Source: Psammoneis japonica
Taxonomy: Eukaryota
Length of the DNA: 64,000 bases
Assembly (NCBI GenBank): GCA_008632985.1
Contig: QPGO01000033.1
Span: 62,001-126,000, forward strand
Reading direction: 5' to 3'
Part shown: positions 1 through 64,000 of the stretch, piece by piece
Position numbering within the stretch: position 1 is the first letter of the stretch
Layout: each line of letters opens with the position of its first letter
Program-made: the position numbers and the translations under genes
The notes under the pieces: generated by a model
The model's input: the letters and a program-made list of their open reading frames with translations, nothing else
What the model was told of the DNA's origin: nothing
Database searches by the model: none

Positions 1-420
1 AGTGCAATGCTGTTAAATAAAATTTTCAAATCTGACGAGGAAAAATGAAGAATTACTTATCGATTTGAACGAATCCGAACAATCAACATCAAAGGCATTT
101 AAATCCCATTTTTGAATATTTAAGAAGGTCATCAAAATATTTAGGGAATCAATCACGATCAGACTGGGCAATTGAATCTTCAATATCAAAACGGTTGAAT
201 TATCTGATTGGTTATCGTCCTTTTCTTGACATCTTGAAGGGCCCACTTGACACCTGACCATAAATACCAATTCCATTCTTAGTTCCGCGGAACACTGAAT
301 CTTCTACGGAGGAATTCCTACATATTTACGTAGGAGACGGCTCGCTGGAGTGCAGTGTTGTTGCACGTGACAGGGAACTCCCATAATTTCCTTCGCCAAC
401 AAACAACGGAAGAAACGACC

Positions 421-904
421 ATGTTGAACATGATGCATCTCCCCACCGCCGCAATCCGTATCGAAACCCGAGTCGCACCCCGTGCAGCTCATCCTCCTGT
501 CATTACACCCGACGACAGTAGCGAGAGCTGCTGCCTGCACTCATCGCGATCGATTCCTATCCAACATCAGTTGGATCGGACCGACTCGGAACTTCAACTC
601 CACGAAGATGAAGCAATGGCCGACTACAGAGACTACTGCATGTACCAGCGCATCGTCAGCGGTATGGTGAAGAGTCAGCAAGACAGAAGACAGAACATGA
701 ATCAGCTTCACTGGGGCATGACGCCAGCGGCGACCACCAATCCTCAGGACCCTCTGAACAGCATGATTCGCACACGGCATGAACAAGTTCCGAGCCAAGC
801 CTCATTTTCTACCCTCAACGATGATGGTATGACTTCTCTTACGAAATGAAGATGAAGATCAAGATGATAAGAACCAAGACGAGATGTTTGTCCTTGACAT
901 GTGA
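421..904 (+). CDS. Small hypothetical protein with acidic C-terminus; apparent 1-bp frameshift near 835-845
   Basis: ORF 355-849 with first ATG at 421 and motif RTDSELQLHEDEAMADYRDYCMYQRIVSGM. An alternative frame gives the acidic tail EDEDQDDKNQDEMFVLDM* ending at 904, which looks like the true C-terminus. Confidence 0.5.
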
Positions 905-1599
905 ACATCTTCACTGTACAAAAACTTGCCGCATCGACCTTTACTTGCTCGAACCTCACTCACTCGGAATATTCACCCAAAATTTTGTTAAAATAGATCA
1001 CGAAGCTAACTATAGTAACTCTTCTTAAGACGAAAGTGTTCCATTTTTAAAGAACAGACTAAATAGAATTATACTTCTCCTTCAAAAGGAGATGCGAGCA
1101 AAAGTCACACTACCCTCCGGCGGTTGACCAACGCCAATTCAGTCCTGCCTGCATCGAGCTGCCGATATGCATGGTACTCTGCGACACCATCATAGACTTG
1201 ACTTTAGTAAGGTAGCTTGGTCATAATAGAAATACTAATCTAAAGAGGAAGACGCAGTCAAATACTTCAGCTACAGTAGCTGTGAAGGATCAAGCGCGAC
1301 CGCGTTTCTTGGTTCTTGGTTTGCCTCTTGAAGAAGCCCAGGAATTCGCTTTTTCGTTCTATTTTACGTCACAGCTTCAAGTTACACGTACGAAGGACGG
1401 TCGTCAGTGTCCTGATGGCCACGAGTTTGCGTTGCGGGTGGAATTCGTACTAAACGTACACGATTCTACTGCAGATCATATTTATGTTCTAAGGTCATGA
1501 GGAAACGAAATACATTTTACTTCAAGTTAGTGACGTCATCATCTGTGCTGGGGCGGGATGCACCCACCATCGCGCGGACATCACGAAATGGGATGATTC

Positions 1600-4500
1600 A
1601 GGCTCGATCCAACACAAGATGGAAGTGCCCCCAAATCGTGCACCACAGGGCACTCAGCGGTGGAAATTACACAAGGTGGTGATCAGCACCAGCAACTTTG
1701 TGGGAAGTAAAGTGAAAGGCTGCTGCACCTGGCTTTGCTTCTTGTTGTGACTTGAAAAGCAGAGGGGGGTGCATCAGTCTCTGAATGATTGCTGCACCAC
1801 CTGACAGAGTTGCTTTTTGACCATGTTCAGAGCAAAAACAAGCCCCAAGCCAGAGGAGAGATCATGCGCTCCAGCCCCGGGCTTGGCTTTTTGTGACATG
1901 TCAGCCACAGAGTTCTGCACCCGAGCTCCTTGAAATTGTGTTGTCTGATGTCACCAGCTCTCATTGAACAAAAGACAGAAATGTGCACTTGTCCAAATTG
2001 AGCATTCCAGCCAAGCAAAGGTGTGTTTGCTGAAAAGTTGGTGCACAACATTGCTTGAAGCCAGAGCCCCCATGACTGGTCTTCTTTTACATGTGCTGAA
2101 CCTGCATGTCTGGCACATGAAAGGAGAAACTTTGCAGCAGCCAACAAGCAAACATGATGGTTGTTTGAATGGTGACCCCTCTTGCAGTGCACAAGATGCC
2201 ACGATGGCCAAACCATAAAAAAAGTGCTCACTCACTCAGCACACACTCAGCAGTGACCCGTTGTCTTCTTTGAGACCTTGTGGCTGCATTTTGATGATGC
2301 ACGATTCCGGATTCTGGGCTCCGGCTTCATCCAATCTTTCTGGCATTCTCGTGTGTTCCTTCTCTTGCCGTGCTCTCGAGCTGCTCGCTCAAGACTGGCA
2401 GCTCCCTGAGCCCCAAGCAAGATCCACTTCCTGAGGTCCAATCTCCTCCCTTGTTCTGCACTGCTGCTTGCTCTGCATCTGCTGAGCTCCCTCCCTCCAA
2501 GCACCCACGTCCTTCCACTGGCGTCTCCACTCATCCAGCTGAGGTCTCTGGTCAAGTGATGCAACCGAGTCAATGACTCCACTGCTCTCAAGCAGCCTCA
2601 CAATGGGATGTTGAGCTTTTGGAAGCTCTCAATGTCTTTGTTGCCACTCATTGCCCCATGCTGCTCACATCCCCGACTGGATGCTGCCACTCTGTGATGC
2701 TCCTGTTCTTGCTGCCACCCCCAACTTCAACTCCCTCCACGACATGGAACCTGCCCCCCCCCCCCCACCTGCTGCTCCTGCAAGCAGCCACCTCCACCTG
2801 AAGCAAGTGTCTGCCCAGTTCTTCAATGCCGCTGGTTTGCATGTCTGCAGACATTGCAATCATGGCCAACACACCTGCCTCTCTCTTGCACACCTCTGCA
2901 TCATTTGCAAAACAAGTGCTTTGCTCCTCGCACCACCCTCAACACCAACATTGTTGCCCCCACCCTCAGTGATGCTGGCAAATGGCACTCCTCCCTTCAG
3001 TGGCTTCACTCCCTTGTGCCCACTCCTCCTCCCTTCAAAGCACAAAGCACCCCCCCCCCAAAGCTCCCCTCCTCTGCTTGCAAAAAACTCTGCTTTGCTC
3101 TCCACCACATGGCTCAGTGGGTTTCACTCACCACTTCCCAACCCTTCTCTGTTTCCACTCATCTCAATCCTCCATTGCAACATGATCCTGCACACCCTTT
3201 TGGAAGCTTCTGCCACTCTTTGAGGCTCTCCTCCCAGCCTCTGGCCCTCTGCATTCCAATGTCAGCCTTGCAATGTGGCCTCCTGCCTTGCTCTCTTCTG
3301 CCATGGCTGCACCTGTCAGCTTTGTGAAGAAGATGATGCCTGCTCTCTCCTCTGCCAGCTCCTCCTCTCTTGACTTCTCTGCCTCCACCTGTTGACATTC
3401 TGCCCAACAAGGAGCCTGCACTGATGAAGATGGCTTTTGATCTGCCTGTTCCAAGCTTGCCTCTCATCAAATGCTTGCTCCCTGATGATCAATTTGGCAT
3501 CTGTGTTAAAGGTGGCCTTGACTGTCTCATCTGCTCTGCCCATGCCAACATTGAGCACTGCCTTTCCTCTGCTGCTGTCCCTGCCAAGCTCTTCCTGCTG
3601 CTCAACATTCACCTCTGCCCTGACTCTGCCTGGGATTTCTCCTTTGTTCAAGAAGAAGGCATTGCTCAAGGCTGACCCCTTGGTCCTGTCTCTGCCAGCC
3701 TTGTCCTCTTTTTCTTGTTCTCCACCCATGCAATCAAGAGCTCCTTCACCATCTCCCCAGCTGCTCTCCTGCTTCTGCTGGCCCTTGCATCAATGACACA
3801 CATTGCATCTTTCTCCCCCACTCTGCTCTTCCATGGTTCCTTGAGCACTTCTCCACTCTTGGTGCTCCTTGCAGCATCACTGTCAACTCTCAACCTTTGC
3901 AAACCAAGATTCTTGCCTCATCACCAGCATCAGCCCCATCTTCACTCTTCCTCCCTCTCAGGCTGACTCTCTTTGTGTTTTTTTCTCCCATCTCAATCCT
4001 GCAAATGACCCTTCCTGCACTCCAGAGCCCACCTCAGGCATCTGCTTCTTTGGTCAGCCCCTCAGCTCTCAAGACTTTGCCAACTCCTTCCTCTCTGCTG
4101 CTTTTTCTGCTCTCTCTGACAAAGTTGGCATGCTCCCACCTTGCCCTCACAACAAACAAACCCAAGAACAACTTTTTAAGCCCTGTTTCACTCCCTCCTC
4201 TGCTCACCTCCTTGGTGCTGATTTTTGTCATCACAACTTTGATCCCGGCAACCATCCCAACCCTTTTCTTTGGACACATGATGTTCCTTCCAGGACACTC
4301 CCCATTGGCTTCTTTGCTGTGTTGCCTCCCATGCCAACCCTCTGCCTCCTCACTCCCTTGCCATCACCTTTCTTCCTGCTTTGCTTGGTGGCTTTGGCCT
4401 TTGGGACCCGTTGGCCACTGCCATTCCTTCCTTCCCAGTTGCTCTCAAATGTGCCGCTGCCCTTGCCTCCACCTCCTCTTGTCCCTTTCTGCTTCTTCCT

Positions 4501-5990
4501 TGGCTGCTTTTGTCAAGTTTGCTGCTCTCCCTGGCCCGGCCCACCATCTCTGTCACAATCACCAGCAGCAAGTTGTTGCCAATGTTCCCTCTGATGTGCA
4601 GGTTTTCCTGCCCTCTCTCCTCCTGTCTTTGCCAACCAGCCTCCCCTCTTCACTCCTTCTCCCGCCACTTCCAGAGCTCCTGCCTTGCTTCTGATGACTG
4701 CATCATTGTGGCCCAGTGCAAACTCTGTCTCCCAAGAATTCCTCTTCCTTCCCTCACTGGCACACCCTGTTCCTGTGGTCACACCTTCCTCAACCCTTGT
4801 GGTGATTGTGCATTCTCTTGCCAGTGTGAGGCCACACAAATCAAGACTCTCTGATGGCCATGTGGCCCCCCTTGCTGAGCTCTGTTGTTCCTCCAATGAT
4901 GCTCACATTGAGCCTGCAAATCTGCTTGCCACCAGCCCGCTTCTCAGTCCAGCCAATGTTGGCATTTCTGTGCCACCTCCAGCTTCTCTTTCCAGTCCCT
5001 CCTGCCACCACTGCATTGCTGTTGATGTCACCATTCTCCAAGCTCCTTGCCCTCCTCCTGGTCTGCCTGCTCCCTTTTCTCCTTTTTTTTCACTTGGGCA
5101 CACCACTCAAGCACAAGACCAAAGTTTCTTGGACCTTCCAACTCTTCTCTGCTGATGGACCCCCTTGTTGTTGCTTCTCTGCTCAACAACAATGGCATCT
5201 TCCTTCTTCCCTTTGCCATTGATCACATTGGTGACCTTGTGGCTTCTTTTGCCATTGATTTCTCTTCAGCTCTTTGCTCTCCTCTGCCTGCTTCCAGCCC
5301 AAGCCTCTCCGGTCTTCCTCCTCTGACCTTTGCAGGCCACTCTGATGCTTTCCATTCTGCCTTTCTCTGCACCCTGACATCTCTGCTCACCCTTCTCTTT
5401 CTTCTGCTGATTTTGCCTGGAATTGCCTTTCCAGTGACTGTTTTGGCAGCATGCATCATTCTGCCTCTCCTTCCCAATGGGCCATCCAAACACTTGGCCA
5501 CAGCCTCGCTTGCTGTCTTTCCATGCATGCCCTTTGCTCTCCTGCTCCCTCTGCCAAATGTCCTGCAAGCTGCACTCTGCGCACCCTTCCTGCTCTTCTG
5601 CTGCTGCAGCTGCTTCTCTGTGCCTCCTTTTGCTGTTCCCTTTTGATCTCAACAGGCTTTTCAACTCTGTGCTTGGCTCAAAGTGGCCCCAAATTGTGTG
5701 CCACAGGGCATTTCAGAGGCAGAAAGCCAGGTCAAAGGGAGCCCCGCGTGTGGCGGCCGAGCTGCAAACCAAGATGCAGCTTGGAGACTGCTTTCTTGCT
5801 TCTCTGCTCTCTGCTCTGGAGCAGGACCCAGACAGCCAGCTGCTGCAGAGGAAACTGATGCATGCATTGCTTTGTGCCGCAGGGCCCAGCCCAGCTGTTC
5901 ACAGCCCCACAGCTGGATGGCTGGTCTGCCTGCCTGCGCCTGCCTGGGCGCCGCCTGCGCCTGCCTGGAGGATGGACGATCCATTGGCAC
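1600..5990 (+). mobile_element. Decayed repeat block containing a non-LTR retrotransposon (RT plus restriction-like endonuclease, CRE-like) at about 2600-5700
   Basis: Remnant motifs on + strand: LLPDDQFGICVKGGLD (~3480-3525), QEEGIAQG*PLGP (~3650-3690), CIND for YIDD (3786-3797), GICFFGQPL, zinc knuckle CSCG..LNPCGD..F.C (~4770-4825), PANVG...IAVDVTI and LLPFAIDH. Block is nearly devoid of TpA and CpG. Boundaries approximate. Confidence 0.7.
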
Positions 5991-6040
5991 ACCTTCCTAT
6001 GATTGATCAAAGCGGAGGGGGCGACGTCAGCAATGAGGAA

Positions 6041-6053
6041 GCACTTACGTCAT
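6041..6053. promoter_or_regulatory. GCACTTACGTCAT motif (TGACGT bZIP/aureochrome-type site on - strand) upstream of coiled-coil gene 1
   Basis: Identical 13-mer at 11142-11154 upstream of the paralog; further GACGTCA/TACGTCA copies at ~6023 and ~6279. Confidence 0.4.
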
Positions 6054-6305
6054 TGAAAAGTAGCCGGTGCCATGCTCGGCTCAGCATTTTTTATTCACAC
6101 TTGAAAGTATTTTATCATCGCTTCGGATCAAAGAAATCAAATCACCCGCGAAAACACATCATCAGCCATCACACACAACACACAACACAAAACGACCACA
6201 AAGAGAACAAAACGCACTTCACATCACTGCTATTACGCACTTTGTCGCACATAAGTAATCACCAGAGCATTACGTTGCTACGTCATTATCGTAATCCAAA
6301 GTAAA

Positions 6306-8205
6306 ATGAAGCTTTCTAACGGAAGAATGCGAGTGGCCATTGGCGTTTCTGCGTCGATGGCGCTTGTCACGCAAGCTTTTGTGGCACGGCCATTCGCGTC
6401 ACCTGGTTTTGTTTGTGATCGCTCGCCGTTGAAGCTTTCGAGCAACCCTTTCGTTGGATATCAGCCGCAAACTCGCACCGATGTTTCCAACGATCTTCCA
6501 AAGCTCGACAGGAATCCATTTGGTGGGTATCAACCATCGTCGCCCATGGAAGTTGTGTCCACAGAGTCGACCGCCGACCTTGCTAGCCTTGAGAAAGAGT
6601 ACGAAAACCTGAAGAAAGGATCAATGAGCATTCAGATTGAGCTGAGGGGCGAAATTGTTGATCTGAAGGAAGAACTGAGGTAAGCATTCCCGACCTACGT
6701 TTTACTTTTTTGCGGTGTTATCGACTGTTCCAATTTGATGGTGTGATATATGCTAACGTTCTCGCGCTTTTTTATCGTGCGATTCTAGAAAGCAATCTTC
6801 GTTTCTTAACTTGCAGATAGAGCAGTTAAACGATCAATTGAAGATTTCCGAATCAGAGTTAGACAGGACGAAGAGAAACTTTGATGCCGTTATAGCAGCA
6901 ACGGAGTCGAAGCTTAAGAAGGAAAACATGGATCTTGCCCGCCACCGAGACGAGCTTCTCGCTCAAGTACAAGATTTAGATGAATACAAAGACTATGTAG
7001 CCTTTGCAGAGAAGAAAGATGCTGAGCTCCGACAGATCATTGGGGAAATCAGGAAGGAACGAGACGAATTTCGAGCAAAGATAGAGTTGTTGGAAGAAAC
7101 CGAAAAGCTTCTTGCAGAAGCAGGAAAGAGAGAAGCAGAGCTTCGTAAGGAGCTGGAGGAAACTGCGAGGGCCCGTGATGAGGCTTTGAAGCAAACGAAG
7201 GATCTTCAGGCTATGGTAGAGGCCGAGAAGGCAGACTTCCGCAAGGTAAACGAGGCGATCATGGAAGAACGTAACGAGTTTCATGCTCAGCTCAAGATAC
7301 TGCAAGAGACAAAAGACATGCTTGCCGCTGCGAAGAAAAGAGAGACCGATCTTCTGCAACAAATTGAGAACGATAAGTCTGAGTCATTGCGGAAAACGAA
7401 TGAGCTTCAGGCTACGGTGGACAGGACGAAAGAAGAGTTCCGCATGGTCAACGAGGCCATAATCCAGGAACGCAGAGACTTTGAAACGCAACTAGAAGCA
7501 CTGCAAAAGACAAAAGATCTTCTTGCTGCATCCGTTAAGAAGGAAGAAGAGCTTCGTCAGCAAATGCAAAGAGACCAAGCTGAATCTTCGAAGCAGAGTG
7601 GTTACCTCAAGGCGGCTGCAGAAGCCACGAAGGAGGACTTCCGAAAGGTTAACGAGGCTATCATCCAGGAACGGAAAGAATTTGCTGTTCAGTTGGAGGC
7701 TCTCCAGAAAACGAAAGACCAGCTTGCATCTGCGGAGCAACGAGAAGTTGACCTTCAGCAGAAACTCCAGGCGATGGAACGTGAACGGGATCAGTCTCTG
7801 CAAGAGTCAAAAGAACTCCAGGCTACTGTGGAAGCAACAAGAGCAGAATTCCGACAGGTGAACGAGGCCATCATCAAGGAACGTCAAGAGTACCAACAGA
7901 AGATTCAGTTGCTGCAGAAGGCGAATGATGAGCTCACCAGTAAGGAAAAGAGAGAAGCAGAGCTCCGCAAGGAAATGGAAGGAGAGATAGGAGACCTCAA
8001 GGCTGCTGCTGAGAAACGGGATGCAGAGCTTCGTCGTTTGAATGATGAGATTGCTAAGGAACGCAGTGAGTTCCAAACTCAGGTACAGGCTTTGCACATG
8101 TCGAAGGATCTCTTGCGGCTTTCAGAAAAGAGAGAAACTGAGCTTCGCAGGGACATGATGGCTATGGCTAAGGAACGAAATGAGTTTTTGAAGTCCTTGG
8201 TATAG
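6306..8205 (+). CDS. Long coiled-coil repeat protein, probably plastid-targeted (paralog 1); intron 6680-6788
   Basis: ORFs 6306-6683 and 6811-8205 join in frame over a GT-AG intron. Signal peptide ends TQA-FVARP; GYQP repeats; 67-70 aa repeats containing (D/E)FRxVNEAIxxER. Confidence 0.8.
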
Positions 8206-8688
8206 TTAGATAGCGCCCTACCGATTCAACAACTGAGCTGGAATTATTCTGCTTTAGAGAGTTTCAGTTGCTTTGTCCGGCGCTTCGGAAATGAGGCGGT
8301 TCAAAGAACAAAGTACGCTTACATATATCAGACTGAACAACCATGATGTAGCAATAAGACTATGGATAGACAAAAACATCATATGGAACACAACTAGGTC
8401 TAGATTTCTCTAGCACTCTCATGTATCTTGTCGCTAAGTACAAAACGGGAGAGAAAATGGAGTCCCTTATCTCCGGAAGAGGATGGCATCTTGATTACGG
8501 TACTGTACTGTAGTGTTGAGCGAGACGCTTGCAGTCACCCTATTTTCTGTTTTTTCTTCTTGTGATGGAGAGACTCCTCTCAAGTCTTCAAACCGTATCC
8601 TGTCACATCATAGAGTGCACTTGCTCTGCCCGCATTAGATGTCGTTGACTTTATCCATCCGTTTCTAATCCCACGGAGCGCGGCAGCT

Positions 8689-10683
8689 TCATTTGGTGGC
8701 GGGTTTAACCTCCGCTGTTACAATCTTTTTGACAAAGCGTGTACTAAATTGCGCCAGTCGCAACATTTGAAACACAAAAAGAGCTTTCCAAACTCCTGCA
8801 AAATCGTTGCAGGCAAACTTGAGTTGAGCAATCAGTAAACCCATGATAATCGAGAAGGTCCCGACAAGAAATGAAAAGTCTCTTGTCGCCACCAGCGAGC
8901 CCTCGAAAAACATAATGAAAGGGTGGAATAATAGTGACAAAACAAAGAATCCGGTGTGGTCTCCCATGAGCTTGATAATTGCGGGATCCTTTGTAAAAGA
9001 GGAACCGCAATTTCTCATTATCCAACCTGCAATAACTGAAATGACCACGCCAATCACAGACGACACGGTCCCCAGTTTCAGGAGTAGATTGTGCATGTCG
9101 ACCTGACTGTTATCTTCTTGTTGTTCATCATTGTGGTAAACCACTTTCGGTACAAATGTCTGAGAAGATTGGCTGATACTGTCGCCAAAGGTAGCAAAAA
9201 AGTAAAAGAGGCGCATCATGATGTTGTGGGTTGCCAAGGATACGACCCCGAAATCGGTCGCGCGTAGCGTCATGGCACTGTAACAAACGACTTTTCCGAC
9301 AATAACAAAGCAAATGGGACCTGATAGCTTGATCAGTTTGATAAGGGCCTTGTAATCAGGAAAGGATATGAGCGGAATGTCTTGAACAGAATTGCTCGCT
9401 TCTTTTGTTCGCTTATTCGATCCGTTCACAGTGGTACCTTTCTCTCCTACGCCTTCTTTGCTACTACCGGTATGCATGTGCTCGGGGCCATCGCTGTCGT
9501 GTAGAGAAACGCCATCCACAGGGCCAAGAGTACTGTTTGAAGCTAGACTTTCTTTGCCGGTACCCTGTTCAGATGTTTCGTTATCAATGGCAACTGTTTG
9601 GTTGCTAGATCCCACTTCCGCTGTATCATTCTTTGCATCCTCTACTTCCAACCGCGTATGGAGTTTCAACCCCAACTCTTCTTGTTCTTGTCTTTTCCAG
9701 TCTCTCATTTTCTTCTTTACTTCTCGCAGCAAGACAAGACTAGATGCCACGGATGCCACGGCCGTGGCAACTGCCGCGCCTTGTATTCCCATGCCAAACT
9801 TTGTCACGAGCAGTACATCTCCAACGATATTCACTACCGATGCCACAATAATCGCCACTACCGGTGTCGTCATGTCCAAACAAGCCAAACAAATGGACTG
9901 GGCCACCAAATACATAATGACAAAGGGCGCCACCAGTGATCGAATCTTGGAATAGGAAAAGGCTGCTTCGAGCAATTGTTCCGAAGAGGAGGATCCTGCT
10001 GTCCAGGATGCGAGCAACGGTTTACCCAAGGCAAAGACAACCGCAGTCACAATGGAACCCAGGACCGACGCTACGCCCAACACATGAGACGAATGTCGTC
10101 GAAGAGCTGGTAAATCGCGCTTGGCGAGCGACTTGGCCATCACGTTGGTCGTGGCAATGGCTAAAAAGTAGGTAATGTATATCCCAGAATCAATCAGCAT
10201 GGTGGCGGGTCCCAATGCTGCAAGCTCAATAAGGGTGTTGTGTGCACTCGTTGACGTGGACCGTCCAACGACTGTCGTGTCTACCAATGATAGCAGCGGT
10301 TCAGAGAGCCAGATAAGAACGGTAGTTCCAGCAAAGATGAGCAACTTTCGATAAGACGGGACCACGGATGATGGAGCAGACTTGGTTTGAGTCGTAGTAG
10401 TTTCGCCCAGACTCGTCATAGAATCAACAGAGGAGGAGGGATCTGGTGATGATGATGCTGTATCTGTGACTGACATGTACTTTTGTTTCAAAGATGGTTT
10501 TCGATGCCTGACAACTTGTCTGTTGTTGCTCGGGAATGAGGATATGCATCGCGTTGTTCTCGGCGATTGCACACAACCTTGTCCTCTATTTTTTGTTGAA
10601 AACGGAAGAGAGAGTGAAAGCGAGCCGCCGAGCCCGCATACAAGAACCGTCAGCACGAGAAACGACCTCATAATTATTGACAT
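8689..10683 (-). CDS. MATE family transporter (DinF/EDS5-like) with N-terminal targeting extension
   Basis: 664-aa ORF with WLSEPLLSLVDTTVVG, ELAALGPAT, NIVGDVLLV..GMGIQGAAVATA, GDSISQSSQTF and many TM segments. Confidence 0.88.
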   Translation of the reverse strand: MSIIMRSFLVLTVLVCGLGGSLSLSLPFSTKNRGQGCVQSPRTTRCISSFPSNNRQVVRHRKPSLKQKYMSVTDTASSSPDPSSSVDSMTSLGETTTTQTKSAPSSVVPSYRKLLIFAGTTVLIWLSEPLLSLVDTTVVGRSTSTSAHNTLIELAALGPATMLIDSGIYITYFLAIATTNVMAKSLAKRDLPALRRHSSHVLGVASVLGSIVTAVVFALGKPLLASWTAGSSSSEQLLEAAFSYSKIRSLVAPFVIMYLVAQSICLACLDMTTPVVAIIVASVVNIVGDVLLVTKFGMGIQGAAVATAVASVASSLVLLREVKKKMRDWKRQEQEELGLKLHTRLEVEDAKNDTAEVGSSNQTVAIDNETSEQGTGKESLASNSTLGPVDGVSLHDSDGPEHMHTGSSKEGVGEKGTTVNGSNKRTKEASNSVQDIPLISFPDYKALIKLIKLSGPICFVIVGKVVCYSAMTLRATDFGVVSLATHNIMMRLFYFFATFGDSISQSSQTFVPKVVYHNDEQQEDNSQVDMHNLLLKLGTVSSVIGVVISVIAGWIMRNCGSSFTKDPAIIKLMGDHTGFFVLSLLFHPFIMFFEGSLVATRDFSFLVGTFSIIMGLLIAQLKFACNDFAGVWKALFVFQMLRLAQFSTRFVKKIVTAEVKPATK

Positions 10684-11141
10684 CTTTCTCGGAAAGCAGC
10701 TGTCTCTGACTTTGCCTTTTGTTTCAGGAGTTTCTTAGCGGAAGATATGCGGCAGTTTGAACTTCCAGTGCCAGAGAAAGCGAAATAAGATCCGATTCTT
10801 GTGAACTATGATATCTGACCGGCTCTGGACGATACTTTTTATTGATATGTGAGTGTTTTACAAAGGGGCAGCGGTAGCGATCAAAGCGTGAAGGTCATCG
10901 TTGACAATTTTTTTGTGTTTTTGTGGCCGATGATGCACATCCACGCGCGATTCAACCGCGCGTAAGATTTCTTGAGTCGAGGGATTCGTCTCAAAGATAC
11001 GTTAGGAAATGCTGACGCAGGCGTTGGACAACTTGAGAATTCAAATCTAACGGTCGCTTCACTCCACGCTCGTACGTTGCTTACAGTACTTTTTCTACGA
11101 AGAGTTCATCGCAAAATAACGACAACAAAACGCACTTAATT

Positions 11142-11154
11142 GCACTTACGTCAT
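11142..11154. promoter_or_regulatory. GCACTTACGTCAT motif upstream of coiled-coil gene 2
   Basis: Identical to 6041-6053; additional GACGTCA at ~11169. Confidence 0.4.
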
Positions 11155-11434
11155 CATTAGGACACGGAGACGTCATGGTACAAGCAACGTAGAAATCTAC
11201 GAAGATCTGATCGCCAAGAACAAACAGCGAAACATCCGTCAGCCAACGAGAAGAAGTGAACGATCAACGATCAATCCATCACGTTGTGTTTTGTATTATC
11301 GCTCCTGTTCTTTTCCAATCGCCTCTGTTTGTCGGTACCATCGTGTCTCTTATCACGCATTGACTCAAGGAAGGACCTAGTTTCGTTATTGATATCGAGT
11401 GGCAACTTTTTTCAGAAGAGTTTTGTTCAAGAAA

Positions 11435-13740
11435 ATGAAGCTTTCCCAACGCGCACTTCATGCGGTGATTGGCGTGTCGGCCACAATGACTTTGAGCGTC
11501 GACGGGTTTGTGGTACGGCCGTTTTCCTCGCCGAATACAGTCAGCCATGGCGCTGCATTAAAAGTGACAAATAGTCCCTTTACGGGGTACCAACCGTCGG
11601 CACCTGGAGGAGAAGCTGGTGTTCCTCCGCAAGCCACGAACGACCAGTTTGCCGGGTACCAGCCGACGGCGGCAGCCTCGAGTATGGAAACATCCATCAA
11701 TAATCCACAAGCCACCCAAGCTACGAATGATCCCTTTGCCGGATATCAGCCTGCGGCTCCTGCTCCACAAGCGACCCAGGATACCTTTGCTGGATACCAG
11801 CCACCACCACCACAACAACCCCCGGTGGAGGCCTCCACCAACACTGCTTCTCAACAAGTCAGCAACGATTCAGTCGAGGACCTATTGAATCTTGAGAAGG
11901 AGTATGAGACTCTGAAACAAGGGTCGAGGAATATTCAGATTCAGTTGAGAGCTGAAATCGTTGAACTGAAGGACCAACTCAGGTATGTCTGTTGTGTAGT
12001 TGACATGTGGATTTGTGTACTAGTAACATTCTCGTTCGCTAACATACCGCTCTCTATTTGCTTCGCCCCGTCCATAGAAAGCAAGCATCGACTTTGAATT
12101 ATCAAGTTGAGGACTTGCAGGAACAGCTGCAGGCAGCTGAAGCGGAGTTGGAGACGACGACGAAAAAGTTCAAGGCTGTCGGATTGGCGGTTGAAGCAAA
12201 ACTCATGAAAGAGAACGCTGCTGTGACTGAGGAACGCGACGAGTTGCTTGAAAAGATTAAGGAGATGGAGGAGATGCAAGACTACATTGCTTTTGCCGAG
12301 AAGCGAGATGCCGAGCTTCGCCAGGTGATTGAGACCGTCACCAAGGAACGCGACGAGTTTGGAGCAAAGCTCAAGGTGCTTGAGGAAACCGAGAGACTTC
12401 TCGCTGCGGCTGGTACCAAGGAAGCAGAGCTCAGGAATGAGTTGGCGGAAATGGCCAAGGCCCGAGATGCAGCCTTGACGGAGACGAGAGACCTCCAGGC
12501 TACCGTGGAAGCAACAAAGGCAGACTTCCGCAAGGTGAACGACGCTATTATTCAGGAACGTCTTGAATTTCAGACGCAGCTCAACTTGCTGCAGGAGACG
12601 AAGGAACTCCTTGCTGCTTCGAAGCAACGAGAAGCTGACCTTGTCCAGGAAATGGAAGCTGAGCGTGCCCAAGCTTTGCAAAAGACAGACGAGCTTCAGG
12701 CTACCGTGGATAGAACTAAGGCGGAGTTCCAGCAAGTCAACGATGCTATCATTAAGGAGCGTCAAGAGTTTGAAGAGCAACTAGCAGGGCTCCAGAAGAC
12801 TAAAGATCTCCTTGCCGCCTCCGTCAAGAAGGAAGAAGAACTAAGGCAACAAATAGAGAGAGATCAGGCTGAAGCGGCCCAGCAGCATGGTGTCCTCAAG
12901 GCAGCGGCCGAGGCCACCAAGGAAGATTTCCGCAGAGTGAACGAAGAGATCATCAAGGAACGTAAAGAATTTGCCGCTCAGTTGGAGGCCCTTCAGAAAA
13001 CAAAAGACCTGTTGGCTTCTGCAGAACAACGAGAGCTTCAACTTAAGCAGCAACTCCAGACTTTGGAAAGTGAACGAGATCAGACACTAAAGGAGAATAA
13101 GGAGCTGCAGGCTAGTGCCGAGAAAATGAGAGCTGAATTCCAACAGGTGAATGACGCCATCATTCAGGAGCGTAAGGAGTTCCACGAGAAGATCCAGGTG
13201 CTACAAAAGGCAAACGACGATCTATCGAGTAAGGAAAAGAGAGAAGTTGAGCTGCTGAATGCCAAGCAAATTGAGCTTGATGCTGCGCTGAATGAGAATG
13301 TCTTCCTCAAGGCGGAAGCGGAGCAGCGGGACGCAGAGCTGCGCAAGTTGAACGCAGAGATTGCCCAGGAACGCAACGACTTCCAGACTCAGATGCAGGC
13401 GTTGCAAATGTCAAAGGATCTCTTGAACATGGCAGAAAAGAGGGAAGCCGACCTCCGCCAAGACTTGAAGGTCATGTCCAAGGAACGGAGTGAGTTGCTC
13501 CGTGAGCTACAGACAAAAGAAGAAAAGGACAAGGAGATTTCTCTCAGCTTGAAACAGCGTTTGGAGCAGGAACACACTGAGCGCATGAAACTCGAGCTGC
13601 AAGTCAGCGCTATCGATCGCCAAACCAATACTCGCCGAAGGAGGAAGAAGTCTCGCCTAGCACAACTCTTTGTGGGAAGTCGTGTCAACGGGTTGTCAGA
13701 TGAGCTGAGTAAGTTGACCAGGAGCAAGCAGCATCCGTGA
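11435..13740 (+). CDS. Long coiled-coil repeat protein, probably plastid-targeted (paralog 2); intron 11983-12077
   Basis: Clear paralog of 6306-8205 with the same intron position and phase (LR/KQ), signal peptide ending VDG-FVVRP, four GYQP repeats and the same 67/67/70-aa repeat spacing. Confidence 0.82.
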
Positions 13741-13979
13741 GGATTTGTGGTTGCGGAGGAAAGCTTTGGGTTTAACATTGTTGTATAATAATGAAGTACT
13801 GTAGTTTCATAGGAGTTAAGGAGCATCTAGTTAAACGTCATTGTCTGTTAAAAATTCAACAGTGATCGACTCGTGTAGTAGTACTACCACTTGTAGGGAG
13901 CTGACCCTGCTCAATCGGCGGCGATTGTCGTCATCAGCAGTGCCGCAAAAGGCTTCAGCTGAGAACCGTGGCAGAAGAA

Positions 13980-16900
13980 TCATAACTTATCCCTCGAGGG
14001 GAATACATCTCCGTCAATTCCGATCCACCCTGCTGGCCATTCAAAAGCATATACAGCAAATGCGTACCTTGTATCGTTTTTCCATGTGTGGAGTTCCGTC
14101 TTTTTGTCCAGGAACGAATACCACGAGTCTTTCATGGTCATGCCGTGATAGCCTCGCAGCCTATTGATATACCCAGAAAACGTGGAAAACCATGTTCCAG
14201 CGAAGGCTCTCCCTCGGCTGGCAACTATTGTGTCGATCATTCCCATGAAGTTCGGATCAAGTTCACCAAGCTTTGCGAAGTCCCAGTAGTCGTCGAGGAA
14301 TCTAAGCGTGTGGTGTTTAGCAATTGGGTCAAACCATGTCTTGTTGCGTTCATCAGTGGCGATATAAAGAATTTCATTCGACTGCCAGACCTCCTTGGTG
14401 TTTTCGTACCACTCCTCTGCCGGCAATTTCACTTTTTTGTATTGAAAGTCGCCTCGTCGAATGTGCATGGAGGAGTAACCTCCGCCACCTTCTTGGTCAA
14501 CAGTAAAGCCTCGTTTCGCACCCTCGGCTTGCAATGCTTTCACAATTTTGCCTGCAGCGCAGTAAATTGCGTCGTGATAATGTAGAAAGTCACGAACGAA
14601 CCGATGAAAGTAGTTCCCAATCGCTGGGTCGGTGAAAAACAACATTCCATAGTAATGTGCAAGCATTCGCCACTCCTTTTCGCCCGCTCTAAAATGAATC
14701 AGAGGATGGTCTCGGAGTTCACTATCCCAGTAAGCGATTTTGCGATTCTACCTCAATAAGGTTGTCAGACGGACAGGAGATGGGGTTAGTGTTTCACCCT
14801 CCTGCCACAATGTTATCGAGGCCCTTGGTAGCAAAACTTACCCCGCAGAATTTCTTTGCTGCAGCTGTATTTTCTGGCTTCATTGTAGAGCCATTATAAA
14901 CATCCTGGTCAAAGACTACACAGTAGTCATGCGACCTAAACTCTGGTACGTGCCCAACCGACGCCAAGTAATTGTTTACATGACCACAAAAATTATCCAC
15001 TGAAAGGAATACAAACGACAGAATGAGCATCCGCTACAGAGAGATGGTGACATGTTACAGGTCTTCACGGCGATACTCACTCTTCTTCATGTTGATGCAA
15101 TGCGCAGCTGTTTTGGTGACATTTGCGACGCTTTCTTCTGGTATTGCCAATGGTCCGCTGTGACCTTCACGACGAACAAATTCCTCCATGGTTATTACTT
15201 TGACGCGTTTCTGAAATTCGTCAGCATGCAATGGAAAGAAATCGGCAAAACCACGACCCCACTTCTTCTTGTCATGCTGTATTGCGCGCGAACAGATTGT
15301 GAGAGATGATAAAAACAACGAGTAATCCAAGCTGTGTCCGGAGCATGAACACGCAAACAGGTATTGTCGAAACGTACGTGGAGCAAGTATAGATTCATTT
15401 CTGGCGGAAGGATGAGTGTTCTACCCGACGCTGCGGCAATGACAAAGATGATTTCCATAGACATTCGAATGTTGTTCCATCCGCCTGATGGTTTCGCAAG
15501 AATAGCAGTCGTCAAACGACAAAGTGAGTTAAGTTACATGTCATTAGTCATCGGTAACCTTCTAATTAGAAACAGCGCTTACCAGTATCAGGCGAAAAGG
15601 AGATGTATTTCTCTCCCTGCAAGTTCGAGAAACAGCGATAAAAAGCGTTGAGCAAACCACCTATGACGACAAGGCGCAGCACGACACACCGGCTTACCTC
15701 AACCGCAAAGGGCGATTTGAATTCCACATCACGGCGCCCCTGTGGATCATTCCAATACGCCATTGAATCAACATTTATGTCACATTGGATTTGGGCGCGC
15801 GAAGCACCCTGTAACGCCGGCGTCTGCGACAGTGGTAAACCTGCAACACCCCTTGCAATAGGATGGCTCTCCCGAAACCCTTCGTCTTGTTTCAATTCAG
15901 TCAGCTCCGGAAGATCGACAATACGCTGCTTGCGAACAAACAAAGTCAAGCTGAGAATGCTGGAAAACTAGAGCAATCAAACTCAATCAAAATTGTCGTA
16001 CCTTGGCGTCACTGGTCTTTTTCTCTTGGGTAGATTGCGGCTCGTGCCCGGGTGGTAGCACATCTTCTCGTTCGTGCTCCACCACCGTGTCACCATCAAT
16101 ACCGACCCACCCAATTGGAAACTCCCGAGCAGGATAGTTTCCAAATGGATAAGTCCAGTTATGCATTCTCTTCTGTCTCGGCAAGAAGCTAAACCACGAA
16201 TCCTTCATCGAAAAGCCATTGTAACCTCGCAGGCGATTAATGTAGCCTGTAAAGGACGAGAACCACGTACCGGCAAATGACCTTCCCTGACTGGCAACAA
16301 TGGTATCAATCATTCCCAAATAGGACGAATCAAGCTCGGCCAAATTGGCCATTTCGAAGTAATCATCCAAGAATTTCAATCTGTGATGCTTGGCAAAGGG
16401 CTGGAACCATGTCTTGTTGCGCTCGTCCGTGGCAATGTACAAGAGCTCGTTCGGTTGCCATATGTGTTTGGTATTGTTGTACCAATCCTCCGCAGACAAT
16501 CTCGTTTCCTTGAATTGAAAGTCACCCCGTCGCACATGAAGGGTCGAAAAAGAAGAGTCGGCGGCGTCCTCATCAAGAGCGTGTACAATTTTGCCGGCAG
16601 CGCAAAAGATTTCATCCGTGTAGTGCAGAAAGTCCCGAACAAAGCGTTTGTAATAATTGTCTGCGATTGGATCCGTGAAGTAGATGAAGGAGTAAAAGTG
16701 ATTCAGGATTCGATGTTCGTGATGACCACCGTCCCAATGAATCCACTCGGTATCGTGCAGTTCTTGATCGTAGTAAACGGGTGTTCGGGCGTCCTGTATC
16801 AGTAGTAAGGAAGACAAGATTGTGAGATACAAGATATGCGCCTTACGTTTGACGCCAAAAAGCATGCCTTACCCCACAGAACCGGTCTACGCGACTTTTG

Positions 16901-17937
16901 GTGTCGTCCGAAACATTCTTGCCTTGAAATGACGGTTCATCAAAGACAAAACAATTCACTCTCGCCTCCATGGGTGGTTGCATCCCGTCCTTTCTCAGTA
17001 GCTCCCATAATGGCTCGCAATGCCTCGGGTCATTTTTCTTGTATATACACATGTCAGCCGTGGGTAACAAGTCATTGATTTGAGACTCGGTCAAATGCAG
17101 GAACCTCTGTCCGTGCTGTTGAATGAATTCCTTCATGGTTATCACTTTGAGTCTGTTGCCAAGTCGATCCAGTGGAAAAAAGTTCCCAAAGCTCCTGGCG
17201 CCCTTTTCTCCCATTCCCAATAGATAAAAGGGTGCCCTCGGTGGCAAGACCAAGGTCCGTCCCATGGCCAGTGCCATGACAAAGATGTTTTCCAGGCTCA
17301 TGCGAATATTGTTCCATCCACCCAAGTCGGCTTCAAACGTGAGAAACTTTTCTTCCTTGGAGCGAAAGGGTGATTGAAACTCTTCATCCCGAGTTCCCTG
17401 CGGATGATTCCAATACGCCAGATCGTCTACATTTTCGTCACACTGAATGGTTCCTCGTTTGGCACCAATCAAGGCTGGTGTTTGACTTGCGGGCAAACCC
17501 GATACGCCCCGCGCAAGCGACGAATAAATCTTTTTTTCATTTTCATCGTCCTCGTTGCTTCGTTTTGCGCGTGGTGATGAGAACCAATTTTGCAAAACAC
17601 CGTTGTTGGATTTCTTGTTTTCATTCGAAAACAAATGCCAATTGCGCTTTATGAAATGTGACTTGTGCAAGAGCGCATTTAATCCGTGTTCTCGTTGTTG
17701 CTCTGACGACTCCTCACTTATACCTGCATATTGCAGCAGAATGGCTGGTACAAATACAGACCACAGAATCAGAAAGGCACCGACACAAAGCAAACCCATC
17801 TTTAACGTCCACCAATTGGAAGCAGTAGTAGCTTCTCCAGCTGCGCCTGTTTGACGCTGGCGTTTCACAGAACGGGCAGAGCGATACCGGGGTCGCTTGG
17901 AATGATTATTATTGCCGCCATTCTTGGAAAAATACAT
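13980..17937 (-). CDS. Type II membrane GDP-fucose protein O-fucosyltransferase-like protein with two tandem catalytic domains; multi-exon
   Basis: N-terminal TM; GGWNNIRMS.E......GRTL.LPP occurs twice; H(V/I)RRGDFQ, LYIATDERNK and GMIDTIVAS.GR.FAGTWFS each occur twice (ORFs 16843-17937, 15987-16865, 15566-15949, 15195-15515, 15055-15330, 13980-14666). Could be two adjacent genes. Confidence 0.75.
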
Positions 17938-18280
17938 TGTATGTTGCTGGCGTTCTTGTTGCTAAACGGAGAAGACTTGGGCGTATTACATCAAACAACA
18001 CAGTAGATAAAACGCAATGCCATTGTCTCTGCATGCACTCTGCACTCTGCGTCGATCCAACGCAGAAGTTTTATGTTTGGTCTTCACGCATGTTGTTATT
18101 GAATGTAGAAACAGACATTTCGATTTTAGAAGCACTGTCGCCCACATTTCATCAACAGAGGAGAAGCCTTGTAATGCTTTCGTGCTGTTATTCGCACCTC
18201 TTCTTACCGTTCCTTGTTGGTATCTCAAGGTTGTTATTGTTGCCAATAGTGTGTTGTTGTCGAACGTACGTATGAAACCC

Positions 18281-18582
18281 AATGCAGAACATGCGCAAGG
18301 GAAGAGTGGTGGCTTCTCGCATGTCTTGTGTGTTTCATGTTGCATCTTGTCGTTTCACAATGCTGCCATTCTCCAACACTTCCAAGACTCCGAGAACACT
18401 CGTGCGCGGTAAGCCAAAGCTCAAATTGATGCTCGGGGATCTATATAAAGTTATGAATCTAGAACATGCTTAAGGGAAGAGCAGCGGCTTCTCCCACGTC
18501 TTGCGTGTTTCATGTTGTTGCATCTTCTTGGCGTTTCACAACGCTGCCATTCGCCAACACTTTCAAGTCTCCGTGATGCTCC
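18281..18582. repeat. Diverged direct duplication of about 120 bp (18281-18400 vs 18456-18582) covering the 3-prime end of the 2OG oxygenase gene
   Basis: Shared agaacatgc..aagggaagag...gcttctc...gtttcatgttg...cgtttcacaa.gctgccattc.ccaacactt.caag.ctccg. Confidence 0.85.
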
Positions 18583-19615
18583 ACAAACACACGTGGATGA
18601 GATCGTGCAAGGCTCTTGAATGCATTCTTTCCATAATGAGCATGCATCACGTTTCCAGCTTGAATCCATCGTTTCTTGTCTCTGGAGCGTTCCCACAAGT
18701 CATCATGGACGTGGAGTGGTTCCGTCACGACGGCTGAGAGAGTTGGATTGTAAAAAAAGGGAATGGATATGCGTGCCTTGTTGTCACTGCTACTACTGGG
18801 TGATAGTACAACACGGTGCGGTGTGGCCAAGAGATACCCGCCACTCACAAGCTCTGCAACTTCGCCCAAGTTGCAAACCAAAACGTCGGGTCCGCGGGTG
18901 GAACATTGATCCAGTCGTTTCCATTTACATTGACTTGCAAGCCTCCCACTTGATCTTGAAGAAGCAAAGTGAAGAATCCTGTATCCGTATGAGCACCGAC
19001 GCCGCAGGTATCTTGTTTTGAATCACGTGGTTGTGTGGATCTACTGGATGTGAGTTTGAGCTGCCAGAATGGATCCTTCTGAAACAAGTGGTCAAGTGCG
19101 TCGCTATCTAATCCCAGCGCGAGACCCAGAGCTTGTACCAATTGTTCCGATATTCGAATCAACTGTTGCGTGTATTCCATAATACACGGTTTTAGATTAG
19201 GTTGTGAATTTTCCGGCCACTGATTTGGTCCCTTGAGTCGTTCGTAATAGTTGGGCCAAGCCAAAGCATTGTTTGTTGTTGCTGCACAGTCTTTTGCAAT
19301 TTCAACTTGCTCTCGAAAATCCGTTTTACCGCCCGTATTTTCCACTCCCAATGGCATGTAACCACGAAAGGCGGGGCTCTTGTTGTAGGATATCTTGAGC
19401 TTTTCCTCTTTTGCCAAGTCGAAAAAGCTGCGAGTGTGATTCAGGGCTTGTTGCGCAAGGTTCGGTGGCAAGTCATGCTTGAGAGTAAAGAACCCAACCA
19501 CATGACAAGCATGACGTAGTTCCTTTACAAAGCCATGTGGATCACTGTACCACTTGCAAATATCCAACAGTGGCAGTGCTGCTGTCTTTGTTGCCGCCGT
19601 CCTCGTCGTCGTCAT
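18510..19615 (-). CDS. 2-oxoglutarate/Fe(II) dioxygenase (isopenicillin N synthase-like); 1-bp frameshift near 18880
   Basis: LPLLDI, ACHVVGFF, FRGY, GPNQWP, GVGAHTDTGFFTLLLQDQVGGLQV, then VCNLGE...ATPHRV...RISIPFFYNP in the next frame. Confidence 0.88.
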
Positions 19616-19767
19616 GGCGCATACATACATGTACGTGATTTTTGATTTTCGAAATTCAGAAACTCCCTCCGACACGCACGGACACAAAGACAGACACGCT
19701 GAACGCGACAACCACAATGGCCTGCAGAACGCGGCGAAGGTTGGGCTTGCTTACTTAGCTTTGCTTC

Positions 19768-20629
19768 ATGGTTTGGAATCCAGCGATCTCATTTTCTGTC
19801 AAACACACGATAAGATCCAAGATGATGTTGTTGCCGTTCGATGCGCACAACCACGTTCATTTGTGTACGAATCCTCAGGCGCTGACAAATCTCGTATCCG
19901 GTGATGGGTCTCTGGACGGAATGGCTGTCATGTCTACACATCCTCGCGACTTTGATGTAATATCCAGCCTATCCGAGCAGAAACGGGATAATATGAATAT
20001 TGTTCCGTGCTTTGGAGTGCATCCCTGGTTTATTCATGAGCTTGAAGAAGTTTCCAACAATGATGATGAGTTGGAGGACTCCATCGTTTCTCACTGGAGG
20101 CATTTCCAAACGCAATTGTAGGAGAGATTGGATTGGACGGACATCGCTACAATCCTGATACGGGAGAGCTTGTGACACCCATGGAACGACAAGTATCTCT
20201 TTTTGAATTACAAATGAAAATTGCGGCTCGTTTCGATCGCCCCGTGAGTCTTCATGCGGTGCTTTGTTGGGGTCCCTTTATGAAGTCTCTCTCCAAACTG
20301 AAAAAGAATCACGGCTTGCCTCCCACATTGTACTTTCATGCCTTTGGTGGAAAGGAGGAACCGTAGACCAATTGTTGGCGCTGTGTCGAGGTAGACAAGC
20401 CTACTTTGGCTTTGCTCCGTGCATCAATTTTCGTTCACCCAAGACGGCACAAGTGATGCGCAAAATCGGTCTCCACCGGCTCGTGTTAGAGACGGATCGG
20501 GAAAACGCTGCGCTGGTCCGAGAGGAAATTGGAATGGGAATTGACATGATTGCCAAGGCTCTGGATGTTTCAAAGCAAGAGGTTGTAGAACAAACTACAG
20601 CAAACTCTAGAAAGTTGTATCGACTCTGA
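19768..20629 (+). CDS. TatD-family DNase/amidohydrolase; frameshifts near 20100 and 20355; start uncertain
   Basis: DAHNHVH, PCFGVHPW, VGEIGLDG, RPVSLHAV, YFHAFGG and RLVLETD spread over three frames. Confidence 0.8.
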
Positions 20630-20930
20630 CTCGAATAATATCGACAGAGGACGGTATTCAAAGACTCAGAAGCTCGCCGCGAATGCGGCCCAAGTATTTC
20701 TTTATCGAAATATTCTGGAAGGTTACCAGATAAACGGAGAATTGCCTGACTCCATCTCTACTGTACTTGCTGTCTAAAATGTTGCATCAAAAGCCTCCAA
20801 AGGCACAGGCTGCACAAAAACGTCAAACAATGTATGACTTCAGGCTATTGCAAGGCTTATTCAACAAGAAGTTGTGGGCCTCTGCTACACTATGAGAACT
20901 CGGCTTTATTCTTGTGTACAAGAACTCTAG

Positions 20931-23564
20931 CTAGAGCCCTTTTGCGTGAGACCTTTGTCTTGTGTATCCAGTAGTGTTTTCTCGTTTTTCTACTGCAGTA
21001 GAAGAGTAAGCATCTCGCCTATATTGAAAGGCGCTTCTGATGGGTGGTGCTCGTCCATTGATTGGAGTCCGGACAAATGACCTAGGATTTCTGGGACTGT
21101 CTGCGGATTTCTTTCCCGTGACTCCCTTCTTCGATGTGTCTCCTCGTCTCACCTTCAGATTGGAAGGAGGAAAGTCATTTCGAGGCGGTTTGTCTCTCCT
21201 ATAAAGTGTCGCTGAATCAACCCGCCTTTTCGCTGATTCCTTTTCTAAACGTGGTACACTGCTAAACGAGCTCGAGCTTGAGTTACAATCGTAAAACTTT
21301 GGCGTATTGATCTTCAACTCCTTCTCGTTTAGGTTTTTTCCATCACACATGAAAAGGTCTTGGCATCCATGAACACCAAAGTTGTTCTCAAGCCACGCAA
21401 TTGTGTGTAATTGAAAGCTTTCACCCGAGTCAGGCATAAAAGTCTCTTGTGCTTTTCGAGATTCCGCAAGCGAGTTGTTGCTCACGGAGTCGTCATCGTC
21501 TTCCTTTCTGGACACACCTGGAGCTTTGAATTTACTTGCACTCACGGGAGTATAATGATCTTGTCCGCAAACCATATTCATGTTTTCGTCTATTGGAAGA
21601 AGCTTCCTGAAGGATTGGAAGGTGTATTCTAAAAATGGGGTTTCATCAGCACAACTACCGTAATCACCTTGCTGTCCGTTAGTCATGCTTGTTCCGTGTG
21701 AAACCGTGCCAGTCAATACTGTCACAGAGTCGTCATCCTTTGTCTCGTCCTGATACTTTTTGTCCACAATTGAAGTAGACAATGCACTGATGGCAGATGC
21801 GTCGCTCCTTTTTCGGACTTGCTGAACTGGAGCTTTCAGATCAATCCTGAAGTTGTCCGAGTTTTCTGTCATGTTTCGCTTCAAGAAGTTGAGGTTGCCA
21901 GCGGCTGGGTGGAGCGGAGGCAGAGTACATCCTTTCTTTGTCTTATTTCTTGCTTCGACAGATGCTGACATTCCACTAATCACCGACATTTCACTTTCTC
22001 TCCCAACGATGTGCTGTACAGGAGCTTTTAGATTGACCTCCAAATCGTCAGAGCTCTCAGTAACAGTCCGCATCAACTCGTGTTGCTCACAAACTGGTCG
22101 ATAAAAGGGAGGGAGGGCTGCTGCTGGAAGACCATCGAATGGTTCGCCGACTTTTTCATCCGAAGGTGCGAAACAAGACTTCTTGGTCACATTATTTACA
22201 CTCCTCCTCTGAAGGCACCTTGACTTCTCGCCTTTTCTCAATACTCCTTTTACAGTCGCTACAGGAGAGAATTCGGGTATCAATAGGTCTGGTGGTGACT
22301 TCAGAGATAAGTCGTTCCCGCTCGAGCTGAGGCGCTTTCGGTTGGACGGAGCAACTGGAGGCGCACGTCTAAATATTGGTGCATAGGATTCTTGATACGG
22401 CTTGGGACTGGGCGATGAGACATCAACTTTGTGGTTGCCCGAGAAATTGTCGTCGGACATCGTGTTAAGGATGTTACTGGAAAACGAAACCGGCGTCTGT
22501 GGCTCCGTTGTACGATATGCGAGTTCGACGCTCGGCGGAGGACTTGGACTGACACACCGTTGACTTATTTGAATGTTCAAAACCGCCGCACTTTTGGACA
22601 CGGTGGTACCATTCTTACGGCGAGCCTTCACTACTGCATCCGAAAATATAAATATTTTCCTTGGCAAGAGGCATGAAAGATACGTGCAAAAATCTTCCCG
22701 GAGTAAAGATGTCATTTCTGCTTTGTTGCATTCCTCCTCTTTTTCATCCACAGCCTTGTTGAAAAAGCTATGAACGACTACCCGGCTGGAAGGATCAAAG
22801 TCAAGAGAGCCTGTATTATCGGCGATGTCAGGGTCAAAGATCTTGACTCTTTTTGAAAGTATATAGATGGCGCTATCATTCATGTCAGAAGTTGTACAAA
22901 ATGTTCGACCCTCATGTGATGATTCCTGGGTGAACTGTCGAACTATCCAATCGGCCATTGCACATCGATGGGAAAAGTAGTCGCTCCATAGCTTCACGCG
23001 GAAATATGCTTCACGGCTATCAAAGAGGAGTTGCTCCGATGAGTAAACGATACCAAAGTACTCCAGTGCAAGCAAGATATCTCGCCCCATGCTTTGTTCG
23101 GGGATTCTTAGCTTTCCAGTATTGTAATATGAGCGAATACAGCTTGTCATCCATGGCTCCCACTGGAAATCTTTATTGTGATTCGACACGATGCAGTACG
23201 ATTCCGGATCTAAGCGAATCCGAACCATCTCTCCATGAACCGTGCTATCTGCCTCGGACGCCCGCCAACTTTTGAACAAGAGGCTTTCACACCAGTTCTC
23301 TTCACTAATCTTGAACTGCTTGGAAACCTTTTGCATCTCCTTTTCCCGGTCGATCAGTAGAAACAGAGGTAAATAAAAGTATGAATCCCCTTTACTGGCA
23401 TGAATTGTGATCTTGAGAAGCGTCTTTTTGTCGGCTTTGATATTATCCAAGGCGTCCAAAGGTAAGCGTCTCGAGGCCTTTGCCCTGGTATGCAGCGGAG
23501 GTGAATAGTCAATTCTTCTCATGTCGGTCTTGCCCGCTCCTGCTTCAGGATGCCTCTTCGACAT
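20931..23564 (-). CDS. 877-aa protein with an N-terminal BTB/POZ-like region (BTBD10/KCTD20-like) and long low-complexity tail
   Basis: Long uninterrupted ORF; IRSYYNTGKLRIP...ILLALEYFGI resembles the end of a BTB domain. Confidence 0.6.
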   Translation of the reverse strand: MSKRHPEAGAGKTDMRRIDYSPPLHTRAKASRRLPLDALDNIKADKKTLLKITIHASKGDSYFYLPLFLLIDREKEMQKVSKQFKISEENWCESLLFKSWRASEADSTVHGEMVRIRLDPESYCIVSNHNKDFQWEPWMTSCIRSYYNTGKLRIPEQSMGRDILLALEYFGIVYSSEQLLFDSREAYFRVKLWSDYFSHRCAMADWIVRQFTQESSHEGRTFCTTSDMNDSAIYILSKRVKIFDPDIADNTGSLDFDPSSRVVVHSFFNKAVDEKEEECNKAEMTSLLREDFCTYLSCLLPRKIFIFSDAVVKARRKNGTTVSKSAAVLNIQISQRCVSPSPPPSVELAYRTTEPQTPVSFSSNILNTMSDDNFSGNHKVDVSSPSPKPYQESYAPIFRRAPPVAPSNRKRLSSSGNDLSLKSPPDLLIPEFSPVATVKGVLRKGEKSRCLQRRSVNNVTKKSCFAPSDEKVGEPFDGLPAAALPPFYRPVCEQHELMRTVTESSDDLEVNLKAPVQHIVGRESEMSVISGMSASVEARNKTKKGCTLPPLHPAAGNLNFLKRNMTENSDNFRIDLKAPVQQVRKRSDASAISALSTSIVDKKYQDETKDDDSVTVLTGTVSHGTSMTNGQQGDYGSCADETPFLEYTFQSFRKLLPIDENMNMVCGQDHYTPVSASKFKAPGVSRKEDDDDSVSNNSLAESRKAQETFMPDSGESFQLHTIAWLENNFGVHGCQDLFMCDGKNLNEKELKINTPKFYDCNSSSSSFSSVPRLEKESAKRRVDSATLYRRDKPPRNDFPPSNLKVRRGDTSKKGVTGKKSADSPRNPRSFVRTPINGRAPPIRSAFQYRRDAYSSTAVEKRENTTGYTRQRSHAKGL

Positions 23565-24301
23565 GAGGAATCAATCAAGTGAGAAGCCTACAGCAGCCAA
23601 GGAAAGTCTACTCCTCTAGAAGATTTGAAGGTAACTTACATTTTTTCCTGTTTTGGTTTCGTTCTTTATGGCCAAGATCATTGCTCTGATTTCTCTAGCA
23701 TCGTTGTCTTCTGTTTTGGAGTCCAGTCTATCCAGACTCGGCATGGATCGCCTTCTTGCATTTACTATGGTCATGTTTGGAAGGATAGCATGTCTCGAGG
23801 GTGGACAATGCACTGAAGTGGGAAAATAATAATGTTGTGATTGGTGAAGATCCTTTTGCCTGATTGACCTGTTACAAAATTTCAAAATCAGAATAATCCT
23901 ATTCGGAATCTAATACATTTATAATATTATTAAAGCTTTACTTCTAAATATCTAAATACCTTACGACAATCACGTGGCATGTACGTATTTTGAAATTTTG
24001 CTGTTCGGTCTCGCGAGCGCGCCGGTGAACGATCCCCTCCGTTTCGTCTGTCCGCTGAGTCAGCCGATGATACTGTAGGTTTACGTAGGATCCTACGGTG
24101 ACATCTGGGAAACGAATCGTTATCGGCATCATTCACCACGCACGTGATGTTGTGTGATGCACTCTATGTTCTCTGTTCTTCAACATCCGACATGCCGTTG
24201 GTGTGATTCTGCAATGTTCTGGCAGTTTATGTGATTTGACGAAGTCTGTCTAAGCTGCAACGAGCAACACGCTCAGAGAAAGAAAAGGAGGAAGAGGAAC
24301 A

Positions 24302-26106
24302 ATGAGAATACAAAGCTCTAGAAAACCGCTGATCCACAGAGCGGTCAGTTGTTTGGTCCTGCTCCTTGGCGTCGTTGCGCCGAGACAAGCTAGTGTGTCG
24401 GCTTTCTCGTCTTCAGCTCGGCCTATAAGGCAGCATCAACAGTACATAATTTCGCCAGCTGTGGCTCAGAGCAAGGTCGATATCCGAGATCGCTTTGCCG
24501 ACCGAAGACGCTCGGCTTCAACTTCTTCGGCTCTCAAGGCGAAAGCTTCCGATAAGGTTGATTGGGACGGTGTGACGCCCCAGGTATACCCGCAGCGATG
24601 GGTTCAACTTGGCTATCTTTCTGTTTTGGCGCTTCTTAGCGACTGGATTTGTTTTTCCACTGCAGCAACACCGGACGTATTTGAAAGCTCTTTTGGTCAT
24701 TCGTCCGCAAGCCTCATTGATATGTTTCTCTTCACGAATGTTGCTAGTTGCTTTGTCGTAACTGATGTTGTAGCCAAATTTGGCCTTCAAAGGACAATTC
24801 AATTTGCTGCTGCCTTAATGGCTGCCGGGTGTTGGCTACGAAGTGGACTTGGTTTCTTAGTTCCCGCAGCACATGCTTTTGGTATAGATTCCAGTTTGTT
24901 GGAGGCATCTACTTCGAATGCGGGGCTCGTTCCCTACCCTTTTCTTTTGGCGGGAACTCTCATGGTGGGTGCCGCACAACCCTTTTTCCAATGCACGCCT
25001 CCGCTTCTTTCTGCACAATGGTTTGCTAGTGACGAACGTGCCACTTCGACGGCCGTGGCGCTGAATTTCAACCAGATTGGGATTGCTACCGCGTTTTTGG
25101 TCGGCGGAGCCATGGCAACGACATCATCGGGCATTGAATCGTATTTTGCTCTTATTGCTGTACTTTGCACATTGGTAGCAACCGGTACCTTTTTGCAGTT
25201 TGAGGACTTGCCTCCAACTCCACCGAGTTCATCTGAGCTTGAGAAGCTTATGAAGGGGGAGAAAGAACCACCGTTCATCGAATCGGTCAAGACTTTCTTT
25301 CAGACGCCCGGATTTACTCGTCCTTTAGGGGCATTTATCTGCAGTATTTCCATCACGAATATTGTTGGGGTAAGAACATGCAATATTTGAAATCTTGGCA
25401 TTGCTTCCTTGCTTACCCGCTTTGCCATTTTTCATTGCCATCTGATTTGACGTGGTAGGCTTTTATCGACGAAGTCATGGAGCGCGGTGGTATTACCAAT
25501 CAGTTTCAAGTTGATCTGGCCGGTGCAGGGTTTGAACTAGCCATTCTTTTGGGCGGAATTATCATTGGTGGATACGTGGATAGAACAAAAAAATACAAAA
25601 GTGTGACCTTGGGTTGCATTGCCATGTCCTCATTCTTCCTGCTACCTCTTGGTTTGACGGAACACGCCATTGGAAAGGAGCCCCTCCTCCTAGTTGCCAG
25701 TCTCATTGGTCTAGGTATGGCCGCTGGCCCCGTTCAACCTATCAATGCGGAACTTGCTGTCGATGTCACCTATCCCGGAGACGAAACCGCTGTGGAGAGT
25801 GTGCAGCAGATTGGAGGCAATCTCTTTTCCGCCTTGTTGGTGCCCATCGCTGAAAAGGCAGCTAGGTCAGATATTCAGTTGCTCCCAAAGATCCCCATAC
25901 TGGCTAGTGATATTCGTGGAGACGTTGTTGTGTTGGTGTTGATTGCAAGTGTAACGTATGCGTATTTCAGTGGCTTTAATGCACCGTTGAAACGGAGCAT
26001 TGCCGATTGCTCGGACGGGGACGGCACATGTGACTCACCCGTTCTAAACACGGAGAATGTGGTTGTCGACGTTCCGTTGAAAGAATTGGAGAAAGCTACG
26101 AAGTAA
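24302..26106 (+). CDS. MFS transporter (FLVCR/SLC49-like) with plastid-type presequence; intron 25370-25458
   Basis: VSA-FSS presequence, VYPQRWVQL, AQPFFQCTPPLLSAQWFASDERATSTA, ELAVDVTYP; exons join as NIVG/AFIDEVM. Confidence 0.85.
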
Positions 26107-26635
26107 GAAGTTGGGGAACGCTACGGTAGGTCTTTTACACCGAACTGTACAGATGAAGCTGAGGTTGTTGCAGCAGTTGATTTTTAACCATAATGCATAC
26201 TTCAGGTCTTTTGTAGTGATCTGCGATATGAATAGACAAATTGTAGCTTTGCTCATAGTCTAACGAGATTATGCAACCGGTAGCAGCTACGCAAAACTGA
26301 AAACAAGGACCAAAGAAGATGCTACCGTATGGTAAGCTACAGTACAGTAGCCCTACTGGTCGTAAGAGGGCAATGGTGCAGGGTATGGATACCGGTAGGT
26401 GTCTGCGGCCGGGCGGCGGCGTCTCCTGATGCAAGAACGACGTCAGCAGGTGGCGTGTCGCGGCGCCGAGTGAGTCACCACCGCACTCACTTTTATTTTC
26501 GCGTTCACCGTTCGCAACTCGCAACAATTTCGAAAAAATGTGGTGTTTGTCGGCTAGAGCTGCATTCTTTTCCTAATTACACTGTCGCTTGACTCAGTCC
26601 CATCGATAACCTACAGTCTTTGATTGGATACAGAA

Positions 26636-27205
26636 ATGTTTGCTTCGAGACTGTTGCGTCAAGCCTCTCGAACGACGAGTAGCACGGCGTACTTTTCTCC
26701 CTCCAGTCACCTGTGGTATCGAATCATCCCACCGCCAAGGGACAAAGGCGTGGAATCATCTTCTGAAAGTACTACAACGACTTCAAGAACATGGAACGTT
26801 CAAGTAGGTATCACAGACAGAGGTCTCGACGACTTGGGTGACATTACAAGAATCGAAATTCCACGCACAGCGGCCGCAAGCGAAAAGAGCACAAGTAAAA
26901 AGATAAACAGAGGCGATGATCTGGCTCGACTGCATTGGGAGGGATTTTCACGAAGCGATTCAGATGAACTGTATCATGCCGTTTGGGAATCGATTGAAGG
27001 TGTGACGTCTATTCCGTCTCCTGTCAGAGGCGAAATTCGGGCAAAAAGCGAAACTGCTGTTGTTGAGGTTCACGAAGACACAATTTTGGCCGTCATTTCT
27101 TGCAACGAAATGGAAATCCAAGAAGCGACGAGAAACTGGGTTGGTCAACAAGAGTATGAAGCTCTGGTTAGCAGACAGCAAGTAGGCCGATTTGCCACCG
27201 ACTGA
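26636..27205 (+). CDS. Glycine cleavage H-protein-like (single hybrid motif) protein, probably mitochondrial
   Basis: FSPSSHLW, VGITDRGLDDLGDITRIEIP and ESIEGVTSIPSPVRG match the GcvH layout; Arg/Ser-rich N-terminus. Confidence 0.6.
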   Translation: MFASRLLRQASRTTSSTAYFSPSSHLWYRIIPPPRDKGVESSSESTTTTSRTWNVQVGITDRGLDDLGDITRIEIPRTAAASEKSTSKKINRGDDLARLHWEGFSRSDSDELYHAVWESIEGVTSIPSPVRGEIRAKSETAVVEVHEDTILAVISCNEMEIQEATRNWVGQQEYEALVSRQQVGRFATD

Positions 27206-27379
27206 GTAATTCAACGAGAGCTTCATGGAGCTCCACGACAATCGCGATGGAGGATGTACCGTAGCTGCTACAACCACTTCTTCGAACTCCGATGATGATT
27301 TCCAATTATTCTTATGCCAGCATTAACAATGTCGAACGCATGCACTAGAGTAAAATTGTAAGCTTGCACAATGAGTAAC

Positions 27380-28600
27380 ATGTCACCGAATGTGGTTTAA
27401 ACCAGACATTTAGTTTGCGTTGTTTCCCCTTTCCATTCAAGAACTTGGTCGTGAATGGCAATTCTGAGACATGACTCTGAAGACAGTGTGAAAGGGGCGT
27501 CTTGTGACACGAAAAAACAGCTCATCACAATCACACATAAAGAAAAAGAGAAGCACGAGTCATTCCACCAAAATGTTTCCCAATGCCCCCAAGCTCCAGC
27601 AAATGACAATGGGATGGGGCATTTGGTCTGCCAGTTGAGCACAAATGTTCACCACTTTGCATTTTGCCCACACAACAAAAAGAACAGAGGTGGATGTGAA
27701 CACTGCTGCAAACTGCCATGCTTGAGATGCAGCCAGCCCCTTCCAGCGGCACAACATGTGACCAGCGGATCACGCAAAACAACAACACCGTGGTTCTTGA
27801 ATTGCCCACACAAATGGTCATGTCATTGTTTGATTTCAAATTCTGTGCAATCATGAAAAAAGCAAATTTGCGGGCATGGCAATGCCCAGCAGCTGTCAAA
27901 AGATGTTGCGCACCCAACCTTTCATTGCAGTTGGACCCAGCTTGCACAAAGGACAGCTGGCAATTGGAGGAGGGAGGGGCCACAATGAAGGGGCAGCAGC
28001 AGCCAGGGATGACTTTGCTGCACTGCCTGCAACCTGGGCATGTGAGCCACCCCCAAGCCAGCATCAAAATCGCTGTCTGCTCCTCTCTGCTTCTGACACA
28101 TGCAGTCAAACACACTGTCAGATGTGCAAGAAGCTGTGGCTGTGTCAAGTGCTTGTCTGTGAAACAAGTGAGAAGAGTTGCGTGAACTCTGTCTGCAGAT
28201 CTGCAGGGTGTGAACCTCCTCGATGCACCTGCCAATGCACACAGCAGTGCAGGACGACACTGCTCAACCACAAACCTTGGTGCCAGCCCAATTTTTTATG
28301 ACCATTTTTGTCAATTACATGCAAGTCACTGTGCATGAAATGCCACCCATGCTGGGAGTGACAGCTGGCCCTGCTCCTGCACGACAAGCTGCAGAGAGCT
28401 GAGCCACGAGAGGGGCCAGGCAAAAAGAAGAGACATTGTGCTCATTTCTCTGAGCTGTGTCTCCCTCTCCTGGCAGGATGAGAGATCATGCCAGTGACAA
28501 TGCTCCTCCTCTCAGTGCATCCTGCTGGGTTCATCCCTGCTCAAGTTGGTGCTGTTTGAGCAGGTGGAGGCAGAGCAGAAGCGGGCAAATGCCCAGGTGA
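27380..28600. mobile_element. Decayed TpA/CpG-depleted repeat fragment, family not identified
   Basis: Same compositional signature as the identified transposon blocks; only overlapping Cys/His-rich, Tyr-poor ORFs. Confidence 0.5.
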
Positions 28601-28766
28601 CGGTTGGACGCACGGACGAAACGACGTCTAGAGAGTCCGTCCGTCTATCACGCGGAACGACAGCCACACGAGATGATGCTTTCTGCGCGACGAGGAAAAA
28701 AGCCGAAACAAAAAACGCACATCACACACATCAGACAACAAAGAGCAGTATAGTAGGCAATACATA

Positions 28767-31700
28767 ATGGAACCCCCGGATCAACAGCAGCTCCAACAAT
28801 TGCATCATTTGCACAAGTCTAAAAAAGAAGGCCGTGGTGCGAAAGAAAAGAAACGTGAAGCTCGCGAAAAGGCCCAGGGCAAACAAAAGGAACGTCACAA
28901 TGCCCGTGCCTTTGGTGTCGCCAATGTCGGTCGTACGCAACGTCGGATTCAACGTAATTTGGATATTCAACAACAAAAGGAATACGTCCCACTCAAGGAC
29001 CGTCGATTATTGAGTAGTGGAGTTCAAGAAGAACAACCGCCGCCACCACTTGTCGTTGTCATGGGCTCAACCGGTGTGGCAAGACGATTTTGATCAAATC
29101 TCTCGTCAAATTGTATACCAAACACAGCTTGACAACCGTCACGGGTCCCATTACAGTCGTGACGGGCAAAACAAAACGCATTACGCTCTTGGAATGTCCC
29201 AACGACACGGCCGCCATGTTGGATTGTGCGAAAATTGCCGATTTGGTGCTACTCGTGGTGGATGCCAAGTTTGGATTTGAAATGGAAACCTTTGAATTTT
29301 TGGGCATGCTACAAACACACGGCTTTCCCAAGGTGATGGGTGTCTTTACGCATTTGGATCAATTCCGGACGGCCAAGAATTTACGAAAAACAAAAAAATT
29401 GCTCAAGCACCGATTTTGGACCGAATTGTATCAAGGAGCTAAAATGTTTTACTTTTCGGGAGTGATCAATGACAAGTATCTCAAGAATGAAGTGCAACAA
29501 TTGTCGCTCTTTTTATCAAGAGTCAAGGTACTGTATGGATATTTGATGTTTGTTGAATGTGTGCTGCTTTTATGATTATGATTGACGCAAAACCAAATTG
29601 GTGACTTCTGTCTGATGCTATATACTATTGCATGAAGGAGAATCGTGTGTTTGCATGTGCTTGTAAAATACGGGCATTACCATGAATCGTGATGAGATTG
29701 CGACTAGATTGTTTGTTTGCGGTGGTATGGCTTCCAATCTAACAGTTTGATTGTTCTTTCTTTTATACACAATTTCCATATAATATAGTACCGCCCCCTC
29801 ATTTGGCGCAACACTCATCCATACCTCTTGGTGGATCGACACGAAGACATTACACCTCCGGGGAAAAAGCAAGAGGATCCCGACTGCGATCGGACCGTAA
29901 CCTTTTATGGTTATGTTCGTGGGACACACTTGAAACCAACCACCAAGGTGCACGTATTGGGACTGGGTGATTACAATATGGAGCAAATGAGTGTCTTGGC
30001 CGATCCGTGTCCATTAATCAGGGATGATGAAGAAAACAAATCACTACGAAAAAAGGATTCAGTCTTGTTTGCGCCATTGTCCAACGTGGGTGCTGTTTCC
30101 TTTGACAAGGACGCAGTCTATATTGACATTGGCCGTGTCAATTACACCAAACAGGAGAACCTGTATGCCAAGGAGAATGACGACGAAGACAATAGTATCG
30201 AAAAAGAAAAGGATTCCAGTGATGATGAGGAAAATGATGAAGGTCCGTCGGGGTTGTTGAAAAATTTACAAAATGTCAAATTGGGCGTGGACGAAAAGAT
30301 GCGGCACTCCAAACTTCGATTGTTCAAGGACAGTGCTGCCATCGCTGCTTCACGCGACAGCGACAGCAGTAGCAATGAGGAGAGTGACAAGGAGCAAGAA
30401 GAAGAGCGACGTGAAAAGATGAGGCTGGAATTGGAACAATTGACCAAGCCCTTTCGTCGTCGACAGCAGCAATTGGCGTCGGGCAATGACGATGAGCAAG
30501 AGAGCGAGAGTGACGATGATTCCTCAGAGGATGACAGTAGTAGCGAGGACGACGATAGTGATTCGGATGGTGATGCTTCCGAAAAGGAGGACTGGAGTGA
30601 CAATGAAGCAGACGACGAAGCAGAGGAAGCGCCTTCTCCTGAAAAGGAAAAGAACCATACGGGTGCATCTTGGAAGGTACATCTAGCAGATCGCGCAGCA
30701 CAGTCCTTCTTTAGTCGTCAAGCAGAACATATAAATTTGCAAGAATTGGTGTATGGAACAGCGACCAACATTATCAGCGATGATGACGAAGGGGTCGACA
30801 AGGACGACAACAAGAGTGACGGCGAGGACTCGGATTCCTCAGACGATGAATTTTTCAAGGTTCGAAAAACGGGCGGTGGTGGATCCTCTTCTCGTACAAG
30901 GAAATCTGGAAGCAATAGTGCGCCAGAAGCTGTAAGTGTCTTGGGAGAGATTGACTCCTCACGAGTATTGTCGCTAGACGAAGAACAAGCTCCGTTCGAC
31001 CCAACTCCGTGGCTGGAAGAGGGCGAAGACTGTTTACTAGAGTCCATTCGAGACAAATTTGTAACTGGGAAATGGCAAACCGGAGACGAAGACGACGAAG
31101 AGTTTGGTGATTTTGAGGACCTTGAGACGGGAGAACGCTTTGGTGCGGCTGAAGCTAACGAGGCTGATGACGACTCTGACGATGACGCGATTACCGAGGG
31201 CATGACCGACCAGGAGCTTCGTGAATACAATGCTCAAAAGAAAGCCAAGCAAAAGTCAAAATTCAACGAAGACTATGACGGAGAGAAGAAGGAAGGAAAA
31301 GGCGACCCTAATGATGAGGAGGCTGAGAACGACTATGTGGAGAGTCTCAAACGAGAAAAGGAAGCTCGTCTCAAGCGCAATCAAGCAGAATTTGGTGAAG
31401 ACGGCGAGCGCTCACGTCTGCGTCACGAAGGATTCCGTCAAGGCTTGTATGTAAGAATTCAGATTGATGGAATTCCCGCCCATTTTATTGAATCCTTCCA
31501 GCCAGAACTACCTCTTGTTATTGGCGGCCTGACGCCCCAAGAGACTAATCTTGGTTACATTCGTTGCCGCTTCAAGAAACACCGCTGGCACAAGAAGATC
31601 CTCAAATGCAACGACCCCTTGGTATTCAGCGTGGGCTGGCGGAGGTTTCAGAGTATTCCAGTGTTCTCTACCGAAGACCAAAACGGTCGCCATCGGTACG

Positions 31701-32779
31701 TCTATGTTTTCATCATTACTATGTACTGTAGACTAGTTTCATCTGAGCTAACCCCTTCACACTGCCCGCACTTCCTTGGAAAGCTATCTCAAGTATACTC
31801 CGGAGCATATGCACTGCCATGCCACCTTCTACGGACATCAAGTGCCGCCCAACACTGGCATACTTGCAATTCAGAGGTTGACGGGTAATGTAGCGGGGTT
31901 TAGAATCTCCGCTACCGGAGTTGCGCTTGAATTGGATGCGTCTTTCGATATTGTCAAGAAGCTCAAGCTTGTTGGGAACCCATTCCGAATTTACCGCAAT
32001 ACGGCCTTTATCACTGGAATGTTCAACAGTGATCTCGAGGTTTCACGTTTCGAGGGTGCCAGCATTCGAACAGTGTCTGGGATTCGAGGGCAAGTCAAAA
32101 AGGCGCTCCGCGAAGGCCAGCCTGGATCGTTCCGTGCCACGTTTGAAGACAAGATTCTAATGAGTGACATTGTGTTTTGCCGAACTTGGATGCCTGTGGA
32201 AATCAAGAAATATTACAACCCCGTCACGAGTCACCTTGGTACTGATGGTTGGCGTGCAATGAAGAACAAAGCGCAGCTACAAATTGAGACGGGCACACCC
32301 ATTGAGGTCAATCCCGATTCAATTTACAAGCCTATTGAGCGTCCCGAGCGCAAGTTTAACAAGCTGCACATTCCAAAACGACTGGAAGAGGCTCTACCGT
32401 ATGCGAAACAAAGCGCAAGAAGAAGAGCTATGTATCGAAAAGAGCAGTGAGTTGCTGTTCTATCTTTGAAATGTTGCTGTGTCGTCCTACTGTATGACTT
32501 TTTCGTCTCATCTCTGGTTTGCAATCCCTCTCTTTTTAGGTTGTCATGGAAGCAGACGAAAGGAAGAAGCACACGTTCCTGCAGGCACTCAATTCAATCC
32601 GCAACGAAAAGGTGGCAAAGCGAAAAGTAAAGAACGCGGAGCGTACAGAAGCCAAGGCTAAGCAGAATGCAAAGAAGGAGGAAGCACTGGATGCTGTTCG
32701 AAAGGCAAATCGGAAGCGACAATACCGCAGTGAAGGCAAACGCGAAAAGATGAGAGAGGCCAAGCGGCTCCGGTCTTGA
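28767..32779 (+). CDS. BMS1: Ribosome biogenesis GTPase BMS1; multi-exon with a 1-bp frameshift in the P-loop near 29080
   Basis: [17 protein letters not shown](G)[95 protein letters not shown]. Confidence 0.95.
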
Positions 32780-32877
32780 GTTAGCTCTCTACGCTTTTAC
32801 CTTGTACTCTCAGTCCAGTGGTCAATTATCACGCTGCAGACGATATCGTTCTCTATCTTGCTTAAAATAGTGATTCA

Positions 32878-34236
32878 CTATGGTTGTCCCTTGTTATTCT
32901 GCTGCTGTTGCACAGCCTGAAAGCGGTTGTCGAGTATTTCATAAACTCGTTTTGCAGGTGCACGATTCTCCATCTTGTATCGATAGCATGCATACATTGC
33001 TGTCTTCATGGCCTTAATGGTCGGATCATTGCTCTTCTGTACATCCTCGGATAAAACGGGAAGGTTCCAATTGTCCGTGAGCAAGGGAAGGCCTTTATCA
33101 TCCAACTCACTCTTGTCATTGAAAGCATACGGACGTGTTCCTGTGAGCAGGAAAAAGATGACACTTCCAAGATGATAAATATCAGTCTTCTCCGAGAGAT
33201 ACTTTTTGTAAGTTTCCTCGGGGGACGAGAATTTATCTCTTGGTCGTTTCCGCACAAGTGGCCATCGCTGATATCCACACTTTTCTTTTGCTTTGGTATT
33301 CCACCCAAGAAAATAACCTTGATTAAAGTCTGACAGTTTCAGGACCGATCTATCAAGCGAAAACATTAGGTTTCCTCTTCTCACGTCGCCATGAGCAATC
33401 ATGGCATGGGGTCCTCCGCCTACTCCATGCAGTGCAGCCATTCCAGCGGAAATGTCTCGTGCATATCGAAGCTTTTCCATTGTCGTCAACACCTGATGGT
33501 CTTCAAACTCTGTCCCAATCTCATTCAGCACAGACGTTCCACAGAAACCGTAAATGTCAATAACATTGGGTGACGCTGATGTCCGCTCGCTCGCAATGGC
33601 GTCAAGCACTTGTCGGTAGTACGACAAATGAGAAAAGCCAGTTTCTTGTTGTAACGTTTTCATAACCACCGCACTGTCCATGCCTTTTGCAAGTTTCCAC
33701 GCATCACGTTGCTTTCCTGCACCAAGAAACGTGACAAACAAATCTCGCGGTCGTACGCTGGTTTCTTGAGTTGTATTGTCGTTGTTGTTGATGCCCAGTA
33801 AAAAGTCAATTTCGTGAAATTCATTGCATGTCGGATAAAAACGAGATTGCCAATCTGCGGCAGGGACACAATTTTCGTGTTGTTCACTGTCGTCAAGAAC
33901 TTTTGGGTTGCGAAGAATGCTGACAGTCTCTCCGGCTTGGCTCTTGTGTCGTTCGCCATTGTACATGTCCACGACGGATCGATTCGATTTTGCTTTATAG
34001 GTATCCGCTGATAGAAACACTATGATAGGATGAGACCGTAACGGTGATGTTCTTGGCTGTATTTGAATATCATTGAGTTGCTTTTGTGACTGCATGAGAT
34101 CAACCACTTGAATTCCAATGCAAACGGTTTCAAAAGCGGCGCCAAGAACCAGTGCCGCCCATAGGAACCGCCGGATCAAGGCTCCAGCAGCAGAACACAT
34201 CCAAATCATGCAGCTCGACTCTCTTTGTTTCTTCAT
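32878..34236 (-). CDS. Membrane-anchored protein kinase-like protein (secretory pathway type)
   Basis: N-terminal TM; FLGAGKQRDAW, VVMKTL, AHGDVRRGNLM, LKLSDFNQG, SPEE, KTDIYHLG. Confidence 0.78.
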   Translation of the reverse strand: MKKQRESSCMIWMCSAAGALIRRFLWAALVLGAAFETVCIGIQVVDLMQSQKQLNDIQIQPRTSPLRSHPIIVFLSADTYKAKSNRSVVDMYNGERHKSQAGETVSILRNPKVLDDSEQHENCVPAADWQSRFYPTCNEFHEIDFLLGINNNDNTTQETSVRPRDLFVTFLGAGKQRDAWKLAKGMDSAVVMKTLQQETGFSHLSYYRQVLDAIASERTSASPNVIDIYGFCGTSVLNEIGTEFEDHQVLTTMEKLRYARDISAGMAALHGVGGGPHAMIAHGDVRRGNLMFSLDRSVLKLSDFNQGYFLGWNTKAKEKCGYQRWPLVRKRPRDKFSSPEETYKKYLSEKTDIYHLGSVIFFLLTGTRPYAFNDKSELDDKGLPLLTDNWNLPVLSEDVQKSNDPTIKAMKTAMYACYRYKMENRAPAKRVYEILDNRFQAVQQQQNNKGQP

Positions 34237-34671
34237 TCCTTTGAATCAATCAACAATCAAATAACCATGTCACTCCTTGCTCCTTGTTGTTGCTGGTGTT
34301 GTTTTCAAAGTGCTACTAGTTCGTCATGGCGGCCCTCGAAAAGTGGTCAGAGGTCATTTCAAAAATTTCAAAATGCCAGCATAATTTTGTTATTCATGTA
34401 TGGATAGAACTTATGACGATGTAGCACATCCGCCGAAATCACAGCAAGGACTTCTGAGTGAGTCGTCCTACAGCATTATCCCGAGCAATCTACAAGTACT
34501 ACCGGTAGAACGAAAGCATTCATCTAGAGTAGAAGTACTATTCAAAGTCCTTCAAGGGACTCAACTCTGTAGTAGCTAGCATTTAAAATATATAGCCCAA
34601 AACTGCTTAACATTGCTCAAATCCACTTCTCTAGCTGCATTGATCATTTGCTCGCAAAAAACAATGTCTCT

Positions 34672-35598
34672 TTACAATGCTCCCTTGCCCGTAATTGCCT
34701 TTGTTAGCTTTTCATTAATGGTCAATTCAATCATACCCTTAGGAGCAAGCTTGATGAATGCAGGAAAGAATCCCGCCCACAGCATGAGAACGCCCTCGTT
34801 GGACACAATCTTGAAGAAGCAATCCATCATGCCATTGTAATCTTTGGATCCGTCCTTGCCAACTTTTTGATTTTGAGTACGACTTTTAATTACATCAAAC
34901 GGATTGGATGCTAGTGTCGCAATAAAGGAAGCCACCATGGCGGAGGTAAACATGAGGGGCACCCCTCCACCCAACTGACCGTTCTCTCCAAAAAGTCCCG
35001 AGTTTGTCAACTTGAGTTTGATTTGAGACGCAAACGCCAATTGGCACGCGGACAAGACCATGGCTCGTAAAACCGTCACTTTGGCACCCGTCCATAATTT
35101 GAGAATGCCTTCTTCGGACGCAATTCGTACAAGCGCGTCGCCGACGCCCTTGTAGTTTCTCCGTTCGTTCGGCGGCAACTTGGAATCGTTCGACATGCGA
35201 ACCAAGGACACTTCGGACGGCGTCCCGACAAAGGATCCAATCCCACCCGACGTCATGCCCATTAACATTTTCTTTGCAAAGGGAATCATATTCTTATCCA
35301 ATCCCTTGGCAATATTATCTTGCTGCGCCGCTTCGAGCAAAAAGGCATAAATGCCAATACGACACGAACCATACAACCACTGCCGGAGGTAGGCTGCCGA
35401 AATGCCGGCATACAAACCACGGACGCCTTCCTTTTTTCGAATTTGTTTTCCCGCATCCAACATATTCTTGTATTCGGCTCCTTCGGTTTGCATTTGAACG
35501 CGAATGACATCGAAGGGATGCGTAAAGGTGGCACCTCCCATGCCTGAAAAGGCGGCAATCACCATTTTGAGAATCAACGAACCAGCGGCTGCAACCAT
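34672..35598 (-). CDS. Mitochondrial carrier, 2-oxoglutarate/malate or dicarboxylate type
   Basis: Three PxDxxKxR-type motifs (HPFDVIRVQMQ, TPSEVSLVRM, NPFDVIKSRTQ), GLYAGISAAYLRQWLY, LPPNERRNY. Confidence 0.9.
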   Translation of the reverse strand: MVAAAGSLILKMVIAAFSGMGGATFTHPFDVIRVQMQTEGAEYKNMLDAGKQIRKKEGVRGLYAGISAAYLRQWLYGSCRIGIYAFLLEAAQQDNIAKGLDKNMIPFAKKMLMGMTSGGIGSFVGTPSEVSLVRMSNDSKLPPNERRNYKGVGDALVRIASEEGILKLWTGAKVTVLRAMVLSACQLAFASQIKLKLTNSGLFGENGQLGGGVPLMFTSAMVASFIATLASNPFDVIKSRTQNQKVGKDGSKDYNGMMDCFFKIVSNEGVLMLWAGFFPAFIKLAPKGMIELTINEKLTKAITGKGAL

Positions 35599-35961
35599 TT
35601 TGTTTTTAATGTGAATTCCAATGAAAAAGAGTAATGTGTCGGCAATGCACAAGCAAGTTAGCCGTTGTTGCGTGTCGCTGTTCTCAGTGGTAGCCCTCTA
35701 GTCTAAAAAAAATGAGCAGATCACGACGTCGGAGGGAACTTCCGATGACGTTTTGAGATGACGTCGACAAAACTGCTGGAAGATGGACGGACAGACAAAA
35801 GAGACGAGAACTCCATGAGAAGAGCAAAAAACGAGCTCGACGTTTACCACTTACCGACCTGCATACTTTCACCGCCGCAAAAATCTTGCGTAGATTTTGT
35901 ACTGCAACCTACGGAGGCAATCTTCCTCACACAACTACGTCGTTGTAAAACAAAATCCACC

Positions 35962-36977
35962 ATGGTATGATCAATTGAGCGCTTTCTGATTTATGTTTTT
36001 GCTCATCAACACTCCGATCTCACTCTTAAAATCATCTTCTTCTCTATTATCCATAGGTATTTGTCAAGGTCCAGAAAAGCAAGGCGTATTATTCGCGTTA
36101 TCAGGTCAAGTTCCGTCGTCGCCGCGAGGGCAAGACGGACTACCGTCAACGCAAACGTCTCTGTACGCAAGATAAGAACAAGTACCAATCGCCCAAGTAC
36201 CGTTTGGTGGTTCGCTTTACCAATCGGTTCGTCATTTGCCAAATTGCCTATTCGCTCGTCGATGGCGATCGCATTCTGGCCCAAGCCACGTCGAGTGAGT
36301 TGGCGCGGTATGGATTGAAGGTGGGTCTCAAGAATTATGCCGCCGCCTATTGCACCGGACTCTTGGTAGCGAGGCGTTTGTTGCAAAAGGTGGGACTAGA
36401 CGATATCTACGAAGGCAACACCGAAGTGGATGGAGAAGTCGTCAAGACGGATTACGACAAAAAGACGTATTACGTCGAAGAAGTCGATGACGACAAGCGC
36501 CCCTTTCGTGCGCTCTTGGATGTTGGTTGTCGTCCCACCACGACGGGAGCACGCATCTTTGGTGCACTCAAGGGCGCGGCCGACGGTGGTCTCGATGTTC
36601 CTCATTCGGAAAAGCGTTTTCCCGGTTACGACCGTGACGGAAAGGAGTACGATGCCGACATGCACCGTGAACGCATCTTTGGAGGACATGTAGGAGAGTA
36701 CATGGAATACCTCGAAGAGGAAGATAACCAAAAGTACCAAGAGCACTTTGCGTCCTTTATTGCGGAAGGAATCGAGGCGGATGGTTTGGAGGAACTCTAC
36801 GAGAGTGTCCACGAAGCGATTCGTGCCGACCCGAGTCCGGCTCCCAAGAAGGACTTTGCGCCCGACAAGTCCTTCAAGCGCAAGGCCAAGCTTACGCTCG
36901 ATGAGCGCAAGGCTGCTGTGCAGGCCAAGAAGGATGCCAAGATTGCTGAGCTTGAAGAAGAAGAGGATGATGAGTAA
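35962..36977 (+). CDS. RPL5: 60S ribosomal protein L5 (uL18); intron 35965-36056 directly after the ATG
   Basis: Spliced N-terminus [71 protein letters not shown]. Confidence 0.97.
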
Positions 36978-37260
36978 GCACTTAGTAGTAGTGGGTCTAG
37001 TAGTGAGCTTGTTTTAGTTTGCTTTTTGTTACGTCTTACTGTAAGTAGAACTTCTGCACTAAACATTGGCTTTTGATGACAGCGATCGGCATACATGCCA
37101 GTTATGGCAGTACTGGATAGTTGTTGTTGCCAGACATGGACCAGGGAGTAATCTGCTGCCGCTGCCAATAAAAAGTAAGTTTAGTTTGTGAGGCGCTTGG
37201 ATTAGCACACCAGCCAAAGGACGAAAGAAGCAAGGCGACCGCGACGACCAACGACCAACC

Positions 37261-38742
37261 ATGAACCAACACAAAAATAATTCGGTCAATCGCCGCAACA
37301 TGGCGTCGTCAAAGACCATGTCTGATTCCAACGCTATGGACGATCAAGAAACAACAAGTTCACCACCCACTGTAGTATCAAGAAAACGAAAAGCCGATGT
37401 GTTGGGTCGACTGGAACAGAGTAGCATGACCCATCAGGGTCGTGGTGCCCTGGTAGGATGGACGTGAGTACATGCGCGGATGTTGCCTGAGATTTTGCTT
37501 TTGAAAGAAACACTCCTTTGTTTCTTTGTGAGATGATCATCCTTAATGTTACGCTCTCTGTTTTCACAATACACACACAGCACGTGTCCACTCTGTGGTC
37601 GATTTTCCAAAAAACGTTATGCTCTGGGTCGCGGAATTTCGGCACATTTGCACGCTGTGCATTCGCCCTGGAATCCTGGAAAGGCAGAACGCAAAAAACG
37701 CAGACTCATTGTTGAGCAACAAGAGTGGAACAAACGAAGGAAAAAAGAAAAGGGGGGTGATTCTAGTAGTAGTAAGGAAGTAAATCAAGTAGAAGAAATC
37801 AAAACGTGGGAACCGACGGAAAAGGAACGTCAAGAATGGAATGACCAAGTGTTGAAGATTACAACCGAATTGGAAACCAAAGCGGCTGCAGCGACAGAAA
37901 CAAATGACAGTAGTTCCACTTTTTCCAAGGGATTGGATCGGAATGGAAAGGTTGCAGTGGACTATCGAACTAGTTTACCGCCCTTTATAAAGGCTGCCGC
38001 CAATGGAGACTTGGAAGTGTTAAAACAAATGATGAGCAACGACTCGTCCGAAAAGGCGAGCGAGCTGTTGACTACACGAGATCGGAATGGATCTACTGCT
38101 GCAAATTGGGCAGCTGGTAATGGTCATTTGGAGTGTTTAAAGTATTTGCTAAAGCTTCAACAAGAGCACAAAAAAACTACGTCAGAACCAAAGAAAAAAG
38201 TGAGACGACGAGACGGAAAATCGTGTCTACATTATGCGGCCAGAAATGGGCACTTGGAATGCATTCGATATCTCATTGATAACAAGTACGAACAAGCGGA
38301 TACAGTATCGGGGGACGGAACGACGCCGTTACACATGGCATGTTTTGGAGGGAATATAAAGGCCATTCAACTGCTGCTATCCACCGAATATAAGGCCAAC
38401 ATTCACGCTGTGAATGATTGGAATTGTGGTGTTGCTCACTGGATCGGCATGACCAAGTGTCAATCCAAAGAAACTGTTTGGGAGATTTGTCAATTGCTGC
38501 AACAGGAGGGTGTCGATTTTTGTGTCTTGCAAAAGCAGAAGCACTCCATTTTGCACAAGGCGGCGCAACGGGGCAATCGTCACGTGATTGAATGGATGGA
38601 TAGCCAAGAGGCGGGATTGACGATGCTACAAAAGCAACAAGTGGGGCAACCCGATGATGGAGGACACAAGCCGAGCGATATCTGGCGGTGTGTAGGTGGA
38701 GAAGCATCGTTTGGAGAATGGATGCATAAGCAGGGATGGTAA
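37261..38742 (+). CDS. Ankyrin-repeat protein with N-terminal C2H2-like motif; intron 37464-37580; start uncertain
   Basis: CPLC...GISAHLHAVH; repeats AAANGDLEVLK, WAAGNGHLECLKYL, LHYAARNGHLECIRYL, TPLHMACFGG. Confidence 0.82.
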
Positions 38743-38799
38743 GCTAGACTTTTTAATGCAGTAGTGTAAGTTTTGCAATGCAGGCTATTCTATAGCGCT

Positions 38800-41700
38800 C
38801 AATCACAAAGCACCTCCTTAAGATGCCCCACAGAAGCCTGAACTGTCCATCATTGTTGATTTTTGGAATGGCTTGAGTGCAAGATTGTGATGGAAAGCTG
38901 AGCGAGTGACACCGGTGTCTCATTTCATCGTCATCATCAAGTGGAGCTTTTCACACAGAGCATCTGTTTCACATTCATTGAGAGGTCTCACCAATGATGT
39001 GGCAACTTTGTGTGCTCCAAACAGCACTTGGGAACACTGCAACAATGGACGGTGGTGTGCCAGGGGCAACAGAGTCTGTTGTCTCTTCTGCCCCTCAAGC
39101 AGAGCTGCTCTCTCCCACAACAAGCTGGGGGAAGGCATGCCAAGAGATGGCTGGGGTGTGGCCTCAGCTGGAGAGTGCAAAGTTGAGCCATGGAAGCAGC
39201 CAGAGTGCAAACAATTTGGCAATCCATCTTTGCTGGCATTTGTGGCAAAAACTTCTTCCTCCTGCACAGAGCTGCCTCATCAGCAGAGTGCCTGCCGGTG
39301 GCAGCAATTTGCAGGAGCAGTCTTTTGTCTGAAGAAGGAGTGCTCCTTTTCTGACTTGTCTGCAAGGTCAGCAAAAGAGCTCCTCACTCTTTTCTCTGCA
39401 CGACTGCCTCAACTTCAACAACTGCTGGGTCTGCTCTTTCTCTGTGTGAGGGCCTTTGCTGCCACATCACAAGAAAGCTCAGCTGGGCTGCCAATGACAG
39501 GTGTGCCATCATCAACCCTCCACAGCTGCCACTTTCCTGCTCAATCATTGGCCCAGGCCAGACAACAAATTCATGCTCAACATCAAGACATGAGGCCACT
39601 TTTGCAAGGCTGTTGTGCCTTTTCACACTCAAAATGTTGGAAAATCAATTTGCGTGGTTGTGGGCTGAAGGTGCCACAGAGAATGGCTGCAACTGCTGCA
39701 CAAAAAAGTGCAAAAAGTTGTTGAGATGAGCTTCTGGCCAGCAGCTCAACAAATGCACCACCAAGCCAACACACAAAACAAGTCCATAATCATGCACAAA
39801 TGTGTGTGAATTTTGTGCACCAAGATGTCATTAAAAAATGTGAAATGTTGCAATTTTTTGCTGTGAGTTCCCACCCAGAGCTGTGGCTTGTCTGTTTTTC
39901 TTTCTGCTTTGCTTGTTGCTTGGCACTCTCCTGCAGCCCAATGGGGACTTTGTCTTGCTGGTCAGCTCCCCTGTCACATTTTCTTCTTTTTTCTTGTTGC
40001 AGTGGCAGCTCTGACTCTCTTGGCAGCACTGCTCTTTCCACCTTGGCTCTCACTGGCTGTCATTTTTTTCATCACATTGTTCAGCAGAGTTGAAGGTGCC
40101 CTGTGTGGGCAAGCTTTTCTTTGTCATCATTGTGCTGTTGTTTGGGTTGACAAGTTCCACTTTGATGATTTCATTGTGTCAGCAGTGCTGTGATTTTTCA
40201 TCTTTTTGTGTCATTGGCCAGGCATGGCAGCTCCCATTGACAGCTTTCATCATTGCATCATTTTCAACTTCTGGAGCTGACAGGTCTTGCTTCTCCTTGC
40301 CAGCAGTTTTTAAATTTTGAGCCCAAATTGCACCCGTGTGCAGCTGCTCCTTGCCCACCCAGCACCAAAGCTGTGCTTTTGTCCTTTGCATGCATTGCCA
40401 CCTCAGAAAGCAGCAGCACTTGGCTTCCATCGGCTCCCTTTGACTGACCAACACTGCACCCTCCAGCCAGCCAGCTTGAGGCAAATTTCTCTGTTGTGAT
40501 GTGTTTTTTCTCAGTTGGCTGTGCTGGCTCTGAATGATCTGGAAACCCAACACTGCCAGAGAAACCATTGCCACCATCTGCAATCTGCAACATCAGATCC
40601 ACAAGCAAAACAACTGCAATTTTTAAACATGTGACCAGCTTCTTCACACAGCTGCCACAATTGTTTGACAAGAACAATGACGATGTTGTTGGGCAAAGAG
40701 CAATCACAGATCTTGTTGGGCAGGAGCAAGAGCTTCTCTGTGGCAGAGAGTTGCACCACACAGACAGAAAAGCTGTCAGGTTTGAGCTGGGTCACTCTGG
40801 CAAAGTTGTTGGCACTGCCCACCTCTTTGCACAAGACATTGCGTGCACTTTTTTCAAGTTTTGGCTTTGCAGCAAGCAAAAATGACATTCTCAAATGATC
40901 TTGAGTGTGCAAGTTGCAAGCAAATGCCCAAGCTAGACATGTGTGGGAGAAAGAGCTTTTTTGGGCATTTTCCATCTAGAGGAGACCCCAATGATCAGCT
41001 GATCTTTAACGCATGGCTTCACACTGGCTGCCACACACAAACAATCAGCTCCTCTCTTCAAACAATCAGCTCCTCCTCTCTTGCTCTTTGCAAGTCCTGC
41101 AGTCTCTGTGTCATCATGGCACACAACATCAAGAGGTTGAAAATGGCAAAGTTGTCTCCACAAGCAGAATGTCACAGAGCTGGAGCAAGACAAAAGAGTC
41201 AGACTCTGGTGCAATTGGATGGCAAAACTCAAAAAGGCAAGCAATCACCTCAGGGGGTGTGGTGTCCTGCAAAACCTTGTCCCAACTCTGGAAGTGAAGA
41301 AGACATGTGAATCTGTCAAGTCTTCCATCAAAAAGTGCAAAGTTGCCCTTCTTGATTGTTTGGACAAGCTTCAGTGAAAGAGTTGTGCTGAGACTGTGCA
41401 CACTGCCTTTCACACTTTCCTGCAGTTTGCTGTTTGGGCACCACTCCAGTTTGTGAGCACACAGGGAAAAGTTTGAGCGGCCTCACAACAACTCTTCATT
41501 CAGGGCTTTTGTGTTGCACTTTGCAGTGCAAGCCCATTGGCTCTCCTCTTTTCACACCAGGTTGAGCTCCAACAAACTGTTGGTGCATTCCAGCCCTGGG
41601 TGGAACTCCATGTGACATGGGCCCACAGAATTCTGTGCACAAGCTCCACAGATCACATGCTGGACAATGAAGAACACATTTGTCTTTGATGTCTGAACAA

Positions 41701-42480
41701 ATGGCCAAGTTGGCGGGCAGTGCATGCATGCCTTGCAGCACTCTGAGTTTTTGAAAGTCTGTCTGCCCTGCTCAATTCTGCAGACATTCAAGAATCACAT
41801 TGTGGGAAAAAGTGACAAAAGCCAACAATTGAGCTGCAAAATGTTGCCAAAGTCATGACAAAAAATGTCAACAATGCCACAGTCCAGGGGCACAAGGCTC
41901 CACCCAGACCTGGCATGCATCTGTTTCCTGTGCCATCTGCTGTGGGATGCATTGACAATCTAAATTTTTCAGACTGGACCCTCCGTGGCACATGAGAAAT
42001 GCTTGGTCAAGGTCCATGCCCACCACCTGCTCGTTTTTGCCCTGGTCTAAATGCCAGACCACACGAGGACATCAAATTGGGTTTGGCAAGAGTAAAAAAG
42101 GTTTTTGCTGCTCTTGTTTGGCACAAAAAATGCCACAGTGAGTGCTGTTCCACATGACCATTCCCTTGGACACACATCTTGAGTGACAAACTCTTCACGA
42201 CCGCTGTGCTTGGACAGACAAATCTCAGCTGGAACAACTGCACACCACTGTTTGAACTTGGTGAGAATGCATCCTTCAATTCATTGTCGTGCTCATCATC
42301 ATTCAAGGAAGAAATCTTTTTGGCTTGAAAATGCGCCTCGCAGAGGAGTGCAAAGTCCGCAGCTGTTGGAATGGGATCATTCGACTCTGTCATTGCGATT
42401 GGCATTTGTGATTTTTTTGGCTGGCTGATGCTGGGCGGGTGAGGAGTGCCACAAGCAAAACTTCCGATCGATCAAGCAAA
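38800..42480. mobile_element. Decayed TpA/CpG-depleted repeat block, family not identified
   Basis: Only about ten TA dinucleotides seen by eye in ~3.7 kb, few CpG, strong TG/CA excess, many overlapping Tyr-free ORFs. Confidence 0.55.
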
Positions 42481-42558
42481 AAAAAAAAATTGTCTTTTTT
42501 CTAACACTGTCATTGCTAATTGTGAGGAAAACTGTGTTAGGTAACGCCGCGCTCCTGT

Positions 42559-44131
42559 TCACACACACTCGTCCGGGACATCTTCTGCCCAACATCTTCC
42601 ATCCGGTGTACAGCATTCTGCATTCAAGTCTCTTTTCCCAGTCTCACCAGCACCAAGGCAGCAAGTGCAACACTCACAGAGAATCAAAGGAGTTAATGAA
42701 ACCGGCGCATCACAATCGGCCGTCACTTCCAGAAACGAATCAAGGTCTGTTCTGTTGCAAAAGAGAGGAGTGAGATCGCCTTCTAAGCTGTTTGAATAAA
42801 GATCGAGAGTCCTCAAAGTAGTGAGTTTCCCTAATTCTGTAGGGACATCACCGAATAAAGTATTGAATTGAACATGGAACTGCCTCAAAGTAGAGGAGAG
42901 AAATCCCAGCTCACGTGGCACCTTTCCACTTAGACGGTTCTGATAGAGAAAAAGCATGGTCAATTTTGAGAGATTTCCAAGTTCTGGCGGGATTGTACCA
43001 GTAAGACAGTTTTCAGCTAGATCAAAGTGGTCTGCAAGAGGAAGGTTGCCTAGCTCAGTCGGAATTGTACCAGTCAGGACATTTCTTTGTAGACTGAGTG
43101 ACCGTATCAGGTGGAGATTCCCCAGCTCAGACGGTATTGTAGATGTTAAGCTGTTGAAGCTAAGGTAAAGCTCCTCCAGGTTCGAGAGTTGCCCCAGCTC
43201 AAATGGTATGGTTCCCTGTAGTTCATTGTGCTCTTTTGAGAACCAGAAAGGAGTAGTTAGCTGCAAACTGCAACGAAATGTAATAGATGCATCACACCTG
43301 CAAAAGCCTACCAAGGTGGATCTTAGAAATAAAGCCGCTTTCGGTACAATTCACTCCGCCAGAATCAGACGGAGTTTGCCAGTTGCAAACAGAAACACTC
43401 TGGAGGAACCTGAGTTCATTGCCCCATCTCACGCCATTGGTCGAAAAATAGAGCAATGCGAGAATGTAACGTTCAAACAATTCTTGACTGCTTTCCACGG
43501 GCAACATCGCGCCGTCAACATTAGCAAGCCAATCCAGCGCTTGATACTGAGATGTAGTGTCGTTGAACAAAAGAGGACCGGAGACGGGTAGAAGAATTTC
43601 ACCAAGAGCCTCCAAACGTGAGAAGGTGGGACTAGGAGATGGAGGAAGTGACACTGCCGGACTGGGCGTCAGAACCGTACGATCATTTTTCGACAGACCA
43701 ACTCCAAGACCAACTGCGATTGCTGTAACAATAAGCAGCAAAGCAGCAAGAACGAACAAACGTTTCGGTTTTACACTTTCTGGGAGGACCTCAGCTACGA
43801 CAGCAGAACTGATCACTTGTTCTCTCGCTTGATACAACATTCGGTTTTCGTCCACGACCTCGGCGGAAACCAGAGTTTCACTAGTCTGTAGCGCTGTTGC
43901 AGCATGTCCTGCTGGTGACGATTCATCTCCTGTGGGCAACGACTCAAACTCTGTGTCTTCATCTTCAGTCGCACTAGCATTTATCCCAGGAACTGCCACA
44001 GCCCCAGGATACACCCGGTTCTCCTCAGGTTGTTCAGTTGCATTTTCTGTTGTGGCAGCTTGTTCGTTTTGTTCAAGATCACCAAGGTGGCGGCGCTCAA
44101 ACTTCTTTCTCTTCCTAAACGATGACCACAT
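42559..44131 (-). CDS. Membrane-anchored leucine-rich repeat protein; intron about 43235-43310
   Basis: PGAVAVPG, TM LLIVTAIAVGLGVGL, QYQALDWLA, ERYILALLYFSTNG..W, plant-type LRRs L.GTIP.ELG.L, C-terminal ADC...CECCTCC. Confidence 0.88.
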
Positions 44132-44542
44132 TTATCGAAAAAGGATTGAATAAGAAACAGATGTGCCAAAGGGGAAGGAAGCGGACCCGATAAGCATGCA
44201 CATCATGTTCGAAAATTGCGTGAGTGCAAACAGAAGCTTATCATAAGCGAGCCTCGAGCAACCGCAGAATGCCATCAAGATTCCGTTTGTTGAGATTCCA
44301 TGGCAGCCGTTGAAGCCACGTGTGACGCAGTAAGTTTTCTACTTAACATCAAGAAAATTTGTCCAACGTACACGTTTTCTACTGAGTGTCACAGCCGTTG
44401 CGCGCGTAAGCGTGGCATCATAAATACGGCGCTGGTGGTTGCTGGTGCCGTGGTGAAAATCAGAAATTTATGAGACCATGGCCGAACAGCTGCGTCGTCT
44501 TCTCTCCATGTACGTAACTGGCAGATAGATCTGTTTCGAATC

Positions 44543-46644
44543 ATGTCGGGAAATGGCAGTCTTCGTGGTTCCCCTCATTCGACATTGACACCTGGAAAAA
44601 GCAAAGAAAAAATGAACTCCAGAAATGGCGAAGCTGAATCTGCTACACAGGCATCGCATGTCTCATCCATTCCAAGCCCCGCTCCGAATAGTAGCGACGC
44701 TGCCGTTTCTGTCACTACAGCCGCTCTACTAGCAACTCCAATAGCGATGCGTCGAAGCGTGTCCACTCCCGCAACAATTGAAACGTCTACACTCAGAATA
44801 CAGAGACCATTCTCGACTCCGCGCGTAGCTCCTAGGCGATTAGTTTCACCGTCGTCGTTAACGCACCAATCGCGAGAATCATCAAGACCGAGATCCTCCT
44901 CCGTCACAAGTCAGTTAAGTAGCGAGGGAAAGTCACTTTCAAGTGGATATGTAGTGAGGCGACAAAGATCCTCTTCCATGTCTCGTAGTAGAGTAAGTGG
45001 AGAGGAGACACCGCTTGGGAAGGGATATATATTCAGGAGACAAACGTCCTTGCCTACAAGAACGTCTTCTGTCAAGGATCGCTCATTTCATCCGCTTGTG
45101 GTAGATGGGGAAGCCTCGGTTGGATCTCTGTCTGAGGAATCGCTTGGTTTTGGAGAGAAATCATTTCCACCTCCGCCTCTTTTCCGTCCGGTCGGTCTAC
45201 AGGCACTGTCGCCATCAACGATACGTTCAGACAGCAGATCTAGTCACCGAGTGTCCTTTGTCAGGGATGAGCCGCCACTGGATCGAATCGACACGGCTGA
45301 ATCGTCAGAAGACGAGTTGATTGTTGCAGTAGACACAGAACTCGGTAGTCCGAGACGACGCATGGCAAAACTAACAGAGGCGGACACGGAACATTCCGCA
45401 TCGACCCCGGACGACAAGAACAATCTCGGTTTTCGGCGAAACAGTGTTCATTACATTGTTTACCTGTCAACCTTTGCTGCTTTCGGTGTTTTTATTCGTG
45501 TCTTTGTGGGACGCTTCTTTGGTTTGGACTGTGAATTGGAGGGCGAAATCAACGACTGGTTCTCGACTTTTGCTCGCAACATTTGCGTCACTGCAACCGG
45601 TTTGACAGAACAAACCGGTGGTGCTCTCTTTATTGATTTACCAGCCAACATGCTGGGATCCTTTCTCATGGGCCTTTTGACGGTGCAAGCCCACAGCAAC
45701 GGGAGGTCACTTTCGCCTCTGCCTTGGCTAAAGGCAGACCATCCGCTTCAGAATCACGATGCATTCAACGTTGCTATCCAAACGGGCATGTGCGGATGTC
45801 TCACAACCTTTGCGTCGTGGAACGCACAACTTGTGGTCATGATGGACGGATCACAAACGGAATTGGGGGCACAGGTGCTTCCGCTCTTGCTGGATACATT
45901 ATTGGGATCATGACGGCTCTGGCGAGCTTTGTCTTTGGATCTCATGTGTCCATATGGATTGATAACTACAAGCGCAAGTCAGACAGTCGTACTGCGTCCG
46001 AAGAATATGAAACGCACGACGCGGGATATCCTGCGATTACTCCCACCAATGAGAATCCACCGCCTCGCACAATCATGGTGTATCCCAAGTTTAAATTCAA
46101 TCGCGATTCTCCTTTTTGGAAAAACGTAATATGGACATGCTCCTGCACAAGACTTCCCTTTTTTATTCTTGCCGGACTCCTATCCATCTTTTTGGTTGCG
46201 GATTTTGTTTGGGGCATTGCCTTTTATCGAGGTTTGTGGTTGCAAGCTTTGTTTGCACCCCCTGGTGCATTACTGCGTTGGTTTCTGGCATCAAGATGGA
46301 ATGACAACATGAGACCTGTTGGTCGATTTAGTTGGGTCCCTTGGGGAACACTGGTTGCCAACCTTGTTGGTTGTCTCGTCTCTGTTGTGATGTTGGATGT
46401 CGAGTTTTGGTATCTGCGGAAGTCTGGTGAATTATCAGAATGGGCACTATCTATAATAATGGCCGTCCGTGTCGGGTTTGCCGGTAGCTTGTCCACCGTC
46501 TCAACCTTTGTCAAGGAACTTGTCGACATTCAAAATCACTATCCAAATCAAGGAAAAGCGTATCAGTATGGCCTCCTTACCATTGGCACCGCAATGGTCA
46601 TGTCGTTGGTTGTATACATTCCAATTGTACGGTCTACTGACTAA
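44543..46644 (+). CDS. Fluoride exporter (FEX/CrcB two-domain protein) with long Ser/Arg-rich N-terminus; frameshift near 45880
   Basis: FAAFGVFIR, DLPANMLGSFLMG, TGMCGCLTTFASW, FAPPGALLRW, GTLVANLVG, GFAGSLSTVSTFVKE. Confidence 0.88.
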
Positions 46645-46968
46645 AATAGAGCTACATATTGTACAGATTAAGTTGCAGTATCAGAACGAGTTTGAATGGA
46701 ATGCATTTTTACCGAAAGCCCGAACCCAACTTCAGTCACGTTTGTGATCGCGTTTGGTTCGCGTGACACGAATGAACTTCCACGTGGCCAATCCCGCCAC
46801 ACGCAGAAAGAAGAAACGGAAACCGATGGAGAACGAAATCCAAATAAGAAGAGCACTGATGCCAACATCATTACCATCATCGCCAAAAGTCTGAAACCCC
46901 AGTGACGGCGTAGGCTGTTCTTTTTCTCTTCTTTTTGTTGAGGCCAAGAAGAATCAAAACGAAACGCC

Positions 46969-48194
46969 ATGGCGGACACGCCTATCAAGCCCCTCGCGGA
47001 GTCCGTCTCATCATCGTCGTCGACTACCAAAATTGGCAACGCAGTACGATTGGCATTCTTTGCAGCCGGAATATGCTCATGCTATCTTTACTACGGAATG
47101 TTTCAGGAGCAAATCTTTTTTAAAAAGGATGTTCACGTCGATGCAACGTTTCTTCTGTTATCCCAGACCGTGAGTAATACTGCGGTTGCTGTGGTTTGGC
47201 AGCAAATATCTGGCGCAATTCAGAAGGACCAGGGCACGGAAAAGCAAGTCAAAGATATGAACACCAGAACTGAAGGCCGTTTACATCATACCATGCTGAT
47301 ACTCAGTAAGTTTGCCATCCAGCCCGACCAGAAAGAGAGATTCTGGATCCGTCTTTGTTGGTGTTGTTCTTGACGATTCCTGACCCATTTTCATTGAATG
47401 CGAATTCGGCAGCCGCCTTTTGTTATTTTGTCGCAATGACGGCTTCCAACGAGTGTTTGCACTATGTTTCGTATCCGACTGCTGTCCTTGCAAAATCTTG
47501 CAAATTAATTCCAACAATGATTATGGGACATCTGGTAGAAAAGCGATCTTACGACGTTCGAGAATGGATTGGCGCTGCTTGCATTACTTGTGGTATCGTA
47601 GTTTTCAACATTTCAAGATTGCAACAAAAAGACCAAGGAGAAAATGATGTCGATTCTGTCTATGGACTAGCGTTGCTGGCTCTAAGCCTTGGCATGGACG
47701 GCCTATTGGGAGCATGTCAAGGACTTCTAAAGCGAGAAGATGAACAGAGTCGAATGGAAGTGACTCCAACCTATCGAGCTCCGACAGCTACTGAAACTAT
47801 GCTCTATGTCAACTTGTACGCAACGGCCTTTCAATTGCCTCTTGCAGTTGTGACTGGTCAGTGGTCCCGTGGAACAACAATGTTACGCGACGAAGGATGG
47901 GATGGACTTGGTCGGGGAATGACAATGTTGAATCTGACGGCCGCTGCTGGGCAAATATTCATCTTCTTGACAATCACTCTGTATTCACCTCTGACTTGTA
48001 CGACAATAACGACGACCCGCAAGTTTTTCACAATACTGATCAGTGTACTTCATTTTGGACACGTATTTATGTCGGTACAATGGAGTTGCGTGCTGCTCGT
48101 GTTTGCGGGCCTGTATTTGGGGATTGCGTCGAAGGCCTCTACGCTGCAAGAAGACAAAGAGGCTCCAAAGAATGTCAAAAAGAAAAGCGCGTAA
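46969..48194 (+). CDS. UAA-family nucleotide-sugar transporter (SLC35B1-like); one intron starting near 47306
   Basis: YLYYGMFQEQIF, YVSYPTAVLAKSCKLIPTM, SLGMDGLLGACQ, GQIFIF, TTITTTRKFFTILIS, C-terminal KKKSA. Confidence 0.9.
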
Positions 48195-48399
48195 AACCAA
48201 CATTGGGCTCCTCACCGCCTACAAAATGCTATTACGGATGATTTCTGGAACCAAGCAAGATAAGGTACCTCTAGTTTGCGCTCTCGCGAAGGAATGACGG
48301 GTGCGGACTAAATGTTACAGCAATGGACGCTAGGTCGAGCGTCGACACCGAGAAAACTTTGAAATCTCAACTTGAAAATAAAGAAACAGATGAGAATAA

Positions 48400-51300
48400 A
48401 TTCTAAGCACCAATGCCAAATTTGCTGCTTACTTTTTTGTTTGCTGCTTCCTCCATTTTTGAATCCGTTTGCATTCTGCTTTGCGACTTCACCAACTTTG
48501 GAGTTGATTGTCTCGGCAACAACATGCTATCGACTGGCATGCCAAGCACAGCTTGAGAGCTGCTACATCATTGCGCACAGCATAAAACTTTGTTGGATCT
48601 TCTATTTGCTTTTGTGCTGGTGCATTGGCCTCGTCGTTAAAACCAAATTGGAAGTCTTTCGACATCCATTTGGAAGCAACCTTGGAATTCCTGTCTCAGG
48701 TCGATGAAATGCAAGGTGGAGTGCAGAGCGTGTACACATTCAATTCTAAATAAGCAGGTTGACAAGACTGGTGGCATTGGACTTTGCACAGGCTTCTGAA
48801 TTCAACATCTCCCACCACATTTTGTCAAGTGATGTGAGAACAGTGGTGTTGACGTGATCAACACTTCCTTGTCATCTTCATGCACTGAAAATTTGCTGCA
48901 AAGTTGCAACATTTTCATGGCATGTTGTCATGTCCCACCAGCATCTTCTGGAGGTGGAGCACCAGACCCATCAAACAGACATGCCATGGATGCATCCTTT
49001 GGAACTTCTCTTTGACATTTCCCAACAACAAGTTGCACAACTCCGCCAATGTCTCCAAAGTCATTCACGCATTGAAGGAACATTTTGCCACCACTGTTTG
49101 CCTCTGAAACAAGTCCTGCAGCTTGATTGCTTTGTGGTCATTTGCGAATGCCCCACCTGTGTGGCATGCCCTGCTTGGCATGCCAGCAAACACCAAGAAG
49201 CACCTCAGCCATCTTTGAAATGCATCAAAGCACACAGCATGCAAGCTCAGATCAGGAGACACAAGAGTTTCATGCTTGGTCTTGGTTTGATGCCATCAAC
49301 TCAGCAGGTGCCATTCATTTGCCCACTTCTTTTTTTTTTTGCTGGACTTGACATTGTCAAGCTAAAACACAGACTTTCTTTGCCACCCGCTTTGCAGATG
49401 TTTCAGAGGTCCATTTTTGCCTCTTGACTCATGACTTGATGATGTGAGTGCATCACCATTGTGTGCTCATCCAAAGTTTTTGCTGTTTTGAAATGAGCAG
49501 AGCTTGGACATTGCATGCAAATGCTTGGAAATGCAGGCAACTGTCTGTTGGAGCTTGTGTTGAAAAAGAGTTCAGGTGTTGTTAGCCTGCTGTGTTTCAA
49601 GATGTCAAATTTTCAACAGCAGTGAGATTTGAGAGCTTTCTGATGCAACTGTTGGCCCCAGTCTCATCCAAGGGAAGACACATTTGCAACGATGACTCTC
49701 CTTGTTCTTCAACCAGATGCTGCAGGAGCGTCCAATTGCTCCATTCAAATTTGTGTCTTCTGGCCCGCACAGTTTCTAACACCAAGCAAAAACACACCTC
49801 ATCAATTGGCCCTGTCAAGTCACTCAGCATGTGTCTTAAAAACCTTCAGCAAGTGCCAAGCAGGCCAGTGAGCAGAGCATTCATGAAAGTGGAGCCACGT
49901 TGATGGAGGAGACCAAAGGTTCATTCAATGAACCAAGTGAAAAGAGCTGCCAAGCCCAGCTCTTTCCAAGAAAATTGATTTTTTACAGAACATGTCTTTG
50001 CAACATCAGAGCAAAAACAATCTCTTGCATGTCAGTCAATCACTTTGGTGCCCCTTCATTTGAGTTTCGTTGAGTCAGAACCAGCGGTGCTTTTGGCAGC
50101 AGGCAGCCCAAAGTGACATGAAATGACAAGGAACAATTGCTTTGGAAAAAAATGCTGGCACAAAGATGAAACTGCCCACCTCACATGCAGCAGCAGATCC
50201 ACCTTGTCCATTTTGTCACCCTGGTTTTGGCAGTTTGGAATGCACCCATCACATGTCCCAAGCAAAGCTGGTGCACTTTTTTTCACCCCCAGGAGCACCC
50301 AGGTGTTCAGATGCATGTTGCAACACAACAATTGCTTGTGCAGTGAAAAAGTTGGTGCACAGGTCTCTTGTTTTGTCTCCATGCAGGTCAGTCATCTCTG
50401 CTGTGGCAGAACACCCACCACAGATTGCAGCTGCAGAGGACTTTTGGTTTTGACCCTCTCCCAAAGAGCAGAAGGAGAGCACAATGTTTTCTGAGGCCAA
50501 AAGTCTTGCTGGCTCCAACAACAGGAAGATTGCTCAGCTCTTTTCAGCTTTGCAACCATCAAAATCACCCGTTGAAAATGATCTAAGCTGCACCCTTTTT
50601 GATGTCATCAGAGGAGTGCATCACCCTTGAGCACAAGCAGCTTCTTCCAATGAGCAGCCCCCCACATTTTTGATGGCAACAGCACCTCTTGTCATGAGGC
50701 CTGTCTCAAGCACAGACCATCTCAAGTTTGACAAATTTGGGCAGTCCAACGATGTTGCCCCGTGTTTCTTGCCACACTGAAAGGTGGCATTGACCATGAC
50801 ACATGCTTCAGAAATGCCCGCCAATGATTGTGGCAACTTTGATGCAAACAAGATTCCATCCATGCCCATCAGCCCACAACAATTTTTTTTTCTCCTGCAC
50901 TGGCTGCTCAAGTTCTTCACCTGATGTGGTGAAAATGCTGCCCCTGCCGTGGAGCTTGCGTGCAAGTGTTTGCTTGGATGAACCATTGGCACTGCTTGAC
51001 GGTCATTCATTTGCTGCATGGATCAACATTTCTGCGCAAAATTCAGCATCAATTTCCATGTGAAAGAAACATTTCTTCCAATGTCCTTCTTCTCAACACA
51101 TGTGTCACTGAGGCTCCTTGTTTCACACCTGCAAGTCCTGAACACTTCTTTTTCTGCTTGCTGTCCTGCCAAGATTGCAGCTCTAAGTGGCAGACTGTTT
51201 GCTTTTGTTCCAGTGCACACAAATTTGAAATTCAGCCAGTCTTTGTGGAAGACAAGACTCGTCCATGGAAGCAAGGTTTTTCTTCCAGAGAGAGTTTGCG

Positions 51301-51560
51301 CTGACTTTGAATCCTCTTCTTAACATGATTGTCCTTTGCTGTGGCAGTTTGGGGGCTTTGCATCCTCTTCAAAAGAAAGCAACAACTTCATTCTTGTGCA
51401 ATTTGTCCTCAACCTGTTGTCTCCGGTGCGCATTGCTGCAAAGAGTGACGTGTTGACTGGCTGATCACATGAACTTCTGCCGCACACCCTGTTCAGGGTG
51501 TGCTGGGGGCAAAGGTGCAATGGCATTAAAAATTGGGTTTAAGTTTTCAACTCAGGCAGT
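48400..51560. mobile_element. Decayed TpA/CpG-depleted repeat block, possibly a Mutator-like DNA transposon on the - strand
   Basis: Compositional signature is clear. Family assignment rests only on VNATFQCG (possible VDATF) near 50780 and is weak. Confidence 0.45.
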
Positions 51561-51575
51561 GCACTGGGGAACAAT

Positions 51576-52340
51576 CTACAAGGTTTTCCACAAATTTGCA
51601 TGAGAGGTGAGCACATTTTTGTCACCACAAACAGGCAAAATGTTGACAGTCATGAGGAGAGCGAACTTCGTCTGCTTGGTGGTGGTGTGGGTGCTGGCAT
51701 GGTGTGCCTCGGCAAAAGGGTTAAGATTGGGGGCAGGCAAACCATGAGCTGGGAGGGGAGGTGGTTCAGGAACGGTGACATTGACGGCGCCAGGTGGTTG
51801 CAACCTGCAGGGGTGAAGCAGTTCTGCCACCGCAACATGGTGATCAAGCATTCCTGCATTCTCTTGATGGTCGGAGTCAGACATCGCCCCAGACCAAAGT
51901 TCCCAGTTCCCCTGCCATCCACAAGTTTGAAGGAAGACAGCACCCTTCGCAACGCATGCATTGCAGCAGTGGGAAAACAATGCACGATTTATGTCAGTGT
52001 GCAATGAGTCTCCACATGGCACATTTGTGTCATCCCAAAATGTGGCTCGTCTGTCACCAAACTTCTTTGCCCATTTTTCCAGTCGGAAAGCAATGTCCTC
52101 GTCGTACGATGCAAAATGTGGACACCGCAACAACAACGTTTGTTTGATTTTTCTGAGCTTGTGATCGATGATGCTGGCAATTGTTCGTCTGCTCTTCACT
52201 TTGCAAGTCACAATCAAAGCTTCCATTGTCATGTTTGTTCGACACCAAACCCACTCGAAGCAGCAGAACCACTCTTCAAACCACGTGAGAGACGATGTTC
52301 GGTCCATCATTTCATCAACCGAACCATCACACACAACCAA
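51576..52340 (-). pseudogene. PIF/Harbinger-ISL2EU-type DDE transposase remnant (DDE_Tnp_4-like), C-terminally truncated
   Basis: TWFEEWF, FWDDTNVP, RALFSHCCNACVAKGAVFLQTCGW, ELWSGAMSDSDH; expected Tyr residues read Cys/His. Confidence 0.65.
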
Positions 52341-53425
52341 AAAACAAACGACACCAACAAAAATAGAGAATCGTGTCCGGTGCGAACTTTTACCTCTGAA
52401 TCACCAAGAGCCTCTAGATGGACTGTTGGTGGTGGCTGCGCCGGCGGAGCAGTCTTTTTCGACACGGGCGCACTTGGTCTCGCATTCGACACGGTCACCG
52501 TTGTTGTCAATTGCATTGCAAGGTTCGCACAGCCAAGCATCCACCAGCACAGCCAGTTCCTGCTTGGCTCTCATCAGCTCCAAACCATCTCTTGATTTCC
52601 TTCCAGACCTCTCATGAGCAAGCGACAGCAACAATCTTCCGCATCGGTCGTGATCTGTGGCAACGTCCTTTTTTGTCAAATCCGTGACATTCTTTGAACC
52701 AAGACCTGAAGTGCCGCCAAGCAGCGTCACAGCCAAGCGCAAGTCCCAACAAAACACAAAATCTGGGATCCAACTCCTTGTCAATGATGGGGTGCTTTGC
52801 TTCTTGAATTTGCGAGTCTTTCAATTCATCAGAATCATTCACAACATGCAACAGCATGCTCTTAAATCCGCTTTCCACGGTGATGTCTTTTGTGGCGTTC
52901 TCCGATGGCACAAACGACACTGTCTGGAGAGCACGCTCTCCACAAATGAGTGAAAAAACTGAATCATTTCTCAACACAATCTGGGCTTCACAACGGCGAA
53001 CTAAGTTGCAAACAACCGAGTCCGCCTGGAAGTCTCACGTCATACAAAGAACCGAGGTCGACAGCTGAGATTGAGACACTTCCTTGACGACACGCAAGCA
53101 AAAGTCTCGAGGAAGCTTCTTTGATCCCTGTGTTTCACAAGACTTTACTCCTGATTGGAGAATTTTCTGCTTTCCCAATAAATGTGTCCGACACGCCTCC
53201 ATGACATCTTGCTTCCGGAGTTCTGATGTGATCTCTGAGGTTTCAAGCCTTGCGTGGCACGCTTTGGCGCGAGCCGTCTCCCTCTCCCCAGCCTGCTTGA
53301 TTGATGCAACTTTTACATGATGACGACTGTCAGGGTCAAATGCCATTGTTACACAAATGCCGGCGTTCACAAGTGACGTGACAACCGACACAGTGTGTGC
53401 AACAGCATCGCCGCCAGAGGAGCAA

Positions 53426-53701
53426 TGACAGGATTTGAACAGGATTTGGATGCGCGCGAAGCATCGCGCGCTGTTTAGTTTACCGCGCACAGTTTTGTGT
53501 GCTTTAGTTCCGCGCGTTCACGCGTGATGTAGTTTGCTTTCGAGCCACAAGGCTCACAAGAATAACAACAGTAGCCCGATTATGCCGACTTACACGTCTT
53601 TCGGCTCCTGCAACGGTCTCTGAACGGAGACTCATCTGCTGTTTAGACAGCAGCAAGGAGTCATTGTTTGAATTCTTGCCATTTGCCTTCAATTTCTGTC
53701 A
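53426..53701. repeat. Left LTR (276 bp)
   Basis: 268 of 276 positions identical to 58647-58922 by manual alignment, no gaps. Confidence 0.95.
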
Positions 53702-53716
53702 GATTAACAGTCTTGT
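53702..53716 (+). other. Putative primer binding site complementary to the anticodon arm of tRNA-Asn(GUU)
   Basis: GATTAACAGTCTTG abuts the LTR; its reverse complement CAAGA-CTGTTAA-TC has the form of an anticodon stem plus canonical CU-GUU-AA loop. Confidence 0.6.
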
Positions 53717-56700
53717 GACATGGCGTGTTTGCAGTTCCGGGGAACTTCGTATCCGCACTTGCAGCGAGGTGCAGTGCGGAAGGAGCGAAGCTTGGCTTGG
53801 TTGGCCATGCGAAATGGCTTCTTTTGGCGCCTCGCGATGGTGCGGAACCGCTTCCAGCCATCCGTGTCGAGGAGTCCGTTCTCTCGTGCATAGATGGCAC
53901 AGGTGACGGGTCGTCCTTGGCGATGATGGCAAGAGGCTCGGACGTGATCTCCCCACTTTCCCATTCAAGCATGATGTTGTAGCTTGAGCCTTTCCAGGTT
54001 GGGTCGTGAGGCTTCAGAGGTCCTTCGTGTGACACGATGCGTCGAAATTTCCAAATGGTGGTGTCTTCGTCTTCTTGCTCAATGTGATTCATGATGTCAT
54101 TGCAGGCAAGGACTTCCTCGTATTCGTCATTGTTGACAGAGCAGACGAACTTAGTGAGCTCGGGATTGCCGTTCACTTTCCATTTGTGGTCTTCGACGGC
54201 CTTGACGATGCGAGCTCTGTGGCGTTGTCCGTCCTCTTGTGGCTGCATGAGGAAGGTGCGTCCAATGATGTCTTGCGGATCAAAAACTGGCATCTTGGGT
54301 GTCCTGATCTCCCCATCAGGAGAATCGACGGGGTTGTCGTCATGGCGAGATTTGATGATGGGTTCAGGTGGCTCCCCATCAGGAGGATCAAGACGCAGGT
54401 TTCGAACGGCAGGATCGGGGGCAGCGGAGCGAACGTTGGACCGGTGGAGGATCTTCTGAGTCTCGTCAGATAGAATCTTGAAGGTCATCTGGTGGCCGAC
54501 GTGCTCAGCAATGCCAACGAAGCGTCCACGCAACTCACGGGATTCGGACGGCCAATCGGAGTCATCGAGGTGGAAGCACACTGGTTCCCACCAGTGAAAG
54601 CGAAGCAATGGGCTGATGTCCGGGGTGGATCCAGTGAGAGTCTCGAGGGGCGTGCGCCAGTGGAGACGTGGGGACGCTGTGTGGTTGAGTGTGAAGCACA
54701 CGTGCATGAGCGCCAGCAGCCATGTGTGGGCGGGCGAACCAAAACGGTCCATGACAGTGTTCGCCATGCGCTTCACAGTCTGGCATCGACGCTCGGCAAA
54801 GTTTTGGTGTTGCTGGTGAGGCTCACTTTGCCAGCTGGAGATGAAGAGGGCGCGTAGGATCCCGAGCACTTTGTTGCTGATCTCAACTTGAGCACGGTCG
54901 CTAATGAGTTTGGATGGGGCACCACGTTCACGGATCTGATCCTCGAGTGTGTTGACAAACTCTTTGTCCGTCTTAGTGCCGTAGACGTCAGTGACGGTAG
55001 ACTCGGTGCCAACAAACAGTTGGGCGCTGGTGCAACCAGAGTCGACGGCCGGGGTGTCGGCATGAACGGTGTCAGTGGCGACAGGCTCATTGCGACAGTG
55101 CACATTAAGGGCGGGGTTGGGTGATTTGAAGGCCTTGCGAAGGTGTGCACCGGCGGGCATGCGGGCGTACTGCGTGGTGCAGTCAAAAGTGCGACGGACC
55201 GTGTCGGCAGGTAGGAAGCCAAAGCAAGGCCGAAGAGACTCGAAGGGGGGGTCCTTGGGCTGTACAGTGCGCTCCGGAGGTGGAACGTCATCGCCCTTGG
55301 GGTCAATCGCATGCAGATGACACTCGTAGAACACGTCGTTGTTCGGAATGAGGTGATCATCGAGGGCGGACGCGTGATCGGCAGACAAGGAAGCGGACAA
55401 GATGGTCTCGTTGACAACGACACGGTGACGGCAGTTGCCGCATTCGTCAAACAGGTTGGCAGTGGGATCGTCCTGTAGGTCAGAGATCGCGTCGTACCAC
55501 TGGTCGTCGTCAGTGACAGAGTGATCGAGGACGGAAGGGTCCCATGTGTCATCACCGGTGAGGATGACATGGGGCAGGGTGTCCCATTCGGCGTCAGTGT
55601 AAGGTCGCATGGCAACATGAGGCAGGCCAGCCTTGATGTCAATGGGGATGACATAGCCATCAGGAGTGGCAACACGTTGCAAGCCATTGGGCACCTTGAC
55701 AGAGCGATCGTTGACATCCTGTTTGTACCATTCGAGCTGGCCGCAGGAATGGATGGTCTTGCCCTTGCCCGTGTGTGCGCACTGATGGAGGATGGCGATG
55801 ACGGGACCACGCTGGGTCTCAATGACGGCACCAGCGGTGACAATGGGGATGTCCACCAATTGATGATCGTCAATGCCCTGAACGTCGACTTGGCGAGAGG
55901 TGCGTGCAATGACGCGAACGTCGTCGCCAGCAATGCCGCCGTTGGCCCCACGATCGACGAGAGCGCCAGTGCGTGTGGAGCGATGAGCAGAGGCAGAGCA
56001 AATGACATTGTGGTTGTCAACGCGGCAGCAAGTGCGGCCGTTAAGTTCCATGTCATCTGCAGAAGCTGGCGGGGTAGAGGAAGCGGCGGATGGCCCCGGT
56101 CGACTGGCATTGGGGGCTTGGTTAGGAGACAACAGACGTTGCAGATCACCGGGTGGCAGTGGCTTGCGCTTGGTGAGGTGCACCAGGATGGGATTATCCG
56201 AAGTGGCGTCCACATGTGGAGCGGAGTCACCAGAGTCAGCAGGAGTCGTGTTGGACAAGTTGACATCACCGTCACTCCCAAGGCGTTGGTCGTGAAGGTT
56301 GGCCATAACAGACTCATGGCAGTTGCTGGCTCGCGGGTTGCGGGGAGGCGGACGAGAATGCTCAAGGATGATCGCCTTGGAGGAATCGGGCAACGAATCC
56401 CAGAGCCATTGGTGGTCGGGAGGGAGACGTCTCCATTGGACACCGGTGAGGCTGGGACCGCGGGTGCAGGCAGCATTGGCTTGAAGGACGTCAACGTCGC
56501 TGTCAATGTCGCAGAACACATCGTCGGACGGTTCCTCGGAGTAGACGTCGTGTGCGTGTGTGGCGCGTCGGGGAGCTCGAGGTGTCGTCTTGGGTTGAAA
56601 CGTGCTGTCGTGCTGAGCTGCCGCGGAGAGGAGCAAGCCACAGCATTGATCGTATGTGAGGCTCTTGCCACTCTGCGTACGATGCTGATCAGCTTGGTTC

Positions 56701-57650
56701 TTGACAGCACGGAGTTCCTCGACAGGGTGCACGGCATTCTCGAGCATGACGCGCTTCTGTCCTTCAGAAAAGTGGTCACTGGCCGGGATGAGTGCCTCAT
56801 GCTTGCGCAACTGATCTTGCCAATGAAGGATGAACCCGTGGGTCGGACCTTTCCAAGTGCCATCACCAAGACGTGCGGTGGTGAGGCACGTGAGCAGGGT
56901 GGAGGACTCGACAGATGCGCGGGTGGAGGCAAGCGCGCACTCAGACAAGGAGCGGCAGACGGTCTGTGCGTCAGAAGACCCCACATTTTCGCGAATGAGA
57001 GCCTTGCCCTTGTCGGTGAGAAGGATGCGTTCGAAGACGGCGAACATGTACTTTTGCTGTTCAGCAAAGAGCAGTTTGTCTTCGGGGCTGGTCGGTTTGT
57101 ACGACGAGTCTAGAATGCACTCGACGTCTTGGGCACGGGCTTGTGCCACAAGTGAGGTGTGCCAAGTGTGCCACTGCTTGTCGGATTTGAGAGCCGTGAA
57201 AGCGGTGGGATCACGCTTGATGCCTCGCTTGAAGTCCCGCACCGGGTCGCGTGCCTTGGTCGGGTTGGTGACATGTGGAGGTGCAAGGGGTGAGCTGCCG
57301 ATGGACACAGAAGACATGCAGTCGGGGCTGAGGCGGCAGGCAAGGAACTCGTCATGCGTGAACAAGGAGGAGTCGTTGGCAACGTCAAGACCTTTGTGTG
57401 CTTTGACAATGTACAGACTGACTGGTGCTGCTAACATGTTCTTATAACCACGGGGCAAAGGGATTGCATTGGTGCCGTTGTCGTGCTCAAGCGAGTCGAT
57501 TTGGGACGGTATGAACGTGAACAGTTCCTGATGCGAGTCCGTGCCGTCTTGGGCCAAAGCCAAACGAAGAGGACTCCCAGCACCTTGGGCAAGCACGGTT
57601 CCAACAACGTGCTCGAAACCATCGGTTTGTTGCTGACGAGTGAGAACCAT
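53704..57650 (-). pseudogene. Copia gag-protease-integrase polyprotein, frameshift near 53908, truncated at the start of RT
   Basis: FKRGIKRDP, protease ALVDRGANGG, integrase VATDTVHADTP / LISDRAQVE / QNFAERR, GSTPDISPLLRF, then TCAIYARENGLLD..GWKRF...GYEVPRN. Confidence 0.9.
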
Positions 57651-57722
57651 GGTAGACAAAAGTGGTGTCAGGACAATCAATTCTGGTTGGGAAGCGAAGG
57701 CAGACTCGAAACTTGGGTGAGA

Positions 57723-57754
57723 ATAGACTTGACTTGAAACAGACTTGACTTGAA
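57723..57754. repeat. 16-bp tandem duplication in the gag leader
   Basis: ATAGACTTGACTTGAA followed by ACAGACTTGACTTGAA. Confidence 0.85.
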
Positions 57755-58639
57755 ATCTTGAACTATCTTAAAATCAGAAGTCGCCGGGCTTTGTTGTCCC
57801 GTTCGTTGTCAAGTGCTAAACTTCCCATCCGGTCCGTAGAGTTGTGCCGGCACGTCCGAACCCGCAGCTGGTGGCGCTTTGGGTTGCTTGCAAGCGGAGT
57901 AGCGGGTTGTAAACCCCTGCAGGTAAGCTGACTAGAGGTGGACAAGACCCCCGAACCGTTCTTGTTTTGTGTCGGTTGGATTTCCCGATCAGGCTGGCCA
58001 GTTGACGCAGGCGTTGGGCGCTGTGGACGAACGAACAAACGCGGGAAAACACCCTTGCCCCAACGCAGGCTGTAATCACGGCCACTTGCTCTCACAGTCA
58101 TCCTCGTGGACCCAGTGGAACTGCAGAGCACCAGTGGTCCGGGGCAGATCAGGTGCAATGGACTCGGTGTGCTTGTAGAGTGGCAGCAAAACCGCAGTCC
58201 GAAGAGTGGATAAAGGTTCTTGGCCGTGGAGATGTGCACATGTGCACACATGTCTTCAGCGACTAAGATCCTTGAACATGTGGGGTTCTTGACCGTTAAC
58301 CGAGGAACAGGTGTGTCAAGGGATGTTGATCAAGGATGGACTTGGATGTGACCGTTGAACACAAGTCTTCAGCGATCAAAGGCAGTGTGATCAATCCAGA
58401 CATCCAGCGGCAAGGAGACTTGATGGTGACGTTAACTTCCTGCCGATGCCCTGGCATTGAATGCGCGTAGACTTGCCGATGCATGTAGAACACACACGGA
58501 GGTCCACGTAGAATTGAAGTGGCGTCGTTGGCAAATCAACGACGACGATGGCGGTTGCTCAATGGGTTGACAATGAGCAAGACTGTTGGCTTCATTCCAT
58601 CCGAAGTCGAATCTGTTTCTGTGGCTCCTCAAGCAAACT

Positions 58640-58646
58640 GGGGGAG
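58640..58646 (+). other. Putative polypurine tract
   Basis: GGGGGAG immediately before the right LTR. Confidence 0.55.
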
Positions 58647-58922
58647 TGACAGGATTTGAACAGGATTTGGATGCGCGCGAAGTATCGCGCGCTGTTTAGT
58701 TTACCGCGCACAGTTTTGTGTGCTTTAGTTCCGCGCGTTCACGCGTGATGCAGTTTGCTTTCGAGCCACAAGGCTCACAAGAATGACAACAGTGGCCCGA
58801 TTGTGCCGACTCACACGTCTTTCGGCTCCTGCAACGGTCTCTGAACGGAGACTCATCTGCTGTTTAGACAGCAGCAAGGAGTTGTTGTTTGAATTCTTGC
58901 CATTTGCCTTCAATTTCTGTCA
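58647..58922. repeat. Right LTR (276 bp)
   Basis: Direct repeat of 53426-53701, followed by TSD AGCAA. Confidence 0.95.
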
Positions 58923-59376
58923 AGCAAGGCCCCTGAGACCGATCCAACTCGAGTCGACAGCGATGGTTGGTGGACCATCACATTGACAAACCTCCAACAG
59001 ATGCTTTGCAGCATTTAGAATGTTTACAATGGACAAGGAGGCGATGCTATGGAGGACCGCACCGCCGCCTTGAAAACCCATCGTGTTGATTGATGCACAG
59101 AAAAAAGTGCTGTTTTGAGAGCGTGCAACAAACATCAACACGAAACTCGGTACAAATCGTCGTGCAAAGCTACATACGCAAAACCACGTGGAAATCCATT
59201 TTTGTACCACGCCACCAAAACTGGAAAATCGCATTACCCATGCGCGCGCAGACGGACGGACACAGGCGCCGCACGTGCGTCGTCCCGCCCGCTCCGGGAG
59301 AGTGCTACCGGTCATTGAGCAGTCCGAGCATCGAACGAAAGATATGTCGAACATAGCAGCATTTACATCATGAACT

Positions 59377-60300
59377 ATGAACTCTACCAACAACGATAGC
59401 AGCTCCTCAAGCCCTGATGCCCCCAAAACAGAAGATACTCCTCTAACAAGCGAAGGAGAAGATTCACGAGATGTCGGCGTTGTTCAAGAACTGGGCGGGC
59501 ACTCGTACTGCCTGAATCCGGCTCGCCTGAACAACAAGCACGACGATAAGGTAACGCTGACATCCGCAAGTTTGAAAGTAGCAAAGCTGGCTTCTTTCGT
59601 CGTCTTGTCTCCATTATTCGTACTAGGCACAGCATGCATGTATGTGGCTCCGAGAAGTATACATAATTATCTTATTTCTCGAATGTTGCGCAAGATTTGT
59701 GGTATATTGGATTCAACACTACGAAAAGAACGAACGATTTTATTGAGGAATATTTCTGGGAGAGTCTTGGATTTGGGAAGCGGAAGTGGACAGTATCTAC
59801 AATATTTATCGAAAGCTAGCTATATTGTGGCATTGGAACCCTTAAAAAACTTGCATCCTTCAATACAACGGGAAGCAAACAAGTGGCTAGATACGCAGCA
59901 TACAAAGTTTGAACTGTTTGATTTGACATTAGAAGAGTATCTTGAGGAATATCCTACCGACCGGTCATCGTTTGACTGGATTCTACTCGGCAATGTCATG
60001 TGTGAGGTGAATGATCCCATACAAACTCTTCAAAGTGTCGATCGGGCCTTGAAAGATCCAGGCGGAATCGTGTATTTCTCCGAGCACGTTGCTTGTTCGT
60101 CACGCTTCCAACGTCGACTGCAACACGTGTTCAATCCGTTTTGGAGAACTCTGAGTGGAGGTTGCAACATTAATCGGGATACGTTACAGAATATTGAGGC
60201 AATGCACAACTGGCGTGTGATCTCGTGGGAATACCCAATTCGAGTCGGCCTGGGGCCGTTTGTGCTGGGACTTGCACAGAAAGATGGCCCTTCCAAGTGA
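59377..60300 (+). CDS. Class I SAM-dependent methyltransferase (METTL7-like)
   Basis: GRVLDLGSGSG, VALEP, SFDWILLGNVMCEV, PGG..YFSEHV, GGCNINRDT. Confidence 0.85.
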   Translation: MNSTNNDSSSSSPDAPKTEDTPLTSEGEDSRDVGVVQELGGHSYCLNPARLNNKHDDKVTLTSASLKVAKLASFVVLSPLFVLGTACMYVAPRSIHNYLISRMLRKICGILDSTLRKERTILLRNISGRVLDLGSGSGQYLQYLSKASYIVALEPLKNLHPSIQREANKWLDTQHTKFELFDLTLEEYLEEYPTDRSSFDWILLGNVMCEVNDPIQTLQSVDRALKDPGGIVYFSEHVACSSRFQRRLQHVFNPFWRTLSGGCNINRDTLQNIEAMHNWRVISWEYPIRVGLGPFVLGLAQKDGPSK

Positions 60301-60693
60301 GTTACTATGCAGTAGAAGATATATAGAGTATTTGAATGGTGTTGATTGGAGAGACAAGTGACATTATGTGAGAAGGGAGCGATCTTTGGGTCCGCAGTCC
60401 CGTGCGTGACGCAAGCATCCCGAGAACGTGACTGCTTTCTTCGCTGAAGTACAGTAGAGAACTTTGCGCACCTGTAATTCCAAACAAAAAAATGGTGCTA
60501 AGGATACAGGCTAAGAAAAACGGCCCTTGGTTTGAAAATGGGTGAGCCACTCTGCCGGGGAACAGGCATGGCCAACCTCTCCTCCATCTAGCCTCGATTC
60601 AAACACAGATGAACACTAGCAAATGGTCCTTCTTTCTATCTGTCCACGCTTCCTTTGGATTATTGCAAGGTTCAAAATCGCTTGCTCCAATAC

Positions 60694-62439
60694 TTAAAAT
60701 TCAATCGTTGTGGGTGACGCGGTGGGCGATATTCTTTCCGCGCTGCACGCATCGGGTATCGGTTGAGTCGTCGTTTGCTGAACGAGGCTGCTCCAAATCG
60801 TAACTCCAGTTGTCAGTATTCCTACAATTGTGCCACCCACAATCAATATCCATGCTTGAATTGATGACTGTCCATGTTGTCGCAAACTGCGTCCCAAACA
60901 TCCTGGTATTACAAATCCCAAGGCACTCGAGGTGGTGCCACCCAATAGACCAAAAATGATGGAAATATCCGGCACCACCAATGCCAATGCCAGAGCTGAA
61001 CCTGCGATTCCCAATGTAAGTGCAACGTGCCGACAAAGCGAAAAGTCGCTCTCGAAAGGAACATTGTCAACGATTGTCATTTCAGCGCCAAGCGGCGAAA
61101 CCAGACTACTCTCGTTTGGTATATCTTCCCCCTCCACCCCTTCTTCGGTTTGAGATAAGAGCGGCTCTTCAAGTGCATGTGAATCACTTCCCTCTCTCGC
61201 CATCTCTATCGTATTTTCTTTTCGCATCATGCTTTCAATTGCAACCCGAGCAGGAAACACATTTAGTGGGAACGCCATGACAACCGCCAGCGCCATGCAT
61301 CCAAAAGCAACATGCATTATACCGCGGGGACAGTAATTAACCAAAACATTTGGCTGTACCATTGCTCCAAAGTCAAAGAGAGCAAAGGTAGAAATAACGG
61401 CATACAATGTAGCACACCCCAAAACGGACGAGAGCGTCACATTTTGCATTAATCGAGTCTTGTCGCCCGTTCCCGACCCCGTCGTCTCTTGCGATGGAAG
61501 TTCGTGATAAATAGCACATACATTGACTTGGCATGAGAAAGCAAAAATCACCATGGGGCAGGCCCTGACAAGGGACATGAAACCGGTTGCAGGCCACAAG
61601 AGATTCTTAACCGTCAAATCGTCTGGCCTAACATGTCGGCTTGAATCTTCTCCAAAGTGAACAAGCACCGCTGCCACCAGTGTCACTATACTCGCCACAC
61701 CAATTCCAGAAGCCCATTGTAGGCTCTCCATACGTCGTAGGAGTGATAATGGAAGCATGGCAATGCCCCAAACAAGGCAGATAGACACGGTTGTGGGTGA
61801 TTGAGGAACGACTTGGCTGAGGATATCTCCAACAGCCATGACGTATGCAACCGCACATCCCCCGCAAAAGATAACCATGGCTAGTTCAACCAGTCTCTTT
61901 GCCTTGGAACCTAACACGTGTTGTACAAGGCCTTCATACGTATAAATCCCATATTCATCACTGGCTTGCACGAGGAAACGAATCGATACAATCGACGCCC
62001 AAGCCGAAACCGCAAGCAAGAAAAAGCCTCCCACAAGTCCACTTTGATACAGGGCAAACGGCAAGGACAAGACACCCGCACCAAGCGTCGCAGAACACAA
62101 ATTGGCAATGGAACCAAAGAATATACTCCATGGAGGCGAATCATCGTCTGGTTGTTTTGCTTTTGTTTTTTTCTCTCGTAGTTTCTGTAAATGTTGCTCA
62201 ATCGCCGCCTCTACATGCTGTAAATCGGGTGCAACTTGTCCGAGACCCTTATTTTGTAGTGGAAGCTGCTCGGTTGTATTAAATGTGGCCGAATCGGATG
62301 CCATTAAGGGAGAAAAAGACGCGTCGTGGTTGTCATGTACATGCGTTTCGTCGCCTTGCACTTCCGAAGAAGTACGTGTAGAATCAATGTGCGCTGCATC
62401 TTCCTCCTCGGAAGCCGCGTTTGAACCTAGCTCGTGCAT
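60694..62439 (-). CDS. Amino acid transporter (Aa_trans / SLC38-like)
   Basis: IANLCSATLGAGVLSLPFA, FAFSCQVNVCAIYHEL, AFPLNVFPAR, IFGLLGGTTSS.LGFVIPG. Confidence 0.9.
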   Translation of the reverse strand: MHELGSNAASEEEDAAHIDSTRTSSEVQGDETHVHDNHDASFSPLMASDSATFNTTEQLPLQNKGLGQVAPDLQHVEAAIEQHLQKLREKKTKAKQPDDDSPPWSIFFGSIANLCSATLGAGVLSLPFALYQSGLVGGFFLLAVSAWASIVSIRFLVQASDEYGIYTYEGLVQHVLGSKAKRLVELAMVIFCGGCAVAYVMAVGDILSQVVPQSPTTVSICLVWGIAMLPLSLLRRMESLQWASGIGVASIVTLVAAVLVHFGEDSSRHVRPDDLTVKNLLWPATGFMSLVRACPMVIFAFSCQVNVCAIYHELPSQETTGSGTGDKTRLMQNVTLSSVLGCATLYAVISTFALFDFGAMVQPNVLVNYCPRGIMHVAFGCMALAVVMAFPLNVFPARVAIESMMRKENTIEMAREGSDSHALEEPLLSQTEEGVEGEDIPNESSLVSPLGAEMTIVDNVPFESDFSLCRHVALTLGIAGSALALALVVPDISIIFGLLGGTTSSALGFVIPGCLGRSLRQHGQSSIQAWILIVGGTIVGILTTGVTIWSSLVQQTTTQPIPDACSAERISPTASPTTIEF

Positions 62440-63172
62440 ATTGTCTTTTACTACTTGAAAGCAACTGGAGTACAGTCAATTCGACTTGGGATGAGCTTTG
62501 ATAACTCGCTCCGACAGCTTGGCACTTTGACTCTTGCGTTGCGGCGTTGGATGCAGACTACTTCTGCGCTCGTTCCGCGACAGAGAAATCAGATTCCGCG
62601 TATCGTAGAATTGTTCGAGACCCAGTACCAGGCGATGATGGCGCCGATGATTGATTCCACCTCGAACCTTGCTCCCACTTTCAACTTGACTTCTGATAGT
62701 AGACCTACATACTGTACTTCTAATAGAGACTAATAATAAGGGTCACTGCAGTCTCGTTCTTGAACAAGCAAGGCTGTAAAGGATCTAGCAAGTTCGCTAC
62801 TAGAGTCTTTCTGTAGAGTTCAATTTTGATCCTCGAGAGATAACATTATCGCAATCGAAGCGCTTCTCAGCTCACCAAATGCTACCGCCTCTTGCGGTGC
62901 GGAAGCTCTTTGCTTGAACGGCTCTACTCCTACGATATTATGCTCAGGTGCGACTTCATGGACGAAACAAATCCTCCCCAAAAGTGCAGTGTAAAATGCG
63001 CAAAAATCATATTCAAATCTGAATTGAGAATGCACCCTTAATGCCGGTAAAACGCCCCCCACCATGATTTCTAGTATTTGATAGCAACACTAAAATTCAG
63101 TCAACCTCCACAATTGTTGAAGATGTACCGACGAAACACCGCTCCCCATCCCGATTTCTTGACCTGTATCCA

Positions 63173-63406
63173 CTAACCACCTCCTTCATAGTTGTTGTAA
63201 ATGTAGTAGCAGAGATAAAATGCCCCTCCCAAAAATACTATAACAAACATGAATATACAGTAATCCAGCGTGTGACAAAGGCAGCACTTTAACGAGTATT
63301 TCGGACGCTCTGGATCGCCGTCGCCCTTCATCAAGACATGAGTGCCAGTTCCGTGATGATACTCGTACTCAACAGGCTCCAAAAACGAAGACATGCTCAA
63401 GGCCAC
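63173..63406 (-). CDS. Possible small single-TM protein
   Basis: 77-aa ORF with hydrophobic C-terminal segment; no family recognised. Confidence 0.3.
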   Translation of the reverse strand: MALSMSSFLEPVEYEYHHGTGTHVLMKGDGDPERPKYSLKCCLCHTLDYCIFMFVIVFLGGAFYLCYYIYNNYEGGG

Positions 63407-64000
63407 GACTGATGGGAAAATCTAATGGCTTCGAGAAAAGTCAAAGAGGATAATACAACTCCGATCGGGTGTGGCGCTTTGTCGAAAGCTGCAGCTGATG
63501 GTTCTCGTATTTTCGGGTTTCTGTAGGTGGCTGCGCAATCTCCACTTTCAATTTCCGAATAGAAAACGGGGACACTACCATCCAGTATTTTTCCAGACTG
63601 TCACCTGAAGCTTTTGGCAATCGTCTTTGGGTCAGGAACTGGTCAGAGGAAAGGCAGAAGTGCAGCGGCTCTTGCTCTTGTCAGTAGTCGTTGGCATCCA
63701 TCGTGGATCCTGGGCTGTCGGCGGTCGGCGTTGCGTCGGCGTGAGCGTGAGCGTGAGGCGAAGTTGCGAGCTCCATCGCCGGACGGAGGACGGTCGAAAA
63801 ACTCAACGCTCGTGGGTCGCGCGAAAATTTGACTTGAGTCACGTTTACGTACTATAGCTATTGACAGCTACGTTGGTATGTTTATGTAGAAAAGACGTTT
63901 TAGTCGTAGGTCATTAATCGGTCGGAGTCTCACTCGAAGTGATCTTCGTAATCATCTTCGCCAACAACTTCGGAACAAAACGATAGATACCATCTGCTCG

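Follow-up and report, generated by a model that had tools for sequence, protein, structure and literature searches.

RIP, which is associated with the DNMT-like protein RID, converts C to T mainly at CpA and thereby creates TpA, AT-rich DNA and stop codons. A-to-I deaminases with a preference for a 5' U include TadA and ADAT2-ADAT3, which act on A34 of tRNA, the activity behind mRNA editing in the fungal sexual stage, and ADAR, which acts on retroelement RNA. For RIP of Neurospora and other ascomycetes we follow the definition given by Horns et al. 2012 (PMC3318451), who also present a RIP-like hypermutation at TpCpG in Pucciniomycotina.

We analyzed a 64-kb stretch of diatom DNA (the window, meaning this whole stretch) in which transposon-derived and other non-host DNA has lost TA in favor of TG and CA; the evidence comes from this window and one 1-kb metagenome contig. 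As in RIP, transition hypermutation is confined to transposon or repeat DNA, is made in place on both strands in a dinucleotide context and approaches saturation while neighboring genes are spared. Unlike RIP, which makes TpA, the changes seen here destroy it, raise GC slightly and cannot produce stop codons. The Pucciniomycotina system likewise directs hypermutation to transposons in a lineage-specific context, but it is fungal and acts from C to T. The A-to-I deaminases share the A-to-G change and the T or U directly 5' of the edited adenine. Their substrate is RNA, whereas only chromosomal DNA can be the substrate here, given that the changes arise in place, fall on both strands and extend to a DNA-transposon relic. 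CpG decay through deamination of 5-methylcytosine also converts a self-complementary pyrimidine-purine step to TG or CA, but its target is CG rather than TA and it lags far behind in the window. Somatic-hypermutation-type repair by Pol eta at the WA motif, which a preliminary description of this DNA had listed among its candidates, also changes A:T to G:C at TA; it is disfavored, since WA includes AA, and AA is not depleted in the blocks (observed/expected 1.24-1.54 versus 1.18-1.19 in host DNA). A literature search found no description of transposon-restricted TpA to TpG/CpA hypermutation.

The LTR pair and the Copia-type element

The two LTRs (Table 1) align without gaps over 276 bp at 97.1% identity. 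They differ (left/right) at the single sites 53462 C/T, 53530 T/C, 53564 A/G, 53573 A/G, 53582 A/G and 53591 T/C, and at 53662-3 CA/TG. All eight differences thus set TA against CA or TG. A transition can exchange TA for CA or TG at only 61 of the 276 LTR sites, and the chance of all eight differences falling into this class is 5.7e-6, or 2.6e-5 if they are counted as seven events. Related elements on metagenome contigs supplied 14 LTR-like pairs of terminal repeats, in which the same class accounts for 19 of 210 substitutions. Each LTR carries 20 CpGs, and 20/20 are unchanged between them. The coordinates and eight differences of the preliminary description, with no gaps and no other substitution type, were reproduced exactly, as was its figure of about 20 unaltered CpGs.

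The same sample contains an empty-site allele in which 53420 is joined to 58923, the five letters fitting either side. The insertion is still polymorphic and therefore young. The ancestral LTR had 10-11 TA, a host-like count. The eight LTR sites are unpolarized, the direction of change coming from tyrosine codons and relics, and the differences could in part have been imported from other copies through gene conversion or assembly mixing.

Table 1. Positions of the features described in the text, counted from the first nucleotide of the window.
Feature	Positions	Strand	Remarks
Block, TA and CpG both lost	1600-5990		observed/expected TA 0.02, CpG 0.14; sharp edges
Shorter block, TA and CpG depleted	27400-28600		core 27450-28580: 1.1% TA, 5.7% CG of pyrimidine-purine steps
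Block, TA and CpG both lost	38800-42400		observed/expected TA 0.04, CpG 0.10; sharp edges
Block, TA and CpG both lost	48800-51400		TA 1.3%, CG 3.4% of pyrimidine-purine steps
Zone, TA lost, CpG kept	51600-53420		observed/expected TA ~0.07, CpG ~0.87
PIF/Harbinger-like DDE transposase relic	51819-52379	-	P0121 E 5e-38; P0122 E 4e-23
Target-site duplication AGCAA, 5 bp	53421-53425		second copy 58923-58927
3' LTR in coding-frame orientation (left LTR, + strand)	53426-53701	-	276 bp, 9 TA
pol continuation, other frame (relatives' residues ~1230-1296)	53710-53910	-	follows frameshift ~53907-53910
gag-protease-integrase frame, Ty1/Copia-type	53911-57650	-	matches residues 1-1230 of ~1850-aa relatives
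5' LTR in coding-frame orientation (right LTR, + strand)	58647-58922	-	276 bp, TG..CA, 5 TA

Between the LTRs, tblastn detected gag, protease and integrase in Copia order. The frame has 958 relatives at E <= 0.001, and PF07727 is present in most of the 120 relatives listed among them; a Pfam search of the mutated frame itself gave no match. No reverse transcriptase or RNase H part is present, homology ending 8 bp from the LTR; elsewhere in the family, copies carry one additional G at 53907 and then continue into different sequence. The LTRs, the 5-bp target duplication and the domain order are thus Ty1/Copia features, the reverse transcriptase part being absent from this copy. The closest known elements are the Ty1/Copia elements of diatoms (CoDi; Maumus et al. 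2009, PMC2806351). They resemble the present element in their TG..CA LTR ends, 5-bp duplication and gag-protease-integrase order, and differ in that the window copy is frameshifted and without the reverse transcriptase and RNase H part.

This family is present in very high copy number, with a summed depth of 50,000-138,000 versus ~63 in the flanks; its contigs, of whose 602 variants 40 were covered, blend thousands of copies. Differences from copy to copy (run X1) comprise 500 transitions versus 96 transversions, and those between the window and the family (X2) are symmetric (A>G 45, T>C 49; G>A 49, C>T 36), so that the window copy is not more mutated than the contigs with which it was compared. 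This symmetry is compatible with independent loss in each copy, without proving it. At 4 of 10 element sites listed, the other copies have TA where the window has TG.

TA-depleted blocks and the surrounding host DNA

The Copia element sits at the right edge of one of several TA-depleted tracts. Across four blocks, ~13 kb in all, observed/expected TA is 0.02-0.07, versus 0.54-0.66 in host DNA; around the shorter block, the wider interval 27300-28900 has values of 0.20 for TA and 0.46 for CG. Apart from the strand-skewed block 1600-5990 (0.208), whose + strand is 65% pyrimidine, the blocks and the element have pyrimidine-purine steps at a density of 0.234-0.254, similar to the 0.238 of host DNA. 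Because this density is unchanged, TA has been converted rather than removed. The share of TA among these steps is 16% in host DNA, 0.6-1.3% in the four fully depleted blocks and 2.9% in 51600-53420, whereas CA and TG together make up 61% in the host and 93-96% in the four fully depleted blocks. Old relics retain only 1-2 TA per kb, and surviving TAs are enriched in TTA or TAA (35 of 42).

Host DNA is spared. At host codon positions 2-3 and 3-1, observed/expected TA is 0.56 and 0.62, compared with 0.24 and 0.18 in the element; host intergenic DNA holds 10-16 TA per 200 bp up to the block edges, which are sharp, the transition taking place within ~200 bp. Duplicated host genes show ordinary substitution spectra, and old duplicates at 69-82% identity are unaffected. 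The window as a whole is gene-dense and resembles an algal-type genome.

The preliminary description had stated that transposon blocks are almost free of TA and host genes are not. The depletion proved stronger than claimed, and the transposon origin is shown for no more than three parts: the LTR element, the Harbinger-like relic at 51819-52379 and the stretch at ~50700-51800, a genomic repeat (summed depth 288-1136 versus ~63). Protein and repeat homology searches returned nothing for 38800-42400 or 1600-5990, transposon homology was undetectable in three and a half of the TA-free blocks of the window, and the blocks are now mostly single-copy at a likeness of at least 80%. A Pfam search of the relic gave no match, and P0122, one of the proteins by which the relic was recognized, matches PF13359 (DDE_Tnp_4) only weakly (E 9.6e-4; 19.2 bits, below the cut-off of 24.8).

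Contigs diverge from the window by 2.5-3.2% in the zone 51600-53420 and by 0.3-0.6% elsewhere. For 48761-53227, where the contigs compared are a mixture of the other allele and other copies, the 30 differences listed include 6 single TA-class changes and 3 CA/TG doublets.

Direction of change and its separation from CpG decay

Tyrosine, encoded by TAY codons, reveals the direction. Only 5 of the 19 Tyr residues conserved in 40 relatives are kept in the frame of the element, the others having become Cys (8), His (3) or Phe (3), whereas 363 of 386 conserved residues other than Tyr are kept (Fisher p 1.8e-12). Ten related metagenome elements keep 138 of 145 such Tyr. The Tyr content of the window frame is 1.17%, versus 2.86-4.79% in the 120 relatives listed, and 12 of its 29 Cys stand at columns where Tyr predominates in the relatives. 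In the Harbinger-like relic, none of the six Tyr at columns with Tyr in both relatives remains (F, F, F, C, C, H). The replacement of Tyr by Phe, seen three times in the Copia element and three times in the relic, requires A>T and falls outside the proposed process. Within the Copia element, the internal Tyr loss may be largely older than the insertion, because the ancestral LTR still had a host-like number of TA.

The preliminary description had proposed that TA changes to TG or CA, on both strands. Its direction is borne out by two unrelated transposons in which, unlike in the ten relatives, Tyr has given way to Cys (TGY) or His (CAY), and also by the oldest relics, which are TA-free rather than TA-rich; changes on either strand are seen in the LTR pair and in the Tyr codons.

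At 75 of 76 related loci, observed/expected TA is 0.45-0.89 (median 0.70), compared with 0.26 in the element, and TA depletion is therefore not a family trait. One metagenome contig (L059), with an observed/expected TA of 0.04 and Tyr replaced by Cys at two motifs, represents an independent occurrence of TA loss. Four relatives (L015, L065, L040 and L073) show the reverse: their Tyr is kept, but CG has decayed, with Arg replaced by His, Cys, Gln or Trp. Since the Copia element (CG observed/expected 0.95, versus 0.26 for TA) and the zone 51600-53420 have kept CG and these relatives show the opposite, TA loss is separable from CpG decay. Decay driven by 5mC is rejected as the cause in the element and its LTRs by this CG value and by the unchanged LTR CpGs; CpG decay is a second, later layer found in the older blocks only.

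A candidate mutational process and its alternatives

We hold with moderate confidence that a mutational process acts on integrated transposon or silent DNA, converting TpA to TpG or CpA while sparing neighboring genes. It would be a transition from A:T to G:C affecting either strand, and its onset would come soon after insertion, since in the young Copia deletion-derivative about one in three LTR TAs is gone, as are most Tyr codons, with the CpGs intact. The process would then run nearly to completion, old relics ending at 1-2 TA per kb, and TA loss would be distinct from CpG decay and at least ten times faster, with CG removed later from the same blocks.

An untargeted, genome-wide neutral bias against TpA, with relics as the only unconstrained DNA drifting to a TA-free equilibrium, would agree with the lowish TA values of the host itself (0.54-0.66) and with a compact genome that offers little neutral host DNA for comparison. 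We regard it as unlikely, because TA at host codon positions 2-3 and 3-1 exceeds the relic level ten- to thirtyfold, TA is plentiful in the intergenic DNA beside the blocks, the young polymorphic insertion shows eight TA-class LTR differences and no other, and contig divergence is raised in the still-mutating zone. Editing of UA in RNA before integration, or errors of reverse transcription, with LTR differences produced by gene conversion or assembly mixing among copies, is similarly improbable. The extreme abundance of the family, the dominance of transitions among its copies and an excess of Tyr to Cys over Tyr to His (8 to 3, a non-significant sense-strand A>G excess) are in its favor. However, both strands are changed inside one LTR, ~98% of TA has gone from blocks that lack retroelement homology, where CA and TG are both overrepresented, and a fixed locus differs between the window and the contigs at TA-class sites. 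The same Tyr loss occurs in the DNA-transposon-like relic, which has no RNA stage, and this rules out a purely reverse-transcription-linked origin. ADAR/APOBEC-type editing, with its single strand, identical LTRs and restriction to retroelements, is contradicted on all three features.

Selection on active transposons to avoid UpA (and CpG) in transcripts or DNA and so escape a host nuclease or sensor, dead copies inheriting the composition, appears very unlikely. RNA viruses are known to suppress UpA and CpG, and a change from Tyr to Phe (3/19 and 3/6) removes TA with conserved chemistry. Yet 11 of 19 conserved Tyr became Cys or His, which together with the frameshift and the loss of reverse transcriptase represents damage rather than adaptation; moreover, TA falls to 0.02 in non-coding relics, and the two LTRs of one insertion differ. 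The reverse direction, in which RIP-like cytosine deamination at CpA/TpG (and CpG) created TpA and mutated the left LTR, would fit the LTR pair alone equally well, with five new TA on the left, one on the right and the CA/TG doublet derived from a CpG ancestor, and the DNMT4 of diatoms is related to fungal RID (PMC9998398). Its probability is nevertheless minimal: conserved Tyr codons are lost rather than gained, RIP would leave the opposite of what the oldest relics show, namely no TA and almost twice the CA/TG, and three of the blocks have a RIP index TA/AT of 0.02-0.09, with 0.29-0.30 in 27001-29000. Fungal-RIP-type C to T change at CpA is contradicted by the Tyr to Cys/His replacements and the TA-free relics. 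A sequencing or assembly artefact, with modified bases being miscalled in repeats that carry many of them, is equally hard to credit. The platforms of the assembly and the runs are unrecorded, and the best DNA run may be the source of the assembly itself; against this, a k-mer contig assembled separately (run X1) recovers 48500-51348 at a word depth of ~63, its 2852 bp containing 18 differences, the same feature occurs in a contig of an unrelated metagenome assembly, and the changes are coherent at the codon level.

The preliminary description is supported, the two of its four refutation tests that were run, on the direction of change and on whether single-copy DNA is equally affected, both having come out in its favor: host codon positions, intergenic DNA and duplicates are spared. 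What the sequence establishes is the loss of TA itself, its direction, its confinement to non-host DNA, and its effect on both strands and in a retroelement as well as a DNA-transposon relic. This suggests a mutator, not described before, that is directed at mobile DNA; we infer that an enzyme carries out the TpA conversion and that silenced or repeated chromatin is its target. The base attacked chemically could be either the A or the T of TpA. Deamination of adenine after T, yielding hypoxanthine that pairs with C, would be the favored chemistry, and a TadA/ADAT-like or other deaminase-fold enzyme is the most likely candidate; the main alternative is oxidation of thymine at TpA, with 5hmU or 5fU mispairing with G. 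As no stop codon can arise in this way, long open frames persist in mutated elements, and their proteins are ruined all the same by the replacement of Tyr with Cys or His.

Composition of the TA-depleted blocks

The window was scanned at 1 kb and at 200 bp, which located four stretches with edges sharp to about 200 bp in which the dinucleotide TA is nearly absent, as the preliminary description had claimed. In the three large blocks TA occurred at 0.02-0.06 of expectation, CG at 0.10-0.35 and CA/TG at 1.55-1.96, compared to 0.54-0.66, 0.96-1.04 and about 1.1-1.2, respectively, in host stretches. Since transitions leave the order of purines and pyrimidines unchanged, the density of pyrimidine-purine steps served as a quantity expected to stay constant. 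This density was 0.238 in host DNA, 0.234-0.254 in the blocks and the Copia element, and 0.208 in the strand-skewed first block. From host DNA to the four fully depleted blocks, the share of these steps taken by TA fell from 16.2% to 0.6-1.3% and that of CG from 23.2% to 2.7-5.7%, with a rise of CA+TG from 61% to 93-96%. The constant density together with the gain in CA+TG indicates that TA and CG were converted to CA/TG, and were neither deleted nor avoided. In the right part of the fourth block, TA makes up 2.9% and CA+TG 78% of the steps. Here and in the Copia element, TA is down to about 0.07 and 0.26 of expectation, respectively, with CG kept at about 0.87 and 0.95, and thus TA loss precedes CG loss and is much faster; for the right part of the fourth block, retention corresponds to roughly 2 hits per TA versus 0.14 per CG. 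The plus strand of the first block is 65% pyrimidine (C 35%, T 30%), a skew that lies beyond the reach of transitions, so that its ancestor must already have been strongly strand-asymmetric.

The first, third and fourth blocks contain numerous open frames of 110-356 codons, which overlap one another in several reading frames. Because TA loss erases TAA and TAG and never makes stops, long false frames arise, and such frames invite erroneous gene calls. A Pfam search with 47 open frames from the TA-free blocks returned nothing but one irrelevant match (E 0.041), and a homologue search with a frame from the first block gave 0 matches among 7999 candidates. A full-library search with a frame from the third block gave a single marginal match (E 4.9e-4, 10 short stretches), which was taken as noise. 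No further relics were found in the window by tblastn with five Copia relatives and two Harbinger-like proteins, and a self-comparison in purine/pyrimidine code, which should reveal LTRs masked by transitions, yielded no new repeats in the blocks. By tblastn, Pfam, coded self-comparison and homologue searches, transposon homology was not detected in three and a half blocks. If TpA is indeed erased from integrated mobile DNA, this would explain how old repeats escape homology searches and come to carry long spurious frames that mislead gene prediction. Old repeats could then be located by a simple signature in their composition, in which TA and CG are absent and CA/TG is doubled at an unchanged density of pyrimidine-purine steps.

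Coordinates of the features in the window
Feature	Position	Strand	Remark
First TA-depleted block	~1600-5990		
Second TA-depleted block	~27400-28600		
Third TA-depleted block	~38800-42400		
Fourth TA-depleted block	~48800-53420		
Right part of fourth block	51600-53420		
Tandem host duplicates	6585-8186 and 11888-13496		No Pfam family; internal repeats
Tandem host duplicates	14120-14465 and 16193-16538		O-fucosyltransferase-like paralogues
Harbinger-like relic, frame	51579-52400	minus	
Harbinger-like relic, span by tblastn	51819-52379		
5-bp duplication	53421-53425 and 58923-58927		AGCAA
Copia element	53426-58922		5.5 kb
Left LTR	53426-53701		276 bp
Right LTR	58647-58922		276 bp
LTR differences (left/right)	53462, 53530, 53564, 53573, 53582, 53591		C/T, T/C, A/G, A/G, A/G, T/C
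LTR doublet (left/right)	53662-3		CA/TG
Copia frame	53661-57767	minus	1368 codons
Match to residues 1-1230 of relatives	57650-53907		
Frameshift	~53907-53910		
Tyr to Phe, examples	57042-57044, 55242-55244, 54573-54575		
Polypurine-like run next to right LTR	58634-58646	plus	GGGGGAG
Stretch between left LTR and end of deletion	53702-53710		No purine tract
Near-perfect palindrome in element leader	58213-58273		GTGCACATGTGCACACATG-like; self-inverted match in purine/pyrimidine code
Non-coding leader part	57800-58520		Most of the GTAG enrichment among surviving TAs of the element

The Copia element and its LTR pair

The long frame of the Copia element matched no Pfam family, even at E <= 10. A homologue search with its residues 600-1368 recovered 958 proteins at E <= 0.001 among 8000 scored, the best of them 64% identical. 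The kind of relatives recovered suggests a diatom origin. These relatives are usually 1850-1900 aa long, and nearly all of the 120 listed contain PF07727 (Copia-type reverse transcriptase). In tblastn with five relatives, the homology of the window copy continued beyond the frameshift to residue ~1296 at 53710, which is 8 bp short of the LTR, and the reverse transcriptase and RNase H part was absent. The truncated match, the frameshift and the missing domains mark the window copy as a non-autonomous Ty1/Copia element derived by deletion. Its coding frame is on the minus strand, but the sole polypurine-like run is a plus-strand one directly next to the right LTR; the LTR that is 3' in coding orientation has no preceding purine tract, since the deletion extends to within 8 bp of this LTR.

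Copies were compared using contigs of the only four public runs in which the element occurs, all from one sample. Summed word depth was 50,000-138,000 across the element versus about 63-148 in the flanks, and therefore the family is extremely abundant. In three small runs (contigs of 0.3-0.5 million letters) the element was present and the flanks were absent. Other copies have an extra G at 53907 and continue into other sequence at 53710; the window and the contigs of one run (X1) differed by 500 transitions and 96 transversions. One contig joins 53420 to 58923, skipping 5502 bases, with 5 letters matching either side, and these flanks are also joined in a second contig, which has a single C>A difference. 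The sample thus contains an empty-site allele, meaning that the insertion is heterozygous or polymorphic and therefore young.

The two LTRs, which start with TG and end with CA, align without gaps at 97.1% identity. Comparison base by base returned precisely the eight differences of the preliminary description, all of them transitions, and its observation that CpGs are constant was also borne out (20 per LTR, 0 changed). Every difference interconverts TA with CA or TG, the doublet requiring a TA or CG ancestor. A transition would give such a TA-class change at 61 of the 276 sites, and the probability that all eight fall there is 5.7e-6. Expressed as a rate, there were 8 changes in the ~44 TA nucleotides of both LTRs versus 0 in the ~500 remaining positions, and the insertion itself is so young that it is still polymorphic. 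As a control, the terminal repeat pairs of 14 related elements on metagenome contigs, of which five pairs were identical and some may be contig-end overlaps, showed 73 indel columns and 210 substitutions (TA-class 19, CpG class 35, other transitions 80, transversions 76). In the contigs of the public runs, the LTRs are covered by a mixture of copies, and the LTR differences may have come partly from exchange among copies.

Direction of change and its restriction to non-host DNA

The LTR pair cannot separate TA>CA/TG from CA/TG>TA, the latter being the classical RIP signature. The direction was therefore polarised with proteins, chosen because tyrosine is encoded solely by TAY codons. We aligned the window frame, as two rows split at the frameshift, with 40 full-length relatives and considered the columns with a residue common to at least 80% of the relatives. 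Only 5 of 19 conserved Tyr were kept in the window, the others being replaced by Cys (TGY) in 8 columns, His (CAY) in 3 and Phe in 3, compared to 363 of 386 other conserved residues kept (Fisher p 1.8e-12), including Cys 3/3, His 10/11 and Arg 29/31. Columns that are mostly Tyr in the relatives hold 12 of the 29 Cys and 10 of the 62 His of the window, and Tyr makes up 1.17% of the frame versus 2.86-4.79% in all 120 relatives listed. When the same assay was applied to ten related metagenome elements, 138 of 145 conserved Tyr were kept. The loss of conserved Tyr codons to Cys and His in the window, and their retention in relatives, establishes the direction as TA>TG and TA>CA on both strands, in agreement with the earlier inference. 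In the CpG-depleted metagenome loci L065, L015, L040 and L073, Arg had changed to His, Cys, Gln or Trp with Tyr kept, which validates the Tyr method and indicates that TA and CpG decay are separable.

The frame of the Harbinger-like relic matches the hypothetical proteins P0121 (E 5e-38) and P0122 (E 4e-23). P0122 has a weak DDE_Tnp_4 match, below threshold, which suggests that the relic is a cut-and-paste transposon; if so, the process would be independent of an RNA or cDNA stage. Of the six columns with Tyr in both relatives, the window shows Phe in three, Cys in two and His in one. Replacement of Tyr by Phe (A>T), which removes TA and keeps an aromatic residue, was thus observed in 3 of 19 Copia columns and 3 of 6 Harbinger-like columns, and may be ordinary conservative divergence or an adaptation of transposon lineages to the mutator.

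Host DNA is spared, as claimed previously: TA obs/exp at codon positions 2-3 and 3-1 was 0.56 and 0.62 in ten host frames, and 0.24 and 0.18 in the Copia frame. Host frames adjoining the blocks code for proteins usual in eukaryotes (ribosomal L5, mitochondrial carrier, Tsr1, kinases, transporters). Three pairs of old host duplicates had ordinary spectra, with TA-class changes at 14/307, 6/104 and 1/15. The two tandem pairs of host duplicates are 69-72% identical, and the spectrum of each was ordinary.

Among 76 related metagenome Copia loci, TA obs/exp was 0.45-0.89 in 75 (median 0.70), and hence a shortage of TA is not characteristic of the family. The one outlier is L059 (1025 bp; its best segment is 63% identical), with TA at 0.04 and CG at 0.52 of expectation and with two Tyr motifs that carry Cys; at one of the two, the window has His. 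The sole two TAs of L059 belong to the neighbouring Tyr codons of an EPVYY motif, and its first 300 bases are TA-free and without homology. Classical CpG decay (CG obs/exp 0.16-0.31), with normal TA and Tyr, was seen in L015, L065, L040, L073, L041, L061 and other metagenome loci, which thus form a natural set for contrast.

Mechanism, known systems and recency

On the evidence of one window and one small metagenome contig (L059), the process acts at the DNA level, in place and on both strands, is specific to TA, yields transitions and spares host DNA. From the rate in the LTRs of a still polymorphic insertion, we infer an enzymatic process that targets silenced or repeated chromatin. The favoured chemistry would be adenine deamination in a T-A context; TadA/ADAT-type deaminases have the same neighbour preference, on RNA. 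Alternatively, thymine oxidation at TpA, with a product mispairing with G, would lead to an equal outcome and is indistinguishable by sequence. Repair synthesis by Pol eta, a candidate in the preliminary description, is disfavoured, given that AA steps show no depletion. It is quite possible, though rather less than probable, that a diatom-type alga has a dedicated genome defence that chemically rewrites TpA in the transposons of its chromosomes. Such a defence would be the first naturally occurring counterpart of RIP with A:T-to-G:C changes. The candidate enzyme would be a TadA/ADAT-derived, DNA-acting adenine deaminase, or a 5-methylpyrimidine oxidase acting on T in TpA and on 5mC in CpG. 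Elements would be disabled via loss of Tyr codons and TA-containing signals, never via stop codons, and transposon lineages would counter by Tyr to Phe replacement.

To our knowledge, the known cases of point hypermutation aimed at transposons are essentially those of fungi (RIP, C to T) and of animal antiviral deaminases. The closest concept is fungal RIP with its TpCpG variant in relatives of rusts and smuts (PMC3318451); both are, as here, hypermutation by transitions that is confined to transposons and set by sequence context. RIP is defined by C to T change, which creates TpA; this chemistry was looked for in the window and not found, and the process is therefore RIP-like in its working and not a member of RIP. 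Diatom DNMT4 enzymes, related to RID and described in PMC9998398 as of unknown function, could be relevant at most to the CpG layer. Aberrant repair by TDG (PMC4041421) concerns TpG to CpG, which is the wrong direction for TA to TG/CA. No description of TA-to-TG/CA hypermutation of repeats was found in the literature searched (main text of open-licence PMC and bioRxiv papers), and term searches within PMC2806351, PMC8147415 and PMC9998398 found none in the text that these returned. If true, TpA erasure in integrated mobile DNA would represent a new genome-defence chemistry in a major group of marine primary producers, and an enzyme that proved to be a naturally occurring deaminase of adenine in DNA, or a thymine oxidase specific for TpA, would be of direct interest for base editing.

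Several observations point to recent or continuing activity. In 48761-53227, the 30 listed differences that separate single-depth contigs from the window included 6 single TA-class changes, 3 CA/TG doublets resembling the LTR doublet, 5 CpG-class transitions and 13 others; 4 of the 6 single changes have TA in the contig and CA in the window. At ten listed sites of the element, 4 have TA in other copies and TG in the window, and 1 is a doublet. These 40 listed variants out of 602 represent a sample and not a spectrum. Divergence between contigs and window was 2.5-3.2% in 51843-53301, 0.6% in the exhausted 48500-51348 and 0.3% at 59198-59500.

The TAs that survive in the blocks are preceded by T or followed by A (TTA/TAA) in 35 of 42 cases, the host marginal frequencies being 20% and 22%, and the four TAs common to both LTRs all lie in TTTAG. 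This suggests that TA with a 5' T or 3' A is relatively refractory, a lead and not a rule, because the numbers are small and 3-4 of the seven mutated LTR sites are also TTA/TAA. Unlike the TTA/TAA enrichment in the old blocks, the surviving TAs of the young element are enriched in GTAG (18/71 versus 132/1582 in the host).

What the first reader, a model, noticed from the sequence alone, without database searches (positions are those of the whole stretch)
53704..57650. Tyrosines systematically recoded to Cys/His while the 3.7-kb frame stays open
Seen: many positions that read as Tyr in Copia-type motifs appear as C or H: HQCAHTGKG, GLPHV, FDECGNCRHR, RPCFG, DTVHAD, ERRCQTVK, PAHTWLLALMHV, EPVCF, ILHRS, LACNDI, PRCKCGYE, PRNCKH. 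TAY>TGY (Cys) and TAY>CAY (His) are the two outcomes of TA>TG/CA, which polarises the change away from TA and shows both strands are hit. Inference: this mutator inactivates by missense and removes TAA/TAG stops, so dead elements keep long ORFs and would be annotated as Cys/His-rich novel genes. The ancestral Tyr calls are from my recollection of the family.
Basis: partly seen in the sequence, partly recalled or inferred. Interest (0 to 1): 0.72.

Follow-up and report, generated by a model that had tools for sequence, protein, structure and literature searches.

The report
TpA-erasing hypermutation of a Copia retrotransposon
A dead jumping gene in this protist genome has had most of its T-A steps rewritten to T-G or C-A, turning its tyrosines into cysteines and histidines; this kind of targeted rewriting of foreign DNA was first reported in 2026 in another alga, so this looks like a second case.

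Summary
The 1339-codon frame (53661-57680, minus strand) is the gag-protease-integrase part of a Ty1/Copia element (53426-58922; 276-bp LTRs; 5-bp target duplication) that has lost its reverse transcriptase. Tyrosine survives at 9 of 36 consensus-Tyr columns, against 78% retention over all columns; 21 of the 27 changes are to Cys or His.

The cause is at the DNA level and not specific to Tyr. TpA is depleted in all three codon phases (o/e 0.18-0.25, against 0.61-0.72 in 44 relatives). Six of the eight LTR differences are TA against TG or CA, and the other two are an adjacent CA/TG pair; no CpG differs.

Four other tracts in the window have lost nearly all TA and CG, with sharp edges. Non-ORF host DNA keeps TA at o/e 0.65. 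Two metagenome contigs and five public predicted proteins of the same family show the same damage.

A 2026 preprint measured TpA-only A:T>G:C hypermutation of integrated viral DNA in Bigelowiella natans. This window is probably from another organism, perhaps a diatom. I therefore rate it a new member of a just-described kind; the enzyme is unknown.

The parts
58923..58927 (.). Target-site duplication AGCAA, 5' side of the element (the element is on the minus strand)
   Evidence: One search shows the same 5 bases at 53421-53425. One search has one contig that joins 53420 to 58923, skipping 5502 bases with 5 shared letters. That is an empty site.
58647..58922 (-). 5' LTR, 276 bp, with TGACAG...CTGTCA termini; 5 TA and 20 CG
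57681..58646 (-). Leader of about 1 kb between the 5' LTR and the polyprotein frame; TA-poor
   Evidence: In one search other copies read TA where this copy has TG, at 58338, 58348, 58387 and 58389.
53907..57680 (-). Main open frame: gag, protease (LVDRGANGG, about 55935-55961) and integrase. The invariant D870, D928 and E963 lie at about 54790-55073. Homology to relatives starts at 57650.
53907..53910 (-). One-base loss that shifts the polyprotein frame. Other copies carry an extra G after 53907.
   Evidence: One search shows two tblastn segments that meet here. One search reports 'put in behind 53907: G' in 6 contigs of X1 and in X2-X4.
53702..53910 (-). Continuation of the polyprotein in the shifted frame (about aa 1230-1296 of relatives). 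It contains APRCKCGYEVPRNCKH and ends in a stop 9 bp before the LTR. The RT/RNase H part and the polypurine tract are missing.
   Evidence: In one search other copies run on into unlike sequence at 53710.
53426..53701 (-). 3' LTR, 276 bp; 9 TA and 20 CG. It differs from the 5' LTR at 8 bases, all transitions: 6 are TA against TG or CA, and 2 form one adjacent CA/TG pair.
   Evidence: (the two LTRs are identical in purine/pyrimidine code)
53421..53425 (.). Target-site duplication AGCAA, 3' side
48751..52863 (.). Tract T4, nearly free of TA (18) and poor in CG (77). It holds a relic of a transposase-like gene at 51579-52400 (-).
   Evidence: Part of it is repeated in the sample.
38819..42502 (.). 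Tract T3, nearly free of TA (11) and CG (28), with sharp edges between two host genes
27538..28629 (.). Tract T2, nearly free of TA (3) and poor in CG (20)
1708..5998 (.). Tract T1, nearly free of TA (5) and CG (38)

Best explanation
The locus is a young Ty1/Copia LTR retrotransposon copy that is polymorphic for its insertion and has lost its reverse transcriptase. Its DNA has been hit by a mutational process that acts only on 5'-TA-3' steps. The process changes A:T to G:C on either strand, so TA becomes TG or CA.

It acts on integrated mobile DNA and not on neighbouring host DNA. It is far faster than all other substitutions. It goes to completion in older insertions, where CpG has also decayed.

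Because Tyr codons are TAY, they become TGY (Cys) or CAY (His). Because TAA and TAG contain TA and the process never creates a stop codon, the frame stays open while the protein is destroyed by missense changes.

This is the same kind of process that was measured directly in Bigelowiella natans (bioRxiv 10.64898/2026.01.13.699255). Here it is seen in what is probably another lineage, and on transposons.

Shown here: the dinucleotide specificity, the polarity (from protein relatives), strand symmetry, restriction to insertions, and speed relative to other changes. Inferred: that it is an enzyme-driven defence. The chemical step is not shown. Deamination of adenine to hypoxanthine at TpA in DNA is the leading guess. 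The confidence given is for the TpA-specific, DNA-level, insertion-restricted process, not for the enzyme.
For: Specificity.
- TA o/e is 0.21 in the ORF. CG stays at 0.95 and CA/TG rise to 1.51/1.31.
- All three codon phases are depleted: 0.25, 0.24 and 0.18. In 44 homologue ORFs the values are 0.65 +/- 0.08, 0.61 +/- 0.15 and 0.72 +/- 0.12.
- T before an A-starting codon occurs in 4 of 121 kept residues. T before a G-starting codon occurs in 72 of 194.

Polarity.
- Tyr is the majority residue in 36 columns of 50 relatives, and ours keeps 9 of them.
- 80 relatives' DNA loci have TA o/e 0.62 +/- 0.14.

DNA level, after LTR duplication.
- The 276-bp LTRs differ at 8 bases. Six are TA against TG or CA and two are one CA/TG pair.
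- None of the 20 CpG sites and no other site differs.

Young insertion.
- An empty-site contig with a 5-base overlap exists in the sample.

Both strands.
- Tyr outcomes are 11 Cys against 10 His.
- CA is about equal to TG in all tracts.

Restricted to insertions.
- Non-ORF host DNA has TA o/e 0.65 and CG 1.04.
- Tract edges are sharp to within 100 bp or less.

Not only retroelements.
- Tract T4 holds a relic with homologues P0122 and P0123 (E 5e-38 and 4e-23).
- P0123 has a sub-threshold DDE_Tnp_4 match.
- The six Tyr conserved in both homologues read F, F, C, C, H, F in ours.

Seen elsewhere.
- Locus L059 has 1 TA in 1388 bp and L072 has 2 TA in 1025 bp.
- Five public proteins keep 0-17% of conserved Tyr, mostly changed to C or H.

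Precedent.
- De novo mutations at TpA only, giving TpG/CpA, were measured in integrated viral DNA of B. natans. I read the abstract, Results and Discussion.
Against: - No outgroup polarises the LTR differences. The CA/TG pair could equally descend from CG.
- Only 40 of 592 variant rows from the read lay-out were shown. I therefore could not tabulate the family-wide spectrum in context.
- At 58338, 58348, 58387 and 58389 only 9-46% of the summed contig depth reads TA. Many copies therefore share the TG state. Part of the damage may be inherited from an already mutated source copy and not made in place.
- His occurs naturally in some relatives at 7 of the 10 Y>H columns.
- The four saturated tracts are not shown to be mobile DNA, apart from T4 (weak DDE match). 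None of 41 ORFs from them has a Pfam match at E <= 0.01.
- No mutation rate, enzyme or base modification was observed here.
- The organism is not identified.
Confidence: 0.8

Rival explanations
1. The targeting and the outcome are the same, but the chemistry differs. The thymine of TpA is enzymatically oxidised (5-hydroxymethyl- or 5-formyluracil) and then mispairs with G, giving T>C. Because TA is its own complement, this cannot be told apart from A>G by sequence alone.
For: In dinoflagellates 5hmU preferentially replaces thymine in TA and TC and marks transposable elements. It is made by a TET/JBP enzyme (PMC11572971; I read the Discussion passage and the abstract). That oxidised thymine is mutagenic is my recollection.
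Against: TC is not depleted here: o/e is 1.24 in the ORF. No TET/JBP gene or base modification was examined. The B. natans authors favour an ADAT2-like adenine deaminase.
Confidence: 0.15
2. RNA editing during retrotransposition. An ADAR-like enzyme with a 5'-U preference edits A to I in the element's RNA, and the edits are fixed by reverse transcription.
For: ADARs favour U before the edited A (as stated in the preprint's Discussion). The family is highly repeated in the sample.
Against: - RNA editing would give A>G on the sense strand only. Sense-strand T>C (His, 10) is as common as A>G (Cys, 11).
- The two LTRs of one insertion differ.
- A relic of a probable DNA transposon and other tracts with no retroelement match show the same loss.
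Confidence: 0.05
3. There is no targeting. A genome-wide neighbour-dependent mutation bias removes TA everywhere, and it is visible in transposons only because they are unconstrained.
For: Host DNA in the window is itself moderately TA-poor, with o/e 0.51 in ORFs and 0.65 outside them.
Against: Non-ORF host DNA, which is largely unconstrained, keeps TA at 0.65, while the tracts are at 0.02-0.26 with sharp edges. In the LTR pair, every difference sits at a TA site or at the one CA/TG step, while the other roughly 250 positions show none.
Confidence: 0.04
4. Selection is the cause, not mutation. Copies without TA (UA in the RNA) escape a TA/UA-specific nuclease or silencing, so TA-free variants are favoured.
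For: Many copies share TG at sites where some keep TA. This could reflect spread of TA-poor lineages.
Against: - Invariant Tyr residues are replaced by Cys or His, not by the conservative Phe.
- This copy also lacks its RT and has a frameshift.
- Non-coding LTR sites are hit too, and differently in the two LTRs of one insertion.
- Saturated tracts carry no recognisable genes.
Confidence: 0.04

Closest known systems
TpA-targeted hypermutation of integrated viral DNA in Bigelowiella natans (bioRxiv 10.64898/2026.01.13.699255, April 2026; I read the abstract, Results and Discussion; supplements closed)
   Same: - Changes are almost only A:T>G:C, at TpA, giving TpG or CpA depending on the strand.
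- The process is confined to foreign integrated DNA.
- The long-term trace is TpA depletion with CpA+TpG excess in clustered 1-kb windows.
- TpA-poor CDS there are enriched for reverse-transcriptase and DDE domains.
   Different: - There it was measured as de novo mutations in giant-virus and virophage insertions of a chlorarachniophyte. Here it is inferred from sequence in an LTR retrotransposon and other insertions.
- The host here is probably different. TA makes up 3.87% of background dinucleotides, against the 6.0% quoted for B. natans. Host ORFs here are long and uninterrupted. The nearest Atlas clusters are labelled Bacillariophyta.
- The preprint text does not mention CpG, retrotransposons, tyrosine or stop codons.
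- Here TA loss reaches 95-99% in the older tracts.
Repeat-induced point mutation (RIP) of ascomycete fungi
   Same: Transitions specific to one dinucleotide, on both strands, confined to repeated or mobile DNA, and able to make the two LTRs of one element differ.
   Different: - RIP changes C:G to T:A, mainly at CpA, and so creates TpA (PMC2621366, abstract seen in the listing). That RIP also creates stop codons and lowers GC is my inference and recollection.
- Here TpA is destroyed, GC rises (57% against 48%) and no stops are made.
- The host is not a fungus.
Decay of methylated CpG to TpG/CpA in silenced transposons
   Same: A self-complementary pyrimidine-purine step decays to TG/CA. The four older tracts here also lack CpG (o/e 0-0.33).
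   Different: In the Copia copy CpG is untouched. Its o/e is 0.95, and none of the 20 CpG sites differs between the LTRs. Cytosine deamination cannot change TA.
APOBEC3 and ADAR hypermutation of retroviruses and retroelements
   Same: Editing-type damage of invading genetic elements in a short sequence context. ADAR prefers U before the edited A.
   Different: Those enzymes act on one strand of cDNA or on RNA, and leave strand-asymmetric G>A or A>G changes. Here both strands are hit equally, in resident DNA.

Membership tests
Ty1/Copia LTR retrotransposon | Direct long terminal repeats with TG...CA ends | tested here: met
   The 276-bp LTRs at 53426-53701 and 58647-58922 have TGACAG...CTGTCA ends.
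Ty1/Copia LTR retrotransposon | 5-bp target-site duplication | tested here: met
   AGCAA lies on both sides. An empty-site contig has a 5-base overlap.
Ty1/Copia LTR retrotransposon | Integrase lies upstream of a Copia-type reverse transcriptase (Pfam RVT_2, PF07727) | tested here: not met
   This copy has no RT. The frame ends 9 bp before the 3' LTR, and Pfam finds nothing in the ORF. Most full-length relatives (about 1850-1900 aa) carry PF07727 downstream of the part aligned to ours. I therefore read this copy as a deletion derivative of a Copia element.
Ty1/Copia LTR retrotransposon | Primer-binding site and polypurine tract next to the LTRs | tested here: inconclusive
   No purine run precedes the 3' LTR, and the sequence after the 5' LTR was not matched to a tRNA.
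TpA-targeted hypermutation of foreign DNA (B. natans type) | Substitutions almost only A:T>G:C at TpA, giving TpG or CpA | tested here: met
TpA-targeted hypermutation of foreign DNA (B. natans type) | Confined to integrated foreign or mobile DNA, with host DNA spared | tested here: met
   TA o/e is 0.02-0.26 in five insertions, against 0.65 in non-ORF host DNA. The edges are sharp.
TpA-targeted hypermutation of foreign DNA (B. natans type) | Mutation rate in the region measured to be orders of magnitude above the rest of the genome | not testable with these tools
   There is only indirect support. The LTR pair differs at 7 pyrimidine-purine sites and at none of the other roughly 250 positions.
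Fungal RIP | C:G>T:A transitions, mainly CpA>TpA, raising TpA | tested here: not met
   The direction is the opposite. TpA is lost, and Tyr in 50 relatives is Cys or His here.
Methylated-CpG decay | CpG depletion with TpG/CpA excess | tested here: not met
   For the Copia copy CG o/e is 0.95 and none of the 20 LTR CpG sites differs. The feature is met in tracts T1-T4, as a second and slower change.
ADAR/APOBEC editing of retroelement RNA or cDNA | Strand-asymmetric changes | tested here: not met
   11 Cys against 10 His. CA is about equal to TG in the tracts.

The most novel reading that the evidence does not exclude
A TpA-editing genome defence, so far measured only in one chlorarachniophyte, also operates in a second and distant lineage, probably a diatom. 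There it acts on LTR retrotransposons and DNA transposons and erases every TA. This would make it a widespread pathway of marine protists, a mirror image of RIP, implying a natural enzyme that edits adenine (or thymine) in chromosomal DNA. A bolder version: one enzyme that deaminates both A and C accounts for both the fast TA loss and the slower CG loss.
Probability: 0.5. Interest if true: 0.85.

Novelty: new member of a known kind. Interest (0 to 1): 0.7.

Why it matters
- If the host is not B. natans, this is the second lineage with TpA-specific rewriting of invading DNA. It is also the first case worked out on an LTR retrotransposon. There the two LTRs act as an internal clock and show that TA sites change while nothing else does.
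- It points to a natural activity that edits A:T pairs in chromosomal DNA, which matters for genome defence and for base-editing enzymology.
- It has practical consequences for annotation. Such relics lose TAA and TAG, keep long ORFs, fall below Pfam thresholds, and enter protein databases as Tyr-free, Cys/His-rich 'hypothetical proteins'. Five such entries turned up among 149 relatives scored.
- LTR-divergence dating of insertions will be badly inflated in such genomes unless TA sites are masked.

Tried and rejected
- Whole-genome search of the window's own assembly: none is held.
- MAFFT of about 100 long proteins in the script box timed out. I replaced it with align_proteins on 51 sequences.
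- Pfam on the ORF: 0 families. Pfam on 17 and then 41 ORFs, including all long ORFs of the TA/CG-free tracts: nothing relevant in the tracts.
- Purine/pyrimidine-coded self-comparison of the window, looking for kinship among the tracts: only the LTR pair matched.
- tblastn of three full-length relatives against the window: only this element matched.
- Sequencing runs: four runs of one sample and one study, which may be the source sample. No RNA holder was listed. Only 40 of 592 variant rows were shown, so no family-wide spectrum could be made.
- Atlas look-up of a host carrier protein gave no useful taxon.
- Earlier findings of this scan: nothing relevant.
- Literature searches that found no report of this in diatoms or retrotransposons. 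I also ran term look-ups inside PMC2806351, PMC8147415, 10.1101/2025.10.24.684338, PMC9998398 and PMC9258296. Only searches found the B. natans preprint.
- Flank preference: survivors of TA loss are poor in ATA/TAT flanks. By my hand count, 12% of flanking bases are A, against 27% in the background, and ATAT is 0 of 71. I treat this as a weak lead only.
- Strand clustering: along the ORF the Cys and His outcomes alternate without clustering. By my hand count from the list there are 14 runs, where about 11.5 are expected. I see no sign of processive one-strand action.
Full report
WHAT IS THERE

It belongs to an LTR element spanning 53426-58922 (5497 bp).
- The LTRs are 276 bp each and have TGACAG...CTGTCA ends.
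- A 5-bp target duplication, AGCAA, flanks the element.
- The ORF has hundreds of strong relatives. In one search, 899 proteins reached E <= 0.001 and 120 were listed, the best at 63% identity.
- Most near-full-length relatives are 1850-1900 aa and carry the Copia-type reverse transcriptase domain PF07727 downstream of the part that aligns to ours.

This copy is a deletion derivative.
- tblastn places residues 1 to about 1230 of relatives at 57650..53907.
- It then places residues 1230-1296 in another frame at 53910..53710.
- That second frame ends in a stop 9 bp before the 3' LTR.
- So there is a one-base frameshift, and the RT/RNase H part and the polypurine tract are deleted.

Contigs of four runs from one sample, which may be the source sample, add the following.
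- Other copies have an extra G after 53907, and other copies run on into different sequence at 53710.
- The family is highly repeated. 11,780 contig pieces were laid in X1. The summed contig depth is 7e4-1.8e5, against about 63 in the flank. I claim no copy number from this.
- One contig joins 53420 to 58923 with a 5-base overlap. That is an empty site, so the insertion is polymorphic and therefore young.

Composition:
- Tyr is 1.12% of the ORF, against 3.79 +/- 0.40% in the 120 relatives (minimum 2.83).
- Cys is 2.17% against 0.95 +/- 0.25.
- His is 4.56% against 3.53 +/- 0.42.

Alignment to 50 of the 120 relatives (near-full-length ones, chosen by hand), scored over residues 1-1262:
- 556 of 711 columns with a >=50% consensus are kept, but only 9 of 36 Tyr columns.
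- The 27 Tyr changes are 11 Cys, 10 His, 4 Phe, 1 Leu and 1 Trp.
- At the >=80% consensus level the figures are 331 of 368 overall and 4 of 17 for Tyr.
- Fisher tests give p = 3e-12 and p = 2e-11.
- Among residues with more than ten columns, the next-worst retained is Ile at 68% (Cys, 2 of 5, and Met, 5 of 8, are lower on few columns).
- Cys is virtually absent from relatives at the Y>C columns. His occurs in 2-16 of 50 relatives at 7 of the 10 Y>H columns, so a few of those may be natural variation.

A second test used a profile built without the query. Ours keeps 5 of 22 conserved Tyr (9 Cys, 5 His, 3 Phe) but 91% of other conserved residues.

IT IS A DINUCLEOTIDE EFFECT, NOT A TYROSINE EFFECT

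- TA o/e is 0.21 in the ORF. CG is 0.95, CA is 1.51 and TG is 1.31. GC is 57%, against 48% elsewhere.
- TA is equally depleted in codon phases 1-2, 2-3 and 3-1: 0.25, 0.24 and 0.18. In 44 relatives' ORFs of at least 1000 codons the values are 0.65, 0.61 and 0.72.
- Among kept residues, codons that start with A are preceded by T in 4 of 121 cases and by C in 90. Codons that start with G are preceded by T in 72 of 194. Silent T>C has therefore removed TA across codon borders.

THE LTR PAIR GIVES THE CLEANEST TEST

The two LTRs are 276 bp with no indel, and they differ at 8 bases.
- Six differences are TA in one LTR against TG or CA in the other.
- The other two are adjacent, CA against TG. That is what two independent hits on one TA would give, although a CG ancestor cannot be excluded.
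- None of the 20 CpG sites differs, and neither does any other position.
- In purine/pyrimidine code the LTRs are identical.

Changes at TA are therefore far faster than all others. They happened after the LTRs were copied from one template, which points to the DNA.

POLARITY AND STRAND

- Polarity rests on the relatives. Tyr in up to 50 of 50 relatives is Cys or His here. The DNA of 80 related loci has TA o/e 0.62 +/- 0.14.
- Both strands are hit. Tyr outcomes are 11 Cys against 10 His, without clustering along the ORF by my hand count.
- CA is about equal to TG in every mutated tract.

CONFINED TO INSERTIONS

The window holds four more blocks that have lost almost all TA and also most CG: 1708-5998, 27538-28629, 38819-42502 and 48751-52863.
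- TA counts are 5, 3, 11 and 18. CG counts are 38, 20, 28 and 77. CA+TG o/e is about 1.6-1.8.
- Their edges are sharp to within about 100 bp.
- Host DNA between them keeps TA at o/e 0.65 outside ORFs and 0.51 inside, with CG about 1.0.
- The blocks are unrelated to one another even in purine/pyrimidine code and have no Pfam match.
- One ORF, 51579-52400 (-), has two homologues at E 5e-38 and 4e-23. One of them has a sub-threshold DDE_Tnp_4 match (E 1e-3, 19 bits against a cut-off of 24.8). The six Tyr conserved in both homologues read F, F, C, C, H, F in ours.
- Part of that block is repeated in the sample.

The process therefore also hits what is probably a DNA transposon. That argues against an RNA-editing route. 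The Copia copy has lost about two thirds of its TA and none of its CG, while the old blocks have lost both. CG decay is therefore much slower and probably a separate process, such as deamination of methylated CpG.

- TA>TG/CA cannot create a stop, and it destroys TAA and TAG.
- TAA+TAG density over six frames is 33.1 per kb in host DNA, 14.4 in the element and 1.6-6.8 in the old blocks. TGA stays at 38-51 per kb.
- The mean number of frames open for at least 100 codons rises from 1.35 to 1.6-2.6. Side frames of 764 and 530 codons overlap the element.
- The ORFs of the old blocks hold 0-3 Tyr and many Cys and His.

SEEN ELSEWHERE

- Two metagenome contigs, the closest relatives by best-segment identity (62-63% aa), have 1 TA in 1388 bp and 2 TA in 1025 bp. 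They read Cys, His or Phe at the same ancestral Tyr sites, sometimes with a different outcome from ours.
- Of the 150 best representative proteins, 149 could be scored. Five keep 0-17% of conserved Tyr, mostly changed to C or H. One example is P0140, which keeps 1 of 17 (9 Cys, 3 His) while 90% of its other conserved residues are kept.

WHAT IS KNOWN

Six full-text searches and term look-ups in five diatom or method papers found no report of this. A search on the dinucleotide names then found one preprint: Mettrop et al., bioRxiv 10.64898/2026.01.13.699255, April 2026. I read its abstract, Results and Discussion. Its supplements are closed.

The preprint reports the following in mutation-accumulation lines of Bigelowiella natans.
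- 231 of 302 new mutations fell in two integrated viral regions.
- Nearly all were A>G or T>C, all of these at TpA, at about 6e-7 per site per generation, roughly 1000 times the background rate.
- The hypermutation occurred in only some lines.
- TpA-poor genes were enriched for reverse-transcriptase and DDE domains.
- The authors propose an ADAT2-like DNA adenine deaminase.

The signature here is the same. The preprint's text does not mention CpG, retrotransposons, tyrosine or stop codons.

The host here is probably not B. natans, for three reasons.
- TA makes up 3.87% of background dinucleotides, against the 6.0% quoted for B. natans.
- Ten Pfam-supported host ORFs of 300-880 codons are uninterrupted, while I recall B. 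natans genes as intron-rich.
- The nearest Atlas clusters of the integrase part are labelled Bacillariophyta, on very few labelled members.

The lineage remains unproven.

MECHANISM

Shown: TA-specific A:T>G:C changes on both strands of resident mobile DNA, much faster than any other change, and sparing host DNA.

Inferred: a targeted, enzyme-driven defence.

The chemical step is open. Adenine deamination at TpA is the leading idea. Oxidation of thymine is a rival, suggested by the TA/TC preference of 5hmU on dinoflagellate transposons (PMC11572971, passage), although TC is not depleted here.

If the B. natans rate applied, my rough calculation gives tens of thousands of generations for the 8 hits on 22 LTR TA site-copies. 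That fits a young, polymorphic insertion, but it is an extrapolation only.

OPEN POINTS

- At four leader sites only 9-46% of the family's contig depth still reads TA. Part of this copy's damage may therefore be inherited from a mutated source copy.
- Whether damaged, RT-less copies are still mobilised in trans is unknown.

VERDICT

This is a new member of a kind described once, in 2026.

Noticed in passing
window 1708-5998, 27538-28629, 38819-42502, 48751-52863: Four blocks of complex, non-repetitive sequence have almost no TA and almost no CG (o/e 0.02-0.1 and 0-0.3) and sharp edges. They are unrelated to one another. Their ORFs are Tyr-free and rich in Cys and His.
   Followed up: partly
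window 51579-52400 (-): This is a relic of a gene with two uncharacterised homologues, P0122 and P0123. P0123 has a sub-threshold DDE_Tnp_4 match. It is probably a Harbinger-like transposase that Pfam does not recognise.
   Followed up: partly
window 6757-8205 and 12043-13740 (+): Two paralogous ORFs lie about 5.3 kb apart. Each holds four 201-bp (67-codon) tandem repeats that are 72-82% alike. Neither has a Pfam match.
   Followed up: no
window 53907-57680 (-) and relatives P0002-P0121: Pfam finds no gag, protease or integrase domain in this ORF. The precomputed Pfam for relatives lists only RVT_2. The integrase of this Copia lineage therefore lies outside the current rve model, although an invariant D, D, E triad is present.
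   Followed up: partly
window 51998/51999, 52352/52353, 52374/52375, 58360/58361: Contigs of the sample differ from the window by adjacent double changes, TG against CA. That is the pattern expected when two alleles or copies were hit independently at one TA.
   Followed up: partly
loci L026, L029, L061, L011, L042: Related Copia copies from other metagenomes show the opposite state: strong CpG loss (o/e 0.05-0.24) with ordinary TA (0.44-0.78). TA loss is therefore lineage-specific within this family.
   Followed up: no
window 53426-58922: Surviving TA steps are poor in A/T flanks (no ATAT among 71) and rich in CTAC and CTAA. This may reflect a flank preference of the process.
   Followed up: partly
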